Of a stretch of DNA of 64,000 nt, positions 1 to 64,000 are shown piece after piece (within the stretch, counting starts at the first letter, position 1; each line of letters starts with the position of its first letter). The stretch is taken from IMG/VR virus record IMGVR_UViG_3300050821_002957, positions 207,192 through 271,191 of that record; one strand, written 5' to 3'. This DNA is from a virus. The notes beneath the pieces were generated by a model. That model was given only the letters and a program-made list of their open reading frames with translations. It did not search any database and was not told where the DNA came from. The translations under genes were made by a program, and so were the position numbers.

Positions 1-104
1 TTTGTAAGCCAGTGCTGCGTTCTGGACGCCGACTGCTCGCACCATGTTGTCTTTGCCCTCAGTGTTCGGAAGAGCCGCCAGTAGCGACAAGGCGTGCATC
101 AGTC

Positions 105-320
105 TCATTTGGTCTTCGCCTCCTTGATTCTTCTCATGCGCTCGATGTACCACAGTGTGCTGGCTTCTCGCTTGATTCGCTTCTTGCAATGCACACAGGT
201 CACCGCATCTTTATCGTTGGTCTTCTCACCTTCGTCCCGTCCACAATAGGCGAACGTCTTGCCTTCAGGATTCGTGATCTCGATGCCGTGGATTTTCATG
301 CCTTCGCCTTTAATGGACAA
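105..320 (-). CDS. small Zn-ribbon protein (CxxC...CxxC), hypothetical
   Basis: 71-aa ORF with two Cys pairs; last gene of a minus-strand block 1134->105 with overlapping stops/starts. Confidence 0.4.
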   Translation of the reverse strand: MSIKGEGMKIHGIEITNPEGKTFAYCGRDEGEKTNDKDAVTCVHCKKRIKREASTLWYIERMRRIKEAKTK

Positions 321-718
321 ATTTCCTTCGCATGGGACAAGCGAAACTCATCGTAGTAATCGCCGATGTAACGCAAACCACAGTTACACATATACGAATG
401 TGTTGGATGCCAACAGCCATAAGGAATTAGATTTCCAAACTGATCGAACTTTTGGTAACTGTGACCGAAAAATTCTTGAGTCGCTGCTTCCTTGCACTTT
501 TCTCCTGATATGCTTGTTTCTGAACAGCGAGGAAGATGTGGTTGTTTGGTAGCTGGGCGGCGGTTATCATACAGATGAGGAAAAATTTTGGTCAGTGGCT
601 TTGTCGAGGCTTCCGGCAATGTTGGTGTCGGCAATGTTGGTGTCATTTGCTGTTGCAGCTTTATCAACAACATTTCGAGATCGGCAAGATCAAATCCGAT
701 TTCCTCCAATTTTGTCAT
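296..718 (-). CDS. hypothetical protein
   Basis: 140-aa ORF, 4-nt overlap with upstream gene, Cys/His-rich C-terminus. Confidence 0.35.
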   Translation of the reverse strand: MTKLEEIGFDLADLEMLLIKLQQQMTPTLPTPTLPEASTKPLTKIFPHLYDNRRPATKQPHLPRCSETSISGEKCKEAATQEFFGHSYQKFDQFGNLIPYGCWHPTHSYMCNCGLRYIGDYYDEFRLSHAKEICPLKAKA

Positions 719-1134
719 GCTGCTGCTACTTTCTGCGCCATTGCTACCGGAACTGCGGTCAGGCGGCGCTCGTATTCATTCAGTTCTGCTCGAAGAAAAA
801 GCTGGTCGTCACTCTGACCATTGAAAGTTGAACGGACCCGAGGAACCGGCTGTTGTGCGATTCCGAGTTTTTTGCAAGCGATATCGACATGCTCTTTGAC
901 GGTCGCATAAGCTGCCGGATCAAAAGGTTTTCCGGCTCGCAGCGACTTTTCTTTCAGGGACGTAAATACTTTGTACTGATCAAGATACCATACAATCTGG
1001 GCCTTGTCCATACCTTTGAAGGCCGATCCACCACAAACCCAGCAGGTCATGTCGATTGGACGGCTGACACCTTCTCCGTCGATGCAAACCGTTCCGGTCC
1101 CTTTGCATCCCTTACAGGTGGGTGTCTTCTTCAT
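715..1134 (-). CDS. hypothetical Zn-finger protein (CKGCKG...CWVCGG)
   Basis: 139-aa ORF, ATG at 1132-1134, ATGA overlap with next gene. Confidence 0.45.
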   Translation of the reverse strand: MKKTPTCKGCKGTGTVCIDGEGVSRPIDMTCWVCGGSAFKGMDKAQIVWYLDQYKVFTSLKEKSLRAGKPFDPAAYATVKEHVDIACKKLGIAQQPVPRVRSTFNGQSDDQLFLRAELNEYERRLTAVPVAMAQKVAAA

Positions 1135-1171
1135 GCTCTAAGAATAGCAAATTGAAATACCCATGTCAATA

Positions 1172-1215
1172 GATACATCTAAAAATTTTGACATTTTTCT
1201 AAGGTCTGGTAAGCT
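1172..1215 (+). promoter_or_regulatory. sigma70-type promoter: GATACATCT motif, -35 TTGACA (1188-1193), extended -10 TGgTAAGCT
   Basis: read directly; 18-nt leader with GAGGAA SD before ATG 1234. Confidence 0.4.
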
Positions 1216-1233
1216 AAGTGAAGCGAGGAATCC

Positions 1234-1692
1234 ATGAAAAAGTCACCGCCGAGTGCATTCGTAGAATTGATTGAAACCCAGAAGGCCGAAGCCGAAAAGG
1301 ACAGGATCAAATGGGAGCACATCCATAGAGAAGAAGACGCTGAAGAAGCCACCTTGTACAAGAAATTCAAAAAGGCACTCCAAGAATACGATGGCGTGAC
1401 GATTGACAAACACGATCTGTCCATAAAAACAATCCCGGAGAAAAATACTGTTCAACTATTCATAGACAAACAATTGTGGATGTCATTCAGAGTCAAGCGA
1501 CATTTTGGAAGTTGTTCGTGTGAAAATGTCTGTGACTGTCCTCGTTCGACTTGGATATCGCTTGAGTCAATTCAACATCGAAAGGCTGGTGAATATGGAG
1601 CGTATTTTTCATGTGGCGAATTTAGCGATGATAAGGCTTTCGCTCATGCAATCAAACAAGTCATGATTGATTATAGTTACGAGCACAGATGA
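1234..1692 (+). CDS. hypothetical protein (Cys-rich C-terminal part)
   Basis: 152-aa ORF with SD; ATGA overlap with coaE. Confidence 0.5.
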   Translation: MKKSPPSAFVELIETQKAEAEKDRIKWEHIHREEDAEEATLYKKFKKALQEYDGVTIDKHDLSIKTIPEKNTVQLFIDKQLWMSFRVKRHFGSCSCENVCDCPRSTWISLESIQHRKAGEYGAYFSCGEFSDDKAFAHAIKQVMIDYSYEHR

Positions 1693-2297
1693 TAGTCGGA
1701 CTTACAGGCGGCATCGGCACCGGCAAGTCAACAGTTGGACGAATGTTCCGTGACCTTGGTGCAACTCTCGTCTCTGCTGACGATTTAGGCCATCAGGCAA
1801 TGCATTCGACTGGCGCTGCTTATCAAGCCATCATTGACCGATTTGCTGATTCCATTCCCGCACTAATCAAACCAGACGGCGAGATTGACCGGCGTGTACT
1901 CGGTTATCACGTCTATTTGAATCCAAGTGAACTGATCGATCTAGAGAAAATTGTACACCCAGCGGTCGAGAAGTTGTTTTTGGATTTCGTCAAGAAACTC
2001 GATTATGATAACACATTGATCGTATATGAGTGTGCCATCCTTTTTGAGCACTGTATCGATCTTCGGCTGAATCCACCTATGGCTTGTACGATTGCAACAT
2101 GGTGCCCGGAAGAAACTCAAATAACTCGGATCATGCAACGAGATAACCTGGACCGATCAGAAGTACTTCAACGAATAGAAAAACAAATGCCAGCCGATGT
2201 TAAACGTGATTTGGCAGACTTCACGATTGACACGAGCACTGACGTAATGGATCAAGTTGCAAACATTTTATTGACAATTATCCAGACCAGCAAATAA
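1689..2297 (+). CDS. coaE: dephospho-CoA kinase
   Basis: N-terminal P-loop GLTGGIGTGKST followed by VSADDLGH, typical CoaE; colinear with E. coli CoaE over about 190 aa. Confidence 0.85.
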   Translation: MIVGLTGGIGTGKSTVGRMFRDLGATLVSADDLGHQAMHSTGAAYQAIIDRFADSIPALIKPDGEIDRRVLGYHVYLNPSELIDLEKIVHPAVEKLFLDFVKKLDYDNTLIVYECAILFEHCIDLRLNPPMACTIATWCPEETQITRIMQRDNLDRSEVLQRIEKQMPADVKRDLADFTIDTSTDVMDQVANILLTIIQTSK

Positions 2298-2528
2298 GGA
2301 AGGCGGCACCACTTGATTTGGTACTGAACGAACTTGACTGAGATGTTCAATTAGCTCGACCGCATTCTTTACAGCCTTGCCAGCCGCTACGTTCTGGCCC
2401 ATATGCATTGCCGAATGAAACGCATTTTCAAACGTTGCCATGACGAGCTTCTGTTGCTCTTCTGACAATGCCTTGTACTTCGGAGATGCAACGAAGTCAA
2501 GTGTCTCATTATAGCGATCTAAGTCCAT
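2268..2528 (-). CDS. hypothetical protein; CTAAATAC box 7 nt upstream of ATG
   Basis: 86-aa ORF; RC motif gtatttag at 2536-2543. Confidence 0.4.
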   Translation of the reverse strand: MDLDRYNETLDFVASPKYKALSEEQQKLVMATFENAFHSAMHMGQNVAAGKAVKNAVELIEHLSQVRSVPNQVVPPSLFAGLDNCQ

Positions 2529-2539
2529 AGTGAGAGTAT

Positions 2540-2830
2540 TTAGATTTCAGCGTAGGCTTTCGCAAACATTATTTCATTGGGTTTGTATCGAAATCTGGTT
2601 GCAGAGCGAGCCATTGCTTCCGACTTGTAGACCTTCGCCCCAGCAGTATAGGCTCCAGAGGTCGCCTTGTTATTTTTAAGGACAATGGCGACATAGCCCA
2701 GTTCAAGTCGTTTTGTTTTTTCTACTGGTGTCGGCGGGGCCGGTGGAATTGCCTCTAATTCTTGTGCCGAAATTTTCAAAATTGCATTGAGACCGAGTGG
2801 GTCCTCTGGATCGATTTTTTTCTTTTTCAT
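2540..2830 (-). CDS. hypothetical protein
   Basis: 96-aa ORF starting MKKKK, in operon. Confidence 0.4.
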   Translation of the reverse strand: MKKKKIDPEDPLGLNAILKISAQELEAIPPAPPTPVEKTKRLELGYVAIVLKNNKATSGAYTAGAKVYKSEAMARSATRFRYKPNEIMFAKAYAEI

Positions 2831-3042
2831 TCAGTCCACTTATTTTCTATTGCTTCTTCTACCAATGCCTTGGATGTCGATCCCCATACTTTGGTCGGCA
2901 ATAATTGACATGCTCGACGAATCCAGTCCAACAACCTGACATTTTCTTGTTGCAGCATCGCCATATCAGCAGGTAACTCATCAAGTTCGATTGCTACCTG
3001 TTCAAAAATCAAATTGCGGAGATCGAAGGGATCATCTATCAT
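2827..3042 (-). CDS. hypothetical protein
   Basis: 71-aa ORF, ATGA overlaps both neighbours. Confidence 0.35.
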   Translation of the reverse strand: MIDDPFDLRNLIFEQVAIELDELPADMAMLQQENVRLLDWIRRACQLLPTKVWGSTSKALVEEAIENKWTE

Positions 3043-3518
3043 TTACAAATAAAATTTTCCTTGATATGACTCACTGCTTTAGTCAGAGACGTGAATTGTT
3101 TGATGCCATAACGGTTACAGACAATATCGACATTTCCTTTACGCCAGAAGCCAGAAGGACATACTACATGCAGTTTGTCAGTACCAGCATATAGACCAAG
3201 TTCAAGAAGGCTGATCGGACTTTTCGTCGCCGGATCAAAGTACATAATGATTGCATCGGCAGCTTCAAGAGCATCCAATTCCCATTCGACTTGCTGACGA
3301 AATTGCCTACTTGATGCCACGTTCCGCCAATCAGAATTCCATTGTTCACGTCGTGGATTGAGCAAGATCACATCGTACTTTTTAAACATTGACACGACAT
3401 GCTTCTGCCACGGCTTTGCTCTATTCTGTTCGATGGAGCCGCCCAGAAAAATACGAAATCCGTCTGAAGGGTAGCTGTTTGGTGCTTTGAATTCTTGGGC
3501 CACAACTGAAGATAACAC
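3039..3518 (-). CDS. nucleoside 2-deoxyribosyltransferase / DNPH1(Rcl)-like protein
   Basis: IFLGGSIE...LLNPRRE...ADAIIMYFDPATKSPISLLELGLYAG matches CGSIRGG...SLGVGYELG pattern of the NDT/DNPH1 fold. Confidence 0.55.
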   Translation of the reverse strand: MLSSVVAQEFKAPNSYPSDGFRIFLGGSIEQNRAKPWQKHVVSMFKKYDVILLNPRREQWNSDWRNVASSRQFRQQVEWELDALEAADAIIMYFDPATKSPISLLELGLYAGTDKLHVVCPSGFWRKGNVDIVCNRYGIKQFTSLTKAVSHIKENFICK

Positions 3519-3596
3519 GCATGTTGAGACCTGTCAAACTTGGAAATTTGACAACTCTTAAATTCGTGCGATGATGACTCCACAAGGACAGAAACA

Positions 3597-4268
3597 TTGG
3601 AACCCTCAACAGCAACAGCACCTATGAACACACGAGAAGAGTATTTATTGGCAGCGGTCGAAAAGCTCAGGCCGATCTTCGTCAAGGCAAAATTAGAAAT
3701 CCAACCGATCAAAGTATCGTGTGGACTCCCATCAAAGAAAAAGGCGCTCGGCGAATGTTGGAGTAGTGAATGCACCTTCGACGGCACCCGGCATATTTTT
3801 GTCACACCAGAACATCCTGACGCTGTGAGTACGCTTGGAACATTGGCACACGAACTCGTTCATGCATGTCTGCCGGATGATGCTAAACATGGTCCAAAAT
3901 TCAAAGACGCCATGAAGCTCATCGGTCTCGAAGGCAAAGCGATTCATGCAGGTCCAGGACCAGAACTGCAACTCATCATCGAAAAGATCGTCGAAGAATT
4001 GGGCGATTATCCGAATCCGACATTGAAGCCCAAACCAAAGTCGAAAAAAGAACGTGCCGAAGGAAAGAAGACATTCAAACTTTTCTGCCCACGAAAGCGC
4101 AACGGTGATAAATCTTGTCTGCTTACGGAAAAGACGAACGGCGGCGACTACAGTGTAACCGTAAGTCGTAAGATGCTTAAGATGGCATTTCCGATTTGTG
4201 TCTGCGGCGCTGAAATGGAAATGGAAACGGAAGATTATGAACTCTACAAGCTCGGAGAAGCCGCCTGA
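3597..4268 (+). CDS. SprT-like Zn metalloprotease (HExxH) with C-terminal Zn ribbon
   Basis: LAHELVHA motif followed by HGPKF; N-terminal YLL..VEKLRP..F...SCG pattern of SprT-like domain; probable true start at 3624. Confidence 0.5.
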   Translation: MEPSTATAPMNTREEYLLAAVEKLRPIFVKAKLEIQPIKVSCGLPSKKKALGECWSSECTFDGTRHIFVTPEHPDAVSTLGTLAHELVHACLPDDAKHGPKFKDAMKLIGLEGKAIHAGPGPELQLIIEKIVEELGDYPNPTLKPKPKSKKERAEGKKTFKLFCPRKRNGDKSCLLTEKTNGGDYSVTVSRKMLKMAFPICVCGAEMEMETEDYELYKLGEAA

Positions 4269-4743
4269 TTATTTGGGTGGTATACTTTCCTCTCTACGGG
4301 AAAAAATAGCACAAAATCTTTTGGATGAAATGAGTCAGTTATTGTTCAAGATTCATCATCCTGATTCTGGCAGGGTCATTGAATCTGTTGTCCAAATGTT
4401 GTCGGATAACAAGTTGACCATCCTGGCGGCGTTGTGTACAAATAGTCAGGACAGCGAAAGCATCCAAGTTATCGCCACGACCATAATAATGCGACTGGCG
4501 TCAAAACAAAACATTGAGATCACCAGTACCGAGATGTTTGTCGATGCTACGAACAATTTTTTGCTGTTAGTAAATTTCGAGAACCTTCGGCGCAGAGGAT
4601 ATTTGGAATACCTCTGGCAGCGAGACATGTTCTCTACAGCAGAAGATCCAATGGCATTTAACAAGATCACTCCAGAAGGCGCAGTGTACACTCAACAAGA
4701 ATTTCTGAAGCGGTACGAAGGGACGGGTAAAACGGTTCAGTAA
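4198..4743 (+). CDS. hypothetical protein (start uncertain, overlaps previous)
   Basis: 181-aa ORF, frame differs from 3597-4268. Confidence 0.3.
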   Translation: MSAALKWKWKRKIMNSTSSEKPPDYLGGILSSLREKIAQNLLDEMSQLLFKIHHPDSGRVIESVVQMLSDNKLTILAALCTNSQDSESIQVIATTIIMRLASKQNIEITSTEMFVDATNNFLLLVNFENLRRRGYLEYLWQRDMFSTAEDPMAFNKITPEGAVYTQQEFLKRYEGTGKTVQ

Positions 4744-5169
4744 ATGGCAGCAATCACGCATTATCATGGGTGTCCTAGATTTTGGCACGCCCCACCAAAC
4801 AACTTGGCGTGTATCTGCTCGGACATTAGTCGTAAACTGGACGGAGTGATCTATGACACTTTCATCGATCCAATTTATAACAAATACCATAGCTTCCATC
4901 CAGACGTGGCCTATGAGCGAGAACCGGAACCGAATGCAGTGGACCAGTTGCCTGTTATAATGAAAGCCATGATCGACCCAGAAGAAGTGATTCGTGTCTG
5001 TGCTCAGGAAGCCAAAGAGGATTTTCATCAGTCTGCGGTTGAACAACTTTTGCAAAAATTTAATGGATCAGAACCAGATTTTGGTAACCGGGCTGCGGAA
5101 CTAGCTGAAGAGTTGCGACGAGTACAAAAAGAAAAAGATACTCTTACATTTTGGTCCTGCGCCGGTTAA
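4744..5169 (+). CDS. hypothetical protein
   Basis: 141-aa ORF immediately after previous stop. Confidence 0.4.
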   Translation: MAAITHYHGCPRFWHAPPNNLACICSDISRKLDGVIYDTFIDPIYNKYHSFHPDVAYEREPEPNAVDQLPVIMKAMIDPEEVIRVCAQEAKEDFHQSAVEQLLQKFNGSEPDFGNRAAELAEELRRVQKEKDTLTFWSCAG

Positions 5170-5319
5170 GGTTCCTATTGATAAGATTCCTATTGATCAT
5201 GTGCCTGTCAAAATACCACAACGAAAAGCACGTCCGATCCGAGATGAATCTGTTTATGAAAATGCAAGACGACTTGGTATCGAAGATATCGTCGATGATC
5301 TATTGGACAATTTATTCAA

Positions 5320-5619
5320 ATGATTGGAACATGTGACCTCTGTAAACGAAGAGAAGTCGATGTCACCCGACACCATCTGATTCCTCGAACGACACACAAA
5401 AACAAAAAGACCAAAAAAGAAACCAAATTTGAAGATCGCATCAAAACGGTTCCTCTCTGCCGACCGTGCCATAATCAGATCCACCACATCTTTACAGAAA
5501 AGGAACTGGAACGACAATGGAACACGGTCGAGCATTTGTTGACCCATCCAGAAGTCATCAAATTTGTAACATGGATTTCCAAACGTGCGGTCGGAGCACG
5601 TCTAAAAGTTAGAGCTTAA
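5320..5619 (+). CDS. HNH endonuclease
   Basis: CDLC...RHHLIPR...N...LCRPCHNQIHH: canonical HNH motif with two Cys pairs. Confidence 0.75.
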   Translation: MIGTCDLCKRREVDVTRHHLIPRTTHKNKKTKKETKFEDRIKTVPLCRPCHNQIHHIFTEKELERQWNTVEHLLTHPEVIKFVTWISKRAVGARLKVRA

Positions 5620-5637
5620 AAATTGAATGAGAGTAAA

Positions 5638-5817
5638 TTACCGTCTCAAGAGATTTTCTGTATGTTTCAAAAACATCTCGTGCGACTGCATCAGAGCATA
5701 CAAGGCAAGCTGATCACGTTCGTCGGGAGTTGCTTCGAGCTTCATGAAGAGGCTCGGAATGATTACGAGTGTTTGGTAGGCTCCCAACACTGTGCAGGAC
5801 GTTCCGTCAAGTTTCAT
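5638..5817 (-). CDS. small protein, paralog A of tandem pair
   Basis: 59-aa ORF MKLDGTSCTVLGAYQTLVIIPSLFMKLEATPDERDQLALYALMQSHEMFLKHTENLLRR; not in ORF track (<60 aa). Confidence 0.35.
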   Translation of the reverse strand: MKLDGTSCTVLGAYQTLVIIPSLFMKLEATPDERDQLALYALMQSHEMFLKHTENLLRR

Positions 5818-6180
5818 TTGAGAATCACCCTTTTGTGATTAGTAGTTCTTTGGGTTAAAAGTTCTCGGCCATCCCTTTTTGCTGTTCATCCATACACAGC
5901 AAAGTGAAAGTAACTGTTTTTCACAGTTTTGTGGGTAACTCAAAGAATTTAAAGGATTGTGAGCAATTTTGATCATCTCTGAGACCTTGTGATGTTCTCA
6001 GTGTGGCGCAAAAACATCTGATGGCATTGCATTAGCGCATACAAAGCAAGCTGATTTCGTTCGTCTTCGGTCGCTTCTAGCGTCATAAACAAAGAAGGAA
6101 TGATCACCAAAGTATGGTAAGCATTCCGAATCGTACACAGTTTTCCATCGAGCTTCATTTGGGGAGCCTTTCAAGCCTTC
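5640..6180. repeat. tandem duplication (two ~190-bp copies, about 5640-5830 and 5990-6180)
   Basis: gcatacaaggcaagctgatcacgttcgtc vs gcatacaaagcaagctgatttcgttcgtc and flanking similarity. Confidence 0.6.
5973..6158 (-). CDS. small protein, paralog B of tandem pair
   Basis: 61-aa ORF about 75% identical to paralog A. Confidence 0.4.
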   Translation of the reverse strand: MKLDGKLCTIRNAYHTLVIIPSLFMTLEATEDERNQLALYALMQCHQMFLRHTENITRSQR

Positions 6181-6238
6181 TTTCAAGCCTCTATTAAAGT
6201 GTCCTTAATCACACCACGACCGGCGTGTTTTGTAACGA

Positions 6239-6265
6239 ACGTAATAGTACGTAAACGATACGTAA
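6239..6265. repeat. three ACGTAA iterons spaced 10 and 11 bp
   Basis: acgtaatagtacgtaaacgatacgtaa read directly. Confidence 0.4.
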
Positions 6266-6272
6266 TTTGACC

Positions 6273-6302
6273 CAGAATAAAGCAAGTGTACTAAGGTGTC
6301 AA
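6273..6302 (-). promoter_or_regulatory. minus-strand promoter -35 TTGACA / 17 nt / -10 TATTCT upstream of the iterons and tandem small genes
   Basis: RC of 6273-6302 read directly. Confidence 0.35.
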
Positions 6303-6355
6303 GTTAATTTTTCATAAACATGCAGAAATGTTTTAGGTTACCCAAAAGATAGGAT

Positions 6356-6871
6356 CTAGTGACCATCTGACGACCAATGAGGAGGATCGGATAACAATTT
6401 GATGACACCGAATTTCGCACCGGCTGCATGAAGAGTAATAGGACCGTCGATCAGTGTACCATCGGCCAACGTGATGGATGCGCCTGGATAATGAATGTCC
6501 ATGTCTACAGCAAGACGTTGGGTATGTCGAGAAGTAAGTGCCGGTGGATAGACAATCCCATAGCCCACAGTCATCTGTTTCGCCGCAACAATAGATGCTG
6601 AGAGGTTTCCATGATCCCACTGAATGTTCACGCCTGCCATCACTGGAACAGCACTGGGCGCAATCTGGCTGGCAGCAATCATAGCGGAGTAATGCATCAG
6701 AAAGGCACGCTCTGCTGGTCGATAGGTCGCAGAGATAGTTACTGTAGCACCCGCAGTTTGTAATGCAGAGATGAACGTCTTGCAGTTAGTCTTGAAAGGA
6801 TCGATCAAATCGTCAAGAGAGACGGAGGTAGGAAAAAGTTCGCACCAATTTGGTCCAGATAAAATAGTCAC
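6356..6871 (-). CDS. putative peptidase M15-like cell-wall hydrolase (GTG start)
   Basis: SATYRP, H-x3-LAVDMD and PHWSSD loosely fit SGYR / HxxGxAxD / xWHxD of LAS-family Zn peptidases; weak. Confidence 0.3.
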   Translation of the reverse strand: MTILSGPNWCELFPTSVSLDDLIDPFKTNCKTFISALQTAGATVTISATYRPAERAFLMHYSAMIAASQIAPSAVPVMAGVNIQWDHGNLSASIVAAKQMTVGYGIVYPPALTSRHTQRLAVDMDIHYPGASITLADGTLIDGPITLHAAGAKFGVIKLLSDPPHWSSDGH

Positions 6872-6899
6872 ATCTTTATTTATCTGGACACAATAAGAA

Positions 6900-6922
6900 G
6901 CCCCGACTTTTTAGATCGGGGC
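6900..6922 (-). terminator. GC hairpin (GCCCCGA/TCGGGGC, 9-nt loop) followed on minus strand by ttcttatt
   Basis: between convergent-ordered minus genes; read directly. Confidence 0.35.
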
Positions 6923-6980
6923 TTCGGATACTGACCTTGGAAAGGTCGGGAGAATTACGTCTCCATCGATAGTGAAATAA

Positions 6981-8063
6981 TTACTGCGCTGATGCCGTTT
7001 CTTCGGGAGCAGCTACCGAAACCACCTGATGACCATTCATTGCAGCTTCGCCGATAGCCGTCGCAGTGGATGCCAGATCCTTCTTGGATACGGTTTGCTT
7101 GACGGTTGCGCCGATGAAGGGCTTCCATTTGGTTTTGATCACGTCGGCACGCAACGCATCGAATGCGAGTAACATGGCACGACGAATGAAGATCGGACGA
7201 GTTTTGTCACGCTGGCCGGTTGCGAACGTCTCGACCAATTCCGACCGCAGAGCATCAACAGGATTGCCCTTGGGCAGCGAATTCTCCAACGGATTGAAGA
7301 AGGCTTCCATGAACAACATGCCCTTTTCACGGTCGATGTCGAACATCTTCAGGGCGGCGGCGGCGTAAATCGGAATGCGCTTCGTGCCCAGTTCGTCGTT
7401 CACGCTGCCGTGCGAGCGAAACAGAGTTGCGATGGTTTCGTAGACCGAATCGAAATACTCACGCTTGGTCTTGTACTCGTCGTTGATTTCGAGACGAGAC
7501 ATTGCCTTGTTGATGCTGCCCGGTTTGATGTTCTCTGGGAGCATGTAGTATTCGACCATCTCCCACTTGTGAGTGTCCACGTTTGCAAAATGGGCGAGGT
7601 TGGTCTTGGTGCGCTTTGCAACGCCCATGACGAGAAGATTGTCGATCAGAGCTTCGATGTTATCCACATGAATGCCGGTCAGCACTGTGGTTTCATAGCT
7701 CACTTCTGGATTGATCTCTGCTGCTTTCAGCACTGCGTTGCACCGATGTTGCAAATCGATGCCGTCTGCGGTGTCCGTAAACAACAGAGGTTCTCCAGTG
7801 TTGCGAAAATGTCCATTAAGCATCTGCCGTGCCATCGATTCGACCACCGACCAGTTGATCGGGCGATTCGTGACCTTGGGGTCCTTAAGGTTGAACTTCA
7901 GCAAAAATTCGGCAAGCTGCTTGTTTAGGCACACCGTGAACACTTTCACTTTGCTGTCTTTGCTGGATGCTTCGAGCGTCTTATTGAGAAGTGCCAGGGC
8001 TTTGCCTGACCCTTTCAACGTTTGGATCTGTTGATCGTCAATCGTTTGAAGATTGGTAGTCAT
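6981..8063 (-). CDS. ParB/Srx-fold protein with DGQHR-like motif (DGIDLQHR)
   Basis: 360 aa from ATG 8061-8063 (track ORF extends to GTG at 8192); motif ...EPLLFTDTADGIDLQHR resembles DGQHR/DndB-like ParB domain. Confidence 0.4.
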   Translation of the reverse strand: MTTNLQTIDDQQIQTLKGSGKALALLNKTLEASSKDSKVKVFTVCLNKQLAEFLLKFNLKDPKVTNRPINWSVVESMARQMLNGHFRNTGEPLLFTDTADGIDLQHRCNAVLKAAEINPEVSYETTVLTGIHVDNIEALIDNLLVMGVAKRTKTNLAHFANVDTHKWEMVEYYMLPENIKPGSINKAMSRLEINDEYKTKREYFDSVYETIATLFRSHGSVNDELGTKRIPIYAAAALKMFDIDREKGMLFMEAFFNPLENSLPKGNPVDALRSELVETFATGQRDKTRPIFIRRAMLLAFDALRADVIKTKWKPFIGATVKQTVSKKDLASTATAIGEAAMNGHQVVSVAAPEETASAQ

Positions 8064-8713
8064 AGAAGTCTTTCTTAGTTCTGAATTGAAAACGATTGGC
8101 TCAACACGCCGAGAATTTTTGACGTTTGTCCTTTCGTCTGCCTTCTCTTGTAGCAACGTTGATGCCAAACCTGTCTCACACACGAAAACCACGCTTTTTC
8201 AACATACGAAATTCTGTCTTCGCTGTTGTTTCACTTTTTGGATGCAAAATTTTCTGCAAAAGATGCACGAAACTTTGGTTGTGATGAAAAAACTGCAATT
8301 TTTGTATACCACCAGTGACGACATATGGACACTAGGTGACGGCCATTAGACATCATTGGCGCAGGTAACATATGTTAAATGGCGACACATGACCCATAAA
8401 GTAAAAGGGAGCAAAGTCTATGCGACTCGGCTCCCTGGACTACAAGCATTTGCGAACTATTCAATCAAGTATATAATGAGACCAGTGCTATTGCCTGTTG
8501 GTAATCATCCGCACACCCGGCAACTACCAAGTCCCCGTTGAAGTCGATGCGACGGACGTGAACATTTCTAGTTCTTTCGACCCGGCCCCGAAATGGTCAA
8601 CCGTGAGTTTCAGGTCTAGCACTCAACGTTCGCTCGTCACTAATGGCTGAGTACACTATTAATGTACCACCTGGAGTGATCCTTGTCAAACTTGGTACAT
8701 ACATATTTACGAG

Positions 8714-8743
8714 TTGACAAAGTTACATCTAATATGCTAGGCT
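8714..8743 (+). promoter_or_regulatory. promoter -35 TTGACA / 18 nt / extended -10 TGcTAGGCT; ATG 8 nt downstream (near-leaderless)
   Basis: read directly. Confidence 0.4.
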
Positions 8744-8751
8744 AAATCCGC

Positions 8752-9030
8752 ATGATAAAAGTCACGAAAATCATTGAAACGTGCGGAGCCTGTCCTTCGC
8801 AGTGGAGTGGAAGAACTGACGACGACAAATACCTCTACATTCGTTATCGTTGGGGATTTTTACGGATCGAATTAGAGGGTGATACAATATTTGAAGGTAC
8901 GTTCGGCGACAGCCTTGATGGTGTCATGACCTTTGAAGAGCTTGTCGAGCATACCGCACAAGAAATCGATTTTTCTGAAGCAAAATGGGTCGCCAGCAGA
9001 GAGGAAGTCCATGAATTACACTACTTTTGA
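8752..9030 (+). CDS. hypothetical protein
   Basis: 92-aa ORF first in long plus-strand block. Confidence 0.45.
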   Translation: MIKVTKIIETCGACPSQWSGRTDDDKYLYIRYRWGFLRIELEGDTIFEGTFGDSLDGVMTFEELVEHTAQEIDFSEAKWVASREEVHELHYF

Positions 9031-9220
9031 AAAATTTTTGGAAGAAAAACGTCAAAAAGCTCCAAAAATGAAGAAAATAAACAAGTTTTACTGGTTTTTG
9101 GCAATCGGGACAGCGTTTTTTTGCATTCTCGTCCAGCTTTATGGCATCTATGCAGAAGCGCAGATGCAAGAAAACTACTGTCAAGGAAAAGCCTTCATCG
9201 AACGCCTCTATAGCGAATAA
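9011..9220 (+). CDS. small membrane protein
   Basis: 69 aa from ATG 9011 with GAGGAAG SD; one TM helix (FYWFLAIGTAFFCILVQLYGIY). Confidence 0.4.
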   Translation: MNYTTFEKFLEEKRQKAPKMKKINKFYWFLAIGTAFFCILVQLYGIYAEAQMQENYCQGKAFIERLYSE

Positions 9221-9225
9221 TTTTT

Positions 9226-9264
9226 GATACATCTATTGACTTCGGTCGGCATTTTTGCTAAGAT
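9226..9264 (+). promoter_or_regulatory. promoter: GATACATCT-A-TTGACT / 17 nt / extended -10 TGcTAAGAT
   Basis: read directly; nearly identical to promoter at 27647. Confidence 0.5.
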
Positions 9265-9272
9265 GGACTCAT

Positions 9273-9917
9273 ATGAAACGTGAGATTGCCTACGAAGGAA
9301 TGAAAACGCCGTGGGGTAAAGCGCAAAGTGCTCAGGAAGTCATCACTGGCATGTACTTCGTCACCACCGCTGGTCATGGCGGCATGAAGCTCAGTATCAA
9401 GTTGAACAAACTGATCCCGGACTACATGCGGAACCAGGGTGGATGGTACGAAGAGGACATCGACTGGTGCATTCCTTACGTAATTCTGGCAACTCACGAT
9501 CTCTTGACCAATCCCAAGTTTGGTGAAGACGTAGACAAGGCTGTTGCCCTACTTCGGAATTGGAAGCCGATGATGTACGAGCGCTTTTTCGATGTCGTCC
9601 TCAAACCCGGCGAGTCCATGAAGAAGGACGAAATGACATGGCAGTCGTACAACGCCGACAAGTTGCAAGTGCTCGCCGCCTGGGGTTCCGGCCAAAATGT
9701 TCGTCTTTCCCCGCCAGCATACGGTGACGGTCCTCTTGTCGAATACGTAGTCAAGCCGGGTTTCGTTCTCGTAGTCGCTGCTGTCGGCGGTCGCACCAAT
9801 CACATCACAGAACACGAAGAGGCATATTATCTTGTGCCCGACGCCGAATATCAGGCTCATGGTCCTCATGGCTTCATCGTCGATCCAACCCATCATCAAA
9901 AGGTGAGTCATGTTTGA
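9273..9917 (+). CDS. hypothetical protein (leaderless ATG 9273 or SD-preceded ATG 9300)
   Basis: ORF to 9917. Confidence 0.5.
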   Translation: MKREIAYEGMKTPWGKAQSAQEVITGMYFVTTAGHGGMKLSIKLNKLIPDYMRNQGGWYEEDIDWCIPYVILATHDLLTNPKFGEDVDKAVALLRNWKPMMYERFFDVVLKPGESMKKDEMTWQSYNADKLQVLAAWGSGQNVRLSPPAYGDGPLVEYVVKPGFVLVVAAVGGRTNHITEHEEAYYLVPDAEYQAHGPHGFIVDPTHHQKVSHV

Positions 9918-10088
9918 AAATTTGAAACACATCTTAGAAGTTTCGGAGCTTGACATCAAGACCGAATTGAATCGTGTCGAAGCACACCTAGAAACGATTC
10001 GAGGAAAAGCTGATGGTCCGATTCTCCGAGTGTACGAAAATTATCGAGATAAATTGAAGCAACTTTTGAAACAAGAAGGGAAGTAGTC

Positions 10089-10874
10089 ATGCAATTTCAA
10101 TCACCAGACGGCAAGATTGTTGAAGGTTGGATGCAAGCACACCGACCGACCAAGGGTGACATCCTCTACTACAACCAAGAGGGTTTCTTGCAGGCTGTCC
10201 GAAACAAAGAGATGTTGATCACGACGTTCGGTTGGAGTATGCCGGTGACCCATCGTGACACTGGCAAGCTCACTGGTTTCGTCTACGCCAACCGAGACCC
10301 TTCAGCCTCTCTGATCGACACCTGGATTCGCATCATCTACAACGGTGACGAAATTTATCCGGTCATCCAAACCGAGAAGTGCTCTATCTGTGGCCGGATC
10401 GCCAAAGGCATTCATCCCAGAGAAGGCTGCATCTTCGGTCGCATGGAAAAGGAACGTGCTGAAGAAGCAATTCGTCTCGCAAAATGGCGTGATGATCGTG
10501 TCAAAAATCTTGTTAGTGGATTCTTCGGATATCGAGAAGAGCATCCGACCGTCAACACCATCGTGAAGTGCGCCACCGACATCACACAATACACCGCAGA
10601 GGGTGCGTATGGCGAGTACCGTATGCATCTCCACCATGTCCTGTCCTTCCACGGCAAAGGCTACATGCCAGCGCTGTATCGAAAGCTGGCACAAGGTGGT
10701 ATCGAATGGGAAGGCAACGATAAAGTGTACAAGACTTACGACGAAGCCATCGAAGCCGGAAAGAAATATCTGACAGATCGTGTCAAGCGGGACAACGAAT
10801 CCTGGGCCAATTTTGAAGCACAGCAGGCCGATATCAAGCGCCGGAAAGAAGCAGGAGAATTTGACAACAAATGA
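10089..10874 (+). CDS. hypothetical protein with CxxC...C Zn motif
   Basis: 261-aa ORF, SD GAAGGGAAG. Confidence 0.5.
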   Translation: MQFQSPDGKIVEGWMQAHRPTKGDILYYNQEGFLQAVRNKEMLITTFGWSMPVTHRDTGKLTGFVYANRDPSASLIDTWIRIIYNGDEIYPVIQTEKCSICGRIAKGIHPREGCIFGRMEKERAEEAIRLAKWRDDRVKNLVSGFFGYREEHPTVNTIVKCATDITQYTAEGAYGEYRMHLHHVLSFHGKGYMPALYRKLAQGGIEWEGNDKVYKTYDEAIEAGKKYLTDRVKRDNESWANFEAQQADIKRRKEAGEFDNK

Positions 10875-11236
10875 TGTTGCCAATGTCTCTCTTTGTTGCT
10901 CTCATTGCCTTCTATTTTGCAGTGCGACCGGCATTCAACATCCAAAAGCTGCGAGACGAAGCCTGGGCGACAATTTTGAAGCAACAGGGAAGAACGTTGA
11001 TTCTCAGACAGGAAGTTTGGAATGATTTTAAAGAAAATTTCTGAACGAGCAATGGGCACGCCGGTCGAAGGCATCGAGATTCGCCTGACCACTGCCGAAG
11101 CCAAGTTAGTCCACAAAATTTTGTGTCATGGTGCAGCGAATCCACCAAGAGATCGAAGCGGAAACTCCAACTATGAAGAGCAGGAAACGGCTCGACAATT
11201 AGCTATCAAGATGGAAGAGACCTGGAAGATTCAACT

Positions 11237-11521
11237 ATGAAGAGCAACTATCCACCAGGAATGACAACTGGTCGCAGCGGAACTGACTGGAAAGTGCCTC
11301 AGATGTGCGACAAAGGTCATGTCTGGACGACACCAATGTTCAACGAGCTTGGTGGCGCTTTCTACGTCGATGAAGACAGTGGGCCGATGTGTCCGCAATG
11401 CAAAGGTCTGGAAACTGGTAACGTTGACCTTGCGGAGCGCACGTACAAAGTCATTTGTGAAGCAGGACAAGCTGACAAGGTTTTGCATGTCGGCCCGGAG
11501 GAACCCAGCTATGCCTTTTAA
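11237..11521 (+). CDS. hypothetical Zn-binding protein
   Basis: 94-aa ORF, CDKGH...CPQC. Confidence 0.4.
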   Translation: MKSNYPPGMTTGRSGTDWKVPQMCDKGHVWTTPMFNELGGAFYVDEDSGPMCPQCKGLETGNVDLAERTYKVICEAGQADKVLHVGPEEPSYAF

Positions 11522-11768
11522 GGAAGACAATTCGCTTTGCCACTGTGGATGCGGCCAGCTTGCTCGTCTGGTCAAGAATCCCATCAATCGCTTCGAGCAG
11601 TTTTGCAAGGAAATCGAAGCAGGACCATTTTCGATTTTATCCGCCAAAGATGAAATCAAGCAGTACATTCGTCTCTCGATGGAAGATGGTCATCGTCGTG
11701 GCTTCCATTCAGGATATCAAAAAGCTGCGACCGAAGCTGCCGAAGATGCAGCCGGTGAGAGCATATGA
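11511..11768 (+). CDS. hypothetical protein (CHCGCG motif)
   Basis: 85 aa from ATG 11511. Confidence 0.4.
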   Translation: MPFKEDNSLCHCGCGQLARLVKNPINRFEQFCKEIEAGPFSILSAKDEIKQYIRLSMEDGHRRGFHSGYQKAATEAAEDAAGESI

Positions 11769-11944
11769 AAAGAGGCCGAAAACCAAAGTTCACACAAGAA
11801 GAGATTGATCACATGAAAGAACTCTATCACCGCAAAGAAGGAACTCGGTGGGGCATTGGTGACATCGCTCGTCTGTATCGCACTACGTCGGCGACAGTGA
11901 ACCGGGCTATCGATGGAAAATTGCCTGCGAAAGACGCTGTATGA
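11765..11944 (+). CDS. small HTH DNA-binding protein
   Basis: 59 aa MKRGRKPKFTQEEIDHMKELYHRKEGTRWGIGDIARLYRTTSATVNRAI: basic N-term + helix-turn-helix pattern. Confidence 0.45.
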   Translation: MKRGRKPKFTQEEIDHMKELYHRKEGTRWGIGDIARLYRTTSATVNRAIDGKLPAKDAV

Positions 11945-12558
11945 TTCATCAGGACCAGATTTATCACATGTTCGCCGACACTCGAATGTTTTTCGGCATT
12001 CCTAATTTTTGGAATGTCGTGACGAATCTTCCATTCATTGTCGTTGCGATTTACGGTCTATGTCGTCTCAAAAAAATCAATGACGTGAACGAGATGACAA
12101 ACAAATACGTCATCCTGATCGCAACTCTGATGATTGGCCTCGGCTCCAGCTATTATCATTGGAACCCAAATGACAACACTCTGCTGTGGGATCGTCTTCC
12201 AATGGCTATCGTCTTCATGGGAATTGTTGCCGCCACTCTGAAGAGATTTTATGGTAGTTTGGTCTGCCTCGGAATTGGAAGTGTCTTGTGGTGGCACTTT
12301 ACCGGCGAGCTTCTGCCGTATGTCATTGTCCAATTTGGAGCCTTGCTGTTAGTGACCATATTCGACTGGAAACGTCTGTGGGCCGTGATTATGATGTACG
12401 CCATAGCAAAGGTACATGAACACTTCGACCATCAAATCTATCAAGCCTTTCCGCTCAGTGGTCACTCGATGAAACATCTCTTCGCTGCGGCTGCGATCCT
12501 GACGTACATAAATTTGACGATGGTAGCGAGAAAATATGACGATCTACGACACGAGTAA
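11941..12558 (+). CDS. polytopic membrane protein, ceramidase-like (CREST/PAQR-type) family
   Basis: 5-6 TM helices; YYHWNPNDNTLLWDRLPM and HEHFDHQ His clusters. Confidence 0.4.
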   Translation: MIHQDQIYHMFADTRMFFGIPNFWNVVTNLPFIVVAIYGLCRLKKINDVNEMTNKYVILIATLMIGLGSSYYHWNPNDNTLLWDRLPMAIVFMGIVAATLKRFYGSLVCLGIGSVLWWHFTGELLPYVIVQFGALLLVTIFDWKRLWAVIMMYAIAKVHEHFDHQIYQAFPLSGHSMKHLFAAAAILTYINLTMVARKYDDLRHE

Positions 12559-12775
12559 GACCACGAAAAAACCCGGCGAACCAGTCTACGGCAATCAAGT
12601 GGAAGCAGACCTCGCTCGACTGAATAAAGGTCTGGCGCACGCTGTAAAGAACGACGACAAGACGCTGATCGAATTTTACGGGAAGAAGATCGCTCAACTG
12701 AAAGCCGCCGACCTGATTCAGAAAACAGTGAAAGTGCCGAAGAACCAAAAGAAGAAGGGTAAGAAAAAGAAATGA
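12536..12775 (+). CDS. hypothetical Lys-rich protein
   Basis: 79-aa ORF. Confidence 0.35.
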   Translation: MTIYDTSKTTKKPGEPVYGNQVEADLARLNKGLAHAVKNDDKTLIEFYGKKIAQLKAADLIQKTVKVPKNQKKKGKKKK

Positions 12776-13056
12776 GCTACTTGAACAAAATGATCGCCAC
12801 GTTCCTGTGGATGATTTTCATCTTGATGTACCTCGCCACCGTTTGTTCGGCGGTTGGTATGGGTGCCTTGATCTACATTGGCATTCCATTTAAATGGTGG
12901 CATCTTGCACCTTGGTGGCATCTTCTTTATGGTGTGATCGTCACTTGTGCATTGGTGCCGCCTATTGTCAAATATGCAGATGTGGTCGGCGTTCCAATAG
13001 AAAACTTTTTGGATGCGATCTGGCAAACAATGAACAACTTTTGGGACAAAGAATGA
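12772..13056 (+). CDS. small membrane protein
   Basis: 94 aa, 2-3 TM. Confidence 0.4.
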   Translation: MSYLNKMIATFLWMIFILMYLATVCSAVGMGALIYIGIPFKWWHLAPWWHLLYGVIVTCALVPPIVKYADVVGVPIENFLDAIWQTMNNFWDKE

Positions 13057-13250
13057 TGGACATTACACTTCCACACTACGTCACTCGGGAAGATGCCGAA
13101 ATGCTTTTGCGAGGTTTAGGAGTCAAAGCATTTCGTTGTGTTTGGGATGGTGACTATCGAACCTTGTCGATCAAACCTTACGTACCAGACGAAGTGGACC
13201 GGCTGCGATTTCAAGCAATGCTCAGAAAGGAAAACTGCCAATGTCAATGA
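13054..13250 (+). CDS. hypothetical protein
   Basis: 65 aa from ATG 13054. Confidence 0.3.
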
Positions 13251-13431
13251 CACTACTTGGATATGTAATGAACGAAGCTGGGATCGAAGATCAGGTGATG
13301 ATGATCAGTCCCTTTTCGGTCATTCAGATATTCCCGGATGGTTCGGCAATGTTGTATAAAAACAACATGGTCTCCATCGATAAGATCAATCTCTCGCCGA
13401 CCGACATCAAATTCATCAAAGAGAGACTTTA

Positions 13432-13812
13432 ATGCCAGTGCCGCTGCCGTACAGAAAACCAAATCCGAATCATACGCAAGAGCAGGCCGATGCCAGAGAG
13501 CGCAAGCGTCAGCGCCGGATCGAAGACCAAAAGCGTAAAGGAACCTACGTCCCGACTCGTGAAGAAGCTCTGTACGATGCATTGGTCCCGGCGTTCAGAG
13601 CAGGTATGACAAAGGATGAAGTTCGCAATCTGGTCATGGCGGCTCGTATAGTCACCAACATGGGCACTTCTTTTACGCTTGACATGTTTGAGAAAATGTT
13701 GGAAGACCTAATGCAGCAAAACCTTTTCGTCAATGATATCCTGGAAGTGACCGCATTGGAAAAGGAAGGAATCTCGACGCCCATTGTGATCGAGACCGGA
13801 ATCAAAAAATGA
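13432..13812 (+). CDS. hypothetical protein
   Basis: 126-aa ORF. Confidence 0.4.
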   Translation: MPVPLPYRKPNPNHTQEQADARERKRQRRIEDQKRKGTYVPTREEALYDALVPAFRAGMTKDEVRNLVMAARIVTNMGTSFTLDMFEKMLEDLMQQNLFVNDILEVTALEKEGISTPIVIETGIKK

Positions 13813-13955
13813 TCCAGATCCGATTCAGTAATTTTGTTTGTTTTCTCGCCGGATGGCTTGCGGGATGGATCGTCCTTGGGTTTTCGTACTTGGCAGCGAG
13901 AGCCGTGGTCGCTTCAAAACGTCTGAAAAAGTTGGAGGAAAAATATCGTGATTGA
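13809..13955 (+). CDS. small membrane protein (48 aa)
   Basis: ATGA overlap; one TM helix. Confidence 0.3.
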   Translation: MIQIRFSNFVCFLAGWLAGWIVLGFSYLAARAVVASKRLKKLEEKYRD

Positions 13956-14126
13956 TCAACTGATTCGTACTCTCAAAGGGGTTCTCCCGGAATCGACCTG
14001 GGATTTCATCTTTGACCAATTTGAAATGAAGAAGGTTCGTTTTACAGAGCCGGTATATGAAGCTGTCATGCTCAACAGGCGTTACATGCTTGTTCGTGTG
14101 ACCCAAAAGGAAAAAGAAGAAAAACC

Positions 14127-14390
14127 ATGAAGACCATTTATGAAGCTACAAAAAATTCTGATCAAACCGAAGGCCGGGGACAGACCGTTCGCATCGCAGC
14201 CTTCTCAAAAGTAAACGATGCTCGACGTGCCGCCAAAGGCCAAGGTGTAATGGGCTACGGCGATGGTGACGTACAGAGCCTCGAAGTCTACGATTCCTTT
14301 GAAGAGTATGAAGGCGTCAACAAAAAGACTCTTCGTAAACGTGCATTGGCGAAACTTACACCAGAAGAAAAAGAGGCTCTCGAACTCTAA
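14127..14390 (+). CDS. hypothetical protein
   Basis: 87-aa ORF. Confidence 0.4.
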   Translation: MKTIYEATKNSDQTEGRGQTVRIAAFSKVNDARRAAKGQGVMGYGDGDVQSLEVYDSFEEYEGVNKKTLRKRALAKLTPEEKEALEL

Positions 14391-14503
14391 TGTACATTCC
14401 TGACATGCATAACGTTCCGTGGCCGACGCAGCTTGCCTACTGCGCTGTTGTTGTCTTGGTACTGGCAATCGTGCGGATGATCTTCAAAACGAAAGGATAA
14501 GTC

Positions 14504-15016
14504 ATGAACGAACTTACAAAAAAAAGAGAAGAAGGAAAATTATATTCCGGTAAGATTCCGACCGATTACATTCCACTAATTTCGGACGAACGACTACAAG
14601 AACTTGCTCGTATCCGGCCACTCATTGTTCGCAACGGAAAACGGGTCTATGTGACGAATACAAGCCTCGATGACCTTAAAGGAATAGCCTTCACCTGGGC
14701 AGAAGGAAAGTCTGTCGGTAACGTTGCGAAAGACCTCGAATCGTTTCATACCATCATTACCTATCATACCTGGGCCTATTATGGTTTCTTCAAGCCGACA
14801 CAGGCCGAAGTGCTGGCAAAGCTCAATCAAGAATTCACCAACGAGGCTCTTCAAAACGTCGTGGCATACTCGACGCAGGGTCCTGAAACGTCAGACGACT
14901 TGAACAAAAATCCAGACGTGTTGAACGATGGATACCACGAAGCAGTCACGACTCTCTATCGACAAAAATTTCAGCCTTTACAACCGAAATTGATTTGTGC
15001 TAAAATTGACGCATGA
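14504..15016 (+). CDS. hypothetical protein
   Basis: 170-aa ORF. Confidence 0.45.
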   Translation: MNELTKKREEGKLYSGKIPTDYIPLISDERLQELARIRPLIVRNGKRVYVTNTSLDDLKGIAFTWAEGKSVGNVAKDLESFHTIITYHTWAYYGFFKPTQAEVLAKLNQEFTNEALQNVVAYSTQGPETSDDLNKNPDVLNDGYHEAVTTLYRQKFQPLQPKLICAKIDA

Positions 15017-15188
15017 CCGCTGCAAAACAAATTCGCACAATCACACCGCCAACTCATGAAGAAATCGCAGTTCTTGCCTATGAACTGTGGGAAATTCGTG
15101 GTTGCCCGGAAGGGTCCTCTGAAGAGGATTGGTTCTCAGCCGAACGCCAGTTGACCGAAACTGCGTCGTAACCAAAACAAAGGAAATT

Positions 15189-16046
15189 ATGGGACGTACT
15201 GTCAAGCGAGTGCCTCTGGATTTCGACTGGGAACTGAATGAGCCGTGGGAAGGGTTTTTGAATCCTCTCTACAAGGCTCGCAAATGTGAATGTGAACATG
15301 GCCTGTCCCCAGAAGGCGAATTCATGCATAAGCAATGGTATGGATACGTCCCATTTTTTCCGAAAAAACCATTCGGCCCGGATCATCCTGCCGTCGTTCG
15401 TTTCGCCCAAAGACAACTGACTAATTCGCCGGAATATTATGGAAAGGGTGACTCTGCTCTACGCCGGGAATGTCAGCGTCTTGCCGGTCTGTTCGACACT
15501 CGGTGGTGCCATCATTTGGACGCCGAAGACGTAAAGGCCCTGGTAGATGGAGGACGCCTCCGCAACTTCACCAGCAGCGCAGAAACGCCACCAGAAGGCA
15601 CTCTAGTAAAGTACCCGACACCAGATGCGGTCAACGAATGGAGCATTGGCGGTTTCGGACATGATGCTCTTAATTGTTACATGGTCATCGAAGCCAAATG
15701 CCTGCGGCTAGGTTACCCGTACCAATGTGCTTTGTGCAACGGTCATGCGGCAATTTGGGATAATCCAGAGGAAAAGGCAGCATACGAAGCCTGGGAACCG
15801 ACCGAACCGCCGACCGGCCCTGGATACCAATTATGGGAAACGGTTTCCGAAGGCTCGCCGATCTCTCCGGTCTTTGCAACCGAAGAAGATTTTACTCGAT
15901 ATTTGCTCCAGAGCGGTTATTCTCGTCGAGCCATCCGAAATTTCATCAAATCCGGCTGGGCACCTTCGGCGACGATTGTAGACGGCGAATTGAAGCCGAA
16001 CATTCACGCTGCCGAAGATTTTGGGCAACTGAGCATTCAAGCCTAA
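15189..16046 (+). CDS. hypothetical protein
   Basis: 285 aa from ATG 15189 with AAAGGAAA SD; GC-richer than neighbours. Confidence 0.5.
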   Translation: MGRTVKRVPLDFDWELNEPWEGFLNPLYKARKCECEHGLSPEGEFMHKQWYGYVPFFPKKPFGPDHPAVVRFAQRQLTNSPEYYGKGDSALRRECQRLAGLFDTRWCHHLDAEDVKALVDGGRLRNFTSSAETPPEGTLVKYPTPDAVNEWSIGGFGHDALNCYMVIEAKCLRLGYPYQCALCNGHAAIWDNPEEKAAYEAWEPTEPPTGPGYQLWETVSEGSPISPVFATEEDFTRYLLQSGYSRRAIRNFIKSGWAPSATIVDGELKPNIHAAEDFGQLSIQA

Positions 16047-16114
16047 ATTTCCAGACTTCCTAAATAGTATAGCCGACGCACGCCGAAACCCGTTAGAATA
16101 ACTTCCAATGGGGT

Positions 16115-16140
16115 CACGGCGAAGCCGTGCGCCGAAGGCG
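16115..16140. terminator. two adjacent GNA-loop hairpins (CACGGCgaaGCCGTG, CGCCgaaGGCG) in convergent intergenic region
   Basis: read directly; no U-tract, so may be RNA-stability hairpins rather than a terminator. Confidence 0.3.
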
Positions 16141-16702
16141 CAAGCGGTTGACACTTTTGGATATCGTTATTCTACTGGTGGAACCTCGATTTGATCTTTG
16201 TGGATGAGTGTAGGGAAGCTCAGATGTGGGAACTGGACGGCGATTGCGTTCGATGCCATCCGATTTTGAATTCCCGGCCAGACGTTCTGAACTCGTTCAT
16301 CCATCGCATCCAACGTCTCAAGTACAGTCCCCTTAGGAACAAAGTGACCGGCAATGTTGCAGCCAAACTTGAGAACAACAGTCTTCATTTTTAAAATCCA
16401 TCGACAAACACTGCTTGGATCTGCTGCCAGGAAAGCTCAGTCCATCTCCCTTCTTCTTCAATCCACATCCGTACATTTTCAAATCCCTCGTTGAATACTA
16501 CCGTTCTGTATTCTTCGGCGTGGCTGAAAGTAACGTCTGGGCGAGATGGCAATCGGAGCTTGTAGCGCAACATCGAGACTATTTACACGCTCATGCAATT
16601 CTTTTGGAACCTGAACTGTGATGTCAGATAGGATTATATCCAATCTTGCAATTATTTCGGATCTCGTCGGAACAGGATATTGCTGATTGACGTAAGTAAC
16701 AC

Positions 16703-16954
16703 TCATGTCAAATCGTGCATGAACCGAATCGCAGCGGCGGCGATCTGCATTGCTTCTTCTCGCATCAATTGAGGATTACGAACTTTCTTTTTCTTCTTGA
16801 CTTCATCCCATAGCTCATCGACTTCTTCGTACAGGATGCCCCAGCCTTCATGTGGAGAACTAAAGGGATCATTTTTACTCGCCACTCGACGGACTTCTGC
16901 ATCGACCAGCGCATTCATCTCGGCCAACTTCGTTTCGTTAAGCTCTCGTGCCAT
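16703..16954 (-). CDS. possible MazG-like all-alpha NTP pyrophosphohydrolase
   Basis: HEGWGILYEEVDELWDEV resembles EExGE/E..D metal-binding helix pair; weak. Confidence 0.3.
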   Translation of the reverse strand: MARELNETKLAEMNALVDAEVRRVASKNDPFSSPHEGWGILYEEVDELWDEVKKKKKVRNPQLMREEAMQIAAAAIRFMHDLT

Positions 16955-17531
16955 TATTTCTCCAGGAACTCATTGTGATTCGTTTGCCACATACTCCACA
17001 CTTCTGACAGCAAGGTCTCACATGCTTTCCTCCTGTTCTGTGACATGAACAGTGGCACGTCGCTGCATTTTCTCGATGATTGCACCCGGAACCTTGACTT
17101 CGACCTTCTTTTCTTTCTTCCAAAAACTCATCCATCCTATCCAGGCGCACGTAGCGTACTGCCCTTTGATTTCCCAACAATTCCCACTGTGCCAATAAAT
17201 CCGACAGACGTATTCTCCATCAGCGTCTTCTGTAAGAGTGACGCCAGCCACAGCTTCAACTTCCACACCATGTTTTGGAGAAAGTCGGAGGATCATGCAA
17301 ATGCGCTCTCGACTAACGTCATGATTCTGTCTGGAACCTTAACTACAATCTTAGACCGTTTTTGCGGAGTGTCAAATCGGTAAAGCGTCCCATCTGTATT
17401 CATCAACTTCCGTGTTTCCGAATCAAAAATCAATTTGTGAAATGATCCGTCAAATTTCTTTATCCCTGTTTCGTATAGCATTGCGTTGCTCCCGAACTTC
17501 AAAATAAGACATCACGAACATGTACTTCAAT

Positions 17532-18134
17532 TTATGATTCAGGCACAATGTCCACTGGACCGGCAGCAGAAGGAAGGGCGGGAATAGACTCTTTGAAGAG
17601 GATAGGTTGAGCTACTTCGTCATAAGGCATCGAAACGATAGAAGCAGCAAGTCTTTGGACACATTCTTTGAGCATCCTGTTGTGCTGCTCGACCGCTTCA
17701 TCCCATGTCGAACAACGCTCACAAGGTTCATAATCTTCTTCGCCACCAAAAACCATCGTCTCGAAAAGAATAGGCTCGTTGCTGTCGCCGAAGTTGTGAT
17801 CGAGAACCAAGAAAACCGTGCTGACGGTATAGGGACCAACCTTCGTAAAAGCAACCCTGCATTCTTCACGAGACGGCCAGAAGCAATCCAAGTCAAATTC
17901 GACCGGGACACGATTAATAAGCTGGTAGGTTTTCTTCATAAAATGCTGCCTTACCCGTTCGTCTTGTCGTCTCCAGCCTTCTGATTTGTAATAACACGCA
18001 TCTCGATTAAAGTCTGGTCGTTTTTGTGCAGCAACATAATCTTCCCAAGATTCGATATCAACCTCTGTCAGAAGGGAAGGACGAAACCAAAAATCAAAAT
18101 CCTGTGGAAGTACATGATAATACCTGATGATCAC
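17532..18134 (-). CDS. hypothetical protein
   Basis: 200-aa ORF. Confidence 0.45.
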   Translation of the reverse strand: MIIRYYHVLPQDFDFWFRPSLLTEVDIESWEDYVAAQKRPDFNRDACYYKSEGWRRQDERVRQHFMKKTYQLINRVPVEFDLDCFWPSREECRVAFTKVGPYTVSTVFLVLDHNFGDSNEPILFETMVFGGEEDYEPCERCSTWDEAVEQHNRMLKECVQRLAASIVSMPYDEVAQPILFKESIPALPSAAGPVDIVPES

Positions 18135-18502
18135 AACAGCTTCAAGGTTCCTGTGATTTTGTCAACCTCGTCGGCGTAATCCGGCCCAATTGCCAGACAC
18201 GTCTTCGTTGGGACACCACCAAATTCCGTATGGCCTGCGTCTGTGATCACATAGGCCGTCAAATTTGCTGCTCGTGCCTTGGCTTCGATCTCCAGCAATT
18301 GTGCTTCAGAATCGACACGAACACAGATTTTTGTCTGACCCTGAATCATCCATTTCGTCTCAATGGATCGGGGACCAGAATCACCCAAAACACAATCGAT
18401 CAAAAATGCAATCGAAGCGTGTGCTCCCTGTGCGACCATCTTGCCCTTTCGCATGTTCAGGTCGTTCCGCATTACGATTACTTGTTTGATCTCTTTGCTC
18501 AT
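18131..18502 (-). CDS. pth2: peptidyl-tRNA hydrolase, PTH2 family
   Basis: KQVIVMRNDLNMRKGKMVAQGAHAS...W..GQTKI.V...SE..L......A....L.AYVITDAGHTEF...TKTCLAIGP....VDKITGTLKLL colinear with archaeal/eukaryotic PTH2. Confidence 0.8.
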   Translation of the reverse strand: MSKEIKQVIVMRNDLNMRKGKMVAQGAHASIAFLIDCVLGDSGPRSIETKWMIQGQTKICVRVDSEAQLLEIEAKARAANLTAYVITDAGHTEFGGVPTKTCLAIGPDYADEVDKITGTLKLL

Positions 18503-19086
18503 CGTTCTATACCATCACAACCATTCGTATGTGTGTCACCGTGGGTTGAACCGCACGCACATGTCTTTAGTCTCTTGTTGTTTTGTCCCCTTCCATCCTT
18601 CCATTCTATCCCAAAAGGACTCTCTTCCCAAGCTGGCTGATGCTGCTTCACTAGGCGTTCGTATTCCTTGATGGGCAAGTAGACGCCAATAGGAGTTTTC
18701 TCTCGTCCTGACACCAGCAGCGTCGGACCCTTCCCCGCCCACTTCTTGAACTTCTCGACACTCTGCGCTGAGATGTGTTTCAGTTCCGACATTAAAGCTG
18801 TTTTCATTGCTTTCTCTTTTCTTAAGCCATTCAGTTTCGACATTATTATTGGAAATGATTCTTCGTATGCCATCAATAAAAAAGACGGCTGTGAACGTAC
18901 CATCTTCAAAGTAGTCGATGCCGTATTCAGTACAACAATAATCGGCGTAATATCCGATAGGTACAACCTCTTTACGTCCTCTGTCCAAATTGGATCTTTA
19001 TGAGCACAGAATGTCTCATAGACACGCCGGTCATTGATTACGCAAGACTCGTTAACACCGTTGTACGTTATCCAAGTGTCTGTCAT
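18499..19086 (-). CDS. hypothetical protein
   Basis: 195-aa ORF. Confidence 0.45.
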   Translation of the reverse strand: MTDTWITYNGVNESCVINDRRVYETFCAHKDPIWTEDVKRLYLSDITPIIVVLNTASTTLKMVRSQPSFLLMAYEESFPIIMSKLNGLRKEKAMKTALMSELKHISAQSVEKFKKWAGKGPTLLVSGREKTPIGVYLPIKEYERLVKQHQPAWEESPFGIEWKDGRGQNNKRLKTCACGSTHGDTHTNGCDGIER

Positions 19087-19937
19087 AACGTCGAGATGTC
19101 ATGTTCGGCAACCGCTTGATGCAATTCGTCTACGTTGATAACCGGAGGCGTCTGAATTGCCAGATCAGAAACTAGGGTCGCTCTTTTGCTGTCGGCGACG
19201 AGTTTTTTCATTTCTGCCTTGGCCTTTTCAATGGCTGCTTCTGGAATCTCTTCGGCAACGTCACCAAATTCGTCATTGGTCCATTTACTGTCGTTCGATA
19301 TCGGAGTCCCATTGACATCGACCAGTACCCATTCGGCGTGACCTTCTTCTGTTTCGATGCCGACATCGGTGCCCATGACAAACCATTCGATGCTGCTGGT
19401 GATCTCTTCCATCATCTTGACAACTTGCTTGATGGTGTTGATCATGTCTACATTGTCATCATCTGCGGTGGACCATGCACTGATCGAAACTGGTTCACGA
19501 TTGGGAATGTTGACAGTGACCTTGCCGTCCTCTTCGATGACGACCTTTACCTTTTCGATAGGGGTGTCTTCCATTTCGACACAAAAGTCGCAGGTACATT
19601 TTTCTTCTTCGTCAACCTGCTGTTGCTCGGCTTGGACAAAACTGCCGGGATCGATTCCTACGTCAAAATTTTCGTTTTGCTGCTCGCTCATAACTTTTTG
19701 CTCCTTCGCATGTGCTGCCTCACAACGACAGCAACAGAATGAGTTTTCCATCCGAACCTCTGCACACCGCTTACAATAACGAACGTCTGTACAACAGGTA
19801 TTCCCATCATTGTTTGGCGTCTTCAAAATTTGACAGACTGGACAGCTATCGTCACCACTACACAAGATGTAAGGCAAACCGTTCCTTTCCACGTCTTCTT
19901 TCCACTCGTCAAGTTCTAGTTCGCTTTCAAACCACAA
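19083..19937 (-). CDS. acidic protein with N-terminal multi-Cys Zn-finger cluster
   Basis: 284-aa ORF. Confidence 0.45.
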   Translation of the reverse strand: MWFESELELDEWKEDVERNGLPYILCSGDDSCPVCQILKTPNNDGNTCCTDVRYCKRCAEVRMENSFCCCRCEAAHAKEQKVMSEQQNENFDVGIDPGSFVQAEQQQVDEEEKCTCDFCVEMEDTPIEKVKVVIEEDGKVTVNIPNREPVSISAWSTADDDNVDMINTIKQVVKMMEEITSSIEWFVMGTDVGIETEEGHAEWVLVDVNGTPISNDSKWTNDEFGDVAEEIPEAAIEKAKAEMKKLVADSKRATLVSDLAIQTPPVINVDELHQAVAEHDISTL

Positions 19938-20259
19938 TCCGTCATAATTTGCGATATGAAAAATGACGCTCAGATTGCCTCCGCACCCTTTGGGACTTCC
20001 TTGACGACGGTAAATTTCAATGCGTTTCGTGGGACCTCGGCGATCACGTCACAAATGCGCTCATAGGCAAACTCCTGACTATCCGCCTTCACGTACAGTG
20101 TTGCCTTCTGTCCCTCGACTTTGTAGATTGCCATTTTTCAATTGTACCAGAATGTGTGTCGGAACTTCTACTGTCACTTCGACCAACGGAGGCTCGCCAA
20201 AAATACTTCGGAGTAACTCTTCTTTCCATCGCCATTGTAGCTCATCGAATAACTGCCTC

Positions 20260-20526
20260 TTAGTAGGTCGGGCGTCCATCAATTAACCAAATGACGTAAG
20301 GAATCACGAAAGTCCACATGAAGACTGCCATTGCACCAAAAACAAAACCGCCAGATTGAAAGGCGTATTCGATCATAATGCACGCCATAATGACAGCCAT
20401 TGCAATGTGACCTTCATAGCGTTTCTTTGTGTCGAAGAAATTTTTCCAAATTGAAATAATGTTCATTATAATGCTCCAATGTCCTCGCCGGGTTCTTCCA
20501 TGTGCTCTCGCATGAAACCGTTCCAA
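20260..20526 (-). CDS. small membrane protein
   Basis: 88 aa, 2 TM. Confidence 0.35.
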   Translation of the reverse strand: MERFHARAHGRTRRGHWSIIMNIISIWKNFFDTKKRYEGHIAMAVIMACIMIEYAFQSGGFVFGAMAVFMWTFVIPYVIWLIDGRPTY

Positions 20527-20678
20527 TATTGGATGTCGGCCCCACGAGTCGCACAGGATTCACAACCTGCCAGATGTGCCTTTACTGCTTCTTGTTCTCC
20601 GAGAGTCAGACGGCAGTTATGAAAGTCTAGCAACGTCTCGTCGCTCATGTGTTCATATGCTTGTTGTGCTGTGTTCAT
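20466..20678 (-). CDS. ZAS-like (anti-sigma-factor-type) zinc-finger protein
   Basis: 70 aa; H-x3-C-x2-C (AHLAGCESC) preceded by His, as in ChrR/RsrA N-domains. Confidence 0.35.
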   Translation of the reverse strand: MNTAQQAYEHMSDETLLDFHNCRLTLGEQEAVKAHLAGCESCATRGADIQYWNGFMREHMEEPGEDIGAL

Positions 20679-21301
20679 GATTTTTGTCTCAACTGAATTA
20701 TACGATAGTACGGTGCATCTTTAAAAAGACCGTGGATTGAATCAGGTTTTGACGGAGTGTACGGTGAAGATGCTCCATGTCGATTCTTGATTATGTATCG
20801 TTTACCGTCACAGATTGCAACGATAACTTCCGCTTTGCACAGATCGTTAAAATTTCTGATGTTTATGGGGACGTTGTAGTTTGTTGCTTCACAATTAGGC
20901 CAATGACGACCTAGGTTGAGATCGGAATGACAACTAGGACAAATGTCATCTTGAAGTCGCCGATCTAAAATTTTTTGATAAAAACGTTGAAAATGTGAAA
21001 TTAACCAAGCGGAATGAGGTTTGGGTCGCAAATATTCGATCCAATACGAGTACCATTCATCCCATGTTTCTTCTAAAAAGAATGCCCTATTGTCGAATTG
21101 TTCTCTAGCAATTCTTAGGACTTTTATCGCACCAACTACATCCCAGTCTTTTTCATCTGCGGTCGTCTTCTCCGTAGATGTCGTCAAGGGAATCAAAATC
21201 GCCATTTGGTTGTCCCCATCGACGCCAGGGATGACTGACCGGCAATTCGTCTTCAGTTTTTCTTGCTGCGTCTGTTGGATCTTGATATTGCTGTTCGTCA
21301 C
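20675..21301 (-). CDS. hypothetical protein
   Basis: 208-aa ORF. Confidence 0.45.
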   Translation of the reverse strand: MTNSNIKIQQTQQEKLKTNCRSVIPGVDGDNQMAILIPLTTSTEKTTADEKDWDVVGAIKVLRIAREQFDNRAFFLEETWDEWYSYWIEYLRPKPHSAWLISHFQRFYQKILDRRLQDDICPSCHSDLNLGRHWPNCEATNYNVPINIRNFNDLCKAEVIVAICDGKRYIIKNRHGASSPYTPSKPDSIHGLFKDAPYYRIIQLRQKS

Positions 21302-21639
21302 TACTGTTCTCCCTGATCATGTTTTTCTTCCTTTTTTAAAACGAAAATCTTACAGGAACAATTCTTGCAGGTAGGCTTGTGATCCTGTCGGGTATGTCCA
21401 CATGTACAGGGATCGTACTTGGTGCAAGAAACATACTGCATTACTTTTTCTTTGGTGTTTTTGCCGGGGTGCCGTATTCTTTCGTCCAGACTACAAGACC
21501 GTCTTGAAAGGTTTTGTATGGGCCAAGCGTATTGTGGTTTGCCGCTACGAAAAACCAGCCGGTTGGATATTGCGTAGCAGTCCAGATTCCATTTTGGAAG
21601 GAGCCGGATTTGAGGGTCTCCCAGCCTGCCGGATTCGAT

Positions 21640-21900
21640 TTATTGTTGTTGCTGGGCATCTTCTTCATCTTGGGTTTTGCTGAAGAGACTCTCTAATTCG
21701 GCTACCTCTTCGACTTGCTTCATTAGTTCGTCAAGTTCTGGAACATCCAATCCCAAAGCATAGACTAAGTTCTGATTCATTTGGTAAATCTGAACCAGAG
21801 CTTGCATCTGATACGGGTTCAAACCCATATGCTGCAATGAAAGAATGAAACAGCGCTGGGCTTTCAAGGAATCTGCAATATATGATTTCGGATTTTGCAT
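21640..21900 (-). CDS. hypothetical protein
   Basis: ATG 21898-21900 with AGGAAG SD. Confidence 0.4.
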   Translation of the reverse strand: MQNPKSYIADSLKAQRCFILSLQHMGLNPYQMQALVQIYQMNQNLVYALGLDVPELDELMKQVEEVAELESLFSKTQDEEDAQQQQ

Positions 21901-23188
21901 TACTTCCTGCACAACATGATCTCCTTATATTTACACGAATTGTCAATCTGTCAAGCGAGGGATCGACCTGACTTTGTACAACAGGGTTTGTTGGGTCTTT
22001 CGGCGTCGATGAGCGAAGCGAAAATGACCGACCCTCCCCTTTCCTTTACCGAAGCTCGCAGCCCGTCCGAGACGGCCTGCGCTTTCGTCCAGGTTTCTTC
22101 GACCAAGGTCAGTAGCCTCGGTTCGTTTTGCGGAGTTAATTCTACTATGATGATGCGATACGACATTTGAAATAGTGAATAATGTGCTCGGGGACCAAAA
22201 CGTTTATTACTACCGGAACAGGATCATAACCATCAGAAGGGACTCTACCATAGACCGTTCGGAACATGTCCATGATGTCTTTCAAATATCGTCTGGCAAG
22301 CTCTTCTCGCTCGTCATCGTCCATTTCGTCGAATTCAAAACTCAAAACATCAAACTCCGCTCGGCCTCTTCTTTCGCCTGTGCTTTCGTCTTCCAAAAAG
22401 TTCTGGGAAGGTTCTCGACTACACAACACCACGTACCATCATACGAATAGACTTTGGCAACTTCTTTTCCGAGACCATCGTAAAGTCTTTCCGTGTTCGA
22501 CCACCAATGAGCTTTTTCCCAACGTGCCGCAGCGAGAGTCGTCATTGTTTCATCCAAACCATTCGACGAAGATGTAGTTTGCTTCGTCGAGACCATATTT
22601 ATCTTGTAAGCCATACGATTCACTCTCTTCTCCGATACAGAACGTCTCCAGTTCTTCGTCAGACAGTTGGGCAAGCTGGGCTTCGGCAATCGCAAGTTCG
22701 TCCGGGCGCTCGGCAGTCTCGAATGAATGCTTCTGAGGCTCGTGGCGATTGATTGCGCCGCTGTCAAGTTGAATCATCAACCAGCCTTTGTACAACAGCG
22801 GATAGGTTTCTTTACTAATTGTCGTCGTCTTCATTTTGTCTTTCCGCTTTGGCGCAGCCTTTCAATTCGCCTTGATCCACCCAATGCTGCAATTCTTGGA
22901 TCAGCCACTTGACCTGTTCGAGATCAAGATGCATTCGAGTCGTAAGCAGAACGTCGTCAGAAATTGGAAAGGGAATCCAGCCGGTCGTCTCTGTAGTCTT
23001 GACGCCCAATCTCGCTGCATCGTGCGCCATGATCTGAGGATTTGCATCACGAGGACCAAGCCAGACTGCCGAAGTACCCGGCTGGTCGAAATCGGCAAGA
23101 CTCGACTGCTGTAATTCGCAGAGAACGCCGTAACGATCACTGAATTCAATTACATGAAATCCCCGACAAGTCTTCGTTCGTTTTATTT

Positions 23189-23401
23189 TCATTTTTTTCC
23201 TCGACGTAATTCCAGGCCAACTAGAAACAGAGACAGAAGGAGAAAGAAGATAGCAGAGAGGATGATACCCGACACTTCGTCAATTTCCATAGTTGTACCA
23301 ACACTGTGTACCAACACTGTATACCATACTGTCGAGAAGGAAGAGATCCAACCGTCTGACCTATGTTCCCAAAGGGCATCTTTTTTACTACCCTTTGGCA
23401 T
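23189..23401 (-). CDS. small membrane protein
   Basis: 70 aa, TM at C-term. Confidence 0.4.
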   Translation of the reverse strand: MPKGSKKDALWEHRSDGWISSFSTVWYTVLVHSVGTTMEIDEVSGIILSAIFFLLLSLFLVGLELRRGKK

Positions 23402-23422
23402 ATAATCTTTGAAAGTGTCAAT

Positions 23423-23459
23423 AGCATATCACTAGGATTATTCCCTGTCAATAGGTATC
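23423..23459 (-). promoter_or_regulatory. minus-strand promoter GATACCT-A-TTGACA / 17 nt / extended -10 TGaTATGCT
   Basis: RC read directly; second TTGACA copy at 23416-23421. Confidence 0.45.
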
Positions 23460-23465
23460 AAAAAA

Positions 23466-23723
23466 TTAATTTATTTCTTCAGCCGTCTGAGAGAAATCGA
23501 CCTGAATATCTAACCGGAGATCGGGAAGTCGGTCGTAAAGCTCCAGTTCCTTTTGAATGATCGGCTCAAAGTCTTCATAATTCAGCGTTCTAATCGAAGC
23601 GACTACGAGAACCTTCGCCGGAATGACTTTTTCTGGGATGAATTCGATTGTTGCCCCAAGAACGTTCGGAAGTGCAGCAAATTCCGCTCGAAGTGCTTCA
23701 AGTTCTTCTGAATTTGGAGTCAT
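23466..23723 (-). CDS. hypothetical protein
   Basis: 85-aa ORF. Confidence 0.4.
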   Translation of the reverse strand: MTPNSEELEALRAEFAALPNVLGATIEFIPEKVIPAKVLVVASIRTLNYEDFEPIIQKELELYDRLPDLRLDIQVDFSQTAEEIN

Positions 23724-24521
23724 TTATTCGTCCGGGGATTGAGAATCGACAAATAAATGAGGCCAGCAGCGCCCAAATCGATAATTCCACTGATTCCGTT
23801 GCCTCTGAAGAATTGTCCGAGACCCAGAAATACCAGAATTGCGAAGAAAATCCAACAAAAAACTTGTATTATTCTCATAAATCAGTCCAGTGAGACGATT
23901 CTTTCGTTCGCTCCGACACAACCTCGGTGAATCCGTCCGTCCCGGCCCATGTAGCGGACCATCGTCACCGCATGAGGCCGATGAGACCTGTTTGATTCCT
24001 TCTTTTTCATGAACCGCTTCAATGCCTTTTTCAAAATGTTCTTCATGGAACTCTCCGTATTCATGATAACACAAACTTATTCGTGGATTGTGATCTTTAA
24101 AATCCTGTGCGGCGGAATCCATGTCATCCCGTCGTCAATCCAGACACCGACCGTAGAAATAACGGCATTGACTTTCTCTCGTGTCGCTGCAATCTCAGCC
24201 GTTTTTACTTCATTCGAGTTGTTCATATACCACAGAATCATTTCTTTTCCTTATAATCGCCCCAAGGACGCTTCTTATTTCTGTTGATCAAGATTCCCAG
24301 ACCTATCGGAACCGCAAACATGAAAAGGACCCAGACGGTGGCAGGCAGGTAGATCATATAGTCGTCCCTACAAACCCCTCACCAGTCCACCGCTGCCATA
24401 GTTCAACATCGTTTCGTCTTTCCGCAAAGGACGTTTCTGTCCTGCATCCACAACGACGCATTTGCCACAGGTCGAGCAGTGGAGCTTGGTTCCATCGAGG
24501 AGGTCTTTAGCTTCCATTTCG

Positions 24522-24941
24522 TTAATTCTTCATCAGATGATCGTGAATCTTGGTAAAGACTTCCTGAACTTTTTTGACAAAGAACTCGTCCAGTGCAATG
24601 ATGTCGGCAGTTACGATCTGACCCTGCGTCGTAGACAGGAAATTGAAGAGGGCGGCTGCTGCGTCAAATCCTGCGGTTACCGGATCAAGAGCGACCGGAG
24701 CCAGAGATGCGACATTCAAATTTGGAATCACTTCTTTGATCGGCTCTCCTGCAATGACAGCAGCGGCTCCAGTGATGACTGCTTCATGCGGATCGACCAG
24801 GGTGTCAGTGAGAGCTTTCGCAACACCTTCTGGACTGATGTCGTGAACTCGGTCAGGAACACAGAGAGGCTCGGCGGCTTTTTCCAAAGTCTTCAGAACA
24901 TTGTCAGAAATCTTGGATGCTTGATTAGTTTGATATTTCAT
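24522..24941 (-). CDS. hypothetical protein
   Basis: 139-aa ORF. Confidence 0.45.
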   Translation of the reverse strand: MKYQTNQASKISDNVLKTLEKAAEPLCVPDRVHDISPEGVAKALTDTLVDPHEAVITGAAAVIAGEPIKEVIPNLNVASLAPVALDPVTAGFDAAAALFNFLSTTQGQIVTADIIALDEFFVKKVQEVFTKIHDHLMKN

Positions 24942-24964
24942 ATACTACACTCATATAGCATCGA

Positions 24965-25186
24965 TCAATAAGGCTTCTCAAATACGACGGAACATCTGGG
25001 GCAACGCATGTCTTTGTAATTCAGTTCGACATTGCAGGACGGACAGAAATAGGCTCCAGAAATACTCTGCATGTCCGGGATGAAGCGACAGACAGGACAA
25101 TAGCCGCCTTGCAATCGTTCTTTACAGCCGTCGTCGTGGAAAGTTACAAAATTAGCTTTCATTTTTTCATCTTCCTTTTTTGTCAT
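24965..25186 (-). CDS. Zn-ribbon protein (4 CxxC pairs)
   Basis: 73-aa ORF. Confidence 0.4.
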   Translation of the reverse strand: MTKKEDEKMKANFVTFHDDGCKERLQGGYCPVCRFIPDMQSISGAYFCPSCNVELNYKDMRCPRCSVVFEKPY

Positions 25187-25413
25187 GGCGACTGTCGTAG
25201 TGACTCAGACCCGGCTTTCGCTTGCTTCCCAGATGTTGGACGTGCTCGGGTTTGGATCGCTTCAGAATGTCCGGGAACATCTTCAGAATCGCTGCGGCCT
25301 TCTGTTGCTGTTCTTCTGTCAGAACAAACTTCTCACGGCGAGTTGTCTGGGCGGCTTGTTCGTACAAATCGTCCATGTATGCCTTGGCTTTGGCTTCTTC
25401 GGCAATGAATTCT

Positions 25414-25854
25414 TTAAACGTCAGCACTGATTTTTTTGTTCCGTAAAAACAGAGGGTTTCCTAAGGCTTTGGAATTGTGATAGGTGCGAAGATAATCTTG
25501 TATTTCGCTCAGATGCTTTTTTGGAGCCTCCCAATCAAGCCGCTTCATCGTATAGTAAGAGAAGGAGAACCTTTCGCCTATCAAAGATTCTCGAAAGACC
25601 ATTACCTTTTCCCAATTGTCAGGTCCATAATAGCCATCGAAGTAGTTTGTAAGATACTCGATCTCTTCTTCGGTCAAAGGCAATTCTTGTTCTTGTTCAT
25701 GCTTGAGAAGAATAGGCAAAGAAAAAGAAGAAGAGGAGTCCCCGTCAGAAGAAAGTTTCTTATTGATGTGTTGTTCGAGTTGGACGAGAATTTGTGGTGT
25801 GATCATTGGTAGTCTTGTTCTGTGATGGTATGGCGGATCGTCCCAGTGGCACAT
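25414..25854 (-). CDS. hypothetical protein
   Basis: 146-aa ORF. Confidence 0.4.
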   Translation of the reverse strand: MCHWDDPPYHHRTRLPMITPQILVQLEQHINKKLSSDGDSSSSFSLPILLKHEQEQELPLTEEEIEYLTNYFDGYYGPDNWEKVMVFRESLIGERFSFSYYTMKRLDWEAPKKHLSEIQDYLRTYHNSKALGNPLFLRNKKISADV

Positions 25855-26339
25855 TGACTTGATACTGCGATTGTGATGGTGTCCCCAGGCTTGAGCATGT
25901 GCAGCATCGACTTGTACGAATGCATGGGAACAGGTTCAAATTGCTGGCCGGTACGTTCCAGGATCTTTGCAATTTCGTAACAGGTAGGTGCGCCGCCGTG
26001 TGACAAAATATCTTGAATCTCTGTCACTGGGATGTCGTTGAGCTTCTCTTTCCAATGACAGTTAATCCTAGTTCCACAGGTCGCCAGCCGCTTCTGCTCT
26101 TTTGCGTCGAAGGGAGAGTCGGGTCCTAGTTGACAATCTTCGCATTGCCGGTTTGCTTTTTTGTTCATGGGGTGGGTAGCTCGGAAATTGCGATCCAGGA
26201 ATAAGTCAAGAATGCCGTCAGGCCGATCACTGCGAAACACTGAATGAAATATGTGATCGGATCGAAGACATATAGATGCTGAAAGAAGATGATATCGAAG
26301 TGATAGACAGCCTGCGAATGAAACCCAGGCACGACCCAA
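25803..26339 (-). CDS. hypothetical protein
   Basis: 178-aa ORF. Confidence 0.4.
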   Translation of the reverse strand: MGRAWVSFAGCLSLRYHLLSASICLRSDHIFHSVFRSDRPDGILDLFLDRNFRATHPMNKKANRQCEDCQLGPDSPFDAKEQKRLATCGTRINCHWKEKLNDIPVTEIQDILSHGGAPTCYEIAKILERTGQQFEPVPMHSYKSMLHMLKPGDTITIAVSSQCATGTIRHTITEQDYQ

Positions 26340-26575
26340 TCCCGCCAGTCATACTTGTCAACTTGTCCTAGTCCAGTCAGCCAGACAAGCACAAAGGCCG
26401 TCCAGTGCGAGAAACAGTAGGGACAAGAAAACAAACGAATTCCCTTGGTCCACTCCCGGAATTTCTCGAACATGACCGACCGAGTGACTGTGATTGTCAG
26501 GGCCATGTTCGCCAGCGATATCACCAGTAGAGCTTTGAGTCCCATTGTGTTATGCCGGAACGAAGACACCTTCAT
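26165..26575 (-). CDS. membrane protein
   Basis: 136 aa, 3-4 TM. Confidence 0.4.
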   Translation of the reverse strand: MKVSSFRHNTMGLKALLVISLANMALTITVTRSVMFEKFREWTKGIRLFSCPYCFSHWTAFVLVWLTGLGQVDKYDWRDWVVPGFHSQAVYHFDIIFFQHLYVFDPITYFIQCFAVIGLTAFLTYSWIAISELPTP

Positions 26576-27158
26576 TGGCGATGATGTTCTTCATGATTGC
26601 CCGGAGACGATCTGCCGCTGCGCCATACTTCTTTCCGAATGTGATGGCGGCTTGGCGAGATGATTCCCAGATTTCGATTTGCTTTTCGTTGACATGAGGA
26701 TCGAGGTTCCAGACATTGGACGGCTGGAAATATCCTCTTCCTCGCTCAAAGGCATTTTCGATCAGGTACATTTGATGCATACTGAAGACAGCTTTGAGGC
26801 GGCGTACCATATCGTCGGTTTCGATCATGTTGTTGTATTGTCCGTCCAGGCCGGAAAACTTGAACTTGTTTTCGAGAGTGACGACCGACATCAGACAGGC
26901 TCCCAGGCCACAGACTTCACAATATGGCTGGAGTTTCTTGGCGGTAGCCTTTGAGTCTTTCTTGTTTGCTTCGATGATCTTTTCGACTTCGGTGTCTTCG
27001 TACTTCCCGTCTTTGTACTTGGTTTTGGGAGAGTACATTTTGACGAAGGCTTTCCCGGTTCGGATGGCTTTATATCTTTTGATCGACTTCAGCACATCTT
27101 TGGCGACGGCGATTGCACGTTCTTGTTTTGGGGTCAAAGTTTCATTAGTAGTAGGCAT
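26550..27158 (-). CDS. hypothetical protein
   Basis: 202-aa ORF, first gene of long minus block. Confidence 0.5.
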   Translation of the reverse strand: MPTTNETLTPKQERAIAVAKDVLKSIKRYKAIRTGKAFVKMYSPKTKYKDGKYEDTEVEKIIEANKKDSKATAKKLQPYCEVCGLGACLMSVVTLENKFKFSGLDGQYNNMIETDDMVRRLKAVFSMHQMYLIENAFERGRGYFQPSNVWNLDPHVNEKQIEIWESSRQAAITFGKKYGAAADRLRAIMKNIIANEGVFVPA

Positions 27159-27220
27159 ATCGGGAAGGATACCTTAGTATTTTCTAGGTGTCAAGTTTTT
27201 GCGGCTGGCTCCGAACAAAA

Positions 27221-27455
27221 GGGACCCAATGAAGAAGGCAATGAAGAACTTTCCGATGGTTTTCATATTCTTGGAGTATAGCACTACCGGAGTCCCAAAG
27301 GCAGGGACCCTTTTCAGGATTTCTATAGGGTCAAATTTTTGGTCCGGGAAAATTTTGAGATTTTTGGGGGATGGGACCCTTTTCGGAAATTTTGCTGGGA
27401 CTTTTTTCTGGTACGTCCTCGGAAACGGTAGGGTGGGGTTGTATAACGCCTGCGG
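27221..27455. repeat. GGGACCC iterons (27221, 27304, 27373, degenerate 27448) interleaved with A/T tracts
   Basis: GGGACCCTTTTC exact 12-mer at 27304 and 27373. Confidence 0.45.
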
Positions 27456-27646
27456 ATGGGAACCCTAACCCGGAAAACACTGTGTATTCGACCCCGTACC
27501 CCATGTGTTCTCAAGCACTTGCGTCGATGCGGCTCGGCGAGTCTACATATATTCAGGGTGATGTTCGTCTCTACCCATCCTCATGAGCGTGGCTGCTAAC
27601 ACGACGAGCGACAAGGCCACGCTCTAAAAAATCCTCAAAAATTATT

Positions 27647-27686
27647 GATACATCTGTTGACATTGGATAGATGCATCTGCTAATCT
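27647..27686 (+). promoter_or_regulatory. promoter GATACATCT-G-TTGACA / 18 nt / extended -10 TGcTAATCT with 10-bp palindrome AGATGCATCT (27669-27678) in the spacer
   Basis: read directly. Confidence 0.5.
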
Positions 27687-27690
27687 AGTC

Positions 27691-28189
27691 ATGTAGTCAA
27701 GAGGTTCAAGACAAATAAACGAAAGGCGGCGAGATTGCAAAGCATGAGGAGGACATAGGCGCTCACTTGAGTATGCTGGTTTCAAATGATCGGCAACGAG
27801 AGCGACAAGAGCATTTGATGCAAGCCGTATGATGCTGGTGCGGCCCAAGCTGAAATCTAATCCGTGTTGCTCGGGTCATATGGCGAGACACGTCGGAAAG
27901 AATCCCAGCGTCATACACTCCAGCGACCAATGGTGTATGATTGGTTGATTGACGGATGATCGACGGCGAAGAGCGGACAAGTGCTGAGAGACGCCCTGAA
28001 TCAGTAGCCGTAGATGTCACGAGGATTGCACAGCTTTTCATCCGGCTTGTGCGACTGCGACGAAAGAACGAGAGACGATATGCGCTAACTTGAATAACAT
28101 ACCCTGCTCGGGTTTAAGAGCCTTAAAATTTACTCCTTTCCTGAGGCGCTTTGCAGAGAAACACTGCGGAGCGCCTTATGTGTTTTGGG
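27691..28189 (+). ncRNA. candidate ~490-nt non-coding transcript (promoter to terminator, begins AUG-UAG, no ORF >45 codons)
   Basis: inferred from promoter/terminator; GC-richer than flanks. Confidence 0.3.
28145..28189 (+). terminator. hairpin GGCGCT...AGCGCC followed by TTATGTGTTTT
   Basis: read directly. Confidence 0.4.
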
Positions 28190-28208
28190 CCTGCTATATA
28201 TTTGAAAC

Positions 28209-28433
28209 ATGCTGTACTGCGCCCGGTGTGACAGAAACTTTTTTGACGGCGAGGATATAACAATTCGCTCGGTGGCCGGAACTGAGCAAGCATATCATCA
28301 CGGCTGTCACGTTGACCTCTGCGACGAACTCAGAGAAGTTGCAAAGTCATTCGGCCCGACTTTTGACCAGGACGCCTACGTGCCTGTGATGTTTTTCTCC
28401 CGGACCTTTCGTGATTCGCAAATTGTTCACTAA
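28209..28433 (+). CDS. small Cys/His protein
   Basis: 74-aa ORF C..C....HHGCH..C. Confidence 0.35.
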   Translation: MLYCARCDRNFFDGEDITIRSVAGTEQAYHHGCHVDLCDELREVAKSFGPTFDQDAYVPVMFFSRTFRDSQIVH

Positions 28434-28569
28434 CGAACACACCACTACAGGTTGCGCTTTGTGATATAAAGTTGACAGGTTTCTTGTAAGTTGTTCATAA
28501 ATGCCTCAAAACAGTTGCCATATGATGTGTTATCAGCAATTGGTTAGAAGTTGTGATAAACTGGGTTTC

Positions 28570-29253
28570 ATGAAGAACGCCTATCGAATCGTCGGGACGG
28601 TCGTCTACATCACGGTCGAAACCACCGGCAAGACAAAATTGAAAAAAGAAACGTTGATCGATGTCGCCGACCTGGACATGCTTCTCCATCATCCTGTGAA
28701 AACTTGGTACGCTCATCTTGCAAAAGCTCCAGCCGGAAAATTTTATGTACTCGGCAAAGAATATTCTGCGGAGACACGAAGCTCGACAACACAAATGCTG
28801 CATCGTGTTCTCATGGGCGATCCCCGAAAAAAGTCTGGCAGAGCAATCGAGATTCATCACGTAGACAATGACGGCTTGAACAATCGGCACGAGAATATGG
28901 AGCGCAAATCACATCGGGGAAACATTCGAGCGCATTGGCCAGAAAGAAACTGGGTGCCTTACGATGAGTCGCTTGATCGAATTGTCGTCTTCAAAAAACT
29001 TGTCCAGATCGGCAAAGATATTCAGGCGACATATGAACTGACTCGCCAACAGCTATGGAAGATTCGCACAGGAAAAACATTGGAGTCAGCAGCGGCAAAG
29101 GCTTTTTGGTTCGCTGTGCTCGATGCATATCCTCAGTTGTTTCATAAAGAATGGAGAAGTGCGCCCTGGAAAGTCGGAGCGGCTGCAATCAAACAGTTTT
29201 GTGTTTCAAAAGAAAAAGGTGTGACGGCTGAAAAGTTGTCTGTTTCTTGGTAA
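28570..29253 (+). CDS. HNH homing endonuclease (HNH_3 type), freestanding
   Basis: LHRVLMG...IEIHHVDNDGLNNRHENM; ORF in track begins 28501. Confidence 0.7.
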   Translation: MKNAYRIVGTVVYITVETTGKTKLKKETLIDVADLDMLLHHPVKTWYAHLAKAPAGKFYVLGKEYSAETRSSTTQMLHRVLMGDPRKKSGRAIEIHHVDNDGLNNRHENMERKSHRGNIRAHWPERNWVPYDESLDRIVVFKKLVQIGKDIQATYELTRQQLWKIRTGKTLESAAAKAFWFAVLDAYPQLFHKEWRSAPWKVGAAAIKQFCVSKEKGVTAEKLSVSW

Positions 29254-29578
29254 ATTGTTGAAATAGCTGGGGATTGGTCTGGGCGATGTAATGGGGCTGG
29301 TGTGGAACTGCCCCGGCACACAGGCAGTTAGGACCAGCACGTTTCCCTCTTACCGTACACACGACCACGCTGTTTGACCACTTTGCTCCATTCCACTCCC
29401 CATTTGGCTATCAAGTCGTTTTCAGAGTATCAAAATATAAATTGCAACATTTCAGCATCGATTCATCGGTCGTCAGATTCCACGGCACGGCCAAACTCTC
29501 TGCCTGTTACGATGCGGTTTGCTGCCAATTAGACGAAGCTGGAGCGGTCGGTTCGTGGTGGCTGATATCTGAAGGCAC

Positions 29579-30022
29579 TTGACAGAACAGCCACGCCGTG
29601 TGACGATCAAAAAGAACATGAATCTCTGCATCCAAAAACAAAAAGCCGCTGCGTCTCTTCTATTGACGGCGGCTGCGGCATCTCACCACCAACAGCAGCA
29701 GCAACACCACGACGATCTATTTGAATGCGTCACAGACGAACAGCGAGCAGAAGCGGCGAAGTTGCAAAAATTGGTCGAAGAGAAGGCAGAATCGATGCAA
29801 AGGCAATTTGATGATATTGCAATGAATCATAATTGGAACAGATGGACCTGTGCCTATGTGTTTCTTCATCCCGATACCAAAGACGGAATATATTGCTGGT
29901 CAATGATGTCGGACAAAATGATTCCAAGTCGAGGAGCAGCGGTCGAGCGCATGGCAAAGATCGGCTTCGATTTTCAAAATTCGCCGCACTACTTGTTCAT
30001 GAATCAGAGAAGAGAAAAATGA
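29579..30022 (+). CDS. hypothetical protein, Gln/His-rich
   Basis: 147-aa ORF, start uncertain. Confidence 0.35.
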   Translation: MTEQPRRVTIKKNMNLCIQKQKAAASLLLTAAAASHHQQQQQHHDDLFECVTDEQRAEAAKLQKLVEEKAESMQRQFDDIAMNHNWNRWTCAYVFLHPDTKDGIYCWSMMSDKMIPSRGAAVERMAKIGFDFQNSPHYLFMNQRREK

Positions 30023-30507
30023 CAGAAAAAGTGCATGGCTTCAGACTGCTTCAATGGACTGACTGCAACAATTACATCTACGCCAAACCATACGACATAG
30101 AGGACAATGGTCAATATCGTTGGATGATCAGACAGAACATCAACAATGAAGACAACGAATTTTTGTATGATGGACTGCCATACCTCTACTGGAGAAAATG
30201 GAATCCGCAAGAGGCAAGACGATTTTTGGCGTTCTACACAGAAGAAAATGCAGTGGCTTTTTTCAATCGGTGGGTCGCATCAGAAGAAGAGCAGCAGCAA
30301 CAACAAGAAGAGATAGACCCACAAATCAAACTTGAATTGCGAAAGGCGTTGGTGTACAATCTATCACATGATGACTCCACAAGAGATTCACAGCTTGGCG
30401 ATCCAGCATTTGGCCGGGAACATCGTCTTCGCACAGAATGTTCCGCCCGACATGGTTCCGAGTGTGTTCATGCCTTTGATTTTCATGACGGAAGAACAAA
30501 AGACTGA
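30019..30507 (+). CDS. paralog-family protein B
   Basis: 162 aa; shares W.I.Q...FLYD...W.W+KW...F.TEE.A..F.N and QQQEEIDPxxKLxLRKA with 31622-32317 and 32326-32751. Confidence 0.45.
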   Translation: MTEKVHGFRLLQWTDCNNYIYAKPYDIEDNGQYRWMIRQNINNEDNEFLYDGLPYLYWRKWNPQEARRFLAFYTEENAVAFFNRWVASEEEQQQQQEEIDPQIKLELRKALVYNLSHDDSTRDSQLGDPAFGREHRLRTECSARHGSECVHAFDFHDGRTKD

Positions 30508-30684
30508 GCTAGAAAACAAGCTGGTGTCCGGTGATGTTGCCGATATTTACGAGCATATCTCTGAAGCCGGTCCACAGTCGGTCAATGGATTTCCGATCTT
30601 CATGTCGTACAAAACCATTTCAAAAGACGATTTGGCTGCATTGGGAGCGAAAGTTGAATTGTTGAAAGGTCCTGGAGATCAGAT

Positions 30685-30951
30685 ATGAAGTTCGCTTGGC
30701 GTTGTAAAATCTGCTCGAACGGTGAAATCATTTCGGTCAAGAACGGTGACAGCTTTCTAAAGACGATTGAAACAATGGCCTTCGATGTCATGGCGGCGCA
30801 CAAAGCACTCGACCTGACTGGCTGTCCTGCGACTGAAAATGACATCGAAGCCAAAATTGTAGCCGAAGAAGAAGGATTTGTATCGAAGCAAGGACTGCGG
30901 CTCCGTAGTGCAGCGGTCTATTCGACTTACAAACGATTGACAATGAAGTGA
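30685..30951 (+). CDS. small Zn-ribbon protein
   Basis: 88-aa ORF, CKIC. Confidence 0.35.
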   Translation: MKFAWRCKICSNGEIISVKNGDSFLKTIETMAFDVMAAHKALDLTGCPATENDIEAKIVAEEEGFVSKQGLRLRSAAVYSTYKRLTMK

Positions 30952-31019
30952 ATCCATGCGATCCTGGATGACACACACGCATACACAAATGAAATTTCTC
31001 AAAAAAGGAATATGAAGAG

Positions 31020-31634
31020 ATGAGTAGCAAAGCAGCAGCGACGATCAATAACAACAAGACAAAGCCTTCCGACGCACATGCAACGCTCGGAATGGTCATA
31101 GGGCCAGAGTACAAGCGTGATGCAGTCCACAGCGCCGTAGAGCCTGTTGTAGCCGGTTGTCTGCTTCGACCGGGCACACATGTCGGTTTTGTCGGTGACA
31201 TGAACAATCCGAAAGAGGTTGGTCCGTCAGCAAATCCTGTCGGGGTGATCGATCCATATCTGAAATCTGACGTTCGTCCTGGTGAATGGGTCTGGATGTT
31301 CGTCTATCCTCGGACCATTACATCATTGCGGCACGTCTGGTCGCATCCTGCAATTCCTGACGAAAAAGAAATTGCTGCTGCTGTGTCGTCTGTCGATCCT
31401 GACGTTGCTGAATCTGAAGCATGGATTAAGAACTATGCGAGAGGCATCGGTGTGGACTACAACGAATTACTTCAGCACGCTCACGCCAAGGTAGACAATG
31501 ACGACTACTGGTGCGAAGGTGGACGTTTTGAAGGTGAATATACTCCTGACGATTTCTGGGAGCACTTTGAAAAGGTGACCGGGCGTAGCGTCGATGAAAA
31601 TAATCGAGGAAACTTCTTCTCATGCAGTTGCTAG
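31020..31634 (+). CDS. hypothetical protein
   Basis: 204-aa ORF. Confidence 0.45.
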   Translation: MSSKAAATINNNKTKPSDAHATLGMVIGPEYKRDAVHSAVEPVVAGCLLRPGTHVGFVGDMNNPKEVGPSANPVGVIDPYLKSDVRPGEWVWMFVYPRTITSLRHVWSHPAIPDEKEIAAAVSSVDPDVAESEAWIKNYARGIGVDYNELLQHAHAKVDNDDYWCEGGRFEGEYTPDDFWEHFEKVTGRSVDENNRGNFFSCSC

Positions 31635-32317
31635 TCAAGACGTTTCAGACACCAATAACAAAATTGTGGGGACTCTCTACGGACGCTATTGTCGGCGCTC
31701 AACCCCATGTGATGGTGATGTGTGAAGACCCTGTTGTGCCGTGGCGTTGGCGTGATCGATCAGACATTTGTAAATATCCTGATATGTTGTTTTTAAGTGA
31801 ACTAGAGGCCATTCAATTTGCTCTTAATCATCGAATGGTTGTGATGACAAGCACCAATGTAACCATCACAAGCATTCAGGATTCTTTCGACATTGGGCCT
31901 GCCTTGGTCAAACAAGTGGATCAGATGTTTACCGATGGTGCTGATTTTGATCCTGAGACGGTGAACAGAATGCAACTACGTCAAGAGATGAAAGAAAAGC
32001 TCGCCGATTTGTTGTGGGATCATGCGGTTGATTCGATAACCACGCCATCTGAATCACACCAATGGAAAGGTTGTTCTGTTTGTCAAGAAATCGAGGAGCT
32101 TTGGCTGAGGGTCTATGGTGCTGCGGTTCGGGACCAACAACAAGAAGAGAAGATCGACCCAGCCGTCAAGTTGCAATTACGCAAAGCTGTGTTAGATTTG
32201 AGTCAGACCGATAAAAAATGCCACTACGTCACCAAAGAATGCCCAGACGTGATCGGCGGCGACAACAAAGACGTGAGCGACAGCATGAAAAATGTGGTGC
32301 ATGATGTTGGTATGTAG
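31622..32317 (+). CDS. paralog-family protein C
   Basis: C-terminus ...QQQEEKIDPAVKLQLRKAVLDLS. Confidence 0.45.
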   Translation: MQLLVKTFQTPITKLWGLSTDAIVGAQPHVMVMCEDPVVPWRWRDRSDICKYPDMLFLSELEAIQFALNHRMVVMTSTNVTITSIQDSFDIGPALVKQVDQMFTDGADFDPETVNRMQLRQEMKEKLADLLWDHAVDSITTPSESHQWKGCSVCQEIEELWLRVYGAAVRDQQQEEKIDPAVKLQLRKAVLDLSQTDKKCHYVTKECPDVIGGDNKDVSDSMKNVVHDVGM

Positions 32318-32325
32318 GTGAACGA

Positions 32326-32751
32326 ATGTTTTATGTATTAGACGAAAACGTTAGTACTGATTTGTACATCTTAACTAGGCACACACCCACCGTGAAGACA
32401 GGCTGGCTGATTTATCAGGAAGACTCGATTTGGAATAAGTTTTTGGCTTACGATCCAGTAGACAATAATTGGGTCTGGAAGAAATGGTCGTATGAAGATC
32501 CCAATTTCATTCACTTTCAAACAAAAGAATCGGCAGAACAGTTCTACAATGCCATCAAACGTAAATGGGATTTTCAGAAACAGGTCGATCAACAAGTCTT
32601 AGATAAGAGCGTCTCGGCGATCCTTCGCAAGGCCACACTGGAAATCAAAAAGGTAAATCATGTTACATCTCAAGAGCAATTCATGGATCATTCGCCTGTA
32701 CAAGTTTTCGGAACGGATGAAGAGCGGCTTTCACGGTTGGTCTCACACTAG
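32326..32751 (+). CDS. paralog-family protein D
   Basis: aligns to B over about 110 aa. Confidence 0.45.
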   Translation: MFYVLDENVSTDLYILTRHTPTVKTGWLIYQEDSIWNKFLAYDPVDNNWVWKKWSYEDPNFIHFQTKESAEQFYNAIKRKWDFQKQVDQQVLDKSVSAILRKATLEIKKVNHVTSQEQFMDHSPVQVFGTDEERLSRLVSH

Positions 32752-33141
32752 GACAAGCTACATCGAGACAGACGATACTACCAATCTTTGTTACATGGTC
32801 AGGTCGATTGTTATTTATTTGCCCTTCATGATCTTTATGCGGGTGGCTGCGATTTGGGCAATACTTGAAGCAGCAGCACTTTATCCCATGTCGAAAGTTG
32901 GCTGGCGCTGGTGGATTGTGCCGGGATGGATCGTCGGCACCATTGTAGTACTAGTGATTTTTGTCGTCGGCTGCATCTTACTCTATGAGTTTCTTGACGA
33001 ATATTTCAAGAAAAGATTCAAAGAAAGATCCGCCAAGCCTCCATCAGATTGGACCAAAGTCGTCGGCGAGTTCATTGTTGCTCGACACAACGACATCTGC
33101 CCAGAAATTGTGATTGACCCGACAAAAAAAGAGAGATAATA

Positions 33142-33537
33142 ATGAAAGCTGTTCTGAAAAACTCGCTGCTGCCGTACATATTCAATTTTGTCAAGGCTGC
33201 TCTGAAAGACCTTTTCAATTTTATCAAAGAAGAAGTGTTTCCGTTTCGCATGTACGTCTGTGTCTGGATCTTGATTATCTGTGGCATCGTCATCGGTATC
33301 GAAAAATTGTCTTACGAACAAACTGTCTGGAATGGACCTGCGAAAGTGATAGGTGCGAATCTTACGAGTGCAGATCACGTTGAGTTGACTTTAGTGACGA
33401 CTGATGGCACGAACAAAAAATTCACGACAGAAGACAACACTATTGTCTTTGCGTACATGACGGGCACGACAACATTTCAATGTGCAATCGCTGAAATGGG
33501 TTCGGCGTCTTGTAAGGCACCCATCATAAAAAAATGA
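33142..33537 (+). CDS. membrane protein
   Basis: 131 aa, 1-2 TM. Confidence 0.4.
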   Translation: MKAVLKNSLLPYIFNFVKAALKDLFNFIKEEVFPFRMYVCVWILIICGIVIGIEKLSYEQTVWNGPAKVIGANLTSADHVELTLVTTDGTNKKFTTEDNTIVFAYMTGTTTFQCAIAEMGSASCKAPIIKK

Positions 33538-34049
33538 ATTTCTGGGTTAAAATTTTCAACATTACTCGGCCTGAAGATTGGCTTGGTAAAATTATTGAAA
33601 GAGAGAACAACATGCTCCTCAAAGCCTCAATTACGCTTTTCGACAGTCATGGACATGCTAGAGCAACGAAAGAATTTGCATTTGAAGACCGAGACTACAC
33701 CGATTATTGGGATAGACTAGACTTTGACCCGGCACCCTGCGACTATGGAACAATCACTAAAGTCAGAGTTGTGATTGGCAATCAAGAGCGTTGGATTGAT
33801 TGTTTCACCAAAATCCCTAAAAATGATACCCTTTACATTTTGATGTACAGCATTCCCTGGAAAGAAATGATGATCGACGTTAGAGCTTCACTGCTCGCAT
33901 CGGTCACTAAGAATTTTTCGTCGTTGAAATCCCTGTTGTACGAGCGTTCTCCTCTTCCATCGTCCTTGTCTTTATCTTGCCGACAAAAAGCAAAGGCGGA
34001 AAACGTCGAGACACAGGTTGTTCCGGCGCAAAATCCTCAATTGTTTTAA
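33534..34049 (+). CDS. hypothetical protein
   Basis: 171-aa ORF. Confidence 0.4.
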   Translation: MNFWVKIFNITRPEDWLGKIIERENNMLLKASITLFDSHGHARATKEFAFEDRDYTDYWDRLDFDPAPCDYGTITKVRVVIGNQERWIDCFTKIPKNDTLYILMYSIPWKEMMIDVRASLLASVTKNFSSLKSLLYERSPLPSSLSLSCRQKAKAENVETQVVPAQNPQLF

Positions 34050-34168
34050 GATCGGCTGACCACATGAAGTGCGGCCACCAGCCATAGTGAGACTTTCGGA
34101 CTATCAAATAGCCTCCACGAGTCAACCAACGGCCTATGGAAAATATAAGGCAATTCGACATTAGTGAT

Positions 34169-35056
34169 TCAATAGCGGTTATGATGATCGTATCTGTTTC
34201 TGGTGGCTTTTTGATACGCCTTAGCTACATCCGTACTAAATCCATGATCACGAGCAACAATGTGTTGAGAACCGTCTGGATGCTCAAAGACGCCTAAGTT
34301 TTTCTTCTGGTGATAGTCGTTCGGTGAGTGCCCAGTATTGCCGTGATAGTCCTGAAATTTCTGAACAAGTGGATGCTGATTCAGACGATGATGTTCTGCT
34401 TCTTGCTCAGACGTTCCTGAGTAATGTCTACCGTTGTTCTGGTCGTGGTTGTGGACCAAGGTATTGACAAACTGTTTGTGATTGATACCTTTTGGAAACT
34501 CTTTGTTCTTGGTCAGCTTTTGAAACTCTCCAGGCTTGATGTCTCGCACATGGCCGACGTGAGACCATTCATGTTTTTCGTGGTCATGATCAATCAATGG
34601 AGGAAAGATGCCGCTTTCTTTGTTTGAACTGTAATGATTTGATCCTTTCTCCGGTTCGTAGCGAAGAATACGATAGTTTCCGTTCACCCAATGATCGCCA
34701 CCTTCTGCGTGGTTTTGCATGGCACCCAGGCTCATTCCGTCGTGTTCTGAGGCTTTGTGATGCTTGTCGAGTGCGGCTCTGATGGCAACTTTTGTTCCAG
34801 AATGGATGTGTGCATCTTTGCCGTCAAGAACAATGTGATGCGGTGTGTCATGTTTCAAATAGGCTCTGGACGAACCTTTGGGCATGTTACCTTCGATGCC
34901 AGTCTTCTGTCCGCTGTTGGTCAATTGTTTGATCTTTTTTGCGAGCAGGCTTTGCTTTGGCGCATACGAATTTGAAGACGTAACAATCGACCGGAGTTCA
35001 GGATGAAGCTCTTCGACGATTACATTGTGGATGAAGTCTTTAAAATTGACCAGCAT
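34169..35056 (-). CDS. histidine-rich protein with CTS-like N-terminus (MLVNFKDFIHNVIVEE); candidate packaged internal protein
   Basis: 295 aa, about 14% His; CTAAATAC box 5 nt upstream of ATG. Confidence 0.5.
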   Translation of the reverse strand: MLVNFKDFIHNVIVEELHPELRSIVTSSNSYAPKQSLLAKKIKQLTNSGQKTGIEGNMPKGSSRAYLKHDTPHHIVLDGKDAHIHSGTKVAIRAALDKHHKASEHDGMSLGAMQNHAEGGDHWVNGNYRILRYEPEKGSNHYSSNKESGIFPPLIDHDHEKHEWSHVGHVRDIKPGEFQKLTKNKEFPKGINHKQFVNTLVHNHDQNNGRHYSGTSEQEAEHHRLNQHPLVQKFQDYHGNTGHSPNDYHQKKNLGVFEHPDGSQHIVARDHGFSTDVAKAYQKATRNRYDHHNRY

Positions 35057-35065
35057 GTCCAGTAT

Positions 35066-35320
35066 TTAGTCGAACAAACTGGCCTGATGAATCTTGGACA
35101 AATGCTTTTCTAAATTGGTGGGAGTCTTGCCGCCTTTCTTCTTCGCTGAGTGTGTCCATCCTGCGTCAGAGACGGTCGCTGTGTGGTCGAGACGAGGATG
35201 GGTATACTTGGTGACCCCGGACTCATTCGACGCCTTCTGATAGCCGTAATTGCGGAGCACAGCCTGGACTTTCTTGCTCGATTTGGACTCGGCGATCAGA
35301 AATTCGCTGAAGGATTGCAT
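35066..35320 (-). CDS. small basic protein with T4-IP-like N-terminus MQSFSEFLIAE
   Basis: 84 aa; compare T4 internal-protein CTS MKTYQEFIAE; CTAAATAC box 4 nt upstream. Confidence 0.5.
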   Translation of the reverse strand: MQSFSEFLIAESKSSKKVQAVLRNYGYQKASNESGVTKYTHPRLDHTATVSDAGWTHSAKKKGGKTPTNLEKHLSKIHQASLFD

Positions 35321-35348
35321 GACTGTATTTAGCTGTATAGATATCCAT

Positions 35349-35567
35349 ATGAAGATTACACATCAAACAGAATTCGACCTCTTCGTGGCGCTCCTGCCTA
35401 GGGTGGTTGCTCAGAATCCGATTACAGAGCCAGCCGAAGTCATGGCAAAGACACAAGAGCTTATGGAGAAAGCCATTGAACATCTGGAAGAGAAAGGCAT
35501 CGTTAAAGACAGCACGCCTAACAAAAAGTTGAGCATTCGTCCACCAAACCGTTACGCTGAACTGTAA
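35349..35567 (+). CDS. hypothetical protein (leaderless from TGtATAGAT -10)
   Basis: 72 aa from ATG 35349. Confidence 0.35.
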   Translation: MKITHQTEFDLFVALLPRVVAQNPITEPAEVMAKTQELMEKAIEHLEEKGIVKDSTPNKKLSIRPPNRYAEL

Positions 35568-35571
35568 TATT

Positions 35572-35787
35572 TCAGCCTTTAATAAAACTCAAGAGTTGGC
35601 GTGGACTGATTTTTTCACATTCGGCTTCGATCTCAACGATGCGGCGTTTGGGAATATCATAATGAGGGAATCGGCCACCGTGAAACCAGCAACGTTTGAT
35701 GTTGAGCCGGTCTGCCATCGTATGCAAATTTGGAATGCTGTACGGGACGCAGATCAGGTGTCGAGCGCCATCGGTATAGTAAATCAT
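35572..35787 (-). CDS. hypothetical protein
   Basis: 71-aa ORF. Confidence 0.4.
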   Translation of the reverse strand: MIYYTDGARHLICVPYSIPNLHTMADRLNIKRCWFHGGRFPHYDIPKRRIVEIEAECEKISPRQLLSFIKG

Positions 35788-35797
35788 TGAAATATTT

Positions 35798-36340
35798 ATG
35801 AGCTATTCGTACAAATTCAAAACCAACATCTATTATGACAAAATTGCAAAGGACTTGGCCGGAAGCGAGATTGGCGATGTCACGCAATTTCTGAACGAAC
35901 TTGCAGAGGCATTGAAAGCTCGCCATACGCCGGAAGAAGATCAGGTGATTGTGATGCTGCCTGAAGATGCATTCTTTGGAACACTGGCGTTAGGTATTCA
36001 GGATGCAATCACAAATGCCCAAGAGAAGGTCAAAGAGAACACTCGTATTGCCTTTGCCCAGCCGACACATGAACAAATTGAAGAGAAGATCAAAGAACTG
36101 CTTAACGGTGGTACTGATACATCGGTCGATATTCCATTTGATCCTGATTTGGTGGCGCTTCCTCTTGAAATGCGACGGGCTGAACAGATGAGTGGCATTA
36201 AGAGCAATCCAATTGAATGCCGATCTGATCTTTCAAGAGAAGAGCACATCAAACGAACCACCGATACGCTTCTTAGGAATACAGAAATAATGCTAGGCGA
36301 CAAACAATACAGAAAGCAAATGGGTGATCCTACCGTTTAG
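35798..36340 (+). CDS. hypothetical protein
   Basis: 180-aa ORF. Confidence 0.45.
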   Translation: MSYSYKFKTNIYYDKIAKDLAGSEIGDVTQFLNELAEALKARHTPEEDQVIVMLPEDAFFGTLALGIQDAITNAQEKVKENTRIAFAQPTHEQIEEKIKELLNGGTDTSVDIPFDPDLVALPLEMRRAEQMSGIKSNPIECRSDLSREEHIKRTTDTLLRNTEIMLGDKQYRKQMGDPTV

Positions 36341-36744
36341 CGGTTTTTAAGGGTGTTTCTAGGATCAAACGAACCAACATTCTGAGCTTCAGCTTTCTCT
36401 CGCACACGGAGGCGTTTTGAACTTTGAATACCTAATAGTTCTTCGAGCTTCAGTTTTCCGCCTCCTCCCTTTTTGATCCATTCGCTATTGTCACTTTCAA
36501 ATTCTAACGAGTCGATCTCAGTGTCGGTGTCAAAATAGGTTTCGTCAGCCTCACTGTCCAACAAAGCGAAGATGGGCCGCTTGGTGTTCTTGTCATAGAA
36601 TTCATCTTTGGCTGGATCGTATTCGAGTTCTACTTCAGTGGTCCAACGTTTTGGCTTTGCTGCGATGTTCGAGGCCGGGAGTGGCAATGGTTTCTTTGAT
36701 ACTGCTTCTTCTAATTCTTTCTTCTTTGTCAATTCGATATTCAT
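36337..36744 (-). CDS. hypothetical acidic protein
   Basis: 135-aa ORF. Confidence 0.4.
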   Translation of the reverse strand: MNIELTKKKELEEAVSKKPLPLPASNIAAKPKRWTTEVELEYDPAKDEFYDKNTKRPIFALLDSEADETYFDTDTEIDSLEFESDNSEWIKKGGGGKLKLEELLGIQSSKRLRVREKAEAQNVGSFDPRNTLKNR

Positions 36745-37074
36745 AACGTATTTGTCTGACTATGTATCACGTTGAAGTCACAGATTGGGCACAAATAATG
36801 TGGGAGTCGTTTCACCGATCCCAATCGGAAATTGTACGCCACTAGGATGTGGGCGCAACGGAGACATTTCAATTTTATTTTGTCCATATTTGGCACGTCG
36901 AGCAATGACGAAATCCCATCTCAGCTATCCATCGATGTCCTCGCACAAAGCATTTCGATTCACGGACAAAAAATTCTTTGTAGTGTCGATAGGCTTGAGG
37001 CATATGAAGTGTCCACCAAATCAGCCGCACCAAATCGTTCTTCGGTCGCCATGTGTACCACCAAAGACCAATAT

Positions 37075-37542
37075 TCATTGCTGTAATTTTTTGTATGCAT
37101 CTCGTGCAGGCATGATACCTTCCCGACCGAGTTCTTTCATGGCTCGTGCGTTCTTATAAGATTTACCACCGTTCTTTGGGCGCTTGTAGACACCTGCGCT
37201 ACCTGAGACAGTCACTTCATCATTGTGGTCTGGTTTCATGAAATGTAGAGCTTTGAGTGCTGTCGCTTTGCCCTTTGGATGAGTAGCATCATAATGGACA
37301 AAGTGATGAAAACCGTGAATGCTGCTTACGTTCGCTCCGAATCTTGTGAAACCCTTTGCTTGAGCATCTTGAACAGAATCACCCTGTTTGCCGCCAGCTT
37401 TTATATAATCGGGATGATGATTGGCATAGTGTTCTCCATGATGACTGAACAAATGTGCTTCACCAGACGGACTCATCCATCCTCTCATGGCTTTTTCTGG
37501 TTGCCACGATTCGTTGATGAATTGGATAAAGGTCAGTAGCAT
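37075..37542 (-). CDS. histidine-rich protein, CTS-like N-terminus MLLTFIQFINE
   Basis: 155 aa; paralog of 37542-38120. Confidence 0.5.
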   Translation of the reverse strand: MLLTFIQFINESWQPEKAMRGWMSPSGEAHLFSHHGEHYANHHPDYIKAGGKQGDSVQDAQAKGFTRFGANVSSIHGFHHFVHYDATHPKGKATALKALHFMKPDHNDEVTVSGSAGVYKRPKNGGKSYKNARAMKELGREGIMPARDAYKKLQQ

Positions 37543-38120
37543 TACTCTTCCGGTTTATAGTCTTCCTTCGGATGCGTTGCGTGGAAGACCGGCGCTTTCT
37601 TTGTTCCCATGCCTTTCACACGCTCGACATGATGAAAACGCTTTGCCAATTCGTGATGAACATGATCGGCATCGATGTCATGAGCTTTGCGTGGAGACTC
37701 GGGGAAGTTGCCGGTGAATGCGCCACCTTTGTGAGTCGCCTTGTGAATTTGATCCAGCGTGTGACCCATCATCTTTTTGTTCGACTGGACGTTCAGAACA
37801 TTAGATGCGTACACATGATGATACTTCTTGTCTAGTGCATGAGGATCGTGAACGCCGGGTTTCTGGTTGCTTCCAAATTCGTGTGCTGTGACGTTGTGAC
37901 CTTTTTCACGAAGGCGCTTTGCGTGCGCTGCTTCGTGGCCTGCACCGAAATCGAGAAGATGGCGACCTGCCTTGTCGTTGTGTTTAGCTTCGACAGCTTC
38001 GACGTGACGAGGCACCAGGGCCTTTGCGCCGACTGCACCAGCCGCACGAGAAGTGCTGTTGGCGATTTTCTTTTCTTCGTCGCTAAATTCGAGCAGCCAG
38101 TTGGTAAAGGACTTCATCAT
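37542..38120 (-). CDS. histidine-rich protein, CTS-like N-terminus MMKSFTNWLLEF
   Basis: 192 aa; CTAAATAC box 4 nt upstream. Confidence 0.5.
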   Translation of the reverse strand: MMKSFTNWLLEFSDEEKKIANSTSRAAGAVGAKALVPRHVEAVEAKHNDKAGRHLLDFGAGHEAAHAKRLREKGHNVTAHEFGSNQKPGVHDPHALDKKYHHVYASNVLNVQSNKKMMGHTLDQIHKATHKGGAFTGNFPESPRKAHDIDADHVHHELAKRFHHVERVKGMGTKKAPVFHATHPKEDYKPEE

Positions 38121-38128
38121 GCCAGTAT

Positions 38129-38427
38129 TTAGCTGGCTTTGACTCCTACTTCCTTCAACTTACGAGGACGGCCTGCTTTGCGTCCCTTTACACGGTCGTA
38201 CACACTGCGCTTGTGACTGTATCTGCGGCTACGAAAGATTTTATAGGCACGCTGAGTCAAAGTTTCGTCTTCTTTCATTTTAACACTCTCGATTGGAGTA
38301 GCGAAAATATTGACCGGGCCGCAGCCTGTAAATTCGTATCCACAGTGTTCGCAGCCGAGACACGGTTCATTCACACAAACACCCGGCGAAAGTTTCTTTG
38401 GTTTATCGTTTGAAAGTTGAAATGCCA
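38129..38427 (-). CDS. Zn-finger protein with C-terminal AT-hook (GRKAGRPRK)
   Basis: 99 aa from ATG 38425-38427. Confidence 0.4.
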
Positions 38428-38436
38428 TGACGGTAT

Positions 38437-38976
38437 CTATGTCACATGTAAATGCATGTGCTGTTGCAAATCCTTTGGTGTCTGACCAGCGAAGCGAATC
38501 ATACCCGAGATGTAATGAGTCCAGCCATCTGGTGTGATTTCGATTTGATGATCGTACATTCCAGGCCGGTCGGAAACGAACATCAAACTTTGAGGACGGC
38601 GTTCGATTCTCCATCCAAATTTGCGAAGCACGGTCATGTACTGATCGGAGACAGGTTTCGGGGCAGGTTGTGCCGCTGCTCCTGGAGATGGCTGTGGAAT
38701 GGGCGCTGGATCGGGCTGTAACGTCGCCAGATCGATTCCATGCTTCTCGGCAAGGCGTTCGGCCTGCTGACGTGCATTGATGCCTTCCGCAGCCGTTCCA
38801 GGCCGGGAAGCCAACGCCATCAAATTTCTGATTGTGGCAACGTGATCTCGTTCTGGACCTGATTTGATCTCTTCGTAATAGAGATGAATCACATTGTCGC
38901 CGATGCCTACACCATGAATGCCATTTTCACCCAGGAACTCATCTCGAATTTTTGCTTTGGTTTCAAGAAGTGTCAT
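38437..38976 (-). CDS. hypothetical protein with Pro-rich linker
   Basis: start MTLLETKAK. Confidence 0.4.
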   Translation of the reverse strand: MTLLETKAKIRDEFLGENGIHGVGIGDNVIHLYYEEIKSGPERDHVATIRNLMALASRPGTAAEGINARQQAERLAEKHGIDLATLQPDPAPIPQPSPGAAAQPAPKPVSDQYMTVLRKFGWRIERRPQSLMFVSDRPGMYDHQIEITPDGWTHYISGMIRFAGQTPKDLQQHMHLHVT

Positions 38977-39191
38977 GTGGTGAAGACTAGTGTTCAGGTT
39001 CCTCCGAAAACACAAAGTCAGCTAGTTTGTCGGCGGTCAACAGTACATCAGAGATCCTGACTGTTGAGCCATTGGAATTCGCAGCAGTTGATTCAAGCTC
39101 CGCTGCGAGTTGCAGAATTTCAAGTTTCAAAAAGCGTGCGTCCGGTTTCTGATCGACTGCTTGGACGGTGATGTTAGTAAGGTTCTTCTCG

Positions 39192-39521
39192 TCACTCATT
39201 GGTTGTGGCGGCTCCTACCATTACATAGCGATTCAGCTTTTCTGCGGTTGCCATTACCTTCTCAAGGCTGACTCGACCGGGCGAGCAAACCAATTCAGTC
39301 CCACGTCCACCTTCTCGGCGAGGTAACCAATAGTTGCCGCCATCCTTTGTGTCTCTGAATTTTTCCATCAATGTGGCGATGTATTCTTCTGCTTTGACCT
39401 TGGGAAGATTGCCCACGTCGATGTAGAAGATTCTTGATTGTGTGCTGCTTTCCTCAATTTGAAATGCCATCTTGAGCGTTTCGAGGCGCAGGAGTTGTTC
39501 GTGTTGCATGTAGTCACTCAT
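39192..39521 (-). CDS. hypothetical protein
   Basis: 109-aa ORF. Confidence 0.35.
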   Translation of the reverse strand: MSDYMQHEQLLRLETLKMAFQIEESSTQSRIFYIDVGNLPKVKAEEYIATLMEKFRDTKDGGNYWLPRREGGRGTELVCSPGRVSLEKVMATAEKLNRYVMVGAATTNE

Positions 39522-39557
39522 GCAACTATATATACGTTCAAGCTCTTGGAAACAGGA

Positions 39558-39842
39558 TCAATTCTCTTGGACTCGTATTCCTATTTCTTCGGCTTCTTGA
39601 GCACAAACCTCAAGCACCACTGCCGGATGCATCCACTGCATTAGCATCGCAGTGGTTCGGCATGTGTCGCAATTTCTAATGTGCTCTTCGATGCCCACCA
39701 TCTTGATAGAATTTGTTACGACGATTTCCACTGCATCAAACGTATTGTCCTGAGCACTAGTAAATGGAAATTGCCGGAAGGGATCTTCATTAAGGAGATC
39801 CAGAATCTGTTCTTCCGTTGCATGAAAACTTAATTTGGCCAT
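39558..39842 (-). CDS. hypothetical protein
   Basis: start MAKLSF. Confidence 0.35.
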   Translation of the reverse strand: MAKLSFHATEEQILDLLNEDPFRQFPFTSAQDNTFDAVEIVVTNSIKMVGIEEHIRNCDTCRTTAMLMQWMHPAVVLEVCAQEAEEIGIRVQEN

Positions 39843-39844
39843 GT

Positions 39845-40144
39845 TCAAAGTTCTGTGGCGACCACTTTCAAAATTGAACGTAAGCGCCACTCGTCGTCGC
39901 CCTCGCACGAAATCAGGCGCAGTGAGAAATATGGAAATCCCATTTGGTTCTTCTCTTCGATCACTTCAAACTCCATACGATCAGGCCGCAGATGCTCTTC
40001 CCACGCTTTGACAATGTGAAGGCGCAACTGCGGAGCAAGATGGCTGAACGCACTATCAGGATTGTCGTATTGGCCGGGAGTGAAAACAATCACTCCCGGC
40101 TTCATTTCAGTTGGCTGATACGCCGTTGGTTTCTTCTTCGCCAT
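39845..40144 (-). CDS. hypothetical protein
   Basis: start MAKKKPTAY. Confidence 0.35.
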   Translation of the reverse strand: MAKKKPTAYQPTEMKPGVIVFTPGQYDNPDSAFSHLAPQLRLHIVKAWEEHLRPDRMEFEVIEEKNQMGFPYFSLRLISCEGDDEWRLRSILKVVATEL

Positions 40145-40748
40145 CTTCGTCTTCTTCCGGCTCGTCGGCGAGCGTTTGCATGAAGGCTTCTTTGGCGGCG
40201 GCATCCATTCCAATCAATTGTAAAAGAGGCGTAGCAGAGACTAACGTGACGCCGTAGTAAGTGCTGTCGGGATTACGAGGTGGACGATCAGGAAGTTGTG
40301 AACCATAGCGGCCTTTCCCAGGTGCTTCTTGAAAGCCACGATAGAACTCGAATGTCTCATCATCGAGATTCACGATGTAGGCGTACTCACAGAACAAACT
40401 ATCGAGTAGGAAGCCGTGAGAATCGATCATGACACCAAGCTCTTCGTCGAGCCACGGAGCGAGACTGCCCTGAGCTTCACGCAACAGGCAATACCAATCC
40501 TCAAGTTTCTGTTTGCTCACTTCGAGGTTGGCCCACTTCTCGTTTGCGGCGATTTGTTCTGCGGTCGGCGGTTCATCGCTGTCGATCAAGACGATGGCTC
40601 GTGCGACCTTTTTCATCTGTTCGATTGACGATCCGATAATGTCGTCAATCAAGTCTGATCCAAGCCCGTCTGGATAGGAGTCGAAATGGTTGTATGTAAC
40701 CTTGTCGAGTCCGTCAATTCTGAATCCGAATGCGCCTCGTGTTCCCAT
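40107..40748 (-). CDS. hypothetical acidic protein
   Basis: 213-aa ORF. Confidence 0.45.
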   Translation of the reverse strand: MGTRGAFGFRIDGLDKVTYNHFDSYPDGLGSDLIDDIIGSSIEQMKKVARAIVLIDSDEPPTAEQIAANEKWANLEVSKQKLEDWYCLLREAQGSLAPWLDEELGVMIDSHGFLLDSLFCEYAYIVNLDDETFEFYRGFQEAPGKGRYGSQLPDRPPRNPDSTYYGVTLVSATPLLQLIGMDAAAKEAFMQTLADEPEEDEDGEEETNGVSAN

Positions 40749-41247
40749 TGTTGGGTCCTTTCGTACTGAATGCTTCTTTCAAAAATGCTGTTTGAATCTT
40801 GAACGCAAGTTGTCGTGGTTCTGTGAATATTGTAACACCCTGCGTCTCTTCGTTGCTGAATGTAAAGTCCACGGCGCTCTGCTGAATGTCCTCAGAAACG
40901 CCAAAAACGGCCAAGAAGCCGTCGATGGACACGATGCTATGGAAAGTGACCTCTTTGATCACGACGCCCGTCTCTTCATACGTCTCACGAATTCCGGCCT
41001 CTTGCCATGACTCATGACGTTCGATGTAACCACCGGGCATACAAAACTCTCCCCGGCCCGGATCGATGTTGCGTTGAAGGCCAAGGATGCCGATGTCGCC
41101 GCCATTTTCATCGACGATGGGCACAGCAATTATGATGATGGGGAATGGATTCAACCAGACATTCCTACCGCAGTTCTCACAATGAAAAGGATAGGCGTTC
41201 GATGCGTACTTGGTTCCGCAGTAATGACAATGATCGTTTGCTTTCAC
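40714..41247 (-). CDS. Nudix hydrolase with N-terminal C4 zinc ribbon (NudC-like)
   Basis: Nudix box GEFCMPGGYIERHESWQEAGIRETYEETG; CHYCG...CENCG upstream. Confidence 0.75.
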   Translation of the reverse strand: MKANDHCHYCGTKYASNAYPFHCENCGRNVWLNPFPIIIIAVPIVDENGGDIGILGLQRNIDPGRGEFCMPGGYIERHESWQEAGIRETYEETGVVIKEVTFHSIVSIDGFLAVFGVSEDIQQSAVDFTFSNEETQGVTIFTEPRQLAFKIQTAFLKEAFSTKGPNNGNTRRIRIQN

Positions 41248-41334
41248 ATTCCGAAGTGTACCACAAAAGAAAGGCCAGCCGAAACAACTGGCTGGCCGTA
41301 GAGAGGAGAAGGAGGAAATTTAGGCGTTGACGAC

Positions 41335-42126
41335 CTAAACAGGCTCGACCGGATAATTCGGCAGACCGAGACCGGCGATATGCTTGCATGAGCCATGAAC
41401 ACGATGGGCCATGCAAGAACACTGCCAGCGATGATTGGTCTTGTGCTGACCGATGGTGTACTCGCTCGTGCTGTCCGTGAATGATTTGACCGTGAAGCGA
41501 TTGGTGTAGAAGGCAGTGTCCTCCAAGCGAGTCGAGGTACGGGGTATCAGTACCTTCGGCAACACAGCGGGAAGCGGTTGGCGCTTCGGAGCACCAGGAA
41601 TATGAACTTCCTCGCACGAGATGTCATTGCCGTCATCGTCGATGCTGACCTTGAAGCAAAAGACCATCGGCAGACCATTGACCATTTTGCCGGTGTCCAC
41701 GACGTAGCGATACTCGATGTCGCAGGGATCTTTCATCATGATGCCACATGAAATGAAATCGAGGCGTTCCTTTTTCGGAACAGAAGTGAACTCACGCTTT
41801 TCGTTCGGGTCCTTTGGATTGTGCGAATGCTCGTGCAGCTTGCCTGCGGCATCTTTGAATTTGTAATCGACGGCGAACATCTCACCGAGGAACACGACGT
41901 ATCGGGCAGCGAGAAAAGCATCGTCATCCAGACGATTGTCCTTGAGCTTCTTGCAACGGCGAAGGAACTTGTACAGATCGACGCCAGCGCCCTTGGGATA
42001 GCCGTCGCTGTGACGATAAACGATGGCGCTAAGATAGGGCTTGTTCGTTACTGGATCGATGTATGTGCTGTCGATGAAGTGTGTCGTTGACCGTGTGCTC
42101 ATGTATCTAAGATAGCAAAGATACAT
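41335..42126 (-). CDS. hypothetical protein with C-terminal SWIM-type Zn finger
   Basis: CSCMAHRVHGSCKH. Confidence 0.45.
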   Translation of the reverse strand: MYLCYLRYMSTRSTTHFIDSTYIDPVTNKPYLSAIVYRHSDGYPKGAGVDLYKFLRRCKKLKDNRLDDDAFLAARYVVFLGEMFAVDYKFKDAAGKLHEHSHNPKDPNEKREFTSVPKKERLDFISCGIMMKDPCDIEYRYVVDTGKMVNGLPMVFCFKVSIDDDGNDISCEEVHIPGAPKRQPLPAVLPKVLIPRTSTRLEDTAFYTNRFTVKSFTDSTSEYTIGQHKTNHRWQCSCMAHRVHGSCKHIAGLGLPNYPVEPV

Positions 42127-42133
42127 CTAAAAG

Positions 42134-42472
42134 TCAACCACAGAGAGGAACTTTATTCTCTTCCTTTTCAACAACTTGAATCCACTTTCTCAGGTAGTAA
42201 CGAGCGTCGTATTTTGTGCTCGTTTCTGCTTGAACAAATGGCGTTGGTTTGCTTTCAAGAATGAGTGGCATCGGCGTGGCTTTCAACATTGCGAGTTTGA
42301 AACGAACGTCGGGCCGTCTATCGAATCGCACGATCATTTCAGGAGCGTATTGAATCGCTGTACCGCCCGGTGTGGATCGTTGTTTAAGAATTTCGATTTT
42401 GAGCGAGTCGTTCATTCTGCTCCAGCATGTACATTTCAAAATACACTGACGACGTGACATCGTTCTCCGCAC
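42134..42472 (-). CDS. hypothetical protein
   Basis: 112-aa ORF. Confidence 0.35.
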   Translation of the reverse strand: MRRTMSRRQCILKCTCWSRMNDSLKIEILKQRSTPGGTAIQYAPEMIVRFDRRPDVRFKLAMLKATPMPLILESKPTPFVQAETSTKYDARYYLRKWIQVVEKEENKVPLCG

Positions 42473-42992
42473 ACGCCAATGCGAGTTTGAAAAACTTTTC
42501 GTCAGTCTTCATGTACTCTTGAAGTTCTGTGATTGCTTGTGCTGCACTCTTAAAAAGAATGCCAATGCCGCCAGCTTCACGCCATGCTTTGATGTTCGCT
42601 TCAAAGTCGTCAATGAGGATGTCGCCGGTCTTTGCGTACTGAGCTTTTTCTTTTTTGTGTGCGACGATCTTTACGAGATCCGGTGTCCACATCAACTCTG
42701 GAAGTTCATTGTCAAGCCAGATGCGTTTGTGCTCATCACTCTTTTCAATGTGCGAAGACGCAGCAGAAAGAATGCCGGGTGTTGCGACTCGGCTGTATCG
42801 CACAAAATTGAACAGTGCTCGTGCGCCATCGACCCACGGAAGATCCCGAAAGAAATATGGATGATCGTTCAACATCGCCCACTTTTCTTCATTGGACCAC
42901 TTCATATTGTGATCCCAAGCCTTGCCGGTTCGACGAGTATAATCACCATCAAATTCGCACAACACGCCATCCATATCAAACCAGACTATCAT
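42384..42992 (-). CDS. 5'(3')-deoxyribonucleotidase-like HAD phosphatase
   Basis: motif I FDMDGVLCEF at N-terminus, GDILIDD near residue 135. Confidence 0.6.
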   Translation of the reverse strand: MIVWFDMDGVLCEFDGDYTRRTGKAWDHNMKWSNEEKWAMLNDHPYFFRDLPWVDGARALFNFVRYSRVATPGILSAASSHIEKSDEHKRIWLDNELPELMWTPDLVKIVAHKKEKAQYAKTGDILIDDFEANIKAWREAGGIGILFKSAAQAITELQEYMKTDEKFFKLALACAENDVTSSVYFEMYMLEQNERLAQNRNS

Positions 42993-43115
42993 TTTTTATC
43001 CCCTCGGAAAGAATCTATCGACGACCCACGCCAATAGACCTAAATAAATCGACCACAAACCCCACAAAAATTCCATACGTTTATTATAACCTGGGAATGT
43101 GGTTTTGACAACTTT

Positions 43116-43172
43116 GGGGAGTTTTTTTGGGACTTAAGAGGCTGGAACGGAGAGTTTTTGGGAGTTAAGAGA
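43116..43172. repeat. imperfect 25-bp direct repeat x2 (GGGGAGTTTTTTTGGGACTTAAGAG / GGAGAGTTTTTGGGAGTTAAGAG)
   Basis: in divergent intergenic region 42993-43383. Confidence 0.4.
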
Positions 43173-43404
43173 GATAAGAAATTTCACTGGAGGCGGCGTA
43201 AGTTTTTGTTTCGATGTGAATCATTTGCCGCAGATTATCGAATTCTAACTTAATGAATTCTCGCTGACATTCCAACGAATCCAGGCATAGCTGTTGCGGG
43301 GTGTTAGTGTCCACGGCGATCTCCATTAAAGAAAGTTCTCTTGGATATATATAGCGTCCCGCATAACTGTCTTAATAACTGGTTTGTCTATGGTAAGATG
43401 GAGC

Positions 43405-43728
43405 ATGTCCAAAACCTTTGAAGTTCCAGATAGGCCAAATAGCAAGACACTGAAAAACATCCACAATGACATGCATGATTGGTTCGGTGTCGATTTGACG
43501 GACGATCAGATTATTCATTATGGCAGGCAGAATCGTCACTTGTGGGCTGACATGCTTAATGGTGAATTTGATACAGTATGTCGAGAACAACTGGCAGATG
43601 AAATGGTTCGAGCAGTTCTCGGCTCTGGTAATGAATGGCCCAGGTATGGCGCTGGCTCACCTGTATTTGAGAAATTTATTGAACGGTTTCGGCCAGCAGC
43701 ACGAGCGGCAGGCATCAAAACCGACTAA
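43405..43728 (+). CDS. hypothetical protein (near-leaderless after TGgTAAGAT)
   Basis: start MSKTFEV. Confidence 0.4.
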   Translation: MSKTFEVPDRPNSKTLKNIHNDMHDWFGVDLTDDQIIHYGRQNRHLWADMLNGEFDTVCREQLADEMVRAVLGSGNEWPRYGAGSPVFEKFIERFRPAARAAGIKTD

Positions 43729-44300
43729 GGATTTGGTGGGATGTCGAGAAATATTCCGCTGTTCCAAAGTTCACATGTGTTGTGGAAGATTGTCGTCGAA
43801 GGCACGATTGCAAAGAGACCATTCATCATTGTCACAGTTACTAACGGTTGCACCATAAAAGTTCCGTTTAATGACATTGCCCATCCGCCGCTGTTAAATG
43901 AAATGTTGCTGTACGCTGTGGTCGGATCTCCTATCAAATTTATGTTCGGTGTCCACATACCAAAACGTACTTCAAGAGTTCTCGCCATTAAAACATTTGT
44001 TGTTATCTTCCATGACAAATCCCAATTTTTAATTAGAATGAATGTCTGATCCTGAGAGACAGCAACACCATAGTTGCTGATCTGAGAATAGCGAAGGTAA
44101 GTAGACGGTATCTTTGCGCTCGACGTTAAAGCGTGTCCTGGGTTAGCGAAGTATGCGTAAGCATGAGCATAGCTGCCGTCCGCATTGAAAATGCACTGAC
44201 GAAAGAATGAATCGTCTGTCTGATTCCACGGCACCTGCGAGACCGCTACACGAGTCTGCGCCGAAGCGACAAGAGCAAAAAACAAAATTAGAAATTTCAT
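43725..44300 (-). CDS. secreted protein with Sec signal peptide
   Basis: MKFLILFFALVASAQT signal; ATG 13 nt downstream of tRNA 3' end. Confidence 0.5.
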   Translation of the reverse strand: MKFLILFFALVASAQTRVAVSQVPWNQTDDSFFRQCIFNADGSYAHAYAYFANPGHALTSSAKIPSTYLRYSQISNYGVAVSQDQTFILIKNWDLSWKITTNVLMARTLEVRFGMWTPNINLIGDPTTAYSNISFNSGGWAMSLNGTFMVQPLVTVTMMNGLFAIVPSTTIFHNTCELWNSGIFLDIPPNP

Positions 44301-44313
44301 GATGTCAGATGTT

Positions 44314-44389
44314 TGGTAGACCCGGTAGGATTCGCACCTACGACCTCATCGATGTCAACGATGCGCTCTAACTACTGAGCTACGGGTCT
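44314..44389 (-). tRNA. tRNA-Val (anticodon GAC), CCA encoded
   Basis: manual cloverleaf: acceptor AGACCCG/CGGGTCT, D stem GCTC/GAGC, anticodon stem CATCG/CGATG loop TTGACAT, T stem GTAGG/CCTAC; D-loop lacks GG, T-loop TGCGAAT. Confidence 0.8.
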
Positions 44390-44785
44390 ATGTGGCTGGA
44401 CAACTATTTACAATTCTCGCAAAGCTCGGATTCGTTTGATTTGATCGGCTGCATACTCTTCTCGATTTTCATCCAAATAGATTGCAGCGAGCTTTCGTAA
44501 TGCTTCCATCAATACTTGCTTGGCTTCGCTAATTTCGTCTCGGCAATCACGTACCTTTTTGGAGTACTTGTCGTGAGCCGTCATTGGTGTGCTTGGTCTC
44601 ATAATCCTCGTCTCCAATCCTTCACCCATTCTAACGCAATCCACTCATGCATTCTTCGATCCAGGTCGCCGTTTCCCACCATCGTGTTTCTGTACCAATG
44701 GTCTTCGGAAAAAATAAGAACTTGGTTACCTCTCGACGATCATTTGCCCTAGGCCAGGAACGTGTCGATGCTGTCCAACGCATTC

Positions 44786-45103
44786 CTATTCTTCTTTCTT
44801 TGCCGGGGTCAGTAACTTCATCGATGTGTTGGAACAGAGGATAGCCTTTTGTCCTTGGATCGGCTCATCAAGTAATACGATGTACGTCTTGATGATGTGA
44901 TCGAGTGCTAGACCAAGTACGGTTCCGGTGCCCCTGATCTGATTCGTGATGTTGAACTGAATGTGATCATCAACATTGAACGTAACTCGAAACGCCGGGT
45001 TATCCAATGAATCTGATTTCACAGTTGGAACGACGAGCTTTTGGCCTTCTGGTGACTCGATAAAATCTTCGGCGGTGATGTTAATTATTTCCTGATTCTT
45101 CAT
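44786..45103 (-). CDS. hypothetical protein
   Basis: 105-aa ORF, AGGAAACA SD. Confidence 0.4.
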   Translation of the reverse strand: MKNQEIINITAEDFIESPEGQKLVVPTVKSDSLDNPAFRVTFNVDDHIQFNITNQIRGTGTVLGLALDHIIKTYIVLLDEPIQGQKAILCSNTSMKLLTPAKKEE

Positions 45104-45689
45104 TGTTTCCTGCTATGTACTGAATACCGTAATTCTGTCCTCGCTTTCCGAAGATCCAACGACCGGCGACCACACCCTTATAGATGTTCGCATTCATTAT
45201 CATGTTGGTCATGTCTGTCATCATCATAACAGATTTCATACCTGTGGTCATCGACTCCAATTCCAAATAGGCAGCGGAACGACCTCGACCATATCCAAGA
45301 ATCTTCATGGTATCATCAAACTCTGCTGGGACACGCCACTGATAGTCGTAATGTCTGATCTGCCAACCAATCCAATTGAGCCAATCCGCTTCGTCTTTCC
45401 ACGTTGGTTTCCCGTCGTAACGCATCGGATTCTGAAAGCCTGCATCACGAACCGCTTTCCATTCTGCCAGTTTGGTGATACAAACTGATTGCCTATCTGC
45501 CCAATGAGGAACATCGCCCGTCTGATTGTGAAACGGAATTTGTATGGTGCTCTTCCTCTTTTTTGTCGGCATAGAACTTTCTCCAAGAATACCACAAAAA
45601 TTTTGGTTGTCAAAAGAATCGGATGTGGTAGGATACGTAAAGAGGCTTCCCTTACAATATGAATTTGAGTTATGAAAATTTGATGGCAA
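45081..45689 (-). CDS. hypothetical protein
   Basis: 202-aa ORF. Confidence 0.45.
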   Translation of the reverse strand: MPSNFHNSNSYCKGSLFTYPTTSDSFDNQNFCGILGESSMPTKKRKSTIQIPFHNQTGDVPHWADRQSVCITKLAEWKAVRDAGFQNPMRYDGKPTWKDEADWLNWIGWQIRHYDYQWRVPAEFDDTMKILGYGRGRSAAYLELESMTTGMKSVMMMTDMTNMIMNANIYKGVVAGRWIFGKRGQNYGIQYIAGNNEESGNN

Positions 45690-46177
45690 GCTGTATCATG
45701 GCAGCAGTAGATATAGCTTTACAAGAAGCAAAGACAACCCCATTGACACCGGGCGCTCATGTCGGTCATGTGGATCTGGAGAAGTACGGCCCAAGGTGGG
45801 GAATACTTCAGACCATCACACCAACCGAAGCAACTGTCGAGATGAAAGACGGTGAAATCATGACTTGGGAAACTGAGGGAATGGTCGATATCGAACGTGT
45901 CGATTCACTCATCAAAGAAAACCAAGAAAAAGTGATGAAGGAAATCATGTTGCTTAATTCCCTGGACGAAAACAACAATGGTGTAGCATTAGAATCCAAT
46001 CCAATGATGATCGGTGGCGCTGACTTGCCGACTCCTGGTTGTGACTGTGATCACTGTGCTACGTTCACACCAGAACAACACGAACAAGCTCGGTTGGTGG
46101 CAGAACAGATGGGGCTGGACATTGATCCGAAATCTTCGACCTATCTTCAATTGAAAGCCGCTGCTGATCTCAACTAG
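45659..46177 (+). CDS. hypothetical protein
   Basis: 172-aa ORF. Confidence 0.45.
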   Translation: MNLSYENLMASCIMAAVDIALQEAKTTPLTPGAHVGHVDLEKYGPRWGILQTITPTEATVEMKDGEIMTWETEGMVDIERVDSLIKENQEKVMKEIMLLNSLDENNNGVALESNPMMIGGADLPTPGCDCDHCATFTPEQHEQARLVAEQMGLDIDPKSSTYLQLKAAADLN

Positions 46178-46542
46178 TCGTTCCAATCTGGAAGTTCCAC
46201 AGTTTGTCCTTTGAGACTGTGGAACGAGTCTGATAGGAATTGAATTTTGCCATCGGTTACATACGAATGGCAACGTTTTGTAGGATCATCACGCCAAACC
46301 ATAATGCTTGGTGTGAAGGTCGGCCTGACGATATCGTTATTCCATCCCCAGACAGGCTCTTGGCCTTTCACTCGTACACCGTGCAGGTATTCGCAGCCGG
46401 GACAGTGAAAGGCCATTTGAATGTCATCTGCTTCTTTGCCGTCGATGGCATTGTCGAAGCGATAAATTTTGTCGCCCACTACTGAATGCTCCAACCACAA
46501 GAATTTTTTAATCCTGTTTTGGTAGGAGTATTCTTCGGCCAA
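46174..46542 (-). CDS. hypothetical Zn-binding protein (CPGC...RCHS)
   Basis: 122-aa ORF. Confidence 0.45.
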   Translation of the reverse strand: MAEEYSYQNRIKKFLWLEHSVVGDKIYRFDNAIDGKEADDIQMAFHCPGCEYLHGVRVKGQEPVWGWNNDIVRPTFTPSIMVWRDDPTKRCHSYVTDGKIQFLSDSFHSLKGQTVELPDWND

Positions 46543-46884
46543 ATGAAATAACTACCGTCCGGGGAGACGGCGGCTTTCAGATCGTAAAGATCATAATAGT
46601 GACCATTGAATTCCTTATCACTGGAATAGGTAGTTGCATCAACATATGCCCACCATGTGTGGTTTGCGAACCTGACGTGTTTTAAGACCATCCCCATTGA
46701 TATCGCTACGTGTTCCTCGATGACCTCTATTGGTAGTCCCACTCCAGGTGACATGTTATGTCTCGTTACTGCGTTGCAAAGTTCTATAAACTTATCTTGT
46801 GTATGAGTCAGTTTCATTTTGTTGATGTCCTTGTGTAGCCATTTGCAAGTTCCCGGATTCGTATCCTCTTGTGTTGTAGACATC

Positions 46885-47262
46885 TTATTTCTTGTCTGCG
46901 TCAGCGACCACTTTGAATTCACCTGAAGGATCACGACATACAAGGACTTCATGCTTCTTGCCTTCGGAGTCTTTCAATTTTTCTTTTTTGCAAGGACTGG
47001 TCGGCTCGACATTATAGCCAGCATAGATCGGGAAGCCCCAATAGCTGTACGGATACCAACCATACCCTAAGCCGAAATTGAATCCATAATAACCACCATA
47101 GTAACCACGAACAACCACTGGAGGACGGTAGACTGGCCCATGATAAACCGGCGAAGAATGAAATGCAGGCGCAGGGTGTGAGTAACCACCGCCGCCACGA
47201 TGTTGTGCAAATACAAATGACGAACAAAGTAGAAGTGTGAGTGAAAGAATAAAGGTCTTCAT
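46885..47262 (-). CDS. secreted Gly/Tyr-rich protein with signal peptide
   Basis: MKTFILSLTLLLCSSFVFAQH then GGGGY...YYGGYYGFNFGLGYGWYPYSYWGF; CTAAATAG box 4 nt upstream. Confidence 0.5.
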   Translation of the reverse strand: MKTFILSLTLLLCSSFVFAQHRGGGGYSHPAPAFHSSPVYHGPVYRPPVVVRGYYGGYYGFNFGLGYGWYPYSYWGFPIYAGYNVEPTSPCKKEKLKDSEGKKHEVLVCRDPSGEFKVVADADKK

Positions 47263-47352
47263 ATGCCTATTTAGACGGATCTTCCAAGTAAATATTTGAG
47301 TGGTGCTATTGAAGCAAGTGGTTGTTTTGAATCACTTTTCATTTACCATGAT

Positions 47353-48108
47353 TCATGATCCATTGCAATTTTCACAGTTGACCGCTGGAATAGGATACTC
47401 GCCGCAGACGCACAAACGCTCTCTACGCTGTTCAAATGCTTCCTGAAGGTTCGGAGTGCCTGGAAGCGCCGCAAGCTCTTGGAACGCTTCTCTTACGTTT
47501 TTTATCACGTCCGAATTTTGTGTCCCTTCTTGAATGTGCTTGTGCAGCAGTTCGGTCGGCTGATAGTTGTGCAAAAAATGCCACAGTTCCATTGCACCCG
47601 ACATCAGAGCCAGATCACGATAGAAATGTGGAGCCTGCTTGAAACGGTTCGCCTTCTTGCTTCCCTTTTCGTCGGGATCGCCACCAAGCGCACGATAAGC
47701 TGTGTCGTAGTCGGCCATGACACCATCAAGATCGACATAGACAACACCAGTCGTTTTGGACCAGTCGATTTCTTTTAATTTACGGATGCAGCTTTCGGCG
47801 TCTTTGTAGATGATTGCGATTCCCCCGGCATTGATCCACTCAGAGCAATTCTTGGTGTTGTCGTCGATCAGCACATCACCCTTTTTGCAGAGCTTTTGTT
47901 TGTCCTGAGGATAGGCGACGACATGAACCTTCGGCCCTGTCATGTGCAGATGCAGGGCGACCCACTCGATTTTGTCATCGTAGCTGGTCTTTAGGTAATT
48001 CGATTTTGCGCTTAAGATTCTGATGTCTAGCATACCAGTATCTATCGTAGCATACATAGCACTGTCAGCACAACATACACCAATGAAGAAACGTGATGCC
48101 ATCCTCAA
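47353..48108 (-). CDS. circularly permuted deoxyribonucleotidase-like HAD paralog with C-terminal Zn finger
   Basis: N-half aligns to residues ~70-160 of 42384-42992 (KGDVLIDD...AGGIAIIY), C-half to residues ~1-70 (VYVDLDGVMADYD...FYRDL). Confidence 0.5.
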   Translation of the reverse strand: MRMASRFFIGVCCADSAMYATIDTGMLDIRILSAKSNYLKTSYDDKIEWVALHLHMTGPKVHVVAYPQDKQKLCKKGDVLIDDNTKNCSEWINAGGIAIIYKDAESCIRKLKEIDWSKTTGVVYVDLDGVMADYDTAYRALGGDPDEKGSKKANRFKQAPHFYRDLALMSGAMELWHFLHNYQPTELLHKHIQEGTQNSDVIKNVREAFQELAALPGTPNLQEAFEQRRERLCVCGEYPIPAVNCENCNGS

Positions 48109-48261
48109 ACTCGATTCGCTAGAGTGGGCGTTCGAGTGTCATCTGAAATCAAAACTTCCAAGTGATCTGAATTTGACAGACGAGTTTATGACTCTGTTCT
48201 ACGAGCGGACGAAGGAATTGAAAGATGCAATCCAGGCTCTACCGGGCGACAAGAATCACGG

Positions 48262-48852
48262 CTAGTTGTTTTTGTAGCTGCGATTGAAGACGCTTACAAT
48301 TTCTTCGGTGAATGAAAGCCTGAACGACGGCGGCTGGACGGCTGTATAATCCCATCCCATAGCAACGGCATAACTCAGTGAGATGTGCGGAACGAACCTA
48401 TGATACACCATGTCTACACCGTGCTCAACTGCAAAATTCCATTGCCGGTCCAGTTCGTTGCATTCAAAAAATAGAGCGAAGGCAGGTCCAATGGTTCCAA
48501 GAATGTAAGTTTCTGGGGCGATGTGAATTTGGCGACGGTCTGGAATGTATTCAGGAGGGAGTTGATTGCAGGCACAGACAACACTACAGTGGAGCTTTTC
48601 TTTTGCAAGAGGACTCGGAATGTGTTGATCCGAAAGCCATTCGTACAAAAGGTTGCGTGATTGAGTTTCTAGCGCCCGAAGTGAATAAACAGCCTCTTCG
48701 TGGTTTGCCTTTCGGTCTGATGCAACTTGGACCAGCACTTGATTATTTAGCTTTCTGTGAAGAGAGTTGCAGGCGGTGGAATGAACTGGAAATGTGGGCC
48801 TTTGTAATGAAAGCCGTGGACGTAACTCATGGTTTGGCAGGAATTGTACCAT
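48262..48852 (-). CDS. 2H phosphoesterase superfamily protein (LigT / Acb1-like fold)
   Basis: two H-x-S-x motifs (HCSV, HISL) about 75 aa apart. Confidence 0.45.
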   Translation of the reverse strand: MVQFLPNHELRPRLSLQRPTFPVHSTACNSLHRKLNNQVLVQVASDRKANHEEAVYSLRALETQSRNLLYEWLSDQHIPSPLAKEKLHCSVVCACNQLPPEYIPDRRQIHIAPETYILGTIGPAFALFFECNELDRQWNFAVEHGVDMVYHRFVPHISLSYAVAMGWDYTAVQPPSFRLSFTEEIVSVFNRSYKNN

Positions 48853-49205
48853 TCGACAATTTGCCTTGCATCGTCGCCTTCTGCAATGTCTTGAGAGCCA
48901 TCGTCATAACGGATGTTGATGTAAATTGCTTTATTCTGTTCGGGCACATTTTGAGTATAGCACCGTCGCCACAGGCGTCAAATTTTCTTCTTTGCCCATC
49001 CTTCTGGTGACGTTATTTCGGTGCCGAGAAAATACATGGGATCGAAGTCCAGATCACCGATACCTCGTTTCAACACCTTTTCGGGACTGACAATTTTTGA
49101 AGCCTGGACACCCTCTACAAAGCCGGGTTCCCGTTCGGCCTTATAGTCAAGGAATTCCAATGTGTGCGCCAGGGCTATGATCTCTTTGCTCTTGTCCATT
49201 GTGTG

Positions 49206-49556
49206 TCAGACTTCCTTCAGAACGGTTTCAGCTTCATCTGCGGTGAAGTATCCGACTTTTCCTTTGCCGCACAACCATACTAGCGAATTGCAACAGTGAC
49301 GGGCAACATGGCTTCCATATCCGGCGTCCTTCAGGCGTTGGATCAGATCGTCGCTGATGTATTTGTTGCCATCGCTGTACGGTTCGGTGAAGGCTTCGAG
49401 TGCCTTGCGAATGGTGCTAAGTGCGGTGCGATACTTGTCGGTATGCTCGTCGATTTCTTTCCAGCCTTCATCGGTGAGATTAAACATCATCGAACGATAG
49501 CTGGCAAGCAAACCGTCTTCGAGTTCACTGAATGCTTCTTCAAGTTCGGGCGTCAT
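49206..49556 (-). CDS. hypothetical protein
   Basis: 116-aa ORF. Confidence 0.4.
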   Translation of the reverse strand: MTPELEEAFSELEDGLLASYRSMMFNLTDEGWKEIDEHTDKYRTALSTIRKALEAFTEPYSDGNKYISDDLIQRLKDAGYGSHVARHCCNSLVWLCGKGKVGYFTADEAETVLKEV

Positions 49557-50496
49557 AGTCCTCCGGTCAGCTTCTTGATTGCTTCGTCATCAAGGCCATA
49601 CTTCTCGGCGACCAATGCGGCGTGGTCTGGCTTCAGTGGCAATGGTACGGCCCGGTAATAGCGCCAGAGGCCGTTATGACGCTCTTCGATACGCATGGTC
49701 TTCGGACAAATCTTCATCCGCACGTCGGGCACAGTAAGATGCATGAACCACATTAGCGTTCAATCCCAGACTTGTTGTACCAGTCGTAAAAGTTCGGCCC
49801 ATGGAACGCCGTAAACGAATCAAGAACACGCCTCCTCCGCAGCTTGCCAAACCGGATTTTTCGGAAGTGATCAAGATGATCCAGGATGGCTTGCAGGCTG
49901 CTCTGGATCACACAAGAGACGACCGAATGCCGGTGACTCATGATGACTTCAGCCACTACCTTGAAGAGGAAGTTTTCAAGGCGATCTGGGACCATCGTCT
50001 ATTTTCCGACCGTCCAGTACATTGAAGAGGAAAACTAATATGCCAATGCCGAAACTTCATACTCTTTCCGATGCCGAACTCGAAGCGGAACTAAGACCTA
50101 ATGAATCGCTGGCGACAGACTTTGGATATTTGACAATTTGATGATCGTCGGCATCCATGTTGTTTTCGGCTATGGTGCGACCGAGTTCGAGCATGAATTG
50201 AAGATCACTTATGCCTTCAGGCTTGACGGCGAGACAGGTTTTGCCATACATACCCCGACCCGAATAAGAACGGGTTTCATGCCCCATATCGTTAATCAAT
50301 TCTTGAAGTGTCATTTTAATTCTCCTGGAGGCGACGGTAGTATTCTTTCTTGGTACATCTCATAAGTGGTTCCCGGCGACGTGCAGCCAATACCTCTGCT
50401 GCAATGCTGTTTCCGACATCGGCACAACGTTGTAATTCGGCGTCAGAAAATTCGCTGTAGTTGGTGACAGCGTTCGCCAAATGTTCGGGCGACAAT

Positions 50497-50835
50497 TTAT
50501 CGTTCATGTTGTGCCTTGATTTCGCTGAGGGGCGTCGGTTTGAACCACAGATCACGCTCGATCTTGAGGCCCAGCGGGAGACGAACGCTTTCGAGTTCGT
50601 GAAGATTGAAATAGCCGAGTTCGTTATCGAAGCCGACGACATAACCAAAAAACAGCCACGTCTTGATTTCCTTGCCGTTTTCGTCTTCGATGACTTCTTC
50701 CTGGCCTTCGGTGGCGTACCAAGTCCAGCTACCGACCGGCGAGAAAAATTTGACGTGAACGGTGGGATTGGGGTTCTTTTCTTGAGAGTACAATTTCGGG
50801 AGCCGATTCTTGATCTCTGCTGTCATCATCTTCAT
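50497..50835 (-). CDS. DUF2958-family protein
   Basis: FFSPVGSWTWYATEG...LFFGYVVGFDNELGYFNLHELE. Confidence 0.5.
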   Translation of the reverse strand: MKMMTAEIKNRLPKLYSQEKNPNPTVHVKFFSPVGSWTWYATEGQEEVIEDENGKEIKTWLFFGYVVGFDNELGYFNLHELESVRLPLGLKIERDLWFKPTPLSEIKAQHER

Positions 50836-50841
50836 AATCTA

Positions 50842-50881
50842 ATCCTAACAGGTTCGAGGGCGAATGTCAATAGACGTATCT
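50842..50881 (-). promoter_or_regulatory. promoter AGATACGTCT-A-TTGACA / 17 nt / extended -10 TGtTAGGAT, leaderless (ATG 6 nt after -10)
   Basis: RC read directly. Confidence 0.45.
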
Positions 50882-51155
50882 ACTTTTTATCACCAATCAG
50901 TTCGTCAATAATGGCTTCTAGACCGACATGAATAATGGTGAATCCGTCCGCATCATTCATGGTTTTGGGGTAGCTGACATTAAGATCATGGCGGGAATGT
51001 TTGAAAATGTACGTCAACAGTGAGCCGTCCCGTTTGGCGTCCAAATACAGCACTAATCCCATCTCTCCGAAGTGCTTTAAAAACAAGCGCTTGAGATCCT
51101 CAGGAAACGCCAGATCATCGGCCAGCTTTAACTGCTCCAACGTGTAGGCTTTCAT
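50880..51155 (-). CDS. hypothetical protein
   Basis: 91-aa ORF. Confidence 0.4.
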   Translation of the reverse strand: MKAYTLEQLKLADDLAFPEDLKRLFLKHFGEMGLVLYLDAKRDGSLLTYIFKHSRHDLNVSYPKTMNDADGFTIIHVGLEAIIDELIGDKK

Positions 51156-51162
51156 ACTTCCA

Positions 51163-51203
51163 ATCCTATCAGGTTCAAGGGTTAAAAGTCAACTAGATGT
51201 ATC
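51163..51203 (-). promoter_or_regulatory. paralogous promoter GATACATCT-AG-TTGACT / 18 nt / TGaTAGGAT, leaderless
   Basis: shares GAACCTGWTAGGATT with promoter at 50842. Confidence 0.45.
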
Positions 51204-51788
51204 AGTTTTTTCGTACCAATTTGGCGGCATCGGGGTCCAGCTTTTCGTGTCCCGAATGTCGCAAGGCACGTCGGCGTCTTGTGGCCGTAGATGCTTGTGG
51301 TATGCGTGTAGGCGACGTTGAAATTTGGAAGTGCTCAGATAGTCCCCAAGCGTCATCGGTGCGTCTACGTGCGCCGGATTGAGTTCACCGCAGGTTGTAC
51401 AACGACGCAGCAGAAAATCGTGATCGCATTCGGTAGTGGCAGACGATGCATTCACAGTAGTGATGTCGTACCGTGTGAATGTTTCATTCGAGTCCCAACA
51501 AAGCGTGAGCGGTTCGATTTCCCTTATTGTTGCGGTGACAAAACGTGTTCCCTTCTCCTTGGACTCGACAAAAATTTTGAAGGATTCTTGCGTCATTAAC
51601 AGACGTTCAATCACATCACGATAGGTCAAATCTTCATCATCTAAAATACGAATTTTCCACTCACCTTCGCCCGGAAGTTCCCATGCGCCAGCAAGACATT
51701 CTTTCAATCCAGGATGAAGCAGTCGTACCCGAAGATTTGGTCGTTCGATTGGATTGAATTTACCGAAGTTAACGATGCTGAATGCCAT
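51189..51788 (-). CDS. hypothetical protein
   Basis: 199-aa ORF. Confidence 0.45.
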   Translation of the reverse strand: MAFSIVNFGKFNPIERPNLRVRLLHPGLKECLAGAWELPGEGEWKIRILDDEDLTYRDVIERLLMTQESFKIFVESKEKGTRFVTATIREIEPLTLCWDSNETFTRYDITTVNASSATTECDHDFLLRRCTTCGELNPAHVDAPMTLGDYLSTSKFQRRLHAYHKHLRPQDADVPCDIRDTKSWTPMPPNWYEKTDTSS

Positions 51789-51794
51789 GACGCT

Positions 51795-52358
51795 TTATTT
51801 AGTGGCCTCTTCCAAATTTAAATGGGCCTTCACTTCGTACTTGTCGTAAAAATATGGAGTGTGGTAGATCGGTTTTCGTTCGTTGAATGCGGCTAGAATT
51901 TTTTTGCGTTCGATCTTGAAGATAGCATCTGGAACGAACGCATATTCTTTGCGAATCAGTTCGGTGTTCGCAGCAAAATGATCGACGGCCAGTGAAGTGA
52001 GATCAATGTCGCAAATCAATTTTTCGTCGTTGGTTTCTGGTTTGAATCTATCAATATGCTTGGTCACCAGGATATAACGTTTGACACGTTGTGCGAATGC
52101 TTCGTCGTATCCTTCTCGCAAGGCAGCTTCATAAGCAGAATCCGCCGACCGTTCTTCGTTATCAGTGAATTCGCCTTCGTAGATGTAGTCATGAAACCAC
52201 CATGCAAATCGAAATGCTTCTTCGTCGTCAACATGCACCCCGGCCTGAAGTGCCTCACGGAGTTCTTTGAAACCGTCAGCAATGTGATCTAGATTGTGAA
52301 AAAAGCGATTCGGACGCCTGTATCCGTAATACAGTTGAACAAGGGTTTGTTGATTCAT
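51795..52358 (-). CDS. HD-domain metal-dependent phosphohydrolase (COG4339-like)
   Basis: FHNLDH ... WWFHDYIY. Confidence 0.45.
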   Translation of the reverse strand: MNQQTLVQLYYGYRRPNRFFHNLDHIADGFKELREALQAGVHVDDEEAFRFAWWFHDYIYEGEFTDNEERSADSAYEAALREGYDEAFAQRVKRYILVTKHIDRFKPETNDEKLICDIDLTSLAVDHFAANTELIRKEYAFVPDAIFKIERKKILAAFNERKPIYHTPYFYDKYEVKAHLNLEEATK

Positions 52359-52581
52359 GAAACGTGGAAGGTGACCACTGGCTTAACTTTATGTACAGTC
52401 ACCATCGTTTCCTTTCCGGTATAACCATACACCAATTCTATAGCACCGAATTTGAGGTCATAATGCCATCCAGCGAGCCAATAGCGTTCTAAGCTATAGG
52501 TGCCGCATTGCATCACAACCTCATGTCCGATTACTATGTGGTGGCCTTCAAAAGACATCATAACATGAATCGTATGGATGT

Positions 52582-54135
52582 CTACTTCAGAACGTGGAAA
52601 GGATTGTGGTGTGGTTGTTCGCCGCCCGGTTTCGGATGATTAATGCGAATGATACCGTCAGGATCTACCTTGTTTGCGAATTTACCAGCAGCATCGTTGG
52701 TTACGCCTTTGAGACGAAGACCCGAAACGACTCCGCTGTGTTCATCATGGCCGTGACCGTTGGTGTGCTTGATGCCCAATTGTTGATGACGGTCGAATGT
52801 ATTATCGTCTTCGTCACCGTTTGCAATTGGATAACGATGGCCGCTCGATACATCTTCTACGTGTGTCGGATGAGGAGTATCCTTACCACGGTGGTGAACC
52901 ATTGCGACGACGTGACCATTCTTCAATGCATGAACAACGTCTTTATCGTTGCTTTCGGAGTGGCCTGTACCAGTATGAGACAAACTCAAATGGTAATTTT
53001 CTGGTTTGTTCGGATTGTGAAGACGGCCCGGAATTTTGGTATAATCATAAAATTGCGAACCATGATGACGCTCGAAAAATTTCTTCGGCATCAAGTGTTC
53101 GTAAGGGATGTCAGACGTAACATTTAGACGCACACCGGATTGGTGAGGATTTGGCGTAACTTTGTCGATCTTTCCGCCATGCTCTTTAATGTGGGCTTGT
53201 GCTTCTTGTTTGGTGTTAAACTGGTGTTCGCCAACATGATGAGTCTTTACGTTCGCAGCTTCTTTTTCGTTGCGTGAAATTTCGTGGGACAACAAACGTG
53301 CGGCATGTTCAGGATGCTCATGGACGTAATGTGTACGCAGAACCTTTGCTCGTAATGCTGCTTCAGGATATTGACGATTTCCACCAGCAGTCAGGCCGAG
53401 ACAATTCTTGCGGCATTCACCAGACGCCTTCGGGCATAGATCGTGCTTGTATCCAGAGTGTGTGCTTGGAGCCATTGCGAGACCAACTGTCTTTACGCCA
53501 GCACCGCTGCTCTTACGAGTCTTGCCATTTTCACCCATCAAATTTGCTTGACCGTTCTTTGCGTGACCACCACGTTCGTGCATGAATTGACGGAAATGCT
53601 TTTGTGCTTCTTTGGCCTTTTGTTCGGTGACCTTTGGGTGTTCGCCTTCTGGAAATGCAGCATGGAAGCCTGCCTTCATATGCTGGAATGGATTGCCGCC
53701 TTGCTTGTCCAGCGCTTCACGACCCTTTGCCTGAATGTCTTTGACCGGAAATGCATCTTCCGTCATAGAACTTTTCTGCGATTTTCCTGGTTTGCCGGAA
53801 CGAGTCATGTTCATCCAGGGCGAAGACAGGTGATGCAAGAAGTTATGAACGATAGGATAGTCGAGGAGAGTCTTCTTGGTGCCTTTCTTTTCGATGAGTA
53901 TTTGCGGCTGTTCGTACAGAAATTCGATCTCTGCTTTGTCAAGTTCAAGAGTTTCATCAAGCAGGAGGGCAGCTTGGGTATCGAAAGATTCTACAACTTC
54001 TTTGGTTTCGATCTTTGCTTTGTACTCTTCTGCAAGCTCTTTGTCCATTTTGATGATGTCGGTCAAAAGGTTCTTACCAAAGAACTTGGCGTAATTTTTT
54101 TCGGTTAGGTCGGCCATTATTATCCCTCGACCCAT
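52582..54135 (-). CDS. large histidine-rich protein (alternative ATG 54117 with GAGGG SD)
   Basis: 517 aa; His-rich C-terminal half; GCTAAATAT box overlaps first ATG. Confidence 0.5.
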   Translation of the reverse strand: MGRGIIMADLTEKNYAKFFGKNLLTDIIKMDKELAEEYKAKIETKEVVESFDTQAALLLDETLELDKAEIEFLYEQPQILIEKKGTKKTLLDYPIVHNFLHHLSSPWMNMTRSGKPGKSQKSSMTEDAFPVKDIQAKGREALDKQGGNPFQHMKAGFHAAFPEGEHPKVTEQKAKEAQKHFRQFMHERGGHAKNGQANLMGENGKTRKSSGAGVKTVGLAMAPSTHSGYKHDLCPKASGECRKNCLGLTAGGNRQYPEAALRAKVLRTHYVHEHPEHAARLLSHEISRNEKEAANVKTHHVGEHQFNTKQEAQAHIKEHGGKIDKVTPNPHQSGVRLNVTSDIPYEHLMPKKFFERHHGSQFYDYTKIPGRLHNPNKPENYHLSLSHTGTGHSESNDKDVVHALKNGHVVAMVHHRGKDTPHPTHVEDVSSGHRYPIANGDEDDNTFDRHQQLGIKHTNGHGHDEHSGVVSGLRLKGVTNDAAGKFANKVDPDGIIRINHPKPGGEQPHHNPFHVLK

Positions 54136-54157
54136 ATTTAGCGTTATAGATACCCTT

Positions 54158-54514
54158 GTGGATTTGCTACCTTTTCATTCTATCTTTCACATAAACAACG
54201 AGAAGTTACAGAATTTAGACCCGGCGACAAGGCAGAGATATCTCTTGCTTCTGGACGAAGTGCCGGAACCCAACTGGATCGAGACCGTAATCAGAGTTAT
54301 TACGTTCTTGAAAAATGTACGAGAGGGTCTGTCTGAGAAGGACCCAGGCGATGCTGTAATGCTAGTCTCGAACGTAGTTGATCTAATAGATCAGGTGTTA
54401 GAAAGTCCAAATGTGGCTGGTCCAGCATTTGAGTTTGTCGAGCATAATCGACGTGCCATTGACATAATTGCTTTGGAACAGATGATGGCCGACTTGCCCG
54501 ATACAACAGCGTGA
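54158..54514 (+). CDS. hypothetical protein (antiparallel overlap with 54300-54851)
   Basis: 118 aa, normal composition. Confidence 0.3.
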   Translation: MDLLPFHSIFHINNEKLQNLDPATRQRYLLLLDEVPEPNWIETVIRVITFLKNVREGLSEKDPGDAVMLVSNVVDLIDQVLESPNVAGPAFEFVEHNRRAIDIIALEQMMADLPDTTA

Positions 54515-54851
54515 GTGTCAGGTCGGGTGAATCCAAAAGAGTGTACTCGTCGCCTTCGTTCAAGTTAACTGTAAAATTCCAATCCAACCAGACATCACCA
54601 GAAGTGTTGGTTGTAATTGTCGTCGGATGGTTGTGTCCAAGGTCTGCTGAATAGATGTTTGAGACTAATAATGCTTCTTGAGTGATGCCATTCACACCAA
54701 ACTCATTTTGAACATCTAATGGATGAGGAACGGCAAACTCATGGACCATGCTTTCGTTCACTCGGACCACCAGATGATCATTCGCCCATCGGATACGAAT
54801 TTGATTGGTATCTTTAGCTTCAAATACTGCTTCCATTTTTGTACCTCTCAA
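54300..54851 (-). CDS. hypothetical protein; real 3' end uncertain
   Basis: N-terminal ~110 aa look coding, C-terminal part looks like antisense of plus ORF. Confidence 0.3.
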   Translation of the reverse strand: MRGTKMEAVFEAKDTNQIRIRWANDHLVVRVNESMVHEFAVPHPLDVQNEFGVNGITQEALLVSNIYSADLGHNHPTTITTNTSGDVWLDWNFTVNLNEGDEYTLLDSPDLTLTLLYRASRPSSVPKQLCQWHVDYARQTQMLDQPHLDFLTPDLLDQLRSRLALQHRLGPSQTDPLVHFSRT

Positions 54852-55676
54852 TTGCCTCTTCGGGCGTCAACGATGTGGTGCGACACTCGACAAAGCGGTC
54901 GCAGTTTTTCATCATGACATCTTTTGGTAAGAGACGTAAATCAACATACTGCGGAGAGATGCCTTCAGGCAATACTTCGTACAATTCGTAATCGTCCATC
55001 CAACATCGATCATCAAGACGCTGGTCACGATGTTTGCGAATTGCTTCACGCAGGCGAATAATCTCGTAGATGGCATCTTTACCCGAGAATCCTTCAAGGT
55101 CGTCATTATCGTTCATTTTTTGAAGTCTCGAAATAAATCGATTCCTTTGCTGAATGGTGTATCAATGCCGAAAAAGGGTAGAACACAAAACCCTACCATC
55201 AAAATCCAGGCAAAGCAGAACAAAATAAAAATGATGTCTTGATTTTCGTTAAGGAATGATTTCGTTTCGTCTTCTTTGTCGGGCATGGAATTCCTCTTCC
55301 GTCTCGCAGATGTAGTCCCGGCTGTCTATGAAACGATCCGGTCTACAGTGAACGCATCCGGCTCGACTTGAGATGTGTGTATGACAGACGCAGAAACCTT
55401 TAATATGGGAGTTCGGTGGCGGTGGGAGGGAAGTTGTTTCCGTTTTCGTAGAGCCACTCGTGGTCCACCCATACCTCTCGCACACTGATTCCCAAAGCTC
55501 TAAAAATTTCATCTTCAGTGAGGACATGGTTTTCGATTATCTTTCTACCATCAACATACATCGCAGTCCAGTCGTCCGCTTTAGCAATTATAACATCTCG
55601 TGGATCTGCTTTGGCGACTTCTTTAATGGCCTGTACTTGATGGAAAGCAGCAATGTTCTTTTGTGCTGTGCTCATG

Positions 55677-56060
55677 TTACCACTTTGGGCGAGGAATGTT
55701 GTCGAGGTCGATGTCGTCATCTTTCAATTCCTCTTCGGTTAACTGTAATGATTCACGTAGATTTTTGAAATAGTCTTCCATATGCTTTTCACGTTCCGGC
55801 GTCATGGCAACATTTCCACCCCACTTGTTAATGACGCTGACCGGACGATCCCACTCAGAAGGACAGGGAATCAAACTCTTTGAGACTCGCTTGCCTTCAA
55901 AATTTGTATAGGTAACTAGTTCGTCAGAGTGGCCGGTAAAGGCGATGCCCCACATCTTGCGAAGCTCTTGCCAATCTGGATGAACATCACAGTATTTGCA
56001 TTCACCAGGAGCGTGCAACACTTTCGCATCGCAATGTGGATATTGTTCAATATGTTTCAT
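55677..56060 (-). CDS. hypothetical protein
   Basis: 127-aa ORF. Confidence 0.4.
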   Translation of the reverse strand: MKHIEQYPHCDAKVLHAPGECKYCDVHPDWQELRKMWGIAFTGHSDELVTYTNFEGKRVSKSLIPCPSEWDRPVSVINKWGGNVAMTPEREKHMEDYFKNLRESLQLTEEELKDDDIDLDNIPRPKW

Positions 56061-56601
56061 TTAATACTATTGACCGCCATCTGAATATTGTCTCGCAATT
56101 CACGAAATAGAGACAAAGGCATTTCATCAGGCATTTCGTCACTTAATGCCCAACCACCAATGTGTTGCTCGACGATATTCATAATTTGTTCTTCGTGTTT
56201 ACGACAACATTCGTTCATTGTTCTTCGCTTTTCCAATACGCTGCCATGTGCATACGCTCTAGCAGGCGACCCAAGTCTTCGATGGTGCATTTTGCGTCAT
56301 CAATCGTGTCGAGATCGATGTCCATTGGTCCAGGGATACCAAGCACATATACTGCTTCGTTTAGCCATTCAATTGACTTTAGAACTGCCTTGTATTGGCG
56401 CTTGGTAGCCTTGTAGCGCTGCTCAAAATCATGCTCATCGAGTGAGTCAAGATCCTGTTTCGCTATTTCAATTTCGTCTGTGTGTTCAATCATATTTTAG
56501 TGGTTGCACATGAAACAGTTACAACCATACGTATGGCCGGTCTTAGGATCGGTCGCCCTAGCGTAAATTTTTTCTTCCAAATCCTTGTGTAACATGTTTC
56601 C

Positions 56602-57645
56602 TTAGTCGTCAGACGGAGGAGGCCGAAGCTCCCCAGTCTGTTGTCCTGCACCTTCTTCTTCGGCGTCTGCTTCTTCGGTCATAAAACCAGAAGCCTTCTT
56701 GCCATATCCACTTTCAAACGTCTTCGGTTTCTCGGACATCTTTCTGAGACGTTTAAGAACAATCGGATAGGACTGATCAAGACAGAAAGATGCAGCAACC
56801 AATTCACGCAAGTGGGCAATGCTGAAATCCTGTGTGTCCTTTGTCCAACGAGCCAAAGTTTCTTCGTTAAGACCTTCGGTCGTGCTGCCGTCTTCATTCT
56901 TTGTAGTCGTTGCAAATTTCAAGTAAGCCTTGCGAGCAACTGCCGAGGGCATTCCAACATAAATGCGTTCGTCAAAACGTGACGGTCTATTGACGATACG
57001 TGCGCCCAGTTTATCGGGGTAGTTTGTGGTAGCCAAGTATACTACATTGGCGATTTGGTTTTCACCGTCCAGCATCGAAAGGATGGCGTGCTCACCATGC
57101 TTGTCAATGATTTCGTCGATATCTTCCAAAACCACAATGATCGGCCTGTCTGGTTCCATCCCACGTACTCTCTGGAGCATATGAGACAGTAAATCTGGAT
57201 GACCGCACAGGAGAACAATACCATTCAAGCTGATCAATTCTTTCATGAGCAGGTTGATTGTTACGCTCTTTCCTGAACCCGGAGGACCCCACAGCAACAC
57301 ACCACGTTTATAGACCAGACCAAATTGATTGTAACGTTCCTGACTCTGCCAAAATTTCTTCATACCAGCAAGAACTTTTACGTTAGCAGTTTCGGGAAGC
57401 TCAACAATGTTGTCTGAGATGACGGTCTGTAACTGAAGGTACGGACCCATGTCGTCTTGATCAATTTTGTAAACACCTGGATGAAGATGCGGAATGGTTT
57501 TTGCAGCCGCACGAAACTTGCCGTTCGTGCCGACTTGCCATTGCGAATAGTCCATATCAGTGTCGGTTTTCTGACTGATTTTTGACATTCTTTTTGCTAT
57601 CGATGGTACGGGACTTTCGTCCTCGTCTTCGTCGTGATCATACAT
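56602..57645 (-). CDS. AAA+ ATPase (classical AAA clade)
   Basis: Walker A GPPGSGKS, Walker B IIVVLEDIDE, sensor/Arg finger NRPSRFDERIY; acidic tails. Confidence 0.8.
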   Translation of the reverse strand: MYDHDEDEDESPVPSIAKRMSKISQKTDTDMDYSQWQVGTNGKFRAAAKTIPHLHPGVYKIDQDDMGPYLQLQTVISDNIVELPETANVKVLAGMKKFWQSQERYNQFGLVYKRGVLLWGPPGSGKSVTINLLMKELISLNGIVLLCGHPDLLSHMLQRVRGMEPDRPIIVVLEDIDEIIDKHGEHAILSMLDGENQIANVVYLATTNYPDKLGARIVNRPSRFDERIYVGMPSAVARKAYLKFATTTKNEDGSTTEGLNEETLARWTKDTQDFSIAHLRELVAASFCLDQSYPIVLKRLRKMSEKPKTFESGYGKKASGFMTEEADAEEEGAGQQTGELRPPPSDD

Positions 57646-57719
57646 GCTTTATCAAGGTATCATGGATCGCCAATCTGTCAAATTTGGGATTGTCAATAGC
57701 CTGTGTTGTATATAAACTC

Positions 57720-58115
57720 ATGAAACAACGAGGCGTCATCAAGCCGATCATGCAGTCGAAGAAAGAAGAAGTTACAGAGTCGAAGACCACGAGCCTGCCA
57801 CAACCACCTTATGCCATTTCGACCATGACCCGGCATTTTTTAGAGAACGAACTTGCATCGAACAAGATCGTCGAAGATGACCTAAACTTCATTTATGATC
57901 TGGGAAGAAGAGTGGCAGGATTTTTGAATCACGAACGACCATTGTTTTACGATCTGGCGGCTGCGGTACAGATGAAATCAGTCGAAGAGGTACGAGATGT
58001 TGCAGAAGGTAGGAAGGAGATTCTGATTGTGCTTCCAGAATTCGGGACTCGCAAGATGCAGACACACGAATTCCGAGTGGCTTTGTGGAAACGAATTGCT
58101 GAGGCTATGTTATAG
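57720..58115 (+). CDS. hypothetical protein, leaderless from TTGTCA/TATAAA promoter
   Basis: start MKQRGVIKP. Confidence 0.4.
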   Translation: MKQRGVIKPIMQSKKEEVTESKTTSLPQPPYAISTMTRHFLENELASNKIVEDDLNFIYDLGRRVAGFLNHERPLFYDLAAAVQMKSVEEVRDVAEGRKEILIVLPEFGTRKMQTHEFRVALWKRIAEAML

Positions 58116-58406
58116 CCGGTCAAAAACGGACAAACTAAGAAATTGGGGATCATTCATGTACGTCAGTCGTGGACCATAGATTTTTACGTCACCATGAACT
58201 GGACAATGGATATGAATGTGCTGGCCCGGTGGAATACAAATCATCAGCGGCTTCCTACAAATGCACTTGTTTGGTTTAGGTCGTTGATATTCTTCACCAC
58301 ACTCTGGACAGTGATCATTGTCACAATGATGCCGTTTTTGTGGCGTGATCAAATCCCACGGTTCTTCGTTTTTGAATGGTGTTACTCGCCTTCTTTTTTC
58401 AATCAT
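58110..58406 (-). CDS. Cys/His-rich Zn-finger protein
   Basis: 98-aa ORF. Confidence 0.4.
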   Translation of the reverse strand: MIEKRRRVTPFKNEEPWDLITPQKRHHCDNDHCPECGEEYQRPKPNKCICRKPLMICIPPGQHIHIHCPVHGDVKIYGPRLTYMNDPQFLSLSVFDRL

Positions 58407-58682
58407 AATACCTCGATAAAGTAGTCGTAAAGTTGACTACGTTTTTGATAGTCATGGTCATGGATCGCCGCTACAAGCTCGCCGATCTTTCCAATAAAAA
58501 TTCGTTTGAACGTCTTGTACTTTTTGAAGAAGTCATCGTCCGAAATGTTCATAATGTCGTGGAACAATACCAGGGCATCTTCTGTGTATGTAGCAAAGGC
58601 AACTCGTTTTTCAAACTGAGCATCCTTTCGGAGAGATTCTTGAATTTCTTCGTCTTCAGTGATCATTCGTGTCTTCTCTCCA

Positions 58683-59105
58683 TCACATGTAACGGATTGC
58701 ATCTTGTAACGGCAGGCTCGGACTCTCAGCTATCGTTGCATTGTAGCTCTCTGCATTTTCATCGTACTGATGAAAGATTTCATGCAATCCACCGCCTACG
58801 TTCGCTTCTTCCGTGCCAGCCGGTGCCATTGCAAAGTAGCGTCTTCCTCGTTCGATGCAATAAGGTTTGTCTTCTGGCGAGGGATTGGCAATTAATATAA
58901 ATTCTGGCAAATCCATACTGGAGCCGTCCAACATCGCCAAAATGCTGAAGACACACCCTTCCATTCGGTCGCTTTGTGGATCAGGGTGTGTCTTCCAGTA
59001 ATGAATGATCGCCCAAATTTTCTTCATCAAAGCGTGGCGTATTTCGTCCCGAGTGTACTCCCGAGGCTCCAGACGTTCAGTACCCAGTAGTTTTATGGAT
59101 GGCAC
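58683..59105 (-). CDS. hypothetical protein
   Basis: 140-aa ORF. Confidence 0.4.
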   Translation of the reverse strand: MPSIKLLGTERLEPREYTRDEIRHALMKKIWAIIHYWKTHPDPQSDRMEGCVFSILAMLDGSSMDLPEFILIANPSPEDKPYCIERGRRYFAMAPAGTEEANVGGGLHEIFHQYDENAESYNATIAESPSLPLQDAIRYM

Positions 59106-59511
59106 GTTCGAGTTCTCCTATGGCTTCACGTATTGTATCGTACCTATCTGCCGGAAGTGTCATGAGCCGATAATGAACAATTGGACGATGGAGTTCGACC
59201 AACAATGCATTACCAGCTTTGATCAAATGATCTTTCATCAATCGAAGATTTTCTTCTTCGTCAAACGGCATCATGTTCCTCATTTGCGCTCGTGATTTCA
59301 GCATTCACATCACGATTGATCTTTTCGACCTGGGTAATTTGTTCTCGCAAAATTCGTTCACGCAGCGTGTTCAGCTTGGCGCACAGTAGGGCCTCTTGAC
59401 GTTCTTCTGTCCCTTTGGTCTTCCCACTGAGCGCTCTACCGATGACTTTAAATTCTCTGTCATCGATAGTGAGCATGAAATGCATTTGAACCCGCAAATC
59501 CGGCATACAAC

Positions 59512-59913
59512 TTATCCGTGAACGAGGAACGCCACGAAAAGATCGCTATTGACGCTATAAAGGGAATGGCAAATCGTGTAGCCTGAAATTGCATCTTCCC
59601 CGGCGTTGACTTGAGCGTCAATCTGGTGAATTAAGGTTTGTCCGTCAGCCAGCGCAATTCCTACGCTCTCAATACTGACTGGATAGGCTGCTTCATCGCT
59701 GCGATAACCGATGCTTGCAATGAACTGGCCGCAGAAAAACAAAATCGAAAGGCTCTTTGCTGCTACCTTGTTCGTCACTACGTAGTCGGCTACAATTTTC
59801 GACAGTTCGGAAATCGATGCGCCCTGAAAAGACACGAAGTCTTCATGAATCTGATGTTTGACCATTTCTAGTCTCCTTAGGTGCATCTTCGCATATTCCC
59901 TAAAAGATGTCAA
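59512..59913 (-). CDS. hypothetical protein
   Basis: 133-aa ORF. Confidence 0.4.
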   Translation of the reverse strand: MTSFREYAKMHLRRLEMVKHQIHEDFVSFQGASISELSKIVADYVVTNKVAAKSLSILFFCGQFIASIGYRSDEAAYPVSIESVGIALADGQTLIHQIDAQVNAGEDAISGYTICHSLYSVNSDLFVAFLVHG

Positions 59914-59925
59914 CTAAATACCGAC

Positions 59926-60474
59926 ATGATCCCGTACTTTGAAAAATTTCCGACCATTGGCTACGACATCAACGGTTCGGGTGAAAAACAAATCGCTATT
60001 GATATCCTAGAGCGCATCAAGATTAGGGACGTTCTCAAACAGAATTGGCTCATCTTCTACAAATACGCAGTGAAGGACGGCGAGACTCCAGAAATGCTCG
60101 CCAGCAAATTGTACGGTGATCCTCGTTACCATTGGATAATTTTGTTGGCAAATAACATCGTAGATCCGTATTATGATTGGCCGATGAGCAACGACAATCT
60201 GATTGCAACCATCCGCAAAAAGTACGGGACGCCTCAGATGGATGGCCTAATCTACGCTTACCAAAACATCTACCATTACATTGATTCTTACGGAAATGTG
60301 ATAGATTTAGAGACGTACACCAGTCTTCCGGCAAATCAAAGAACTGCCGTCACCGTATACGATTGGGAAGTTTCGCAAAATGAAGCAAAGCGGGAAATTA
60401 CATTGCTCGATCCTTCTTACGTCGAACAGATTGACACGGAAGCAGATAAGATCCTAGCACAGATACTCGTGTAA
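59926..60474 (+). CDS. hypothetical protein; CTAAATAC box 4 nt upstream
   Basis: start MIPYFEKFPTIGYD. Confidence 0.45.
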   Translation: MIPYFEKFPTIGYDINGSGEKQIAIDILERIKIRDVLKQNWLIFYKYAVKDGETPEMLASKLYGDPRYHWIILLANNIVDPYYDWPMSNDNLIATIRKKYGTPQMDGLIYAYQNIYHYIDSYGNVIDLETYTSLPANQRTAVTVYDWEVSQNEAKREITLLDPSYVEQIDTEADKILAQILV

Positions 60475-61075
60475 ATATATCTACCTTTATGACCCCTAGT
60501 GGTACTCGAATGGTTCCGGCGCTTGTGGGCGAACCGGAAATAACCTTAACCCCAGCCCATCTTTCTCTTGACGATGTTTTGACCGTCGCCGGAAAGTATG
60601 AAACCGATCCTCTTTGCCTTAGCCTTGGACCACTGAAAGGTTCGACCAACAGACATGTCTTTGCTGCGCTTGTGGCGGCGCTGGACACGTCGGGAACCGT
60701 TCAGGCACTATGGACATCCGAACCGATGTTCAGTAGCGCAGAAGCCGCCCAGGAACATGCAGAAGATGTCATTGGAACAGAACTGTGGCCGTTGCTGTTT
60801 TGTGGTGCCGAATCGAGCCTTTGACAAATCCTGATTTTCGGCTACCATGACCACATGAATCAAGACACATTCGATCAATTTGTAATTGAAATGGTCAATC
60901 TGGACGAGCCGACGTACAAAGAAATTTTAAACATCATTGAACAAGGGCGTCATAACATCGAAAAGGCACAAATCATTAGTGTGCAGAATCAATACATGGT
61001 CCGACGATTGAAAGAACTAGCTCAAGAAGAAGTTGCTGTCGAAGAGCTTTCGAGAATGTTTGACCTACCAACGTC

Positions 61076-61723
61076 TTAAGCGACCGCCGTAATCACACAT
61101 TCAATACCCAACAATTTCAAAATTTTTTCTGGTGTCATCTTGGCTGCTCTGAAATATGCACCGACCCATTTAATTTGGGCATCCATCAGTTGCTTTTCTG
61201 AAAAATAGTCGCCCTTTGCAGCATTGATCCAGAATGGAACGACTCTGGTATTCTCTTCGGTATAGCTAAGGCGGGGTACACTTTGGTCGAGTGAAGGAGC
61301 ATATGGATTCGTCTTGTTATGAATGTCACCATCGAGGCCCATTTGAATATCATGTTTTGCGTAATATTCAATGGCTTTTTGTACCTTGTCGATCACCCAT
61401 TCTGGTGTCAATGTAACCTCAGGCAAATTCTTCTTTCGTGCTCTGGTCTTGGCATTATGAAGTAAATCTTTTGCCTTTCCCTCCAGAGTCAATCGAAGAA
61501 GGCGACGAGCTACTTTACCCTTCTCACTTTTTTCCTTCAATTCTTCAGGGGATAATTTTGCTATAGATTTGGCGTAATTGTCATTGGTACATTGGACACA
61601 TTGCCTGCTTCGTTCAAAGCGCAGTGTAGTGTTGCATTTCTTACAAGGTGGTGCTTCAAATGTCTTTGTCGAGCGACGTAAACCCTTCATGCGTACATTT
61701 AGCACGCTCGCATTTGTTGTCAA
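61076..61723 (-). CDS. Zn-ribbon + degenerate HNH (His-Me finger) nuclease-like protein
   Basis: CKKCN...CVQC; C-terminal YAPSLDQSVPRLSYTEENTRVVPFWINAAKGD resembles S.DRID...GY...N.....N..K HNH variant. Confidence 0.35.
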   Translation of the reverse strand: MTTNASVLNVRMKGLRRSTKTFEAPPCKKCNTTLRFERSRQCVQCTNDNYAKSIAKLSPEELKEKSEKGKVARRLLRLTLEGKAKDLLHNAKTRARKKNLPEVTLTPEWVIDKVQKAIEYYAKHDIQMGLDGDIHNKTNPYAPSLDQSVPRLSYTEENTRVVPFWINAAKGDYFSEKQLMDAQIKWVGAYFRAAKMTPEKILKLLGIECVITAVA

Positions 61724-61954
61724 CCGGATGGCCGATATGATAGAACGAACACCAAGGGCAATGGTACGGTTCTAATGTCTCTCCCGGCGACTTTACTTCC
61801 AAATTGTACGCCGCTTTCGTTGCCTTTAAAGGCGTGTCGTATTTGATCTTCTGGCCACAAGAACGTTCTTCACCAGATGCCAAAGCAACAGCGTGGTCTT
61901 GCTCAAATTTTTCGACGATTTCCTTAGGCCACATTTCAACTAAATATTTCCACT

Positions 61955-62239
61955 ATGACAGCTTCATTTCTCTCCATTTTGAAATCAGTCGGTAAAGATC
62001 TTGGTCACGTCGGCAGTTGGATTGACGATGGTTTAAAGATCGCACAACCAATCATCGGCGTAATTGATCCTCCGTTGGCACCAATCTTTTTGGCTGTCGA
62101 AGCTGCCCTTGGTGCAATCCCAGCAGGCACCCCGATTACTGCCGACACCGTTCAGAAGTTTGTCACAGCCTCAGCTACCACTCAGGGCGTCAAAAGTATC
62201 TGTTGCCCCGGCGCAGCTTGTCCGACTTGCGGCTGCTAA
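61955..62239 (+). CDS. small protein with C-terminal Cys cluster CCPGAACPTCGC
   Basis: 94-aa ORF. Confidence 0.4.
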   Translation: MTASFLSILKSVGKDLGHVGSWIDDGLKIAQPIIGVIDPPLAPIFLAVEAALGAIPAGTPITADTVQKFVTASATTQGVKSICCPGAACPTCGC

Positions 62240-63553
62240 TTATTTCAACGCAGTCATTGCTGCATTGATTTTGGAATTGATAGCGTCGGCTCCACAAGTA
62301 CAAGAACTATAGCCATCTTCTGCACCACACGCCATTTTGTGTGATACATAGGCACCTTCCAGGGCGACCTTTGCTCGAATGAATCAAAACTTTTGAGACC
62401 GGCGCTGGCAACAAACTATCAGCAGTAGGTTTTGTTTCTCTCATTGCCCAGAACTGTGTATCGTAGACACGAGCGAACAGCGGTAACGGCGGTGTTAGAT
62501 TACGGAGAACCACTTCGGTCGGCAGGATGATTTGCTCAAAGCGCATCCGAAGAAAATCCATCGGCGGTGCGGCGTAAATTTCGTAGAGCTTCATTTCTTG
62601 ATCGCCGCTTTCTTCTTTTTCATCTTTGTTCCGGCCATGCACAAACCAACTGTGATTCCAAACCAGACGTTCATGATTGCAATCTGGCCCACTGTATAGG
62701 TGGTAGCATTCAGCATTGGTTCGACCTTATCGTTGATCCGAGAGTCTTCCATTAAATTTAATCGTTCGAGAATGTCTTTTACTATGTCGGCTCCGGTCGG
62801 CTGCGCCATGTACATGATCTTTGGTCCGAGAAATTCGTAAAGACGTTTGCGGTCTTCGGGCGGCAAAGAGTCGGCTCCGATCAAATCGTAAGCGTCTGCA
62901 AATTCTGGCTTCATGATGAAGTCAAGAACTTTTTTGAAGTATAATTGGCCTTCTTCAGGCGTTCCATCAAACATTGGCATTATGCAGCCTTCTTTCCGAG
63001 AATTGCAATGATTGCCCACTTCTCAAGTTCTTTTTTCGGCCAACGAGCAGCAGGCCACGGATCACCAAGAGAAACCCATTCCCCGGCGTGCATCACAAAG
63101 GCCCAGGTGTAGCAAATGCCTTTACCATACCAGCGGCGGTCGAAAGAGAATTCCATGTTAGTTCTGTCCTTTCGTCTGGACTCGAACCCAGGCAGTTGCT
63201 TTCTCTGTGCGCCAATAGCAGCCGTAGGCCATGAAGCGAATACGATTTCCTGTCATGCTTGCAAGGCCCTCGATCTTGGCGGCGACCGGCTTGCGTGCGT
63301 GATTGTCGAACATAATCACATCACCGACCTGAACGTCTGAGGCGGCTTTGTAATCGCTGTTGCTTTCGTTCAGAGGCAGGGTGCTCATTTAGTTGACTCC
63401 CAACCAGAGTAAAAATATATGATACAACCGAACAATCTTATCTTCACGTTCACGACGCCGAATCAGTATTGAACGTCGGTGACCAGCTTCAATGTGAGAC
63501 TGTGTTATGCCCATGAATCAATAATAGCAAAACGGACACGCCAAGTCAAGTAG

Positions 63554-63793
63554 CTACATCTTTTTTCTTCGGGCCTTTTTTGCGGCTCTTTTGTCGGCTC
63601 GGATCTTCTCAACTTCAGCCATTACAGCACGTTCGTAGGCGGCGGCGATGTCAAGCTGAAAGACCTTGCGACGGCCCTTGAGACGAAGCGCCAGCCATGT
63701 AGGATGGATCGTGACGGCAATTTGACGAGACTTGCTACCTTCTCGAAAAGTGCTGTACGTCAATCGAGTTGTAGGCTTGTTGGCCTTGGTCAT
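63554..63793 (-). CDS. small basic protein, possible ribbon-helix-helix DNA binder
   Basis: 79 aa, Lys/Arg-rich C-terminus. Confidence 0.3.
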   Translation of the reverse strand: MTKANKPTTRLTYSTFREGSKSRQIAVTIHPTWLALRLKGRRKVFQLDIAAAYERAVMAEVEKIRADKRAAKKARRKKM

Positions 63794-64000
63794 TTTATGC
63801 GGTCGCTTCCTTCAGACTTTTTTCGGTCATGTTCATCTGTTGGATCAAATGATTTGTGATGGCGGCTTGATCGGGACCTTCACCAGTGAATTCAAACTGG
63901 ACGTTCGGCTGTGAAGCAAAATATACAGAAACCTGATTCACCTTGACACTAGCAAACTTCTCGAATACTTTGAGGATCTTGCGGACCCCGGCTTCTTCAT

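What the first reader, a model, noticed from the sequence alone, without database searches (positions are those of the whole stretch)
27647..28189. Strong promoter with palindromic operator driving a ~490-nt apparently non-coding transcript
The promoter at 27647-27686 is followed 4 nt later by ATG-TAG and then about 490 nt with only tiny ORFs. The transcript ends at a hairpin + U-tract terminator (28145-28189). The spacer contains the perfect 10-bp palindrome AGATGCATCT. The stretch is GC-richer than its surroundings, and the two minus-strand ORFs the track reports here have implausible composition. This is a candidate phage sRNA or regulatory RNA, or the leader of a replication primer transcript next to the iterons.
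Basis: partly seen in the sequence, partly recalled or inferred. Interest (0 to 1): 0.55.

Follow-up and report, generated by a model that had tools for sequence, protein, structure and literature searches.

The report
Conserved non-coding RNA unit, huge phage
Between two gene clusters of a very large uncultured phage lies a stretch of about 450-500 bases, framed by a promoter and a terminator, that encodes no protein yet is kept in a related phage, so it is most likely a new phage RNA gene of unknown function.

Summary
Window 27647-28189 has a sigma-70-like promoter, about 450 nt with no coding signal, and the strongest terminator-like hairpin in the 60 kb scanned.

The key new evidence is one homologue, JGI contig L159. 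The body is 70.8% identical to it, about the same as the neighbouring 74-aa gene (72.1%). Its substitutions show no codon periodicity, it has 14 indels that are mostly not multiples of 3, and no ORF is kept in frame. It also contains perfectly conserved blocks of 14-25 nt.

The promoter belongs to a phage-wide family (GATACATCT box, TTGACW, N17-18, TAnnnT) that normally drives leaderless genes. The "palindromic operator" in the spacer is a second copy of that box, and both copies are conserved. The ATG-TAG is not conserved.

Conserved secondary structure is significant only for the terminator and, weakly, for one stem-loop (27826-27918). The invariant purine-rich 5' block is predicted to be unpaired. 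There is no Rfam match.

Verdict: a real, conserved, orphan phage non-coding transcription unit whose function is unresolved. I favour a trans-acting RNA. The main rival is an origin-linked transcript, because the unit sits next to co-evolving iterons. No expression data exist and only two sequences are available.

The parts
27620..27646 (+). A-tract, UP-element-like region upstream of the promoter (CTAAAAAATCCTCAAAAATTATT)
   Evidence: Read from the sequence. L159 keeps A-tracts at the same place (CTCTGAAAAAACACACAAAAATTTT). GC is 0.33-0.35 here.
27647..27656 (+). Box 1 (GATACATCT+G), the family-specific element abutting the -35
   Evidence: GATACATCT or its complement occurs 6 times in 64 kb against 0.33 expected, and 5 copies lie next to TTGAC. 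The same box sits in 7 promoters of a related phage. L159 has GATGCATCT at the same position.
27657..27662 (+). -35 hexamer TTGACA
   Evidence: L159 has TTGACT.
27669..27678 (.). Box 2, perfect palindrome AGATGCATCT inside the 18-nt spacer; a probable operator
   Evidence: Only exact copy in the window. It differs by one base from the family box. L159 has AGATGTATCT at the identical position. The promoter at 42137(-) also carries the box in its spacer, whereas its orthologue in the relative L031 carries it upstream of the -35.
27681..27686 (+). -10 hexamer TAATCT (TAnnnT type)
   Evidence: Family -10s are all TAnnnT. L159 has TACGCT after the same 18-nt spacer. The generic scan does not accept it.
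27691..27696 (+). ATG-TAG: present but not a conserved feature
   Evidence: L159 reads tgtcTTGT---- at this place, with no ATG and no TAG. In family promoters the leaderless ATG lies 6-8 nt after the -10; here the distance is 4 nt. The inferred start of transcription is about 27692-27695.
27717..27753 (+). Block A: invariant purine-rich 5' block AAACGAAAGGCGGCGAGATTGcAAAGCATGAGGAGGA, 36 of 37 bases identical. It contains a strong Shine-Dalgarno-like GAGGAGGA and a conserved 4-codon ATG AGG AGG AYM TAG (27744-27758).
   Evidence: Perfect runs of 21 and 15 nt. 27700-27759 is 75% purine, against a window mean of 0.49 (sd 0.08). It is predicted unpaired in both phages (z = +0.84 and +0.96).
27826..27918 (+). 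Conserved stem-loop domain: outer 12-bp stem 27826-27837 with 27905-27918, plus inner helices
   Evidence: The outer stem forms in the MFE fold of both sequences. RNAalifold helices 7-9 show 2 compensatory and 3 one-sided changes and no broken pair. The column-shuffle z is -2.29 on the + strand against -1.38 on the - strand. Support is modest.
27974..27998 (+). Block B: invariant 25-mer CGGACAAGTGCTGAGAGACGCCCTG
   Evidence: RNAalifold pairs part of it with 27917-27924 through 8 bp with 2 one-sided changes.
28038..28075 (+). Block C: TCATCCGGCTTGTGcGAC-TGCGACGAAAGAACGAGAGA. It repeats the ACGAAAG..GAGA motif of block A.
   Evidence: Perfect runs of 14 and 20 nt. The conserved bases are read in different frames by the only ORFs that overlap them in the two phages.
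28142..28188 (+). Intrinsic terminator: 15-bp hairpin 28142-28178 plus a U-rich tail
   Evidence: -25.2 kcal/mol, z = -3.8. The L159 counterpart gives -25.0 kcal/mol, z = -5.2, with a different stem sequence and 3 compensatory pairs. Conserved-structure z is -5.2 to -6.4 on the + strand.
27217..27407 (.). Context: iteron-like cluster GGGACCCTTTT (27217 inverted, 27304, 27373, degenerate 27397) with phased A/T tracts
   Evidence: No other copy with 1 mismatch or fewer in 64 kb. L159 carries GGAGTCCC(T/G)TTT three times in the same gap.
28192..28433 (+). Context: extended -10 promoter TGcTATATA (28192-28200) and a leaderless 74-aa CxxC...HHGC gene (28209-28433) immediately after the terminator
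   Evidence: 77% identical homologue P0010. Mismatches by codon position are 14/12/36 (p = 2e-4) with no indels. The -10 is conserved.

Best explanation
**What it is.** A discrete, conserved non-coding RNA gene of a huge phage. Its contigs are 179 and 406 kb.

**Shown**
- About 450 nt between a conserved promoter and a conserved intrinsic terminator have no coding capacity in either of two phages.
- The stretch is nevertheless as conserved as the adjacent protein gene, with invariant blocks of 14-25 nt.
- The promoter is one of a family used for leaderless phage genes. It uniquely carries a second, palindromic copy of the family box in its spacer, and both phages keep that copy.

**Inferred**
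- Host-type RNA polymerase starts near 27692-27695 and stops at 28178-28188, giving an RNA of about 0.45-0.5 kb.
- A phage (or host) protein that binds AGATRYATCT occupies the spacer box and shuts this promoter off, so the RNA is made only in a defined time window.
- The RNA acts in trans through its invariant, largely unpaired purine-rich blocks (A, B, C). It would do so by base pairing with, or sequestering, a conserved partner that lies outside the 64 kb seen here. That partner could be a phage or host RNA, the ribosome's anti-Shine-Dalgarno end, or an RNA-binding protein.
- The stem-loop 27826-27918 and the terminator hairpin give the RNA stability.

**How likely**
- That it is a selected, functional non-coding element: about 0.85.
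- That it works as a trans-acting RNA as described: about 0.4.
For: - **Non-coding:** codon-model scores are negative in all six frames across 27360-28140, and small ORFs are indistinguishable from decoys. Against L159, mismatches by position mod 3 are 44/42/36 (p = 0.72), with indels of 4, 8, 11, 2, 2, 1, 2, 6, 16, 1, 1, 1, 1 and 16 nt. The 74-aa gene gives 14/12/36 (p = 2e-4) and no indels. No ORF is kept in frame.
- **Selected:** identity is 70.8%, while 49% of third codon positions in the neighbouring gene differ. Perfect runs reach 21, 15, 25, 14 and 20 nt.
- **Promoter:** family membership. L159 keeps both boxes, the -35, the 18-nt spacer, a TAnnnT -10 and the A-tracts.
- **Terminator:** the strongest in 60 kb. 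It is conserved with compensatory changes and a conserved-structure z down to -6.4, and is stronger on the + strand.
- **Strand:** the + strand is purine-rich, at the 96.6th percentile.
- **5' block A:** unpaired in both sequences.
- **Own promoter downstream:** the next gene has a conserved promoter of its own, so this transcript is not needed to express it.
- **Precedent:** orphan 0.24-0.6 kb ncRNAs are known in large phages, namely Kayvirus lncRNA1 and lncRNA2 (PMC7698491) and PA5oct ncRNA001-004 (PMC7318152).
Against: - There are no expression data, so the start and end of the transcript are inferred.
- Only two sequences exist, so covariation is underpowered.
- Apart from the terminator and one stem-loop, conserved structure is not significant (body z = -0.83; local windows).
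- No complementary target longer than 12 nt was found in the window.
- Invariant blocks of 25-37 nt could equally be DNA-level sites.
- The unit lies next to an iteron cluster and near the cumulative GC-skew minimum, which points towards a replication role instead.
- There is no Rfam family.
Confidence: 0.4

Rival explanations
1. Origin-linked transcript. The 1.3-kb gap is a replication origin: an iteron array bound by an initiator, next to a promoter. Transcription from 27657 activates or primes replication through an R-loop formed by the purine-rich, invariant 5' block, or through a processed primer as in ColE1 RNA II or the conserved sequence blocks downstream of the mitochondrial light-strand promoter. 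The spacer operator would license or shut off initiation, and the terminator would shield the downstream genes.
For: - An iteron-like cluster that is unique in 64 kb lies 250-440 bp upstream. Its motif differs between the two phages in a concerted way (GGGACCC against GGAGTCCC).
- The gap is the largest intergenic region and the switch point between leftward and rightward genes.
- The cumulative GC-skew minimum of the window lies at 24-26 kb.
- 27700-27759 is 75% purine, which favours stable RNA:DNA hybrids.
- T4 oriE combines iterons, an early promoter, transcriptional divergence and a skew shift. T4 oriF and oriG use a factor-dependent promoter whose transcript forms an R-loop (PMC3016281).
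Against: - There is no A+T-rich unwinding element downstream of the promoter (GC 0.42-0.57).
- R-loop formation at T4 oriF is not sequence-specific, whereas here blocks up to 350 nt downstream are invariant.
- A strong conserved terminator and a conserved internal stem-loop suggest a defined RNA product.
- There are no DnaA boxes and no recognisable replication genes nearby.
- The skew minimum is 2-3 kb to the left and also tracks gene orientation.
- The iterons could instead be regulator or partition sites.
Confidence: 0.27
2. Cis-acting element rather than an RNA product. Either the unit is a long leader with a regulated terminator (attenuation or antitermination) that controls read-through into the rightward genes, or the invariant blocks are DNA-level protein-binding sites and transcription across them is incidental.
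For: - The promoter, leader and terminator lie directly upstream of a co-oriented gene cluster.
- The invariant blocks show little structure.
- A motif CG(A/G)AAAG(A/G) recurs in three conserved blocks about 170 nt apart, read.
Against: - The segment just upstream of the terminator (28077-28141), where an antiterminator would lie, is the least conserved part of the unit. It is about 50% identical and has a 16-nt indel.
- The 74-aa gene has its own conserved -10 immediately after the terminator.
- The blocks are neither palindromic nor tandem as DNA sites usually are.
- No riboswitch, leader or antitermination family appears in Rfam.
Confidence: 0.15
3. It encodes one or more very small proteins: the 45-aa Arg-rich ORF 27956-28093, the 24-aa ORF 28014-28088, a 21-aa TTG ORF 27767-27832, or the conserved 4-codon ATG AGG AGG AYM TAG at 27744-27758.
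For: - This phage and its host tolerate leaderless and Shine-Dalgarno-poor initiation, so the absence of a Shine-Dalgarno sequence is not an argument.
- A 24/25-aa ORF pair and the 4-codon ORF exist in both phages.
Against: - The 45-aa ORF is not kept in L159.
- The 24-aa pair reads the conserved bases TCATCCGGCTTGTG in different frames in the two phages.
- There is no codon periodicity, and codon scores sit within the decoy range.
- The invariant blocks lie mostly outside any shared ORF.
Confidence: 0.04
4. Decaying remnant of a lost gene that keeps its promoter and terminator and has no present function.
For: - The family promoter normally drives a leaderless ORF, and here ATG is followed by TAG.
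- Homing nucleases next door (HNH here, Endonuclease_7 in L159) mark a plastic region.
Against: - Invariant runs of 21-25 nt, and 70.8% identity where 49% of synonymous-type sites differ, are not neutral decay.
- No frame retains a coding signal.
- The ATG-TAG is not shared, so no common ancestral start is visible.
Confidence: 0.05

Closest known systems
Orphan ncRNAs of large lytic phages found by RNA-seq: Kayvirus vB_SauM-515A1 lncRNA1 (570 bp) and lncRNA2 (525 bp, driven by a typical early promoter); PA5oct ncRNA001-004 (236-619 nt)
   Same: They are intergenic, 0.24-0.6 kb, lack a plausible ORF, and have unknown function. Only the Kayvirus lncRNA2 is reported with its own promoter, a typical early one. 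The PA5oct ncRNAs were described as lacking known promoters, and lncRNA1 is read from the promoter of the upstream tRNA unit (PMC7698491; PMC7318152).
   Different: There is no sequence similarity to any deposited phage. Here the evidence is comparative (conservation, promoter and terminator) with no expression data; there it is expression with little comparative analysis. This unit also has an operator in the promoter spacer and lies next to iterons rather than tRNA genes.
T4 replication origins: oriE (iterons plus an early promoter at a point of transcriptional divergence) and oriF/oriG (MotA-dependent promoter plus a downstream unwinding element, with an R-loop primer)
   Same: An iteron cluster, an adjacent promoter that may depend on a phage factor, a position at a strand switch of transcription, and a compositional skew shift (PMC3016281; window).
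   Different: There is no A+T-rich downstream element. The transcript is about 450 nt long with invariant blocks and a strong terminator. Origin activity has not been tested.
ColE1 RNA II primer transcript (from my own knowledge)
   Same: A non-coding transcript of about 0.5 kb whose sequence and folding matter along its whole length, and which forms a hybrid with the template.
   Different: No antisense RNA I-type promoter or terminator is evident on the minus strand. The system is not a plasmid. The RNase H site and the origin cannot be tested here.
Phage immunity RNAs processed from early leader transcripts: P4 CI RNA and P1/P7 c4 RNA (from my own knowledge)
   Same: A non-coding RNA from a repressible early promoter that acts by pairing with conserved target sequences.
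   Different: Those RNAs are 77-79 nt and their targets lie on the same transcript or nearby. No complementary site longer than 12 nt was found in the 64 kb.
Large structured bacterial and phage ncRNAs: GOLLD, ROOL, OLE, HEARO, raiA
   Same: Similar size range, and some occur in phages or prophages.
   Different: There is no Rfam match even at E of 10 or less, and no significant conserved global structure.

Membership tests
Any Rfam 15 family (including GOLLD, ROOL, OLE, HEARO, group I/II introns, riboswitches, tmRNA, 6S) | Covariance-model score at or above the family's gathering threshold | tested here: not met
   The whole window at gathering threshold gives only tRNA-Val. For 27100-28500 at E of 10 or less, the best hit scores 19.7 bits against a threshold of 55 and is a eukaryotic snoRNA. 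L159 likewise gives nothing.
Intrinsic (Rho-independent) terminator | G+C-rich hairpin with a short loop, followed directly by a U-tract on the transcribed strand | tested here: met
   15 pairs (8 G-C), a 7-nt loop and the tail TGTGTTTTGG. Free energy is -25.2 kcal/mol (z = -3.8) here and -25.0 (z = -5.2) with tail UUUUCUGCGUUUG in L159. Conserved-structure z is -5.2 to -6.4.
Sigma-70-type promoter | -35 TTGACA, a 16-18 nt spacer, and a -10 TATAAT with A at position 2 and T at position 6 | tested here: inconclusive
   The -35 matches 6 of 6, the spacer is 18 nt, and the -10 TAATCT matches 3 of 6 while keeping T1, A2 and T6. It fails the scan's threshold, but it matches this phage's own promoter family and is conserved. 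No start-site data exist.
This phage's box-TTGACW promoter family (defined here) | A-tracts, GATACATCT ending 1-2 nt before TTGAC(A/T), N17-18, TAnnnT | tested here: met
   The difference from other members is that no leaderless ORF follows and a second box lies in the spacer.
Protein-coding gene or small ORF | Codon periodicity of substitutions, indels in multiples of 3, and an ORF kept in frame in relatives | tested here: not met
   Mismatches by position mod 3 are 44/42/36 (p = 0.72), and 13 of 14 indels are not multiples of 3. No frame-conserved ORF exists. Codon scores are negative. Stop-codon recoding is not indicated.
Structured ncRNA (RNAz/R-scape sense) | Conserved secondary structure beyond shuffled alignments, with covarying pairs | tested here: inconclusive
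   With two sequences, only the terminator (z = -5 to -6) and the 27808-27920 window (z = -2.29) stand out, and the body as a whole gives z = -0.83. The 10 compensatory pairs in the RNAalifold model are circular evidence.
T4 oriF/oriG-type R-loop origin | [quoted passage not shown] | tested here: not met
   GC is 0.42-0.57 over the first 300 nt after the promoter. The defining features are taken from PMC3016281.
Iteron-type origin (T4 oriE, plasmid and lambda-like) | A cluster of direct repeats bound by an initiator, next to an A+T-rich region, with origin activity | not testable with these tools
   The repeats are present and lineage-specific, and an A+T-rich tract lies at 27610-27700. Initiator binding and origin firing cannot be tested. 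There are no DnaA boxes.
Repeat-based RNAs (CRISPR array, ToxI-type antitoxin) | Tandem or regularly spaced repeats within the transcript | tested here: not met
   Only short two-copy matches are found in 27100-28520.
Transcription attenuator or riboswitch leader | A conserved alternative (antiterminator) pairing that overlaps the terminator's 5' arm | tested here: inconclusive
   No such helix appears in the consensus fold. The 65 nt upstream of the terminator are the least conserved part of the unit. This was not examined exhaustively.

The most novel reading that the evidence does not exclude
A huge phage that expresses many of its own genes as leaderless mRNAs makes an abundant ORF-less RNA. 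That RNA has an exposed, invariant, strong Shine-Dalgarno-like tract (GAGGAGGA) and further purine-rich blocks. These would titrate the 16S anti-Shine-Dalgarno end or 30S subunits, or another pyrimidine-binding host factor, and so tilt translation towards leaderless phage messages. An alternative novel reading is that it is the first defined origin RNA with 'conserved sequence blocks' in this clade of huge phages. Nothing here excludes either reading, and nothing specifically supports the first beyond the unpaired invariant block A and the phage's leaderless habit.
Probability: 0.07. Interest if true: 0.8.

Novelty: new member of a known kind. Interest (0 to 1): 0.45.

Why it matters
Huge phages are known almost only from metagenomes, and their non-coding content is essentially unannotated. 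The gene caller left this 1.3-kb gap empty.

This locus gives three things:
- a well-delimited candidate RNA gene, with comparative evidence of selection, that can seed a new RNA family;
- a regulatory grammar for this phage lineage, namely an operator box, a leaderless promoter family and a second late-like motif;
- a concrete candidate for a replication origin or control region.

If the RNA proves to act on host translation or on replication initiation, it would be a new phage take-over or replication device. If not, it joins the growing list of abundant phage ncRNAs whose function is unknown.

Tried and rejected
- **Stop-codon recoding (TGA or TAG):** one + frame has only TGA stops after the TAG, but its composition and codon score are non-coding, and known-family genes are intact under code 11.
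- **Rfam:** at gathering and permissive thresholds, on the window and on L159, nothing was found.
- **blastn against 50,697 phage records:** no match.
- **tblastn of the neighbouring proteins:** no match.
- **Synteny through the 202-aa neighbour:** 8 homologues exist, all in other gene contexts.
- **Protein-seeded scans of viral contigs with four neighbouring proteins:** nothing.
- **DNA-pattern scans:**
  - the double-box pattern in metagenomes gave nothing;
  - the box pattern in viral and metagenome contigs found related phages, but none covered this region;
  - conserved blocks in viral contigs and genome contigs gave nothing or only chance hits;
  - nhmmer with the two-sequence profile over all 1.8 Mb held found no further member.
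- **Profile search with the 74-aa pair:** no further homologues.
- **Antisense targets of blocks A-E in the window:** matches of 12 nt or less, at chance level. An RNAduplex scan timed out.
- **Local thermodynamic structure of the single sequence:** not significant except at the terminator.
- **DnaA boxes:** none in the region.
- **Function of neighbours:**
  - Pfam and PHROGs gave only a weak HNH hit for the 250-aa gene;
  - the AlphaFold model of the 74-aa protein was too poor to use (pLDDT 51);
  - the 202-aa protein modelled well (pLDDT 86) but has no PDB fold match and no PDB sequence match.
- **Another large gap (5818-6355):** checked as a possible second such unit, it turned out to hold a missed small gene.
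Full report
**Where this is.** The window is identical to a 178.9-kb Logan contig, and the same proteins also lie on a 405.6-kb contig. The genes are small and mostly of unknown function. The few matches are to jumbo and huge phages: an AAA ATPase is 35-37% identical to the uncultured huge phages LR756508, LR756511 and LR756500, and a GP88-like protein matches Xanthomonas, Stenotrophomonas and Tunturiibacter jumbo phages. The finding sits in the largest gene-free gap of the window, 27159-28208. To its left is a cluster of leftward genes ending with a 202-aa gene. To its right is a cluster of rightward genes. The public gene calls for the Logan contig leave 27159-28500 empty.

**The observation.**
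- GATACATCTG (27647-27656) abuts a perfect -35 TTGACA (27657-27662).
- The 18-nt spacer holds the palindrome AGATGCATCT (27669-27678), the only exact copy in 64 kb.
- The -10 is TAATCT (27681-27686).
- ATG-TAG follows at 27691-27696.
- A 15-bp hairpin (28142-28178) with a U-rich tail closes the stretch.

The generic sigma-70 scan does not report the promoter, because the -10 matches only 3 of 6 positions. The hairpin is the longest of all 48 terminator-like hits in the 60 kb scanned, and such hits are otherwise no more frequent than in shuffled sequence. A codon model trained on 55 long ORFs of this window scores every frame negative from 27360 to 28140. True genes score 0.23 +/- 0.13. No small ORF there is distinguishable from decoy ORFs.

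**The promoter is one of a family.** Listing all TTGAC(A/T)-N15-19-TAnnnT sites showed a recurring architecture: A-tracts, GATACATCT(A/G), TTGAC(A/T), N17-18, TAnnnT, then an ATG 6-8 nt later.
- GATACATCT or its complement occurs 6 times against 0.33 expected, and 5 of those copies lie next to a -35.
- The ATG spacing means these promoters drive leaderless mRNAs. 16 of 118 predicted genes have TAnnnT 5-9 nt before the start codon, against 5.5% of all ATGs.
- A related phage (IMG/VR sample 3300037076, about 65% DNA identity over parts of the window) uses the same element, GTTGATACATCTATTGACA, at seven promoters.

Another promoter (42137, minus strand) also has the box in its spacer, whereas its orthologue in the relative has it upstream of the -35. 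This suggests a protein-binding site that acts at more than one position. At 27657 the ATG is only 4 nt from the -10, outside the family's 6-8 nt, so it may not even be transcribed.

**A homologue, and what it shows.** The 74-aa ORF just after the terminator (28209-28433) was not called on the Logan contig. It has a 77%-identical homologue on a 2.8-kb JGI contig, L159. L159 has the same layout: the end of a leftward gene, a gene-free gap of 1.2 kb, then the 74-aa gene. What follows is an Endonuclease_7 gene rather than the HNH gene of the window. blastn aligns L159 695-1587 with window 27532-28421 at 69% identity, and MAFFT gives the full picture.

| Feature | Transcript body 27691-28141 | 74-aa gene 28209-28430 |
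|---|---|---|
| Identity | 70.8% | 72.1% |
| Mismatches by position mod 3 | 44/42/36 (p = 0.72) | 14/12/36 (p = 2e-4) |
| Indels | 14 (4, 8, 11, 2, 2, 1, 2, 6, 16, 1, 1, 1, 1, 16 nt) | none |

- In the gene, 49% of third codon positions differ.
- The body therefore evolves as non-coding sequence, yet more slowly than synonymous-type sites.
- Its conservation is concentrated in perfect runs: 27717-27737 (21 nt), 27739-27753 (15), 27974-27998 (25), 28038-28051 (14) and 28056-28075 (20).
- No ORF is preserved in frame. The 45-codon Arg-rich ORF is not kept. The only paired ORFs (24 and 25 aa) read the conserved bases in different frames in the two phages.
- The ATG-TAG is absent from L159.
- L159 keeps box 1 (GATGCATCT), the -35 (TTGACT), box 2 (AGATGTATCT), the 18-nt spacer, a TAnnnT -10 (TACGCT) and the upstream A-tracts.

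**Structure.**
- *Single sequence:* only the terminator is more stable than shuffles.
- *Two-sequence alignment, RNAalifold energies against column-shuffled alignments:* z is -5.2 to -6.4 for the terminator, stronger on the + strand, and -2.29 for 27808-27920. The body as a whole gives -0.83.
- *Terminator hairpins:* both are about -25 kcal/mol with different stem sequences.
- *Stem-loop:* the outer 12-bp stem 27826-27837 / 27905-27918 forms in both MFE folds and carries compensatory changes.
- *RNAalifold model:* it has 96 pairs, of which 10 show double changes. It was derived from these same two sequences, so that count is not independent evidence.
- *Block A:* the invariant 5' block lies in a 60-nt stretch that is 75% purine, 3.3 sd above the window mean. 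It is predicted unpaired in both phages.
- *Other details:* block A contains a strong Shine-Dalgarno-like GAGGAGGA with no start codon at working distance, and a conserved 4-codon ATG AGG AGG AYM TAG. The motif CG(A/G)AAAG(A/G) recurs in three conserved blocks.

**Comparison with known families.** There is no Rfam match at any threshold, no similarity to deposited phages, and no repeats of the CRISPR or ToxI kind. No further homologue turned up in any scan I could run. In kind, it resembles the orphan 0.24-0.6 kb ncRNAs seen by RNA-seq in Kayvirus and PA5oct.

**Context that bears on function.**
- 250-440 bp upstream of the promoter lies a cluster of GGGACCCTTTT repeats, unique in the 64 kb.
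- L159 has GGAGTCCC(T/G)TTT three times in the same place. This is the pattern expected of iterons that co-evolve with their binding protein.
- The gap is a point of transcriptional divergence, and the window's cumulative GC-skew minimum lies 2-3 kb to its left.
- T4 oriE combines iterons, an early promoter, divergence and a skew shift. T4 oriF and oriG use a factor-dependent promoter whose transcript forms an R-loop (PMC3016281).
- Against a simple R-loop origin: there is no A+T-rich element downstream, the invariant blocks extend 350 nt from the start, the terminator is strong and conserved, there are no DnaA boxes, and no replication genes are recognisable nearby.

**Judgement.** It is well supported, at about 0.85, that this is a selected non-coding element framed by a conserved, operator-bearing promoter and a conserved terminator. 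How it works is inferred.
- *Trans-acting RNA, about 0.4.* I favour this reading. The RNA would be made in a time window set by the box-binding factor and would use its exposed invariant blocks to pair with, or sequester, a partner encoded elsewhere.
- *Origin-linked transcript, about 0.27.* This is the main rival.
- *Purely cis or DNA-level role, about 0.15.*
- *Micro-ORFs, about 0.04.*
- *Neutral remnant of a lost gene, about 0.05.*

The limits are plain. There are no expression data, only two sequences are available, and only 64 kb of a genome of about 400 kb could be searched for targets.

Noticed in passing
window 1141-1169(-), 9226-9264(+), 23423-23465(-), 42109-42137(-), 50842-50882(-), 51163-51205(-), 63520-63565(-); L026, L028, L030, L031, L038: A promoter family: A-tracts, GATACATCT(A/G), TTGAC(A/T), N17-18, TAnnnT, then an ATG 6-8 nt later, which implies leaderless mRNAs. 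It is shared with a related phage from IMG/VR sample 3300037076. The AGATRYATCT box looks like the site of an unknown phage transcription factor.
   Followed up: partly
window, upstream of gene starts at 2528(-), 35056(-), 38120(-), 47262(-), 51788(-), 61955(+): A second recurring motif, CTAAATA(C/T/A/G), lies 5-9 nt before the ATG and has no -35. It is reminiscent of the T4 late promoter TATAAATA and may mark a late, also leaderless, promoter class.
   Followed up: no
window 27217-27407; L159 about 283-532: An iteron-like cluster, GGGACCCTTTT three times plus one degenerate copy, with phased A/T tracts. It is unique in the 64 kb. The relative has GGAGTCCC(T/G)TTT instead. It is a candidate origin or regulator-binding array.
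   Followed up: partly
window 28192-28433: A 74-aa CxxC...HHGC (zinc-ribbon-like) gene that was not called on the Logan contig. It is shown to be real by third-position substitutions against its 77%-identical homologue. It has an extended -10 (TGcTATATA) 8 nt before its ATG. The AlphaFold model was too poor to classify (pLDDT 51).
   Followed up: partly
window 27174-27266 (-); L159 about 195-293 (-): A small hydrophobic ORF (MKTIGKFFIAFFIGSLLFGASRKNLTPRKY, 30 aa) with a TATACT -10 8 nt upstream. L159 has a 32-aa hydrophobic analogue in the same place. It may be a conserved leaderless membrane micro-protein.
   Followed up: no
window 27425-27465 and 27585-27625: Conserved elements upstream of the promoter. 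One is the invariant ACGGTAGGGTGGGG..TTGTATAAC..GGATGGGAACCC. The other is a 9-bp hairpin (GAGCGTGGC/GCCACGCTC) whose stem sequence differs in L159 (GAGGCGTG/CACGCCTC), followed by A-tracts. Their meaning is unknown.
   Followed up: no
window 27744-27758; L159 902-916: A conserved 4-codon mini-ORF, ATG AGG AGG AYM TAG, overlaps the Shine-Dalgarno-like GAGGAGGA inside invariant block A.
   Followed up: no
window 28501-29253 against L159 1771-2205: The slot downstream of the 74-aa gene holds an HNH-type endonuclease in one phage and an Endonuclease_7 gene in the other. It appears to be a hot spot for free-standing nuclease genes.
   Followed up: no
window 26550-27158 (-): The 202-aa neighbour has homologues in several unrelated phage contexts. 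Its AlphaFold model is confident (pLDDT 86, pTM 0.85) but has no fold match in the PDB (best E = 1.1) and no family assignment.
   Followed up: partly
window 5638-5817 (-) and about 5977-6159 (-): Two paralogous genes of about 60 aa (MKLDG...LALYALMQ...). The second lies in a gap that my crude gene caller left empty. A family-type promoter at 6302-6274(-) lies upstream of it.
   Followed up: partly
window 6897-6925 (-): The only other strong terminator-like hairpin in the window (11 pairs, 7 G-C). It lies downstream of the 403-aa gene 6981-8192.
   Followed up: no

Follow-up and report, generated by a model that had tools for sequence, protein, structure and literature searches.

What do the similar N-terminal peptides of clustered but otherwise dissimilar viral genes do? 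Within the window, i.e. the entire 64,000-nt stretch of viral DNA that was analyzed, four minus-strand genes between positions 34169 and 38120 had been described from the sequence alone as a family of histidine-rich proteins starting like the internal proteins (IPs) of phage T4, with a capsid-targeting sequence (CTS) that ends in L/I-x-E. We recovered the four open reading frames (ORFs) with the coordinates and N-termini proposed by this sequence-only reading, and named them A295, B84, C155, and D192 (table 1). A fifth gene, E86, has the same N-terminal pattern, M-x(1-3)-[F]-x-x-[F/W]-[I/L]-x-E.

Table 1. Tagged genes, weaker candidates, and late-promoter-like boxes in the window. A slash marks the predicted cleavage position.
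Feature	Position	Strand	Description
A295	34169..35056	-	tag MLVNFKDFIHNVIVE/E, then ~280-aa basic globular protein; pI 9.1; 11% His; Cys-free
B84	35066..35320	-	tag MQSFSEFLIAE/S, then 73-aa IP-like protein; pI 10.0; 15% Lys; Cys-free
C155	37075..37542	-	tag MLLTFIQFINE/S, then 144-aa compact alpha/beta domain; pI 9.7; 9% His; Cys-free; invariant His
D192	37542..38120	-	tag M(M)KSFTNWLLE/F, then ~180-aa predicted class-I SAM-methyltransferase core; pI 9.4; 12% His; Cys-free
E86	25167..25427	-	GTG start; MLTFKEFIAE/E, then 76-aa Lys/Arg-rich protein; pI 9.7; Cys-free
GP88-domain protein, weak candidate	52582..54135	-	8.7% His; 10% Lys; CTAAATA box at 5' end
69-aa called gene, weak candidate	9011..9220	+	starts MNYTTFEKFLEE; aromatic/I-L/E spacing correct
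74-aa called gene, weak candidate	60855..61079	+	starts MNQDTFDQFVIE; acidic, pI 4.5; not His-rich
CTAAATAC box	35062..35069	-	5 nt upstream of A295 ATG; T4-type late-promoter-like
CTAAATAC box	35325..35332	-	4 nt upstream of B84 ATG
CTAAATAC box	38125..38132	-	4 nt upstream of first D192 ATG

A short N-terminal tag in the register of the T4 CTS

In T4, residues 4 and 7 of the CTS direct targeting, residues 8 and 10 direct processing, and the gp21 protease cuts after L/I-X-E (PMC9026906). The tags agree with the T4 CTS MKTYQEFIAE, likewise of about 10 residues with aromatics at 4 and 7 and I/L-x-E at 8-10, at both the targeting and the cleavage positions. E86, B84, and D192 (counted from its second Met) have F4 with F7 or W7; in C155 and A295 the two aromatics keep this distance but are shifted by one residue, to F5 and F8. 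The L/I-X-E-type sites are IAE (B84 and E86), INE (C155), LLE (D192), and IVE (A295). The A295 tag is longer than that of T4, its E being at position 15 instead of 10; in an alignment of 39 A295 sequences, E15 is invariant and an I/L/V two residues earlier is conserved. The sequence-only reading took MKTYQEFIAE as the start of T4 IPI, IPII, and IPIII. This holds for IPII and IPIII, but IPI starts with MKTFKEFTSTT (NC_000866). The E86 tag, MLTFKEFIAE, is the nearest of the five to the T4 IP tags MKTYQEFIAE and MKTFKEF.

When all possible starts in the window are considered, the motif is found in the four clustered genes, in E86 as a strong match, in two weaker small genes, and nowhere else. At the background rate of 2 in 15,007 internal positions, about 0.12 N-terminal matches are expected by chance in the 148 ORFs, compared with at least four observed (five if all strong ones are counted; Poisson p = 7e-6); the tags are thus not due to chance. 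The DNA encoding them is poorly conserved (9-21 identities over 36 nt) and the codons of the conserved positions vary synonymously, indicating that selection acts on the peptide. Beyond the first ~10-16 residues pairwise similarity ends and the cargoes are unrelated, so that the genes do not form a family as had been supposed. Similarly, the mature parts of the T4 IPs are unrelated beyond the tag, and their genes are clustered.

The tag behaves as a separate module. In the AF2 models of both A295 and C155 it is of low confidence and detached from the globular core, and it remains at the extreme N-terminus in proteins with inserted extra domains (P0150, P0159, P0171, P0247, and P0250). Related phages also carry it on S-AdoMet-lyase-family, DUF6267, and GP88 proteins, and on proteins of 431-906 aa.

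Unrelated, basic, cysteine-free tagged proteins

A295 belongs to a conserved family of uncultured T4-like phages, with 297 metagenomic homologues. Its AlphaFold model is confident (pLDDT 86) and bilobal, with a protein-kinase-like fold aligning best with RIO, Bud32, the Ark1 RNA kinase, and APH, which are minimal or atypical kinase-like enzymes. Across the 39 sequences GSSRAY, K89 (GTKVAI), E118 (QNxAE), D247...N253, and D270-H-G-F are invariant. Mapped by inspection, they would correspond, in canonical order and matching the secondary structure of the model, to the G-loop, the beta3 Lys of VAIK, the alphaC Glu, the catalytic Asp...Asn, and a DFG-like Asp, all kept as in these kinase-like enzymes. 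Conversely, and unlike members of known kinase families, A295 has no sequence-level match in Pfam, NCBIfam, PHROG, or PDB sequences. The model suggests that A295 is probably a protein-kinase-like enzyme.

D192 matches the Pfam family Methyltransf_23 (PF13489) with an E-value of 9.5e-5 and 22.6 bits, under the 27-bit gathering score. It has 207 homologues, and precomputed PF13489 matches exist for most of the 120 listed. The LDFGAG of SAM-binding motif I does not vary across the family, and D192 is predicted to be a small class-I SAM methyltransferase. The tag is present in 62 members; 56 others are without the aromatic motif, many of these beginning right at the core. The same methyltransferase core thus occurs with the tag in close relatives and without it in distant ones, again showing that the tag is modular. 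Neither A295 nor D192 has a tblastn match among 50,697 phage records or a match in PHROG, and their mature regions showed no sequence similarity to any T4 IP in these searches. As the T4 IPs are themselves mutually unrelated, homology to them is not a defining requirement.

C155 and D192 overlap by their start and stop codons (TAATG) and are translationally coupled. All 11 C155 homologues carry the tag, two of them with a Zn-ribbon between tag and core; the C155 model (pLDDT 85) has no convincing fold relative. B84 has five matches, and the four informative homologues all have the tag, one being fused to a His-rich linker and a GNAT-like domain. E86 is also present in the public gene call for the contig as an 86-aa gene (L001, 19630-19890). 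No enzyme signature was found in B84, E86, or C155. The low complexity that had been attributed to the longer proteins was not borne out: the A295 and C155 models are globular, and the families of A295 and D192 are both large and well conserved.

Their richness in histidine is real. His makes up 11.2% of A295, 11.5% of D192, 8.4% of C155, and 6.0% of B84, compared with a window mean of 3.1% (sd 2.1), and the His-rich genes rank first, second, and fourth among the 104 ORFs that are 80 aa or longer. The mature parts of the five proteins have pI values of 9.0-10.0, 9-15% Lys, and no Cys, a feature of only 8% of the ORFs in the window. The T4 IPs are likewise basic (pI 8.9-9.5), Lys-rich (13-15%), and Cys-free, but contain 1-2% His, compared with 5-12% in the tagged proteins. 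Tagged homologues elsewhere may be poor in His (1.7% in the GP88 protein and 2.5% in the methyltransferase of relative L158; 1-12% among D192 relatives). The enrichment is specific to a sub-clade and not general to tagged cargo.

Phage lineage, gene position, and late-promoter-like boxes

The contig carries T4_baseplate, Phage_T4_gp2, TTP_2, and T4_Y16D, and its gp2 matches 1,731 T4-type phages. Judged by these genes, the uncultured phage is T4-like; it is probably a deeply branching myovirus. The analysis covered the range from ~3.9 to 86.5 kb of 178.9 kb, which includes the gp2, baseplate, and tail-tube genes and not the head module. As ~84 kb of the 179-kb contig were covered, the Peptidase_S77 protease and the scaffold are known from relatives only. 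In L016 and L158, Peptidase_S77 (E-value 4e-36) and T4_CASP (E-value 5e-60) genes adjoin homologues of A295, D192, or the GP88 protein. The order in the relatives is portal, Peptidase_S77 protease, scaffold, and gp23, with the A295, D192, and GP88 families directly behind. In L016 and L019, gp23 is immediately followed by an A295 homologue; in L158, gp23 and then a 457-aa gene precede a GP88 protein and a D192 homologue, which come next. The major capsid protein of the relatives has L-M-E aligned to the T4 gp23 maturation site L-T-E/A. Protease, gp22-type scaffold, and L-x-E capsid site are thus seen in relatives as in the T4 lineage. In the phage studied here, the tagged genes are surrounded by small hypothetical genes and are not part of the head module.

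The CTAAATAC boxes upstream of A295, B84, and D192 are late-promoter-like, an assignment made by likeness to T4. The one preceding D192 would drive the D192-C155 pair. The same box precedes the gp2/tail-tube/baseplate operon of this phage, and TATAAATA is found upstream of gp22 and gp23 in L016. Among 33 A295 homologues, 21 have [AC]TAAATA within 50 nt upstream, compared with 1.3% expected (p = 6e-32). The distance of only 4-5 nt from box to ATG in this phage is unusual.

Predicted capsid-internal cargo and its alternatives

The T4 IP-like nature of the N-terminus is supported by its register, the phage lineage, the protease and scaffold, the gene position, the modularity of the tag, the late boxes, and the composition. 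We consider it likely that the tagged genes encode internal-protein-like cargo that is CTS-tagged, processed by the protease, packaged, and ejected. The tagged genes would be transcribed late. The N-terminal CTS of ~10-16 residues, in which two aromatics three apart would do the targeting ahead of I/L-x-E, would dock each protein onto a gp22-type scaffolding core during prohead assembly. A gp21-type (Peptidase_S77) protease would cut after the Glu, freeing the mature protein inside the head; being basic, it would stay with the packaged DNA and be ejected with the genome into the next host cell. The cargo would be heterogeneous, comprising the kinase-like A295, the putative SAM-dependent methyltransferase D192, and the small basic C155, B84, and E86. 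As at least five unrelated basic, His-rich proteins share a T4-style head-loading tag, they probably enter the host as finished proteins together with the DNA. If so, they would be pre-made effectors acting at the first moment of infection. Packaging and cleavage are established for the T4 IPs; here we infer them, as well as ejection, enzymatic activity, and targets. The mechanism would be a known one, and its members and cargo types are what would be new.

The shared N-terminus might instead be a short amphipathic helix that serves a different purpose, for instance in binding a membrane or a partner, as a degron, or in starting translation of near-leaderless late mRNAs, its likeness to the T4 CTS being convergent. 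As the promoter-like box is so close to the ATG (4-5 nt), signals for initiation could reside in the 5' part of the coding sequence, and the position of the genes outside the head module would also fit. However, in relatives whose Shine-Dalgarno leaders are ordinary, different codons encode the same peptide, the conserved positions are those functional in the T4 CTS (PMC9026906), and neither a helix nor a degron needs the constant I/L-x-E ending. As the scaffold and protease of T4 are also represented in the lineage, and in relatives three of the cargo families adjoin gp23, we find this explanation quite improbable. We are just as skeptical that the main function shared by these proteins, packaged or not, is to bind Zn, Ni, or Cu. 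Their His content (6-12% vs 3% background) and the invariant His of A295 (H18, H100, H169, and H193) and C155 (H30, H38, H43, and H83) would agree with it. Yet the enrichment is diffuse, most His positions are unconserved, the tagged homologues of other sub-clades are not His-rich, domain searches of these proteins found no metal-binding domain, and Cys, the usual partner ligand, is wholly absent.

Somewhat less unlikely, but still not favored, is that the tag does target the prohead but the role of the proteins is confined to the capsid interior, where they would be counter-ions to the DNA, condensing agents, or parts of the core like T4 IPII and IPIII, the enzyme folds serving as inactive scaffolds. 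All of them share a basic, Lys-rich composition with the T4 IPs, in which lysines make contacts to DNA phosphates (PMC3012670). The abundance of His and Lys and the lack of Cys resemble a compositional adaptation more than a catalytic need, and B84, E86, and C155 are without enzyme signature. Against this, K89, E118, D247, N253, and D270 are invariant across 39 A295 homologues and LDFGAG across the D192 family, which argues for retained catalysis, and bona fide enzyme families, e.g., S-AdoMet lyase, are tagged in relatives.

Cargo ejected for action in the host, as we propose, has an enzymatic precedent. The T4 ADP-ribosyltransferase Alt is loaded in the prohead core, trimmed by gp21, ejected with the DNA, and modifies proteins of the host as infection begins (PMC9026906). 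It is comparable in this respect to what we propose for A295 and D192, but differs from them in propeptide, fold, and chemistry and is not homologous to either. Alt has a 7-residue N-terminal propeptide (MELITE...) and a C-terminal one. The T7 kinase gp0.7, in contrast to the role suggested for A295, is expressed early and not packaged. The T4 IPs are small, hypervariable inhibitors or DNA-binding proteins, whereas the cargo described here also includes large, conserved, enzyme-like proteins (280 aa for the kinase-like A295, which is highly conserved, and 180 aa for the predicted methyltransferase). The giant phages phiKZ, 201phi2-1, and SPN3US eject many head-internal proteins, from which a diverged homologue of gp21 removes propeptides by cutting after Glu. 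This resembles the processing proposed here, but their lineage and their cleavage motif, S/A/G-x-E, are different, and we know of no short universal aromatic CTS in their ejection ("E") or inner-body proteins.

More speculatively, and with less confidence than in the packaging itself, a large uncultured T4-like clade may load pre-made enzymes by way of the CTS, which would be a general loading dock. These enzymes would comprise an injected atypical protein kinase conserved throughout the clade (the A295 family, about 300 sequence clusters) and a lineage-variable set of SAM methyltransferase, S-AdoMet lyase, GP88, DUF6267, and GNAT fusions, the cargo having also evolved to be His-rich and Cys-free in the sub-clade of the phage studied here. 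Such a composition could have arisen as an adaptation to a capsid filled with DNA. Protonated His, for example, could act as a counter-ion to the strong negative charge inside the capsid and then become neutral in the cytoplasm, releasing the DNA.

Three other genes of the window are weaker candidates. In addition to the acidic 74-aa protein, they include the 69-aa protein, which is basic, has two Cys, and is not His-rich, and the GP88-domain protein, whose N-terminus, MADLTEKNYAKFFGKNLL...ELAE/E, is a non-canonical tag. In relative L158, a GP88-domain protein begins with MLSFRQFLAE/A and is encoded in the head module.

Probable capsid-targeting N-termini in the window

Four minus-strand genes within 34169–38120, earlier described from the sequence alone as a histidine-rich family with N-termini like those of the T4 internal proteins (IPs), were recovered with these N-termini in the ORF listing. 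When each of the 2,264 possible starts of the window was scanned by regex, these genes came up again, together with a fifth strong tag missed by the sequence-only reading, that of E86, whose gene the contig's public annotation also contains, and two weak candidates in small genes. As the tag pattern was matched just twice among 15,007 internal positions of proteins, about 0.12 N-terminal matches are expected among 148 ORFs, versus at least 4 observed (p = 7e-6).

Tagged genes and other features of the window, with the tag residues in the register of the T4 capsid-targeting sequence (CTS)
Feature	Coordinates	Strand	N-terminus	Tag and register	Source or remark
A295	34169-35056	-	MLVNFKDFIHNVIVEE	MLVNFKDFIHNVIVE; F5, F8, I9; I-V-E of cleavage type at 13-15	ORF listing
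B84	35066-35320	-	MQSFSEFLIAE	MQSFSEFLIAE; F4, F7, then I-A-E	ORF listing
C155	37075-37542	-	MLLTFIQFINE	MLLTFIQFINE; T4 spacing, one-residue shift	ORF listing
D192	37542-38120	-	MMKSFTNWLLEF	MKSFTNWLLE (from second Met); F4, W7, L8, E10	ORF listing
E86	25167-25427	-	MLTFKEFIAEE	MLTFKEFIAE; F4, F7, I8, E10	GTG start
Weak tag candidate, small gene	9011-9220	+	MNYTTFEKFLEE		Motif scan
Weak tag candidate, small gene	60855-61079	+	MNQDTFDQFVIE		Motif scan
DUF4031 protein, 71 aa	35572-35787	-			E = 2e-6
Stand-alone 109-aa ORF	39192-39521	-			Portal_T4 profile positions 187-235, E = 2e-13; ...RIFYIDVGNLPKVKAEEY...YWLPRREGGRGTEL
Single tRNA-Val (GAC)	44314-44389	-			Amid small hypothetical genes
GP88-domain (PF17338) protein	52582-54135	-			8.7% His, Lys-rich; CTAAATA box; without canonical tag

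The T4 CTS is a textbook route for loading arbitrary proteins into a phage head and is used in T4 nanoparticle engineering. To our knowledge, its natural cargo is known almost solely from T-even coliphages, in the form of small inhibitors like the GmrSD-blocking IPI*. T4 ipII and ipIII begin with MKTYQEFIAE and ipI with MKTFKEFTSTT (NC_000866). The first 10 residues of IPIII are enough for encapsidation; in the CTS, the targeting information lies at residues 4 and 7 and the processing information at residues 8 and 10, and the prohead protease gp21 cleaves after L/I-X-E (PMC9026906). The N-termini in the window share this register and mirror the T4 CTS, as had been proposed. The prohead proteases of the clade (gp21 homologues, L057–L073) themselves begin with MKLITE... 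or MKLICE...; this N-terminal I-x-E resembles the "LIE-9" of T4 gp21 and is compatible with autoprocessing.

A295, B84, C155, and D192 are not a family: BLAST similarity among them ends with the tag, and paralogy was rejected on this basis. A recent origin of the tags at the DNA level, by duplication or by exchange as a cassette, is not supported: the tag-coding DNA of the window genes is identical at just 9–21 of 36 nt. Nor do the tagged genes form a single unbroken operon, since the DUF4031 gene, which lies between the two pairs, and several small untagged genes are interleaved with them. In the A295 family, the N-terminus FK[DE]F[ILM]xN[VI]IVE/xLHPEL is conserved (120 homologues), and synonymous codons vary at its conserved residues (F, TTT 13/TTC 16; E, GAA 20/GAG 10; L, six codons). 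Selection therefore acts on the peptide and not on an RNA element.

Proteins carried behind the tag

The long members had been regarded as partly of low complexity. On the contrary, A295 and C155 gave confident globular models (pLDDT 86 and 85), with the exception of residues 1–13 in the AF2 model of A295. A295 has 297 homologues, each about 290 aa long, and the contigs that encode them reach >200 kb. It was not recognized by sequence profiles (Pfam, PHROGs, NCBIfam, and PDB sequence-profile search), and the last three returned nothing useful for any tagged protein. A Foldseek search of A295 against viral models retrieved phage and giant-virus kinases, among them a kinase-domain protein of Ralstonia phage RP12 (prob 1.00). 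By manual mapping, the invariant GSSRAY, K89 (GTKVAI), E118, D247...N253, and D270-H-G-F follow the canonical kinase order and sit on the matching secondary-structure elements of the model. Judged from its model, A295 is a conserved kinase-like protein. Two tandem A295-type paralogues, both tagged, were observed in locus L005 (7817–8698 and 8709–9578).

D192 is predicted from its sequence to be a class-I SAM methyltransferase, with an invariant LDFGAG. C155 is a compact alpha/beta domain with several invariant His, for which no convincing structural relatives were found. B84 and E86 are very basic proteins of 8–9 kDa; in one relative of B84, a fusion adds a GNAT-like domain. The predicted mature forms of all five proteins have a pI of 9.0–10.0, 9–15% Lys, and no Cys; just 8% of the window ORFs are Cys-free. 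T4 IPs are alike in composition (pI 8.9–9.5, Lys 13–15%, zero Cys).

The sequences of homologues indicate that the tag is modular. Within the 207 small Methyltransf_23 proteins of the D192 family, the nearest relatives start with MKTFKQFIKE, MKTYKQFITE, MLTFKQFIKE, or variants of these, and continue into the conserved core ...IANKTSRxxGAVGAKAIVPRHV...LDFGAG; distant members begin at the core itself, 8–14 residues ahead of IANxTSR. Proteins with additional domains still have the tag at the extreme N-terminus: P0150, P0159, and P0171 in the D192 family, and P0247 and P0250 in the C155 family, the latter two with a Zn-ribbon that separates tag and core. The tag was found in 11 of 11 C155 homologues and in all four B84 homologues with sequence read. 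No orthologues of B84, C155, D192, or E86 surround the A295 homologues in 44 IMG/VR loci; these are variable genes, for which no argument from synteny can be made. The same 44 loci encode unrelated tagged proteins, often beside the A295 homologue: an S-AdoMet-lyase-family protein starting with MQSYKQFVSLLE (L043; PF23780, E = 7e-15), a DUF6267 protein starting with MKTFLEYILTE (L021), and proteins of 431–906 aa (L003, L013, and L022). Literature searches for internal proteins rich in His and for DUF6267 were negative.

Lineage, head module and late expression

The window occupies roughly positions 12,708–76,707 of SRR7093796_86073, a 178,905-bp Logan contig from SRR7093796. Neither the region (megablast) nor A295 and D192 (tblastn) matched any of 50,697 INPHARED phage records. 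The 10 kb to the left of the window encode T4_baseplate, Phage_TTP_2, Phage_T4_gp2, and T4_Y16D proteins; the opposite flank carries thioredoxin, dUTPase, and ClpX-like genes, and no head genes were found in the flanks read beyond both window ends. The gp2 homologue has hits in 1,731 T4-type phages, none above about 41% identity; the top hits are Phage C48C1, Rhizobium phage RHph_I1_18, Sinorhizobium phiM12, Pelagibacter phage Mosig, and Stenotrophomonas phage Mendera. Relatives with D192 homologues also encode gp32, gp59, gp44, and gp45. Together, these data identify this uncultured phage as a deep branch of the T4 superfamily.

Head modules are found in relatives. An alignment query for gp21 hit >600 IMG/VR loci. 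Locus L016 encodes, in order, a portal protein (with an intein), a Peptidase_S77 protease (E = 4e-36), a T4_CASP scaffold (E = 5e-60), gp23, a 223-aa protein rich in His, and an A295 homologue; in L019, gp23 is likewise followed by an A295 homologue. The L-M-E/TTSGG of the L016 major capsid protein aligns with the gp23 maturation site of T4, L-T-E/AEIGG, and L63 and E65 are invariant. In the 141-kb T4-like contig L158, tail-tube genes are followed by Portal_T4, Peptidase_S77, T4_CASP, Gp23, a 457-aa gene, a GP88-domain protein (8753–9988), and a D192-family methyltransferase. The last starts with MRHTVTLLNE/A, and the GP88-domain protein, in head-module position, with the perfect tag MLSFRQFLAE/A. 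Thus, three cargo families lie at the 3' edge of the head cluster in relatives.

The late-promoter-like box CTAAATAC lies 4–5 nt 5' of the ATG of A295, B84, and D192 (35062–35069, 35325–35332, and 38125–38132), the start of C155 overlapping the D192 stop codon (TAATG), and is also found ahead of the gp2/tail-tube/baseplate operon of this phage. In the window, 7 of 12 CTAAATA sites lie 6–15 nt upstream of a start codon; in relatives, 21 of 33 A295 homologues carry [AC]TAAATA no more than 50 nt upstream, versus 1.3% expected (p = 6e-32). The T4 late-promoter consensus, TATAAATA, precedes gp22 and gp23 of L016. With such boxes at tagged, tail, and head genes, late expression of the tagged genes together with the head proteins is likely.

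The tag register, its modularity, the lineage, and the protease and scaffold of relatives support the core of the sequence-only reading, namely T4 internal-protein-like capsid-targeting N-termini. We consider it probable that these are CTS-tagged, late-expressed cargo proteins. They would load onto the scaffolding core, have their tag trimmed after Glu by the Peptidase_S77 protease, and be packaged with the DNA and then ejected. Most likely, the mechanism is that already known for T4 internal proteins, and the novelty lies in a cargo that is partly enzymatic, in an uncultured T4-like clade. What is new are the cargo types, above all the conserved kinase-like protein, the reach of tag conservation across the T4 superfamily, and the compositional bias of the cargo. 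These data suggest that a T4-like clade that is uncultured, deeply divergent, and widespread in the environment uses the T4 tag, and that the proteins behind it include enzymes, namely a kinase-like protein, a methyltransferase, and a SAM lyase, the last of these in relatives. If so, phages would inject more kinds of protein with their DNA than are now known, a tag plus I/L-x-E in a genome encoding Peptidase_S77 could serve as a rule for mining metagenomes for ejected effectors and anti-defence proteins, and an injected phage kinase would be a testable case.

Histidine content and further observations

The histidine enrichment is real: A295 contains 11.2% His, D192 11.5%, C155 8.4%, and B84 6.0%, versus a window mean of 3.1% (sd 2.1), and by His content tagged genes take first, second, and fourth place among those of the window. 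In the D192 family, cores with and without a tag differ in His (6.7% vs 3.2%) and Cys (0.09% vs 0.51%; p = 1e-10), a comparison confounded by phylogeny. However, the tagged GP88-domain protein of L158 has only 1.7% His, which rules out His-richness as a universal mark of tagged cargo; the L158 methyltransferase has 2.5%, and T4 IPs differ from the window proteins with 1–2%. Hence, the enrichment in His is a trait that these late, basic proteins have in one sub-clade, shared there by the GP88-domain protein of the window with its 8.7% His and CTAAATA box, rather than a hallmark of tagged cargo at large. Their proposed metal binding is not supported, and a charge-switch role of His inside the capsid is speculation. 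GP88 is otherwise known to us only from mycobacteriophages and phages of ~300 kb, without an assigned function. The label "minor head protein" on the GP88 homologue of Phage Tunturi_5 has no backing from its gene context. The His-rich L016 protein (9229–9900, minus strand) has a Phage_L5_gp82 domain (E = 2e-8) and a tag-like start, MTVKTLSFMNFFMKKITHNTINAE.

Boxes of the CTAAATAC type, 4–8 nt from start codons, were also observed at 2537–2543, 51796–51802, and 61940–61946, and upstream of 4420–4944 (minus strand) in L046. If T4 promoter geometry is applied to CTAAATAC, transcription would start at the ATG or 1 nt before it, and the late mRNAs of this phage would be leaderless or near-leaderless. 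No Shine-Dalgarno sequence was found at the start codons behind these close boxes. Relatives differ in having NATAAATA 20–35 nt upstream and an AGGA-type Shine-Dalgarno sequence. At one site, the start codon behind the close box is GTG, an odd one for a leaderless mRNA.

The L016 portal gene (1138–4185) encodes 1,015 aa owing to a mid-portal intein-like insertion with a homing-endonuclease-like domain, which sits immediately ahead of the portal segment matched by the stand-alone ORF of the window. This ORF may have been left over from, or generated by, the activity of an intein or homing endonuclease; it could also be a decoy made of a portal fragment. An identical C155 protein is encoded on a 405,631-bp contig, and A295 is recorded on contigs of the 0.2–1 Mb class; hence, part of the genome may be missing from the 178.9-kb contig, or else assembly may have made the longer contigs concatemeric or chimeric. 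The A295 homologue P0060, on a 175-kb contig, is attributed by NCBI to "Candidatus Dojkabacteria bacterium". The most likely cause is the binning of a T4-like phage contig into a MAG, though the label could hint at the host range.

Follow-up and report, generated by a model that had tools for sequence, protein, structure and literature searches.

Late genes of phage T4 are transcribed from promoters read by gp55 together with gp33 and the gp45 clamp. In bacteria, leaderless genes are familiar from cI of phage lambda, as expressed from PRM, and from many genes of Actinobacteria and Deinococcus–Thermus; they reportedly figure in work by Lomsadze from 2018. The T4 late promoter is TATAAATA, occupying -13 to -6, and in the Aeromonas phage Aeh1 the late-promoter consensus is CTAAATA, beginning at -12 (Nolan et al., 2006; PMC1524935).

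Here we consider a box, CTAAATA(C), that recurs immediately upstream of start codons in a 64-kb window (the whole stretch of viral DNA analysed). It seems probable that this box is a T4-type late promoter, read by a gp55-type sigma factor and giving rise to mRNAs that are mostly leaderless or nearly so.

Origin of the DNA

The source of the window is most likely an uncultured phage of the T4 superfamily, of roughly 400 kb. The window belongs to a contig of 178.9 kb, and an identical gp53 is present on a contig of 405.6 kb. Gene 59926–60474 encodes this gp53 (Pfam PF11246, 1.7e-12; phrog_232, 4e-46), and the flanks of the contig carry genes for T4 gp2, a tail-tube-like protein, T4_baseplate and T4_Y16D; gp53 and gp2 are 35–42% identical to their counterparts in pelagiphages, cyanophages and rhizobiophages. 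No capsid, terminase or polymerase genes were found within the 83.5 kb of contig DNA read (window plus flanks), and none of 50,697 phage records was matched when a 20-kb part of the window was used as a megablast query.

Occurrence of the box

How often does the box occur, and where? The octamer CTAAATAC is present in five exact copies (2536–2543, 35062–35069, 35325–35332 and 38125–38132 on the minus strand, and 59914–59921 on the plus strand) against 0.64 expected in the 64-kb window, at least five being reached in one of 100 shuffles. The coordinates assigned to the box in the first-pass annotation all proved correct, as did its distance of 4–7 nt from box to ATG, which is counted from the octamer. 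The heptamer CTAAATA occurs 12 times (3.0 expected; 12 was reached in none of 100 shuffles), accompanied by five copies of ATAAATA, nine of GTAAATA and none at all of TTAAATA, and the overall consensus is (C/A/G)TA(A/g/t)ATA, frequently CTAAATAC.

An ATG or GTG opening at least 60 codons follows nine of the 12 CTAAATA copies (75%) at a distance of 3–8 nt, these nine comprising eight separate gene starts and one in-frame GTG within an Acb1-like gene. The same test pooled over 104 same-composition permutations of CTAAATA gave only 40 of 919 (4.4%), and the top-scoring permutations were shifted copies of the same box. Within the window, a motif search of the kind suggested by the first-pass annotation finds the box enriched before starts in comparison with composition-matched heptamers. 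As to the other three CTAAATA copies, one lies 17 nt before the probable ATG of a GP88-family gene, and two (16060 and 43040) are orphans without an ORF. The CTAAATA(C) boxes are a genuine signal; confidence is lower for the variants TAGATA, TATATA, TAAATG and GTAAATA than it is for boxes that match exactly. The individual sites are as follows.

2537–2543, minus strand: CTAAATA, 8 nt before ATG 2528 (86 aa); the gene upstream ends at the TAA of the box
6877–6883, minus strand: ATAAATA, 5 nt before GTG 6871 (171 aa), with a terminator-like hairpin (about 6890–6915) just upstream
16060–16066, plus strand: CTAAATA, orphan, intergenic, no ORF behind
16580–16586, minus strand: GTAAATA, weak candidate, 6 nt before ATG 16573 (60 aa)
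35063–35069, minus strand: CTAAATA, 6 nt before ATG 35056 of the gene for a His-rich protein of 295 aa (34169–35056)
35326–35332, minus strand: CTAAATA (octamer 35325–35332), 5 nt before ATG 35320 of an 84-aa ORF (35066–35320), without a -35 element
35336–35343, plus strand: variant TATAGATA, back-to-back with the 35326 box and 5 nt before ATG 35349 of a 72-aa ORF (35349–35567)
35793–35799, minus strand: ATAAATA, 5 nt before ATG 35787 (71 aa, DUF4031)
38126–38132, minus strand: CTAAATA, 5 nt before ATG 38120 (192 aa, weak methyltransferase match); here too the upstream gene ends at the TAA of the box
38434–38440, minus strand: variant ATAGATA, 5 nt before ATG 38428 (99 aa)
39527–39533, minus strand: variant ATATATA, a weaker candidate, 5 nt before ATG 39521 (109 aa)
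43040–43046, plus strand: CTAAATA, orphan, intergenic, no ORF behind
44405–44411, minus strand: GTAAATA, 15 nt before a non-coding gene, tRNA-Val (44314–44389)
47268–47274, minus strand: CTAAATA, 5 nt before ATG 47262 (125 aa), located in an intergenic gap of 90 nt
48039–48045, minus strand: variant ATAGATA, 5 nt before ATG 48033 of an NT5C-like nucleotidase gene (226 aa from that start)
48744–48750, minus strand: CTAAATA within the Acb1-like gene, 5 nt before the in-frame GTG 48738; this is either a start inside the gene or a copy due to chance
51796–51802, minus strand: CTAAATA, 7 nt before ATG 51788 (199 aa)
54135–54141, minus strand: CTAAATA, 17 nt before ATG 54117, the probable start of the 511-aa GP88-family gene; a GAGGG Shine–Dalgarno sequence lies in between, and the leader would be short
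54145–54152, plus strand: variant TATAGATA, back-to-back with the GP88 box and 5 nt before GTG 54158 (118 aa)
59914–59920, plus strand: CTAAATA (octamer to 59921), 5 nt before ATG 59926 of the homologue of the T4 baseplate-wedge protein gp53 (182 aa)
60471–60477, plus strand: GTAAATA, 11 nt before ATG 60489 (111 aa) and overlapping the stop codon of gp53
61696–61702, minus strand: variant CTAAATG, 5 nt before ATG 61690 of an endonuclease VII-like gene (204 aa)
61940–61946, plus strand: CTAAATA, 8 nt before ATG 61955 (94 aa)

The 84-aa ORF, whose TAA stop codon lies within the 35063 box, is missing from the public gene call, and the gene starting at 39521 is there called at 105 aa, with a Portal_T4 Pfam match. 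At 51796 it is the downstream TAA of CTAAATAA that ends the upstream gene. The variant GACTATAAAC before the gene at 37542 is 13 nt upstream of it and is accompanied by a GGAAGAG Shine–Dalgarno sequence, which places it outside the testable pattern. A further variant, CTAAATC at 8742–8748, was considered as a box and reassigned to the sigma70 class, because a good TTGACA -35 element precedes it. An Rfam search of the window and of L002 returned tRNA only, leaving the orphan boxes and the leader of an hsp20-like gene (see below) unexplained, and look-up of the 305-aa ORF 15129–16046 gave no record.

Spacing and the predicted transcription start

The spacers between CTAAATA and the start codon are 5–8 nt long, their distribution peaking sharply at 5 nt. 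Across 1166 candidate starts in 83.5 kb of contig, exact TAAATA stands 5 nt before the start 11 times, compared with 0–4 times at each other offset from 0 to 24, and 18 of the 24 boxes of the window phage that have a nearby ORF lie at 3–8 nt from it. The spacers have no run of G residues and are not long enough for a Shine–Dalgarno sequence at the usual distance. The base at -1 is a pyrimidine (C or T) at 22 of 24 promoter-adjacent starts, compared with 22 of 45 Shine–Dalgarno-led starts (Fisher p = 4.7e-4; the gene calls and the assignment of starts to the promoter and Shine–Dalgarno classes were our own). A similar arrangement is seen at the sigma70-like promoters of the same phage: of the 27 with an ORF no more than 40 nt away, 15 have the -10 hexamer ahead of the start at a distance of 5–9 nt (mode 6). 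The close spacing that the first-pass annotation had tied to a list of particular genes is real, but it is not special to them, since the sigma70-like promoters abut starts likewise.

How might such a layout work? We suggest that host RNA polymerase, equipped with a phage gp55-type sigma factor, would read the box, a -35 element being dispensable. With the element placed at -12 to -6 (T4 numbering), transcription would begin 6 nt after its last A. Because the box would end at -6 and the usual spacer is 5 nt, +1 would fall on the A of the ATG, so that the box-driven mRNAs would be leaderless; the start codon would usually be exactly at +1, or 1–3 nt beyond it. Most box-driven genes may thus have leaderless or nearly leaderless mRNAs without a Shine–Dalgarno sequence, and a minority would have a leader, either short and with a Shine–Dalgarno sequence (the GP88-family gene) or long (the hsp20-like gene). 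The position that the first-pass annotation had compared with short or leaderless late transcripts agrees exactly with T4 numbering. Where the spacer is 3, 7 or 8 nt, transcription would start within the ATG or leave a leader of 2–3 nt, which needs a somewhat flexible choice of start. By the same reasoning, the distance of the sigma70-like hexamer (mode 6) suggests that +1 is on the start codon there too. Some of the leaderless candidates start with GTG. For T4-like phages and cyanophages, literature searches turned up nothing relevant on late transcripts that lack a leader.

Conservation in relatives and in other T4-like contigs

For footprinting we used three relatives, L059, L061 and L063, in which gp53 is 64–76% identical. 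The gp53 gene of L059 keeps the box and its 5-nt spacing, with a different spacer sequence, and the GP88 gene of L059 has kept the box, the 17-nt spacing and the Shine–Dalgarno sequence alike. The L059 orthologue of the gene at 61955 has CTAAATA and 5 nt before its start. The gene after gp53 is preceded by GTAAATA at 5 nt in L059, 11 nt in the window and 12 nt in L061, and the hsp20-like gene, which lies just outside the window, has tgt(A/C)TAAATA about 80 nt upstream in four of four phages. A scan of IMG/VR with gp53 gave distant relatives only (45% identity or less), which were unusable for footprinting because gp53 is there located within an operon and has a Shine–Dalgarno sequence.

Further afield, orthologues of the His-rich gene in other T4-like phages have tgTATAAATA or ggATAAATA 25–30 nt upstream together with a Shine–Dalgarno sequence, and in more ordinary T4-like contigs the orthologues of the His-rich and GP88 genes have (T)ATAAATA 25–36 nt upstream, again with a Shine–Dalgarno sequence. 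One such outgroup contig sharing the His-rich gene encodes gp55 beside gp47/gp46 (hmmsearch 2.7e-47), and another T4-like outgroup contig encodes a gp33-type coactivator and DsbA. Many IMG/VR loci have the arrangement ATAAATA, 5 nt, ATG ahead of gp2. Loci that bear gp55, 733 kb in all, show a peak of 15 boxes at offset 5: among 154 boxes with an ORF within 60 nt, 15 lie at exactly 5 nt and 24 at 3–8 nt.

Nature of the proposed promoter

The boxes lack a -35 element, the best match to TTGACA 16–18 nt upstream mostly having 3–5 mismatches, and a separate class, TTGACA-N16-18-TAnnnT, coexists with them in the same DNA (a generic sigma70/terminator scan gave no excess over shuffles). TAAATA does not fit the sigma70 -10 rule TAnnnT in either register, and has no TG extension. 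Several features speak for a promoter rather than a ribosome-binding site: four back-to-back divergent pairs of boxes were found, boxes are also found after terminator-like hairpins, one precedes tRNA-Val, and some have a 14–17-nt leader that holds a Shine–Dalgarno sequence. The box matches the class formed by TATAAATA and its documented variants NATAAATA and CTAAATA. Homologues of T4 late genes behind boxes include gp53, the endonuclease VII-like gene and an operon of TnsA-like, gp2, tail-tube-like and baseplate genes, headed by the box CTAAATAcgtatGTG (L004 14530). The likeness to a T4 late promoter that the first-pass annotation had noticed is thereby strengthened on several sides: by the match to the Aeh1 consensus, by the lack of a -35 element, by the T4 late-gene targets and by conservation in relatives. 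Its grouping of the genes behind the box as a virion class holds for gp53 and the gp2/tail-tube/baseplate operon, but does not extend to the endonuclease VII-like gene, to the thioredoxin-fold, nucleotidase and methyltransferase-like genes or, probably, to the tRNA. The non-classical late targets of the boxes comprise these thioredoxin-fold, nucleotidase and methyltransferase-like genes and a GIY-YIG gene, with a tRNA probably among the targets as well. The His-rich 295-aa protein has a weak protein-kinase-like fold in a structural model, and would not be an obvious structural protein.

Could the box be a promoter that is neither gp55-dependent nor late, being read instead by the host primary sigma factor or by another phage sigma factor, and belonging to a constitutive, middle or other temporal class? 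Several observations would suit this idea. Neither gp55 nor gp33 nor gp45 was found in the accessible 83.5 kb of contig, and a gp55 profile (built from T4, PX29, Mosig, S-8S53, Cr30 and Moby) gave no match in a local hmmsearch of the window, its flanks and three 20-kb loci of relatives. Searched against a set of 5.8 billion proteins, the profile returned results dominated by marine phages, with no link to the window contig, and gp55 scans of GTDB genomes and JGI metagenomes, using a clade signature of about 46–47% GC and zero CGCG, yielded no member of the clade. The thioredoxin-fold, nucleotidase, methyltransferase-like and tRNA targets are atypical for late transcription, and a window protein has a match to zf-HC2, a domain that occurs in anti-sigma factors, which may point to further sigma biology. 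We nevertheless regard such a promoter as unlikely, in view of the misfit of TAAATA to the sigma70 -10 element, the distinct TTGACA/TAnnnT class alongside it, the identity of the heptamer with the Aeh1 late consensus, the T4 late-gene homologues among the targets, and the presence of TATAAATA at orthologues in T4-like phages that encode gp55.

A role in translation rather than transcription, with the box acting as an A/U-rich substitute for a Shine–Dalgarno sequence or in stop–restart coupling on a polycistronic mRNA, appears more improbable still. It is true that the box occupies the position of a Shine–Dalgarno sequence, 5–8 nt before the ATG, and that an upstream stop codon lies within it at 2537, 35063 and 38126 (the first TAA) and at 51796 (the downstream TAA of CTAAATAA); other genes of the window have Shine–Dalgarno sequences of the AGGA/GAGG type, and the box could therefore be a second class of ribosome-binding site. 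However, at the GP88 gene and at a gene of 87–92 aa before a ClpB-like ATPase gene the box is 14–17 nt upstream with a normal Shine–Dalgarno sequence in between, and the 17-nt spacing of the former is kept in L059. Boxes also stand ahead of tRNA-Val, about 80 nt before the hsp20-like gene (where the box is conserved), and at the head of divergent units, which must have a promoter there. Moreover, sigma70-like promoters with a clear -35 element are found at the same distance from the ATG, and the 5-nt rule for ATAAATA holds in T4-like phages of unrelated settings, for which a phage-encoded sigma factor is a better fit than the ribosomes of many different hosts.

Although short A/T-rich words are frequent in intergenic DNA and five octamers were reached once among the 100 shuffles, a pattern due to chance, or to non-independent copies spread by duplication of a paralogous His-rich family, is effectively refuted by the permutation control (4.4% vs 75%), the mutually unrelated flanks of the boxes and the offset analysis, the downstream proteins being moreover of different families and the boxes being kept across diverged relatives.

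Implications

We therefore return to the T4-type late promoter as the preferred reading: a promoter of familiar type in a leaderless arrangement that has been little described. The motif, its enrichment and spacing, the lack of a -35 element, the conservation and the identities of the genes behind the box were observed directly; the gp55-type sigma factor, the start sites, the late timing and the leader-free translation are what we infer. This reading yields a working map of the promoters of an uncultured and very large T4-like phage, about 90% of whose genes are without annotation, and box-driven genes can provisionally be assigned to the late class. It also points to a systematic error of annotation, in that gene callers expecting a Shine–Dalgarno sequence miss box-driven genes or start them too far upstream: gp53 of L059 is called with 10 codons too many, and the thioredoxin-fold gene, called at 154 aa, is likely to be of 108 aa. 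Should the predicted starts prove correct, leaderless translation can be supplied by late transcription of the T4 type, a link that lies outside the textbook picture of T4, and the fixed 5-nt spacing in unrelated T4-like phages offers an independent estimate, from sequence only, of where the gp55 holoenzyme starts.

A broader generalization may conceivably be made, which we put forward tentatively and as somewhat less likely than its negation: that in a clade of T4-superfamily phages of ~370–405 kb most promoter-proximal genes are leaderless, whether served by sigma70-type early or gp55-type late promoters, and that the late rule of box, 5 nt and ATG applies across uncultured T4-like phages too, to gp2 and to further genes. 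If this were true, leaderless expression driven by a T4-type late sigma factor would be a layer of control that is widespread in T4-like phages and has not yet been described; it might set low levels of translation or exploit a mode of translation that survives late in infection.

Comparison with known systems

The closest likeness is to Aeh1, with which the window shares the whole heptamer, down to the C at -12 by which Aeh1 differs from other T4-like phages. Both phages have a -35-less element before orthologues of late genes in a large T4-like genome, although they are unrelated at the DNA level, and the box of the window is mostly 5 nt from the start, a geometry that does not appear in the Aeh1 paper (PMC1524935). 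Like T4, the window has an A/T-rich 8-mer whose core is TAAATA, lacks a -35 element at the box, and has baseplate and head genes behind it; the divergent late promoters of T4 genes 4 and 53 have the same back-to-back layout as the box pairs of the window. T4 differs in having T-A at -13/-12 and 26–28 nt with a GGAG Shine–Dalgarno sequence before the ATG, whereas the window phage has C, A or G at -12 and usually 5 nt, without a Shine–Dalgarno sequence.

The ATAAATA boxes found here ahead of gp2 in uncultured T4-like contigs have the same phasing of box, 5 nt and ATG, with a pyrimidine at -1. In those contigs the 5-nt layout is a minority, which the IMG/VR loci concentrate on gp2; in the window phage the early promoters share the start-abutting design. 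Finally, bacterial leaderless genes resemble those of the window in having a -10-type element 5–8 nt before the start, no Shine–Dalgarno sequence, and a pyrimidine before a purine start; the difference is that the -10-type element of the window would be that of a predicted phage late sigma factor and not that of the housekeeping sigma factor.

Occurrence and phasing of the box

The first-pass annotation had noticed an octamer just upstream of several start codons and likened it to a T4 late promoter; every box coordinate it gave was correct when re-checked. On the minus strand, for example, the sequence runs ...cagCTAAATACagtcATG at one site (box 35325-35332, ATG 35320) and ...cgaCTAAATACtggacATG at another (box 35062-35069, ATG 35056). 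The octamer CTAAATAC occurs five times in the window (0.64 expected) and the heptamer CTAAATA 12 times (3.0 expected), a count reached in none of 100 shuffles; TTAAATA is absent from the window (5.5 expected). In nine of the 12 heptamer copies an ATG or GTG followed by at least 60 codons lies 5-8 nt further on (eight separate ORF starts and one in-frame GTG within an Acb1-like gene). Among 104 same-letter permutations of CTAAATA, 40 of 919 (4.4%) pass this start-codon test, the top-scoring ones being shifted versions of the same box.

Enrichment upstream of start codons is also present. In 83.5 kb of the source contig (the window and both flanks, joined as one piece) exact TAAATA stands 5 nt upstream of 11 of 1166 candidate starts, and at any other offset from 0 to 24 it is found zero to four times. 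One-mismatch variants occur at offset 5 as well: TAGATA (four sites in the contig piece, five clade-wide), TATATA (two and three) and TAAATG (two). The base 5' of the hexamer is C in 15 cases, A in 11, G in three and T in none. Within the 22 nt preceding 145 home-made gene calls, TAAATA/CTAAAT is about 20-fold over expectation, the other outstanding class of words being Shine-Dalgarno-like (AGGAA, GAGGA). The phasing of box to start is far beyond chance.

The copy within the Acb1-like gene (48262-48852) is a perfect CTAAATA at 48744-48750 on the minus strand, with the in-frame GTG 5 nt on; it could be an internal late promoter giving a shorter, 158-aa isoform, or may be there by chance.

The source phage and its relatives

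The window corresponds to bases 12708-76707 of Logan contig SRR7093796_86073 (178,905 bp; overlaps checked). Gene 59926-60474, right behind a CTAAATAC box, encodes a protein homologous to gp53 of the T4 baseplate wedge (Pfam PF11246, 1.7e-12; phrog_232, 4e-46), and the left flank carries genes for T4 gp2, a tail-tube-like protein, T4_baseplate and T4_Y16D. Because gp53 and gp2 share just 35-42% identity with their counterparts in pelagiphages, cyanophages, rhizobiophages and Stenotrophomonas phages, because a search of phage records gave no match at the DNA level, and because the relatives lie on contigs of 370-405 kb (an identical gp53 on one of 405,631 bp, and gp53 relatives of 74% and 64% identity on contigs of 370 kb and 400 kb), the source is placed in a deep-branching, uncultured lineage of the T4 superfamily whose genomes are very large. 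The window phage itself is T4-like, uncultured and roughly 400 kb in size. Among cultured T4-like phages genome sizes go up to about 250 kb; with contigs of 370-405.6 kb the clade would therefore be unusually large for this superfamily.

Homologues of gp55, gp33 and gp45 were not found in 83.5 kb of the contig or among 62 kb from clade relatives, and gp55 scans of GTDB genomes and JGI metagenomes yielded none from this clade. Among the outgroup T4-like contigs, one has a clear gp55 (hmmsearch 2.7e-47) adjoining gp47/gp46, and another a gp33-type coactivator with DsbA.

Some other features of these genomes deserve mention. The longest ORF in the 64-kb window has 517 aa. Palindromes are avoided to an extreme degree: CGCG is absent from 83.5 kb (contig 3003-86500; about 237 expected from composition) and from three clade relatives (L059, L061, L063), and an outgroup contig (L072) has seven (42 expected). 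The 83.5 kb also lack 30 of the 64 palindromic hexamers altogether, each with 12-23 expected; they include nearly all the G+C-rich ones (e.g. AAGCTT, CGATCG, CTCGAG, CTGCAG, GGATCC, GTCGAC, TTCGAA). The whole pattern looks like restriction-site avoidance of unusual scale. The 45 small ORFs of window 10000-26500 include Pfam matches to PTH2 peptidyl-tRNA hydrolase (1e-35), ceramidase (7e-11) and zf-HC2 (4e-5), a domain type present in anti-sigma factors.

Promoter or ribosome-binding site?

As well as sequence analysis allows, the box can be read as a T4-type late promoter in the CTAAATA form of Aeromonas phage Aeh1, in a layout predicting leaderless mRNAs. It stands at the head of gp53 and of an operon for TnsA-like, gp2, tail-tube-like and baseplate proteins (left flank, L004 14530, CTAAATAcgtatGTG), and the variant CTAAATG heads an endonuclease VII-like gene. 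At the box sites TTGACA has three to five mismatches at -35 distance, and TAAATA does not match the sigma70 rule TAnnnT in either register; the box has no -35 element. The earlier suggestion of a late or virion class fits gp53 and the gp2/tail-tube-like/baseplate operon, but some other targets encode enzymes, and one is a tRNA gene. A confident model (pLDDT 84) was obtained for the His-rich 295-aa protein, with only weak, kinase-like fold matches.

Since the box occupies the position of a Shine-Dalgarno sequence, the possibility that it is a ribosome-binding site had to be taken seriously. However, one box lies 15 nt ahead of a tRNA-Val gene, some are followed by a 14-17-nt leader that holds a normal Shine-Dalgarno sequence, and that of the hsp20-like gene is far upstream; moreover, terminator-like hairpins precede boxes (window 6877; L002, the other flank piece, 2650), and four pairs of boxes stand back to back:

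Divergent box pairs
window 35326/35336
window 54135/54145
left flank (L004) 14524/14530
clade relative L061 18727/18751

The late-promoter reading is further favoured by conservation of the box in relatives.

Boxes in the window phage and its clade relatives
gp53: window phage CTAAATAccgacATG; L059 CTAAATAgtcgcATG; spacing kept, spacer sequence changed
GP88 family: window, box, 17 nt including GAGGG, ATG; L059, box, 17 nt including GAGGA, ATG
gene after gp53: window GTAAATA at 11 nt; L059 5 nt; L061 12 nt
hsp20-like gene: tgtATAAATA about 80 nt upstream in window phage, L059 and L063; CTAAATA in L061

The His-rich 295-aa gene, behind one of the boxes first noticed, has several hundred homologues, 297 of them at E <= 1e-10, the best 120 of the 297 being 53-74% identical. 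In three ordinary T4-like contigs tgTATAAATA or ggATAAATA lies 25-30 nt before this gene or its operon (with an evident Shine-Dalgarno sequence in L071 and L072), and in L072 ATAAATA lies 36 nt upstream of GP88. With the match to Aeh1, the late-gene targets, the missing -35 element and this conservation, the idea of a T4 late promoter holds as far as such analysis can take it.

The hsp20-like boxes, tgt(A/C)TAAATA, are found in all four clade phages (L002 1991-2078, some 8 kb beyond the window's right edge; L059 19631; L063 18391; L061 19846). Three share a leader opening ...tgagtagga..., and L061 has a different one. The leader may have a regulatory role as a 5' UTR, for instance that of an RNA thermometer; Rfam gave no match for it.

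Predicted leaderless transcripts

With a box ending at -6 and a 5-nt spacer, the first base of the start codon would be +1. The 83.5 kb also contain sigma70-like promoters (TTGACA, 16-18 nt, TAnnnT); 27 have an ORF no more than 40 nt away, and in 15 of these the -10 hexamer lies 5-9 nt (mode 6) before ATG or GTG. A hexamer ending at -7 with a 6-nt spacer would likewise put +1 on the start codon, and the difference in mode (5 for the box, 6 for sigma70) is as expected from the two numbering schemes.

Start-abutting sigma70-like promoters (genes)
window, minus strand: 715-1134, 3039-3503, 26550-27158, 50497-50835, 50880-51155, 56602-57645
window, plus strand: 9273-9917, 60855-61079
right flank (L002): 7291 and 9763

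Because their hexamers end so close to the start codon, these presumed early genes also appear to be laid out as leaderless. C or T precedes the start codon in 22 of 24 promoter-adjacent starts versus 22 of 45 Shine-Dalgarno-led ones (p = 4.7e-4), the common preference of transcription start sites for a pyrimidine at -1 and a purine at +1. To accommodate GTG starts and spacers of 3, 7 and 8 nt, either the choice of start site or translation would have to be somewhat flexible. The start-abutting layout is characteristic of the clade:

NTAAATA boxes with an ORF within 45 nt, and those at 3-8 nt
window phage: 24, 18
clade relatives: 17, 9
outgroups L071-L073: 15, 2

Consequences for gene calls

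Box-driven genes are mis-started or missed in public gene calls. The call for gp53 of L059 (10001-10579) is 10 codons too long; a thioredoxin-fold gene (L002 127-591) has a public call of 154 aa, against 108 aa predicted from the box; and an 84-aa ORF (window 35066-35320) has no public call. The longest GP88 ORF (517 aa; window 52582-54135) begins inside the box, its likely start giving 511 aa. A TATATA variant precedes an ORF of 105-109 aa (window 39192-39521, minus strand) with a precomputed Portal_T4 (gp20) Pfam match; far below portal-protein size, it may be a fragment or domain relic.

Comparison with other T4-like phages

T4 late promoters have the sequence TATAAATA from -13 to -6, and the late consensus of the T4-like phage Aeh1 is CTAAATA from -12 (Nolan et al. 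2006, PMC1524935), the same as the heptamer here. The divergent boxes resemble the late-promoter layout of T4 genes 4/53, but those of T4 are 26-28 nt from each ATG.

Outside the clade, ATAAATA followed by exactly 5 nt and ATG precedes gp2 in many lineages (IMG/VR T4-like loci L007-L053, e.g. L029 960-1460) and some other genes (GTDB/JGI loci L076-L177 and IMG/VR loci), and in 733 kb around gp55 genes (GTDB and JGI) ATAAATA peaks at offset 5 (15, versus at most five at neighbouring offsets). This 5-nt rule favours the start-site reading: a spacing that stays constant from host to host is accounted for by a sigma factor that the phage itself encodes. We found no description of leaderless late transcripts in T4-like phages in the literature searched, and the start-abutting late promoter recurs among environmental T4-like phages, where it seems not to have been described. 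The rule's occurrence elsewhere limits the novelty of the present case; what is special here is the dominance of the layout, and that early promoters share it.
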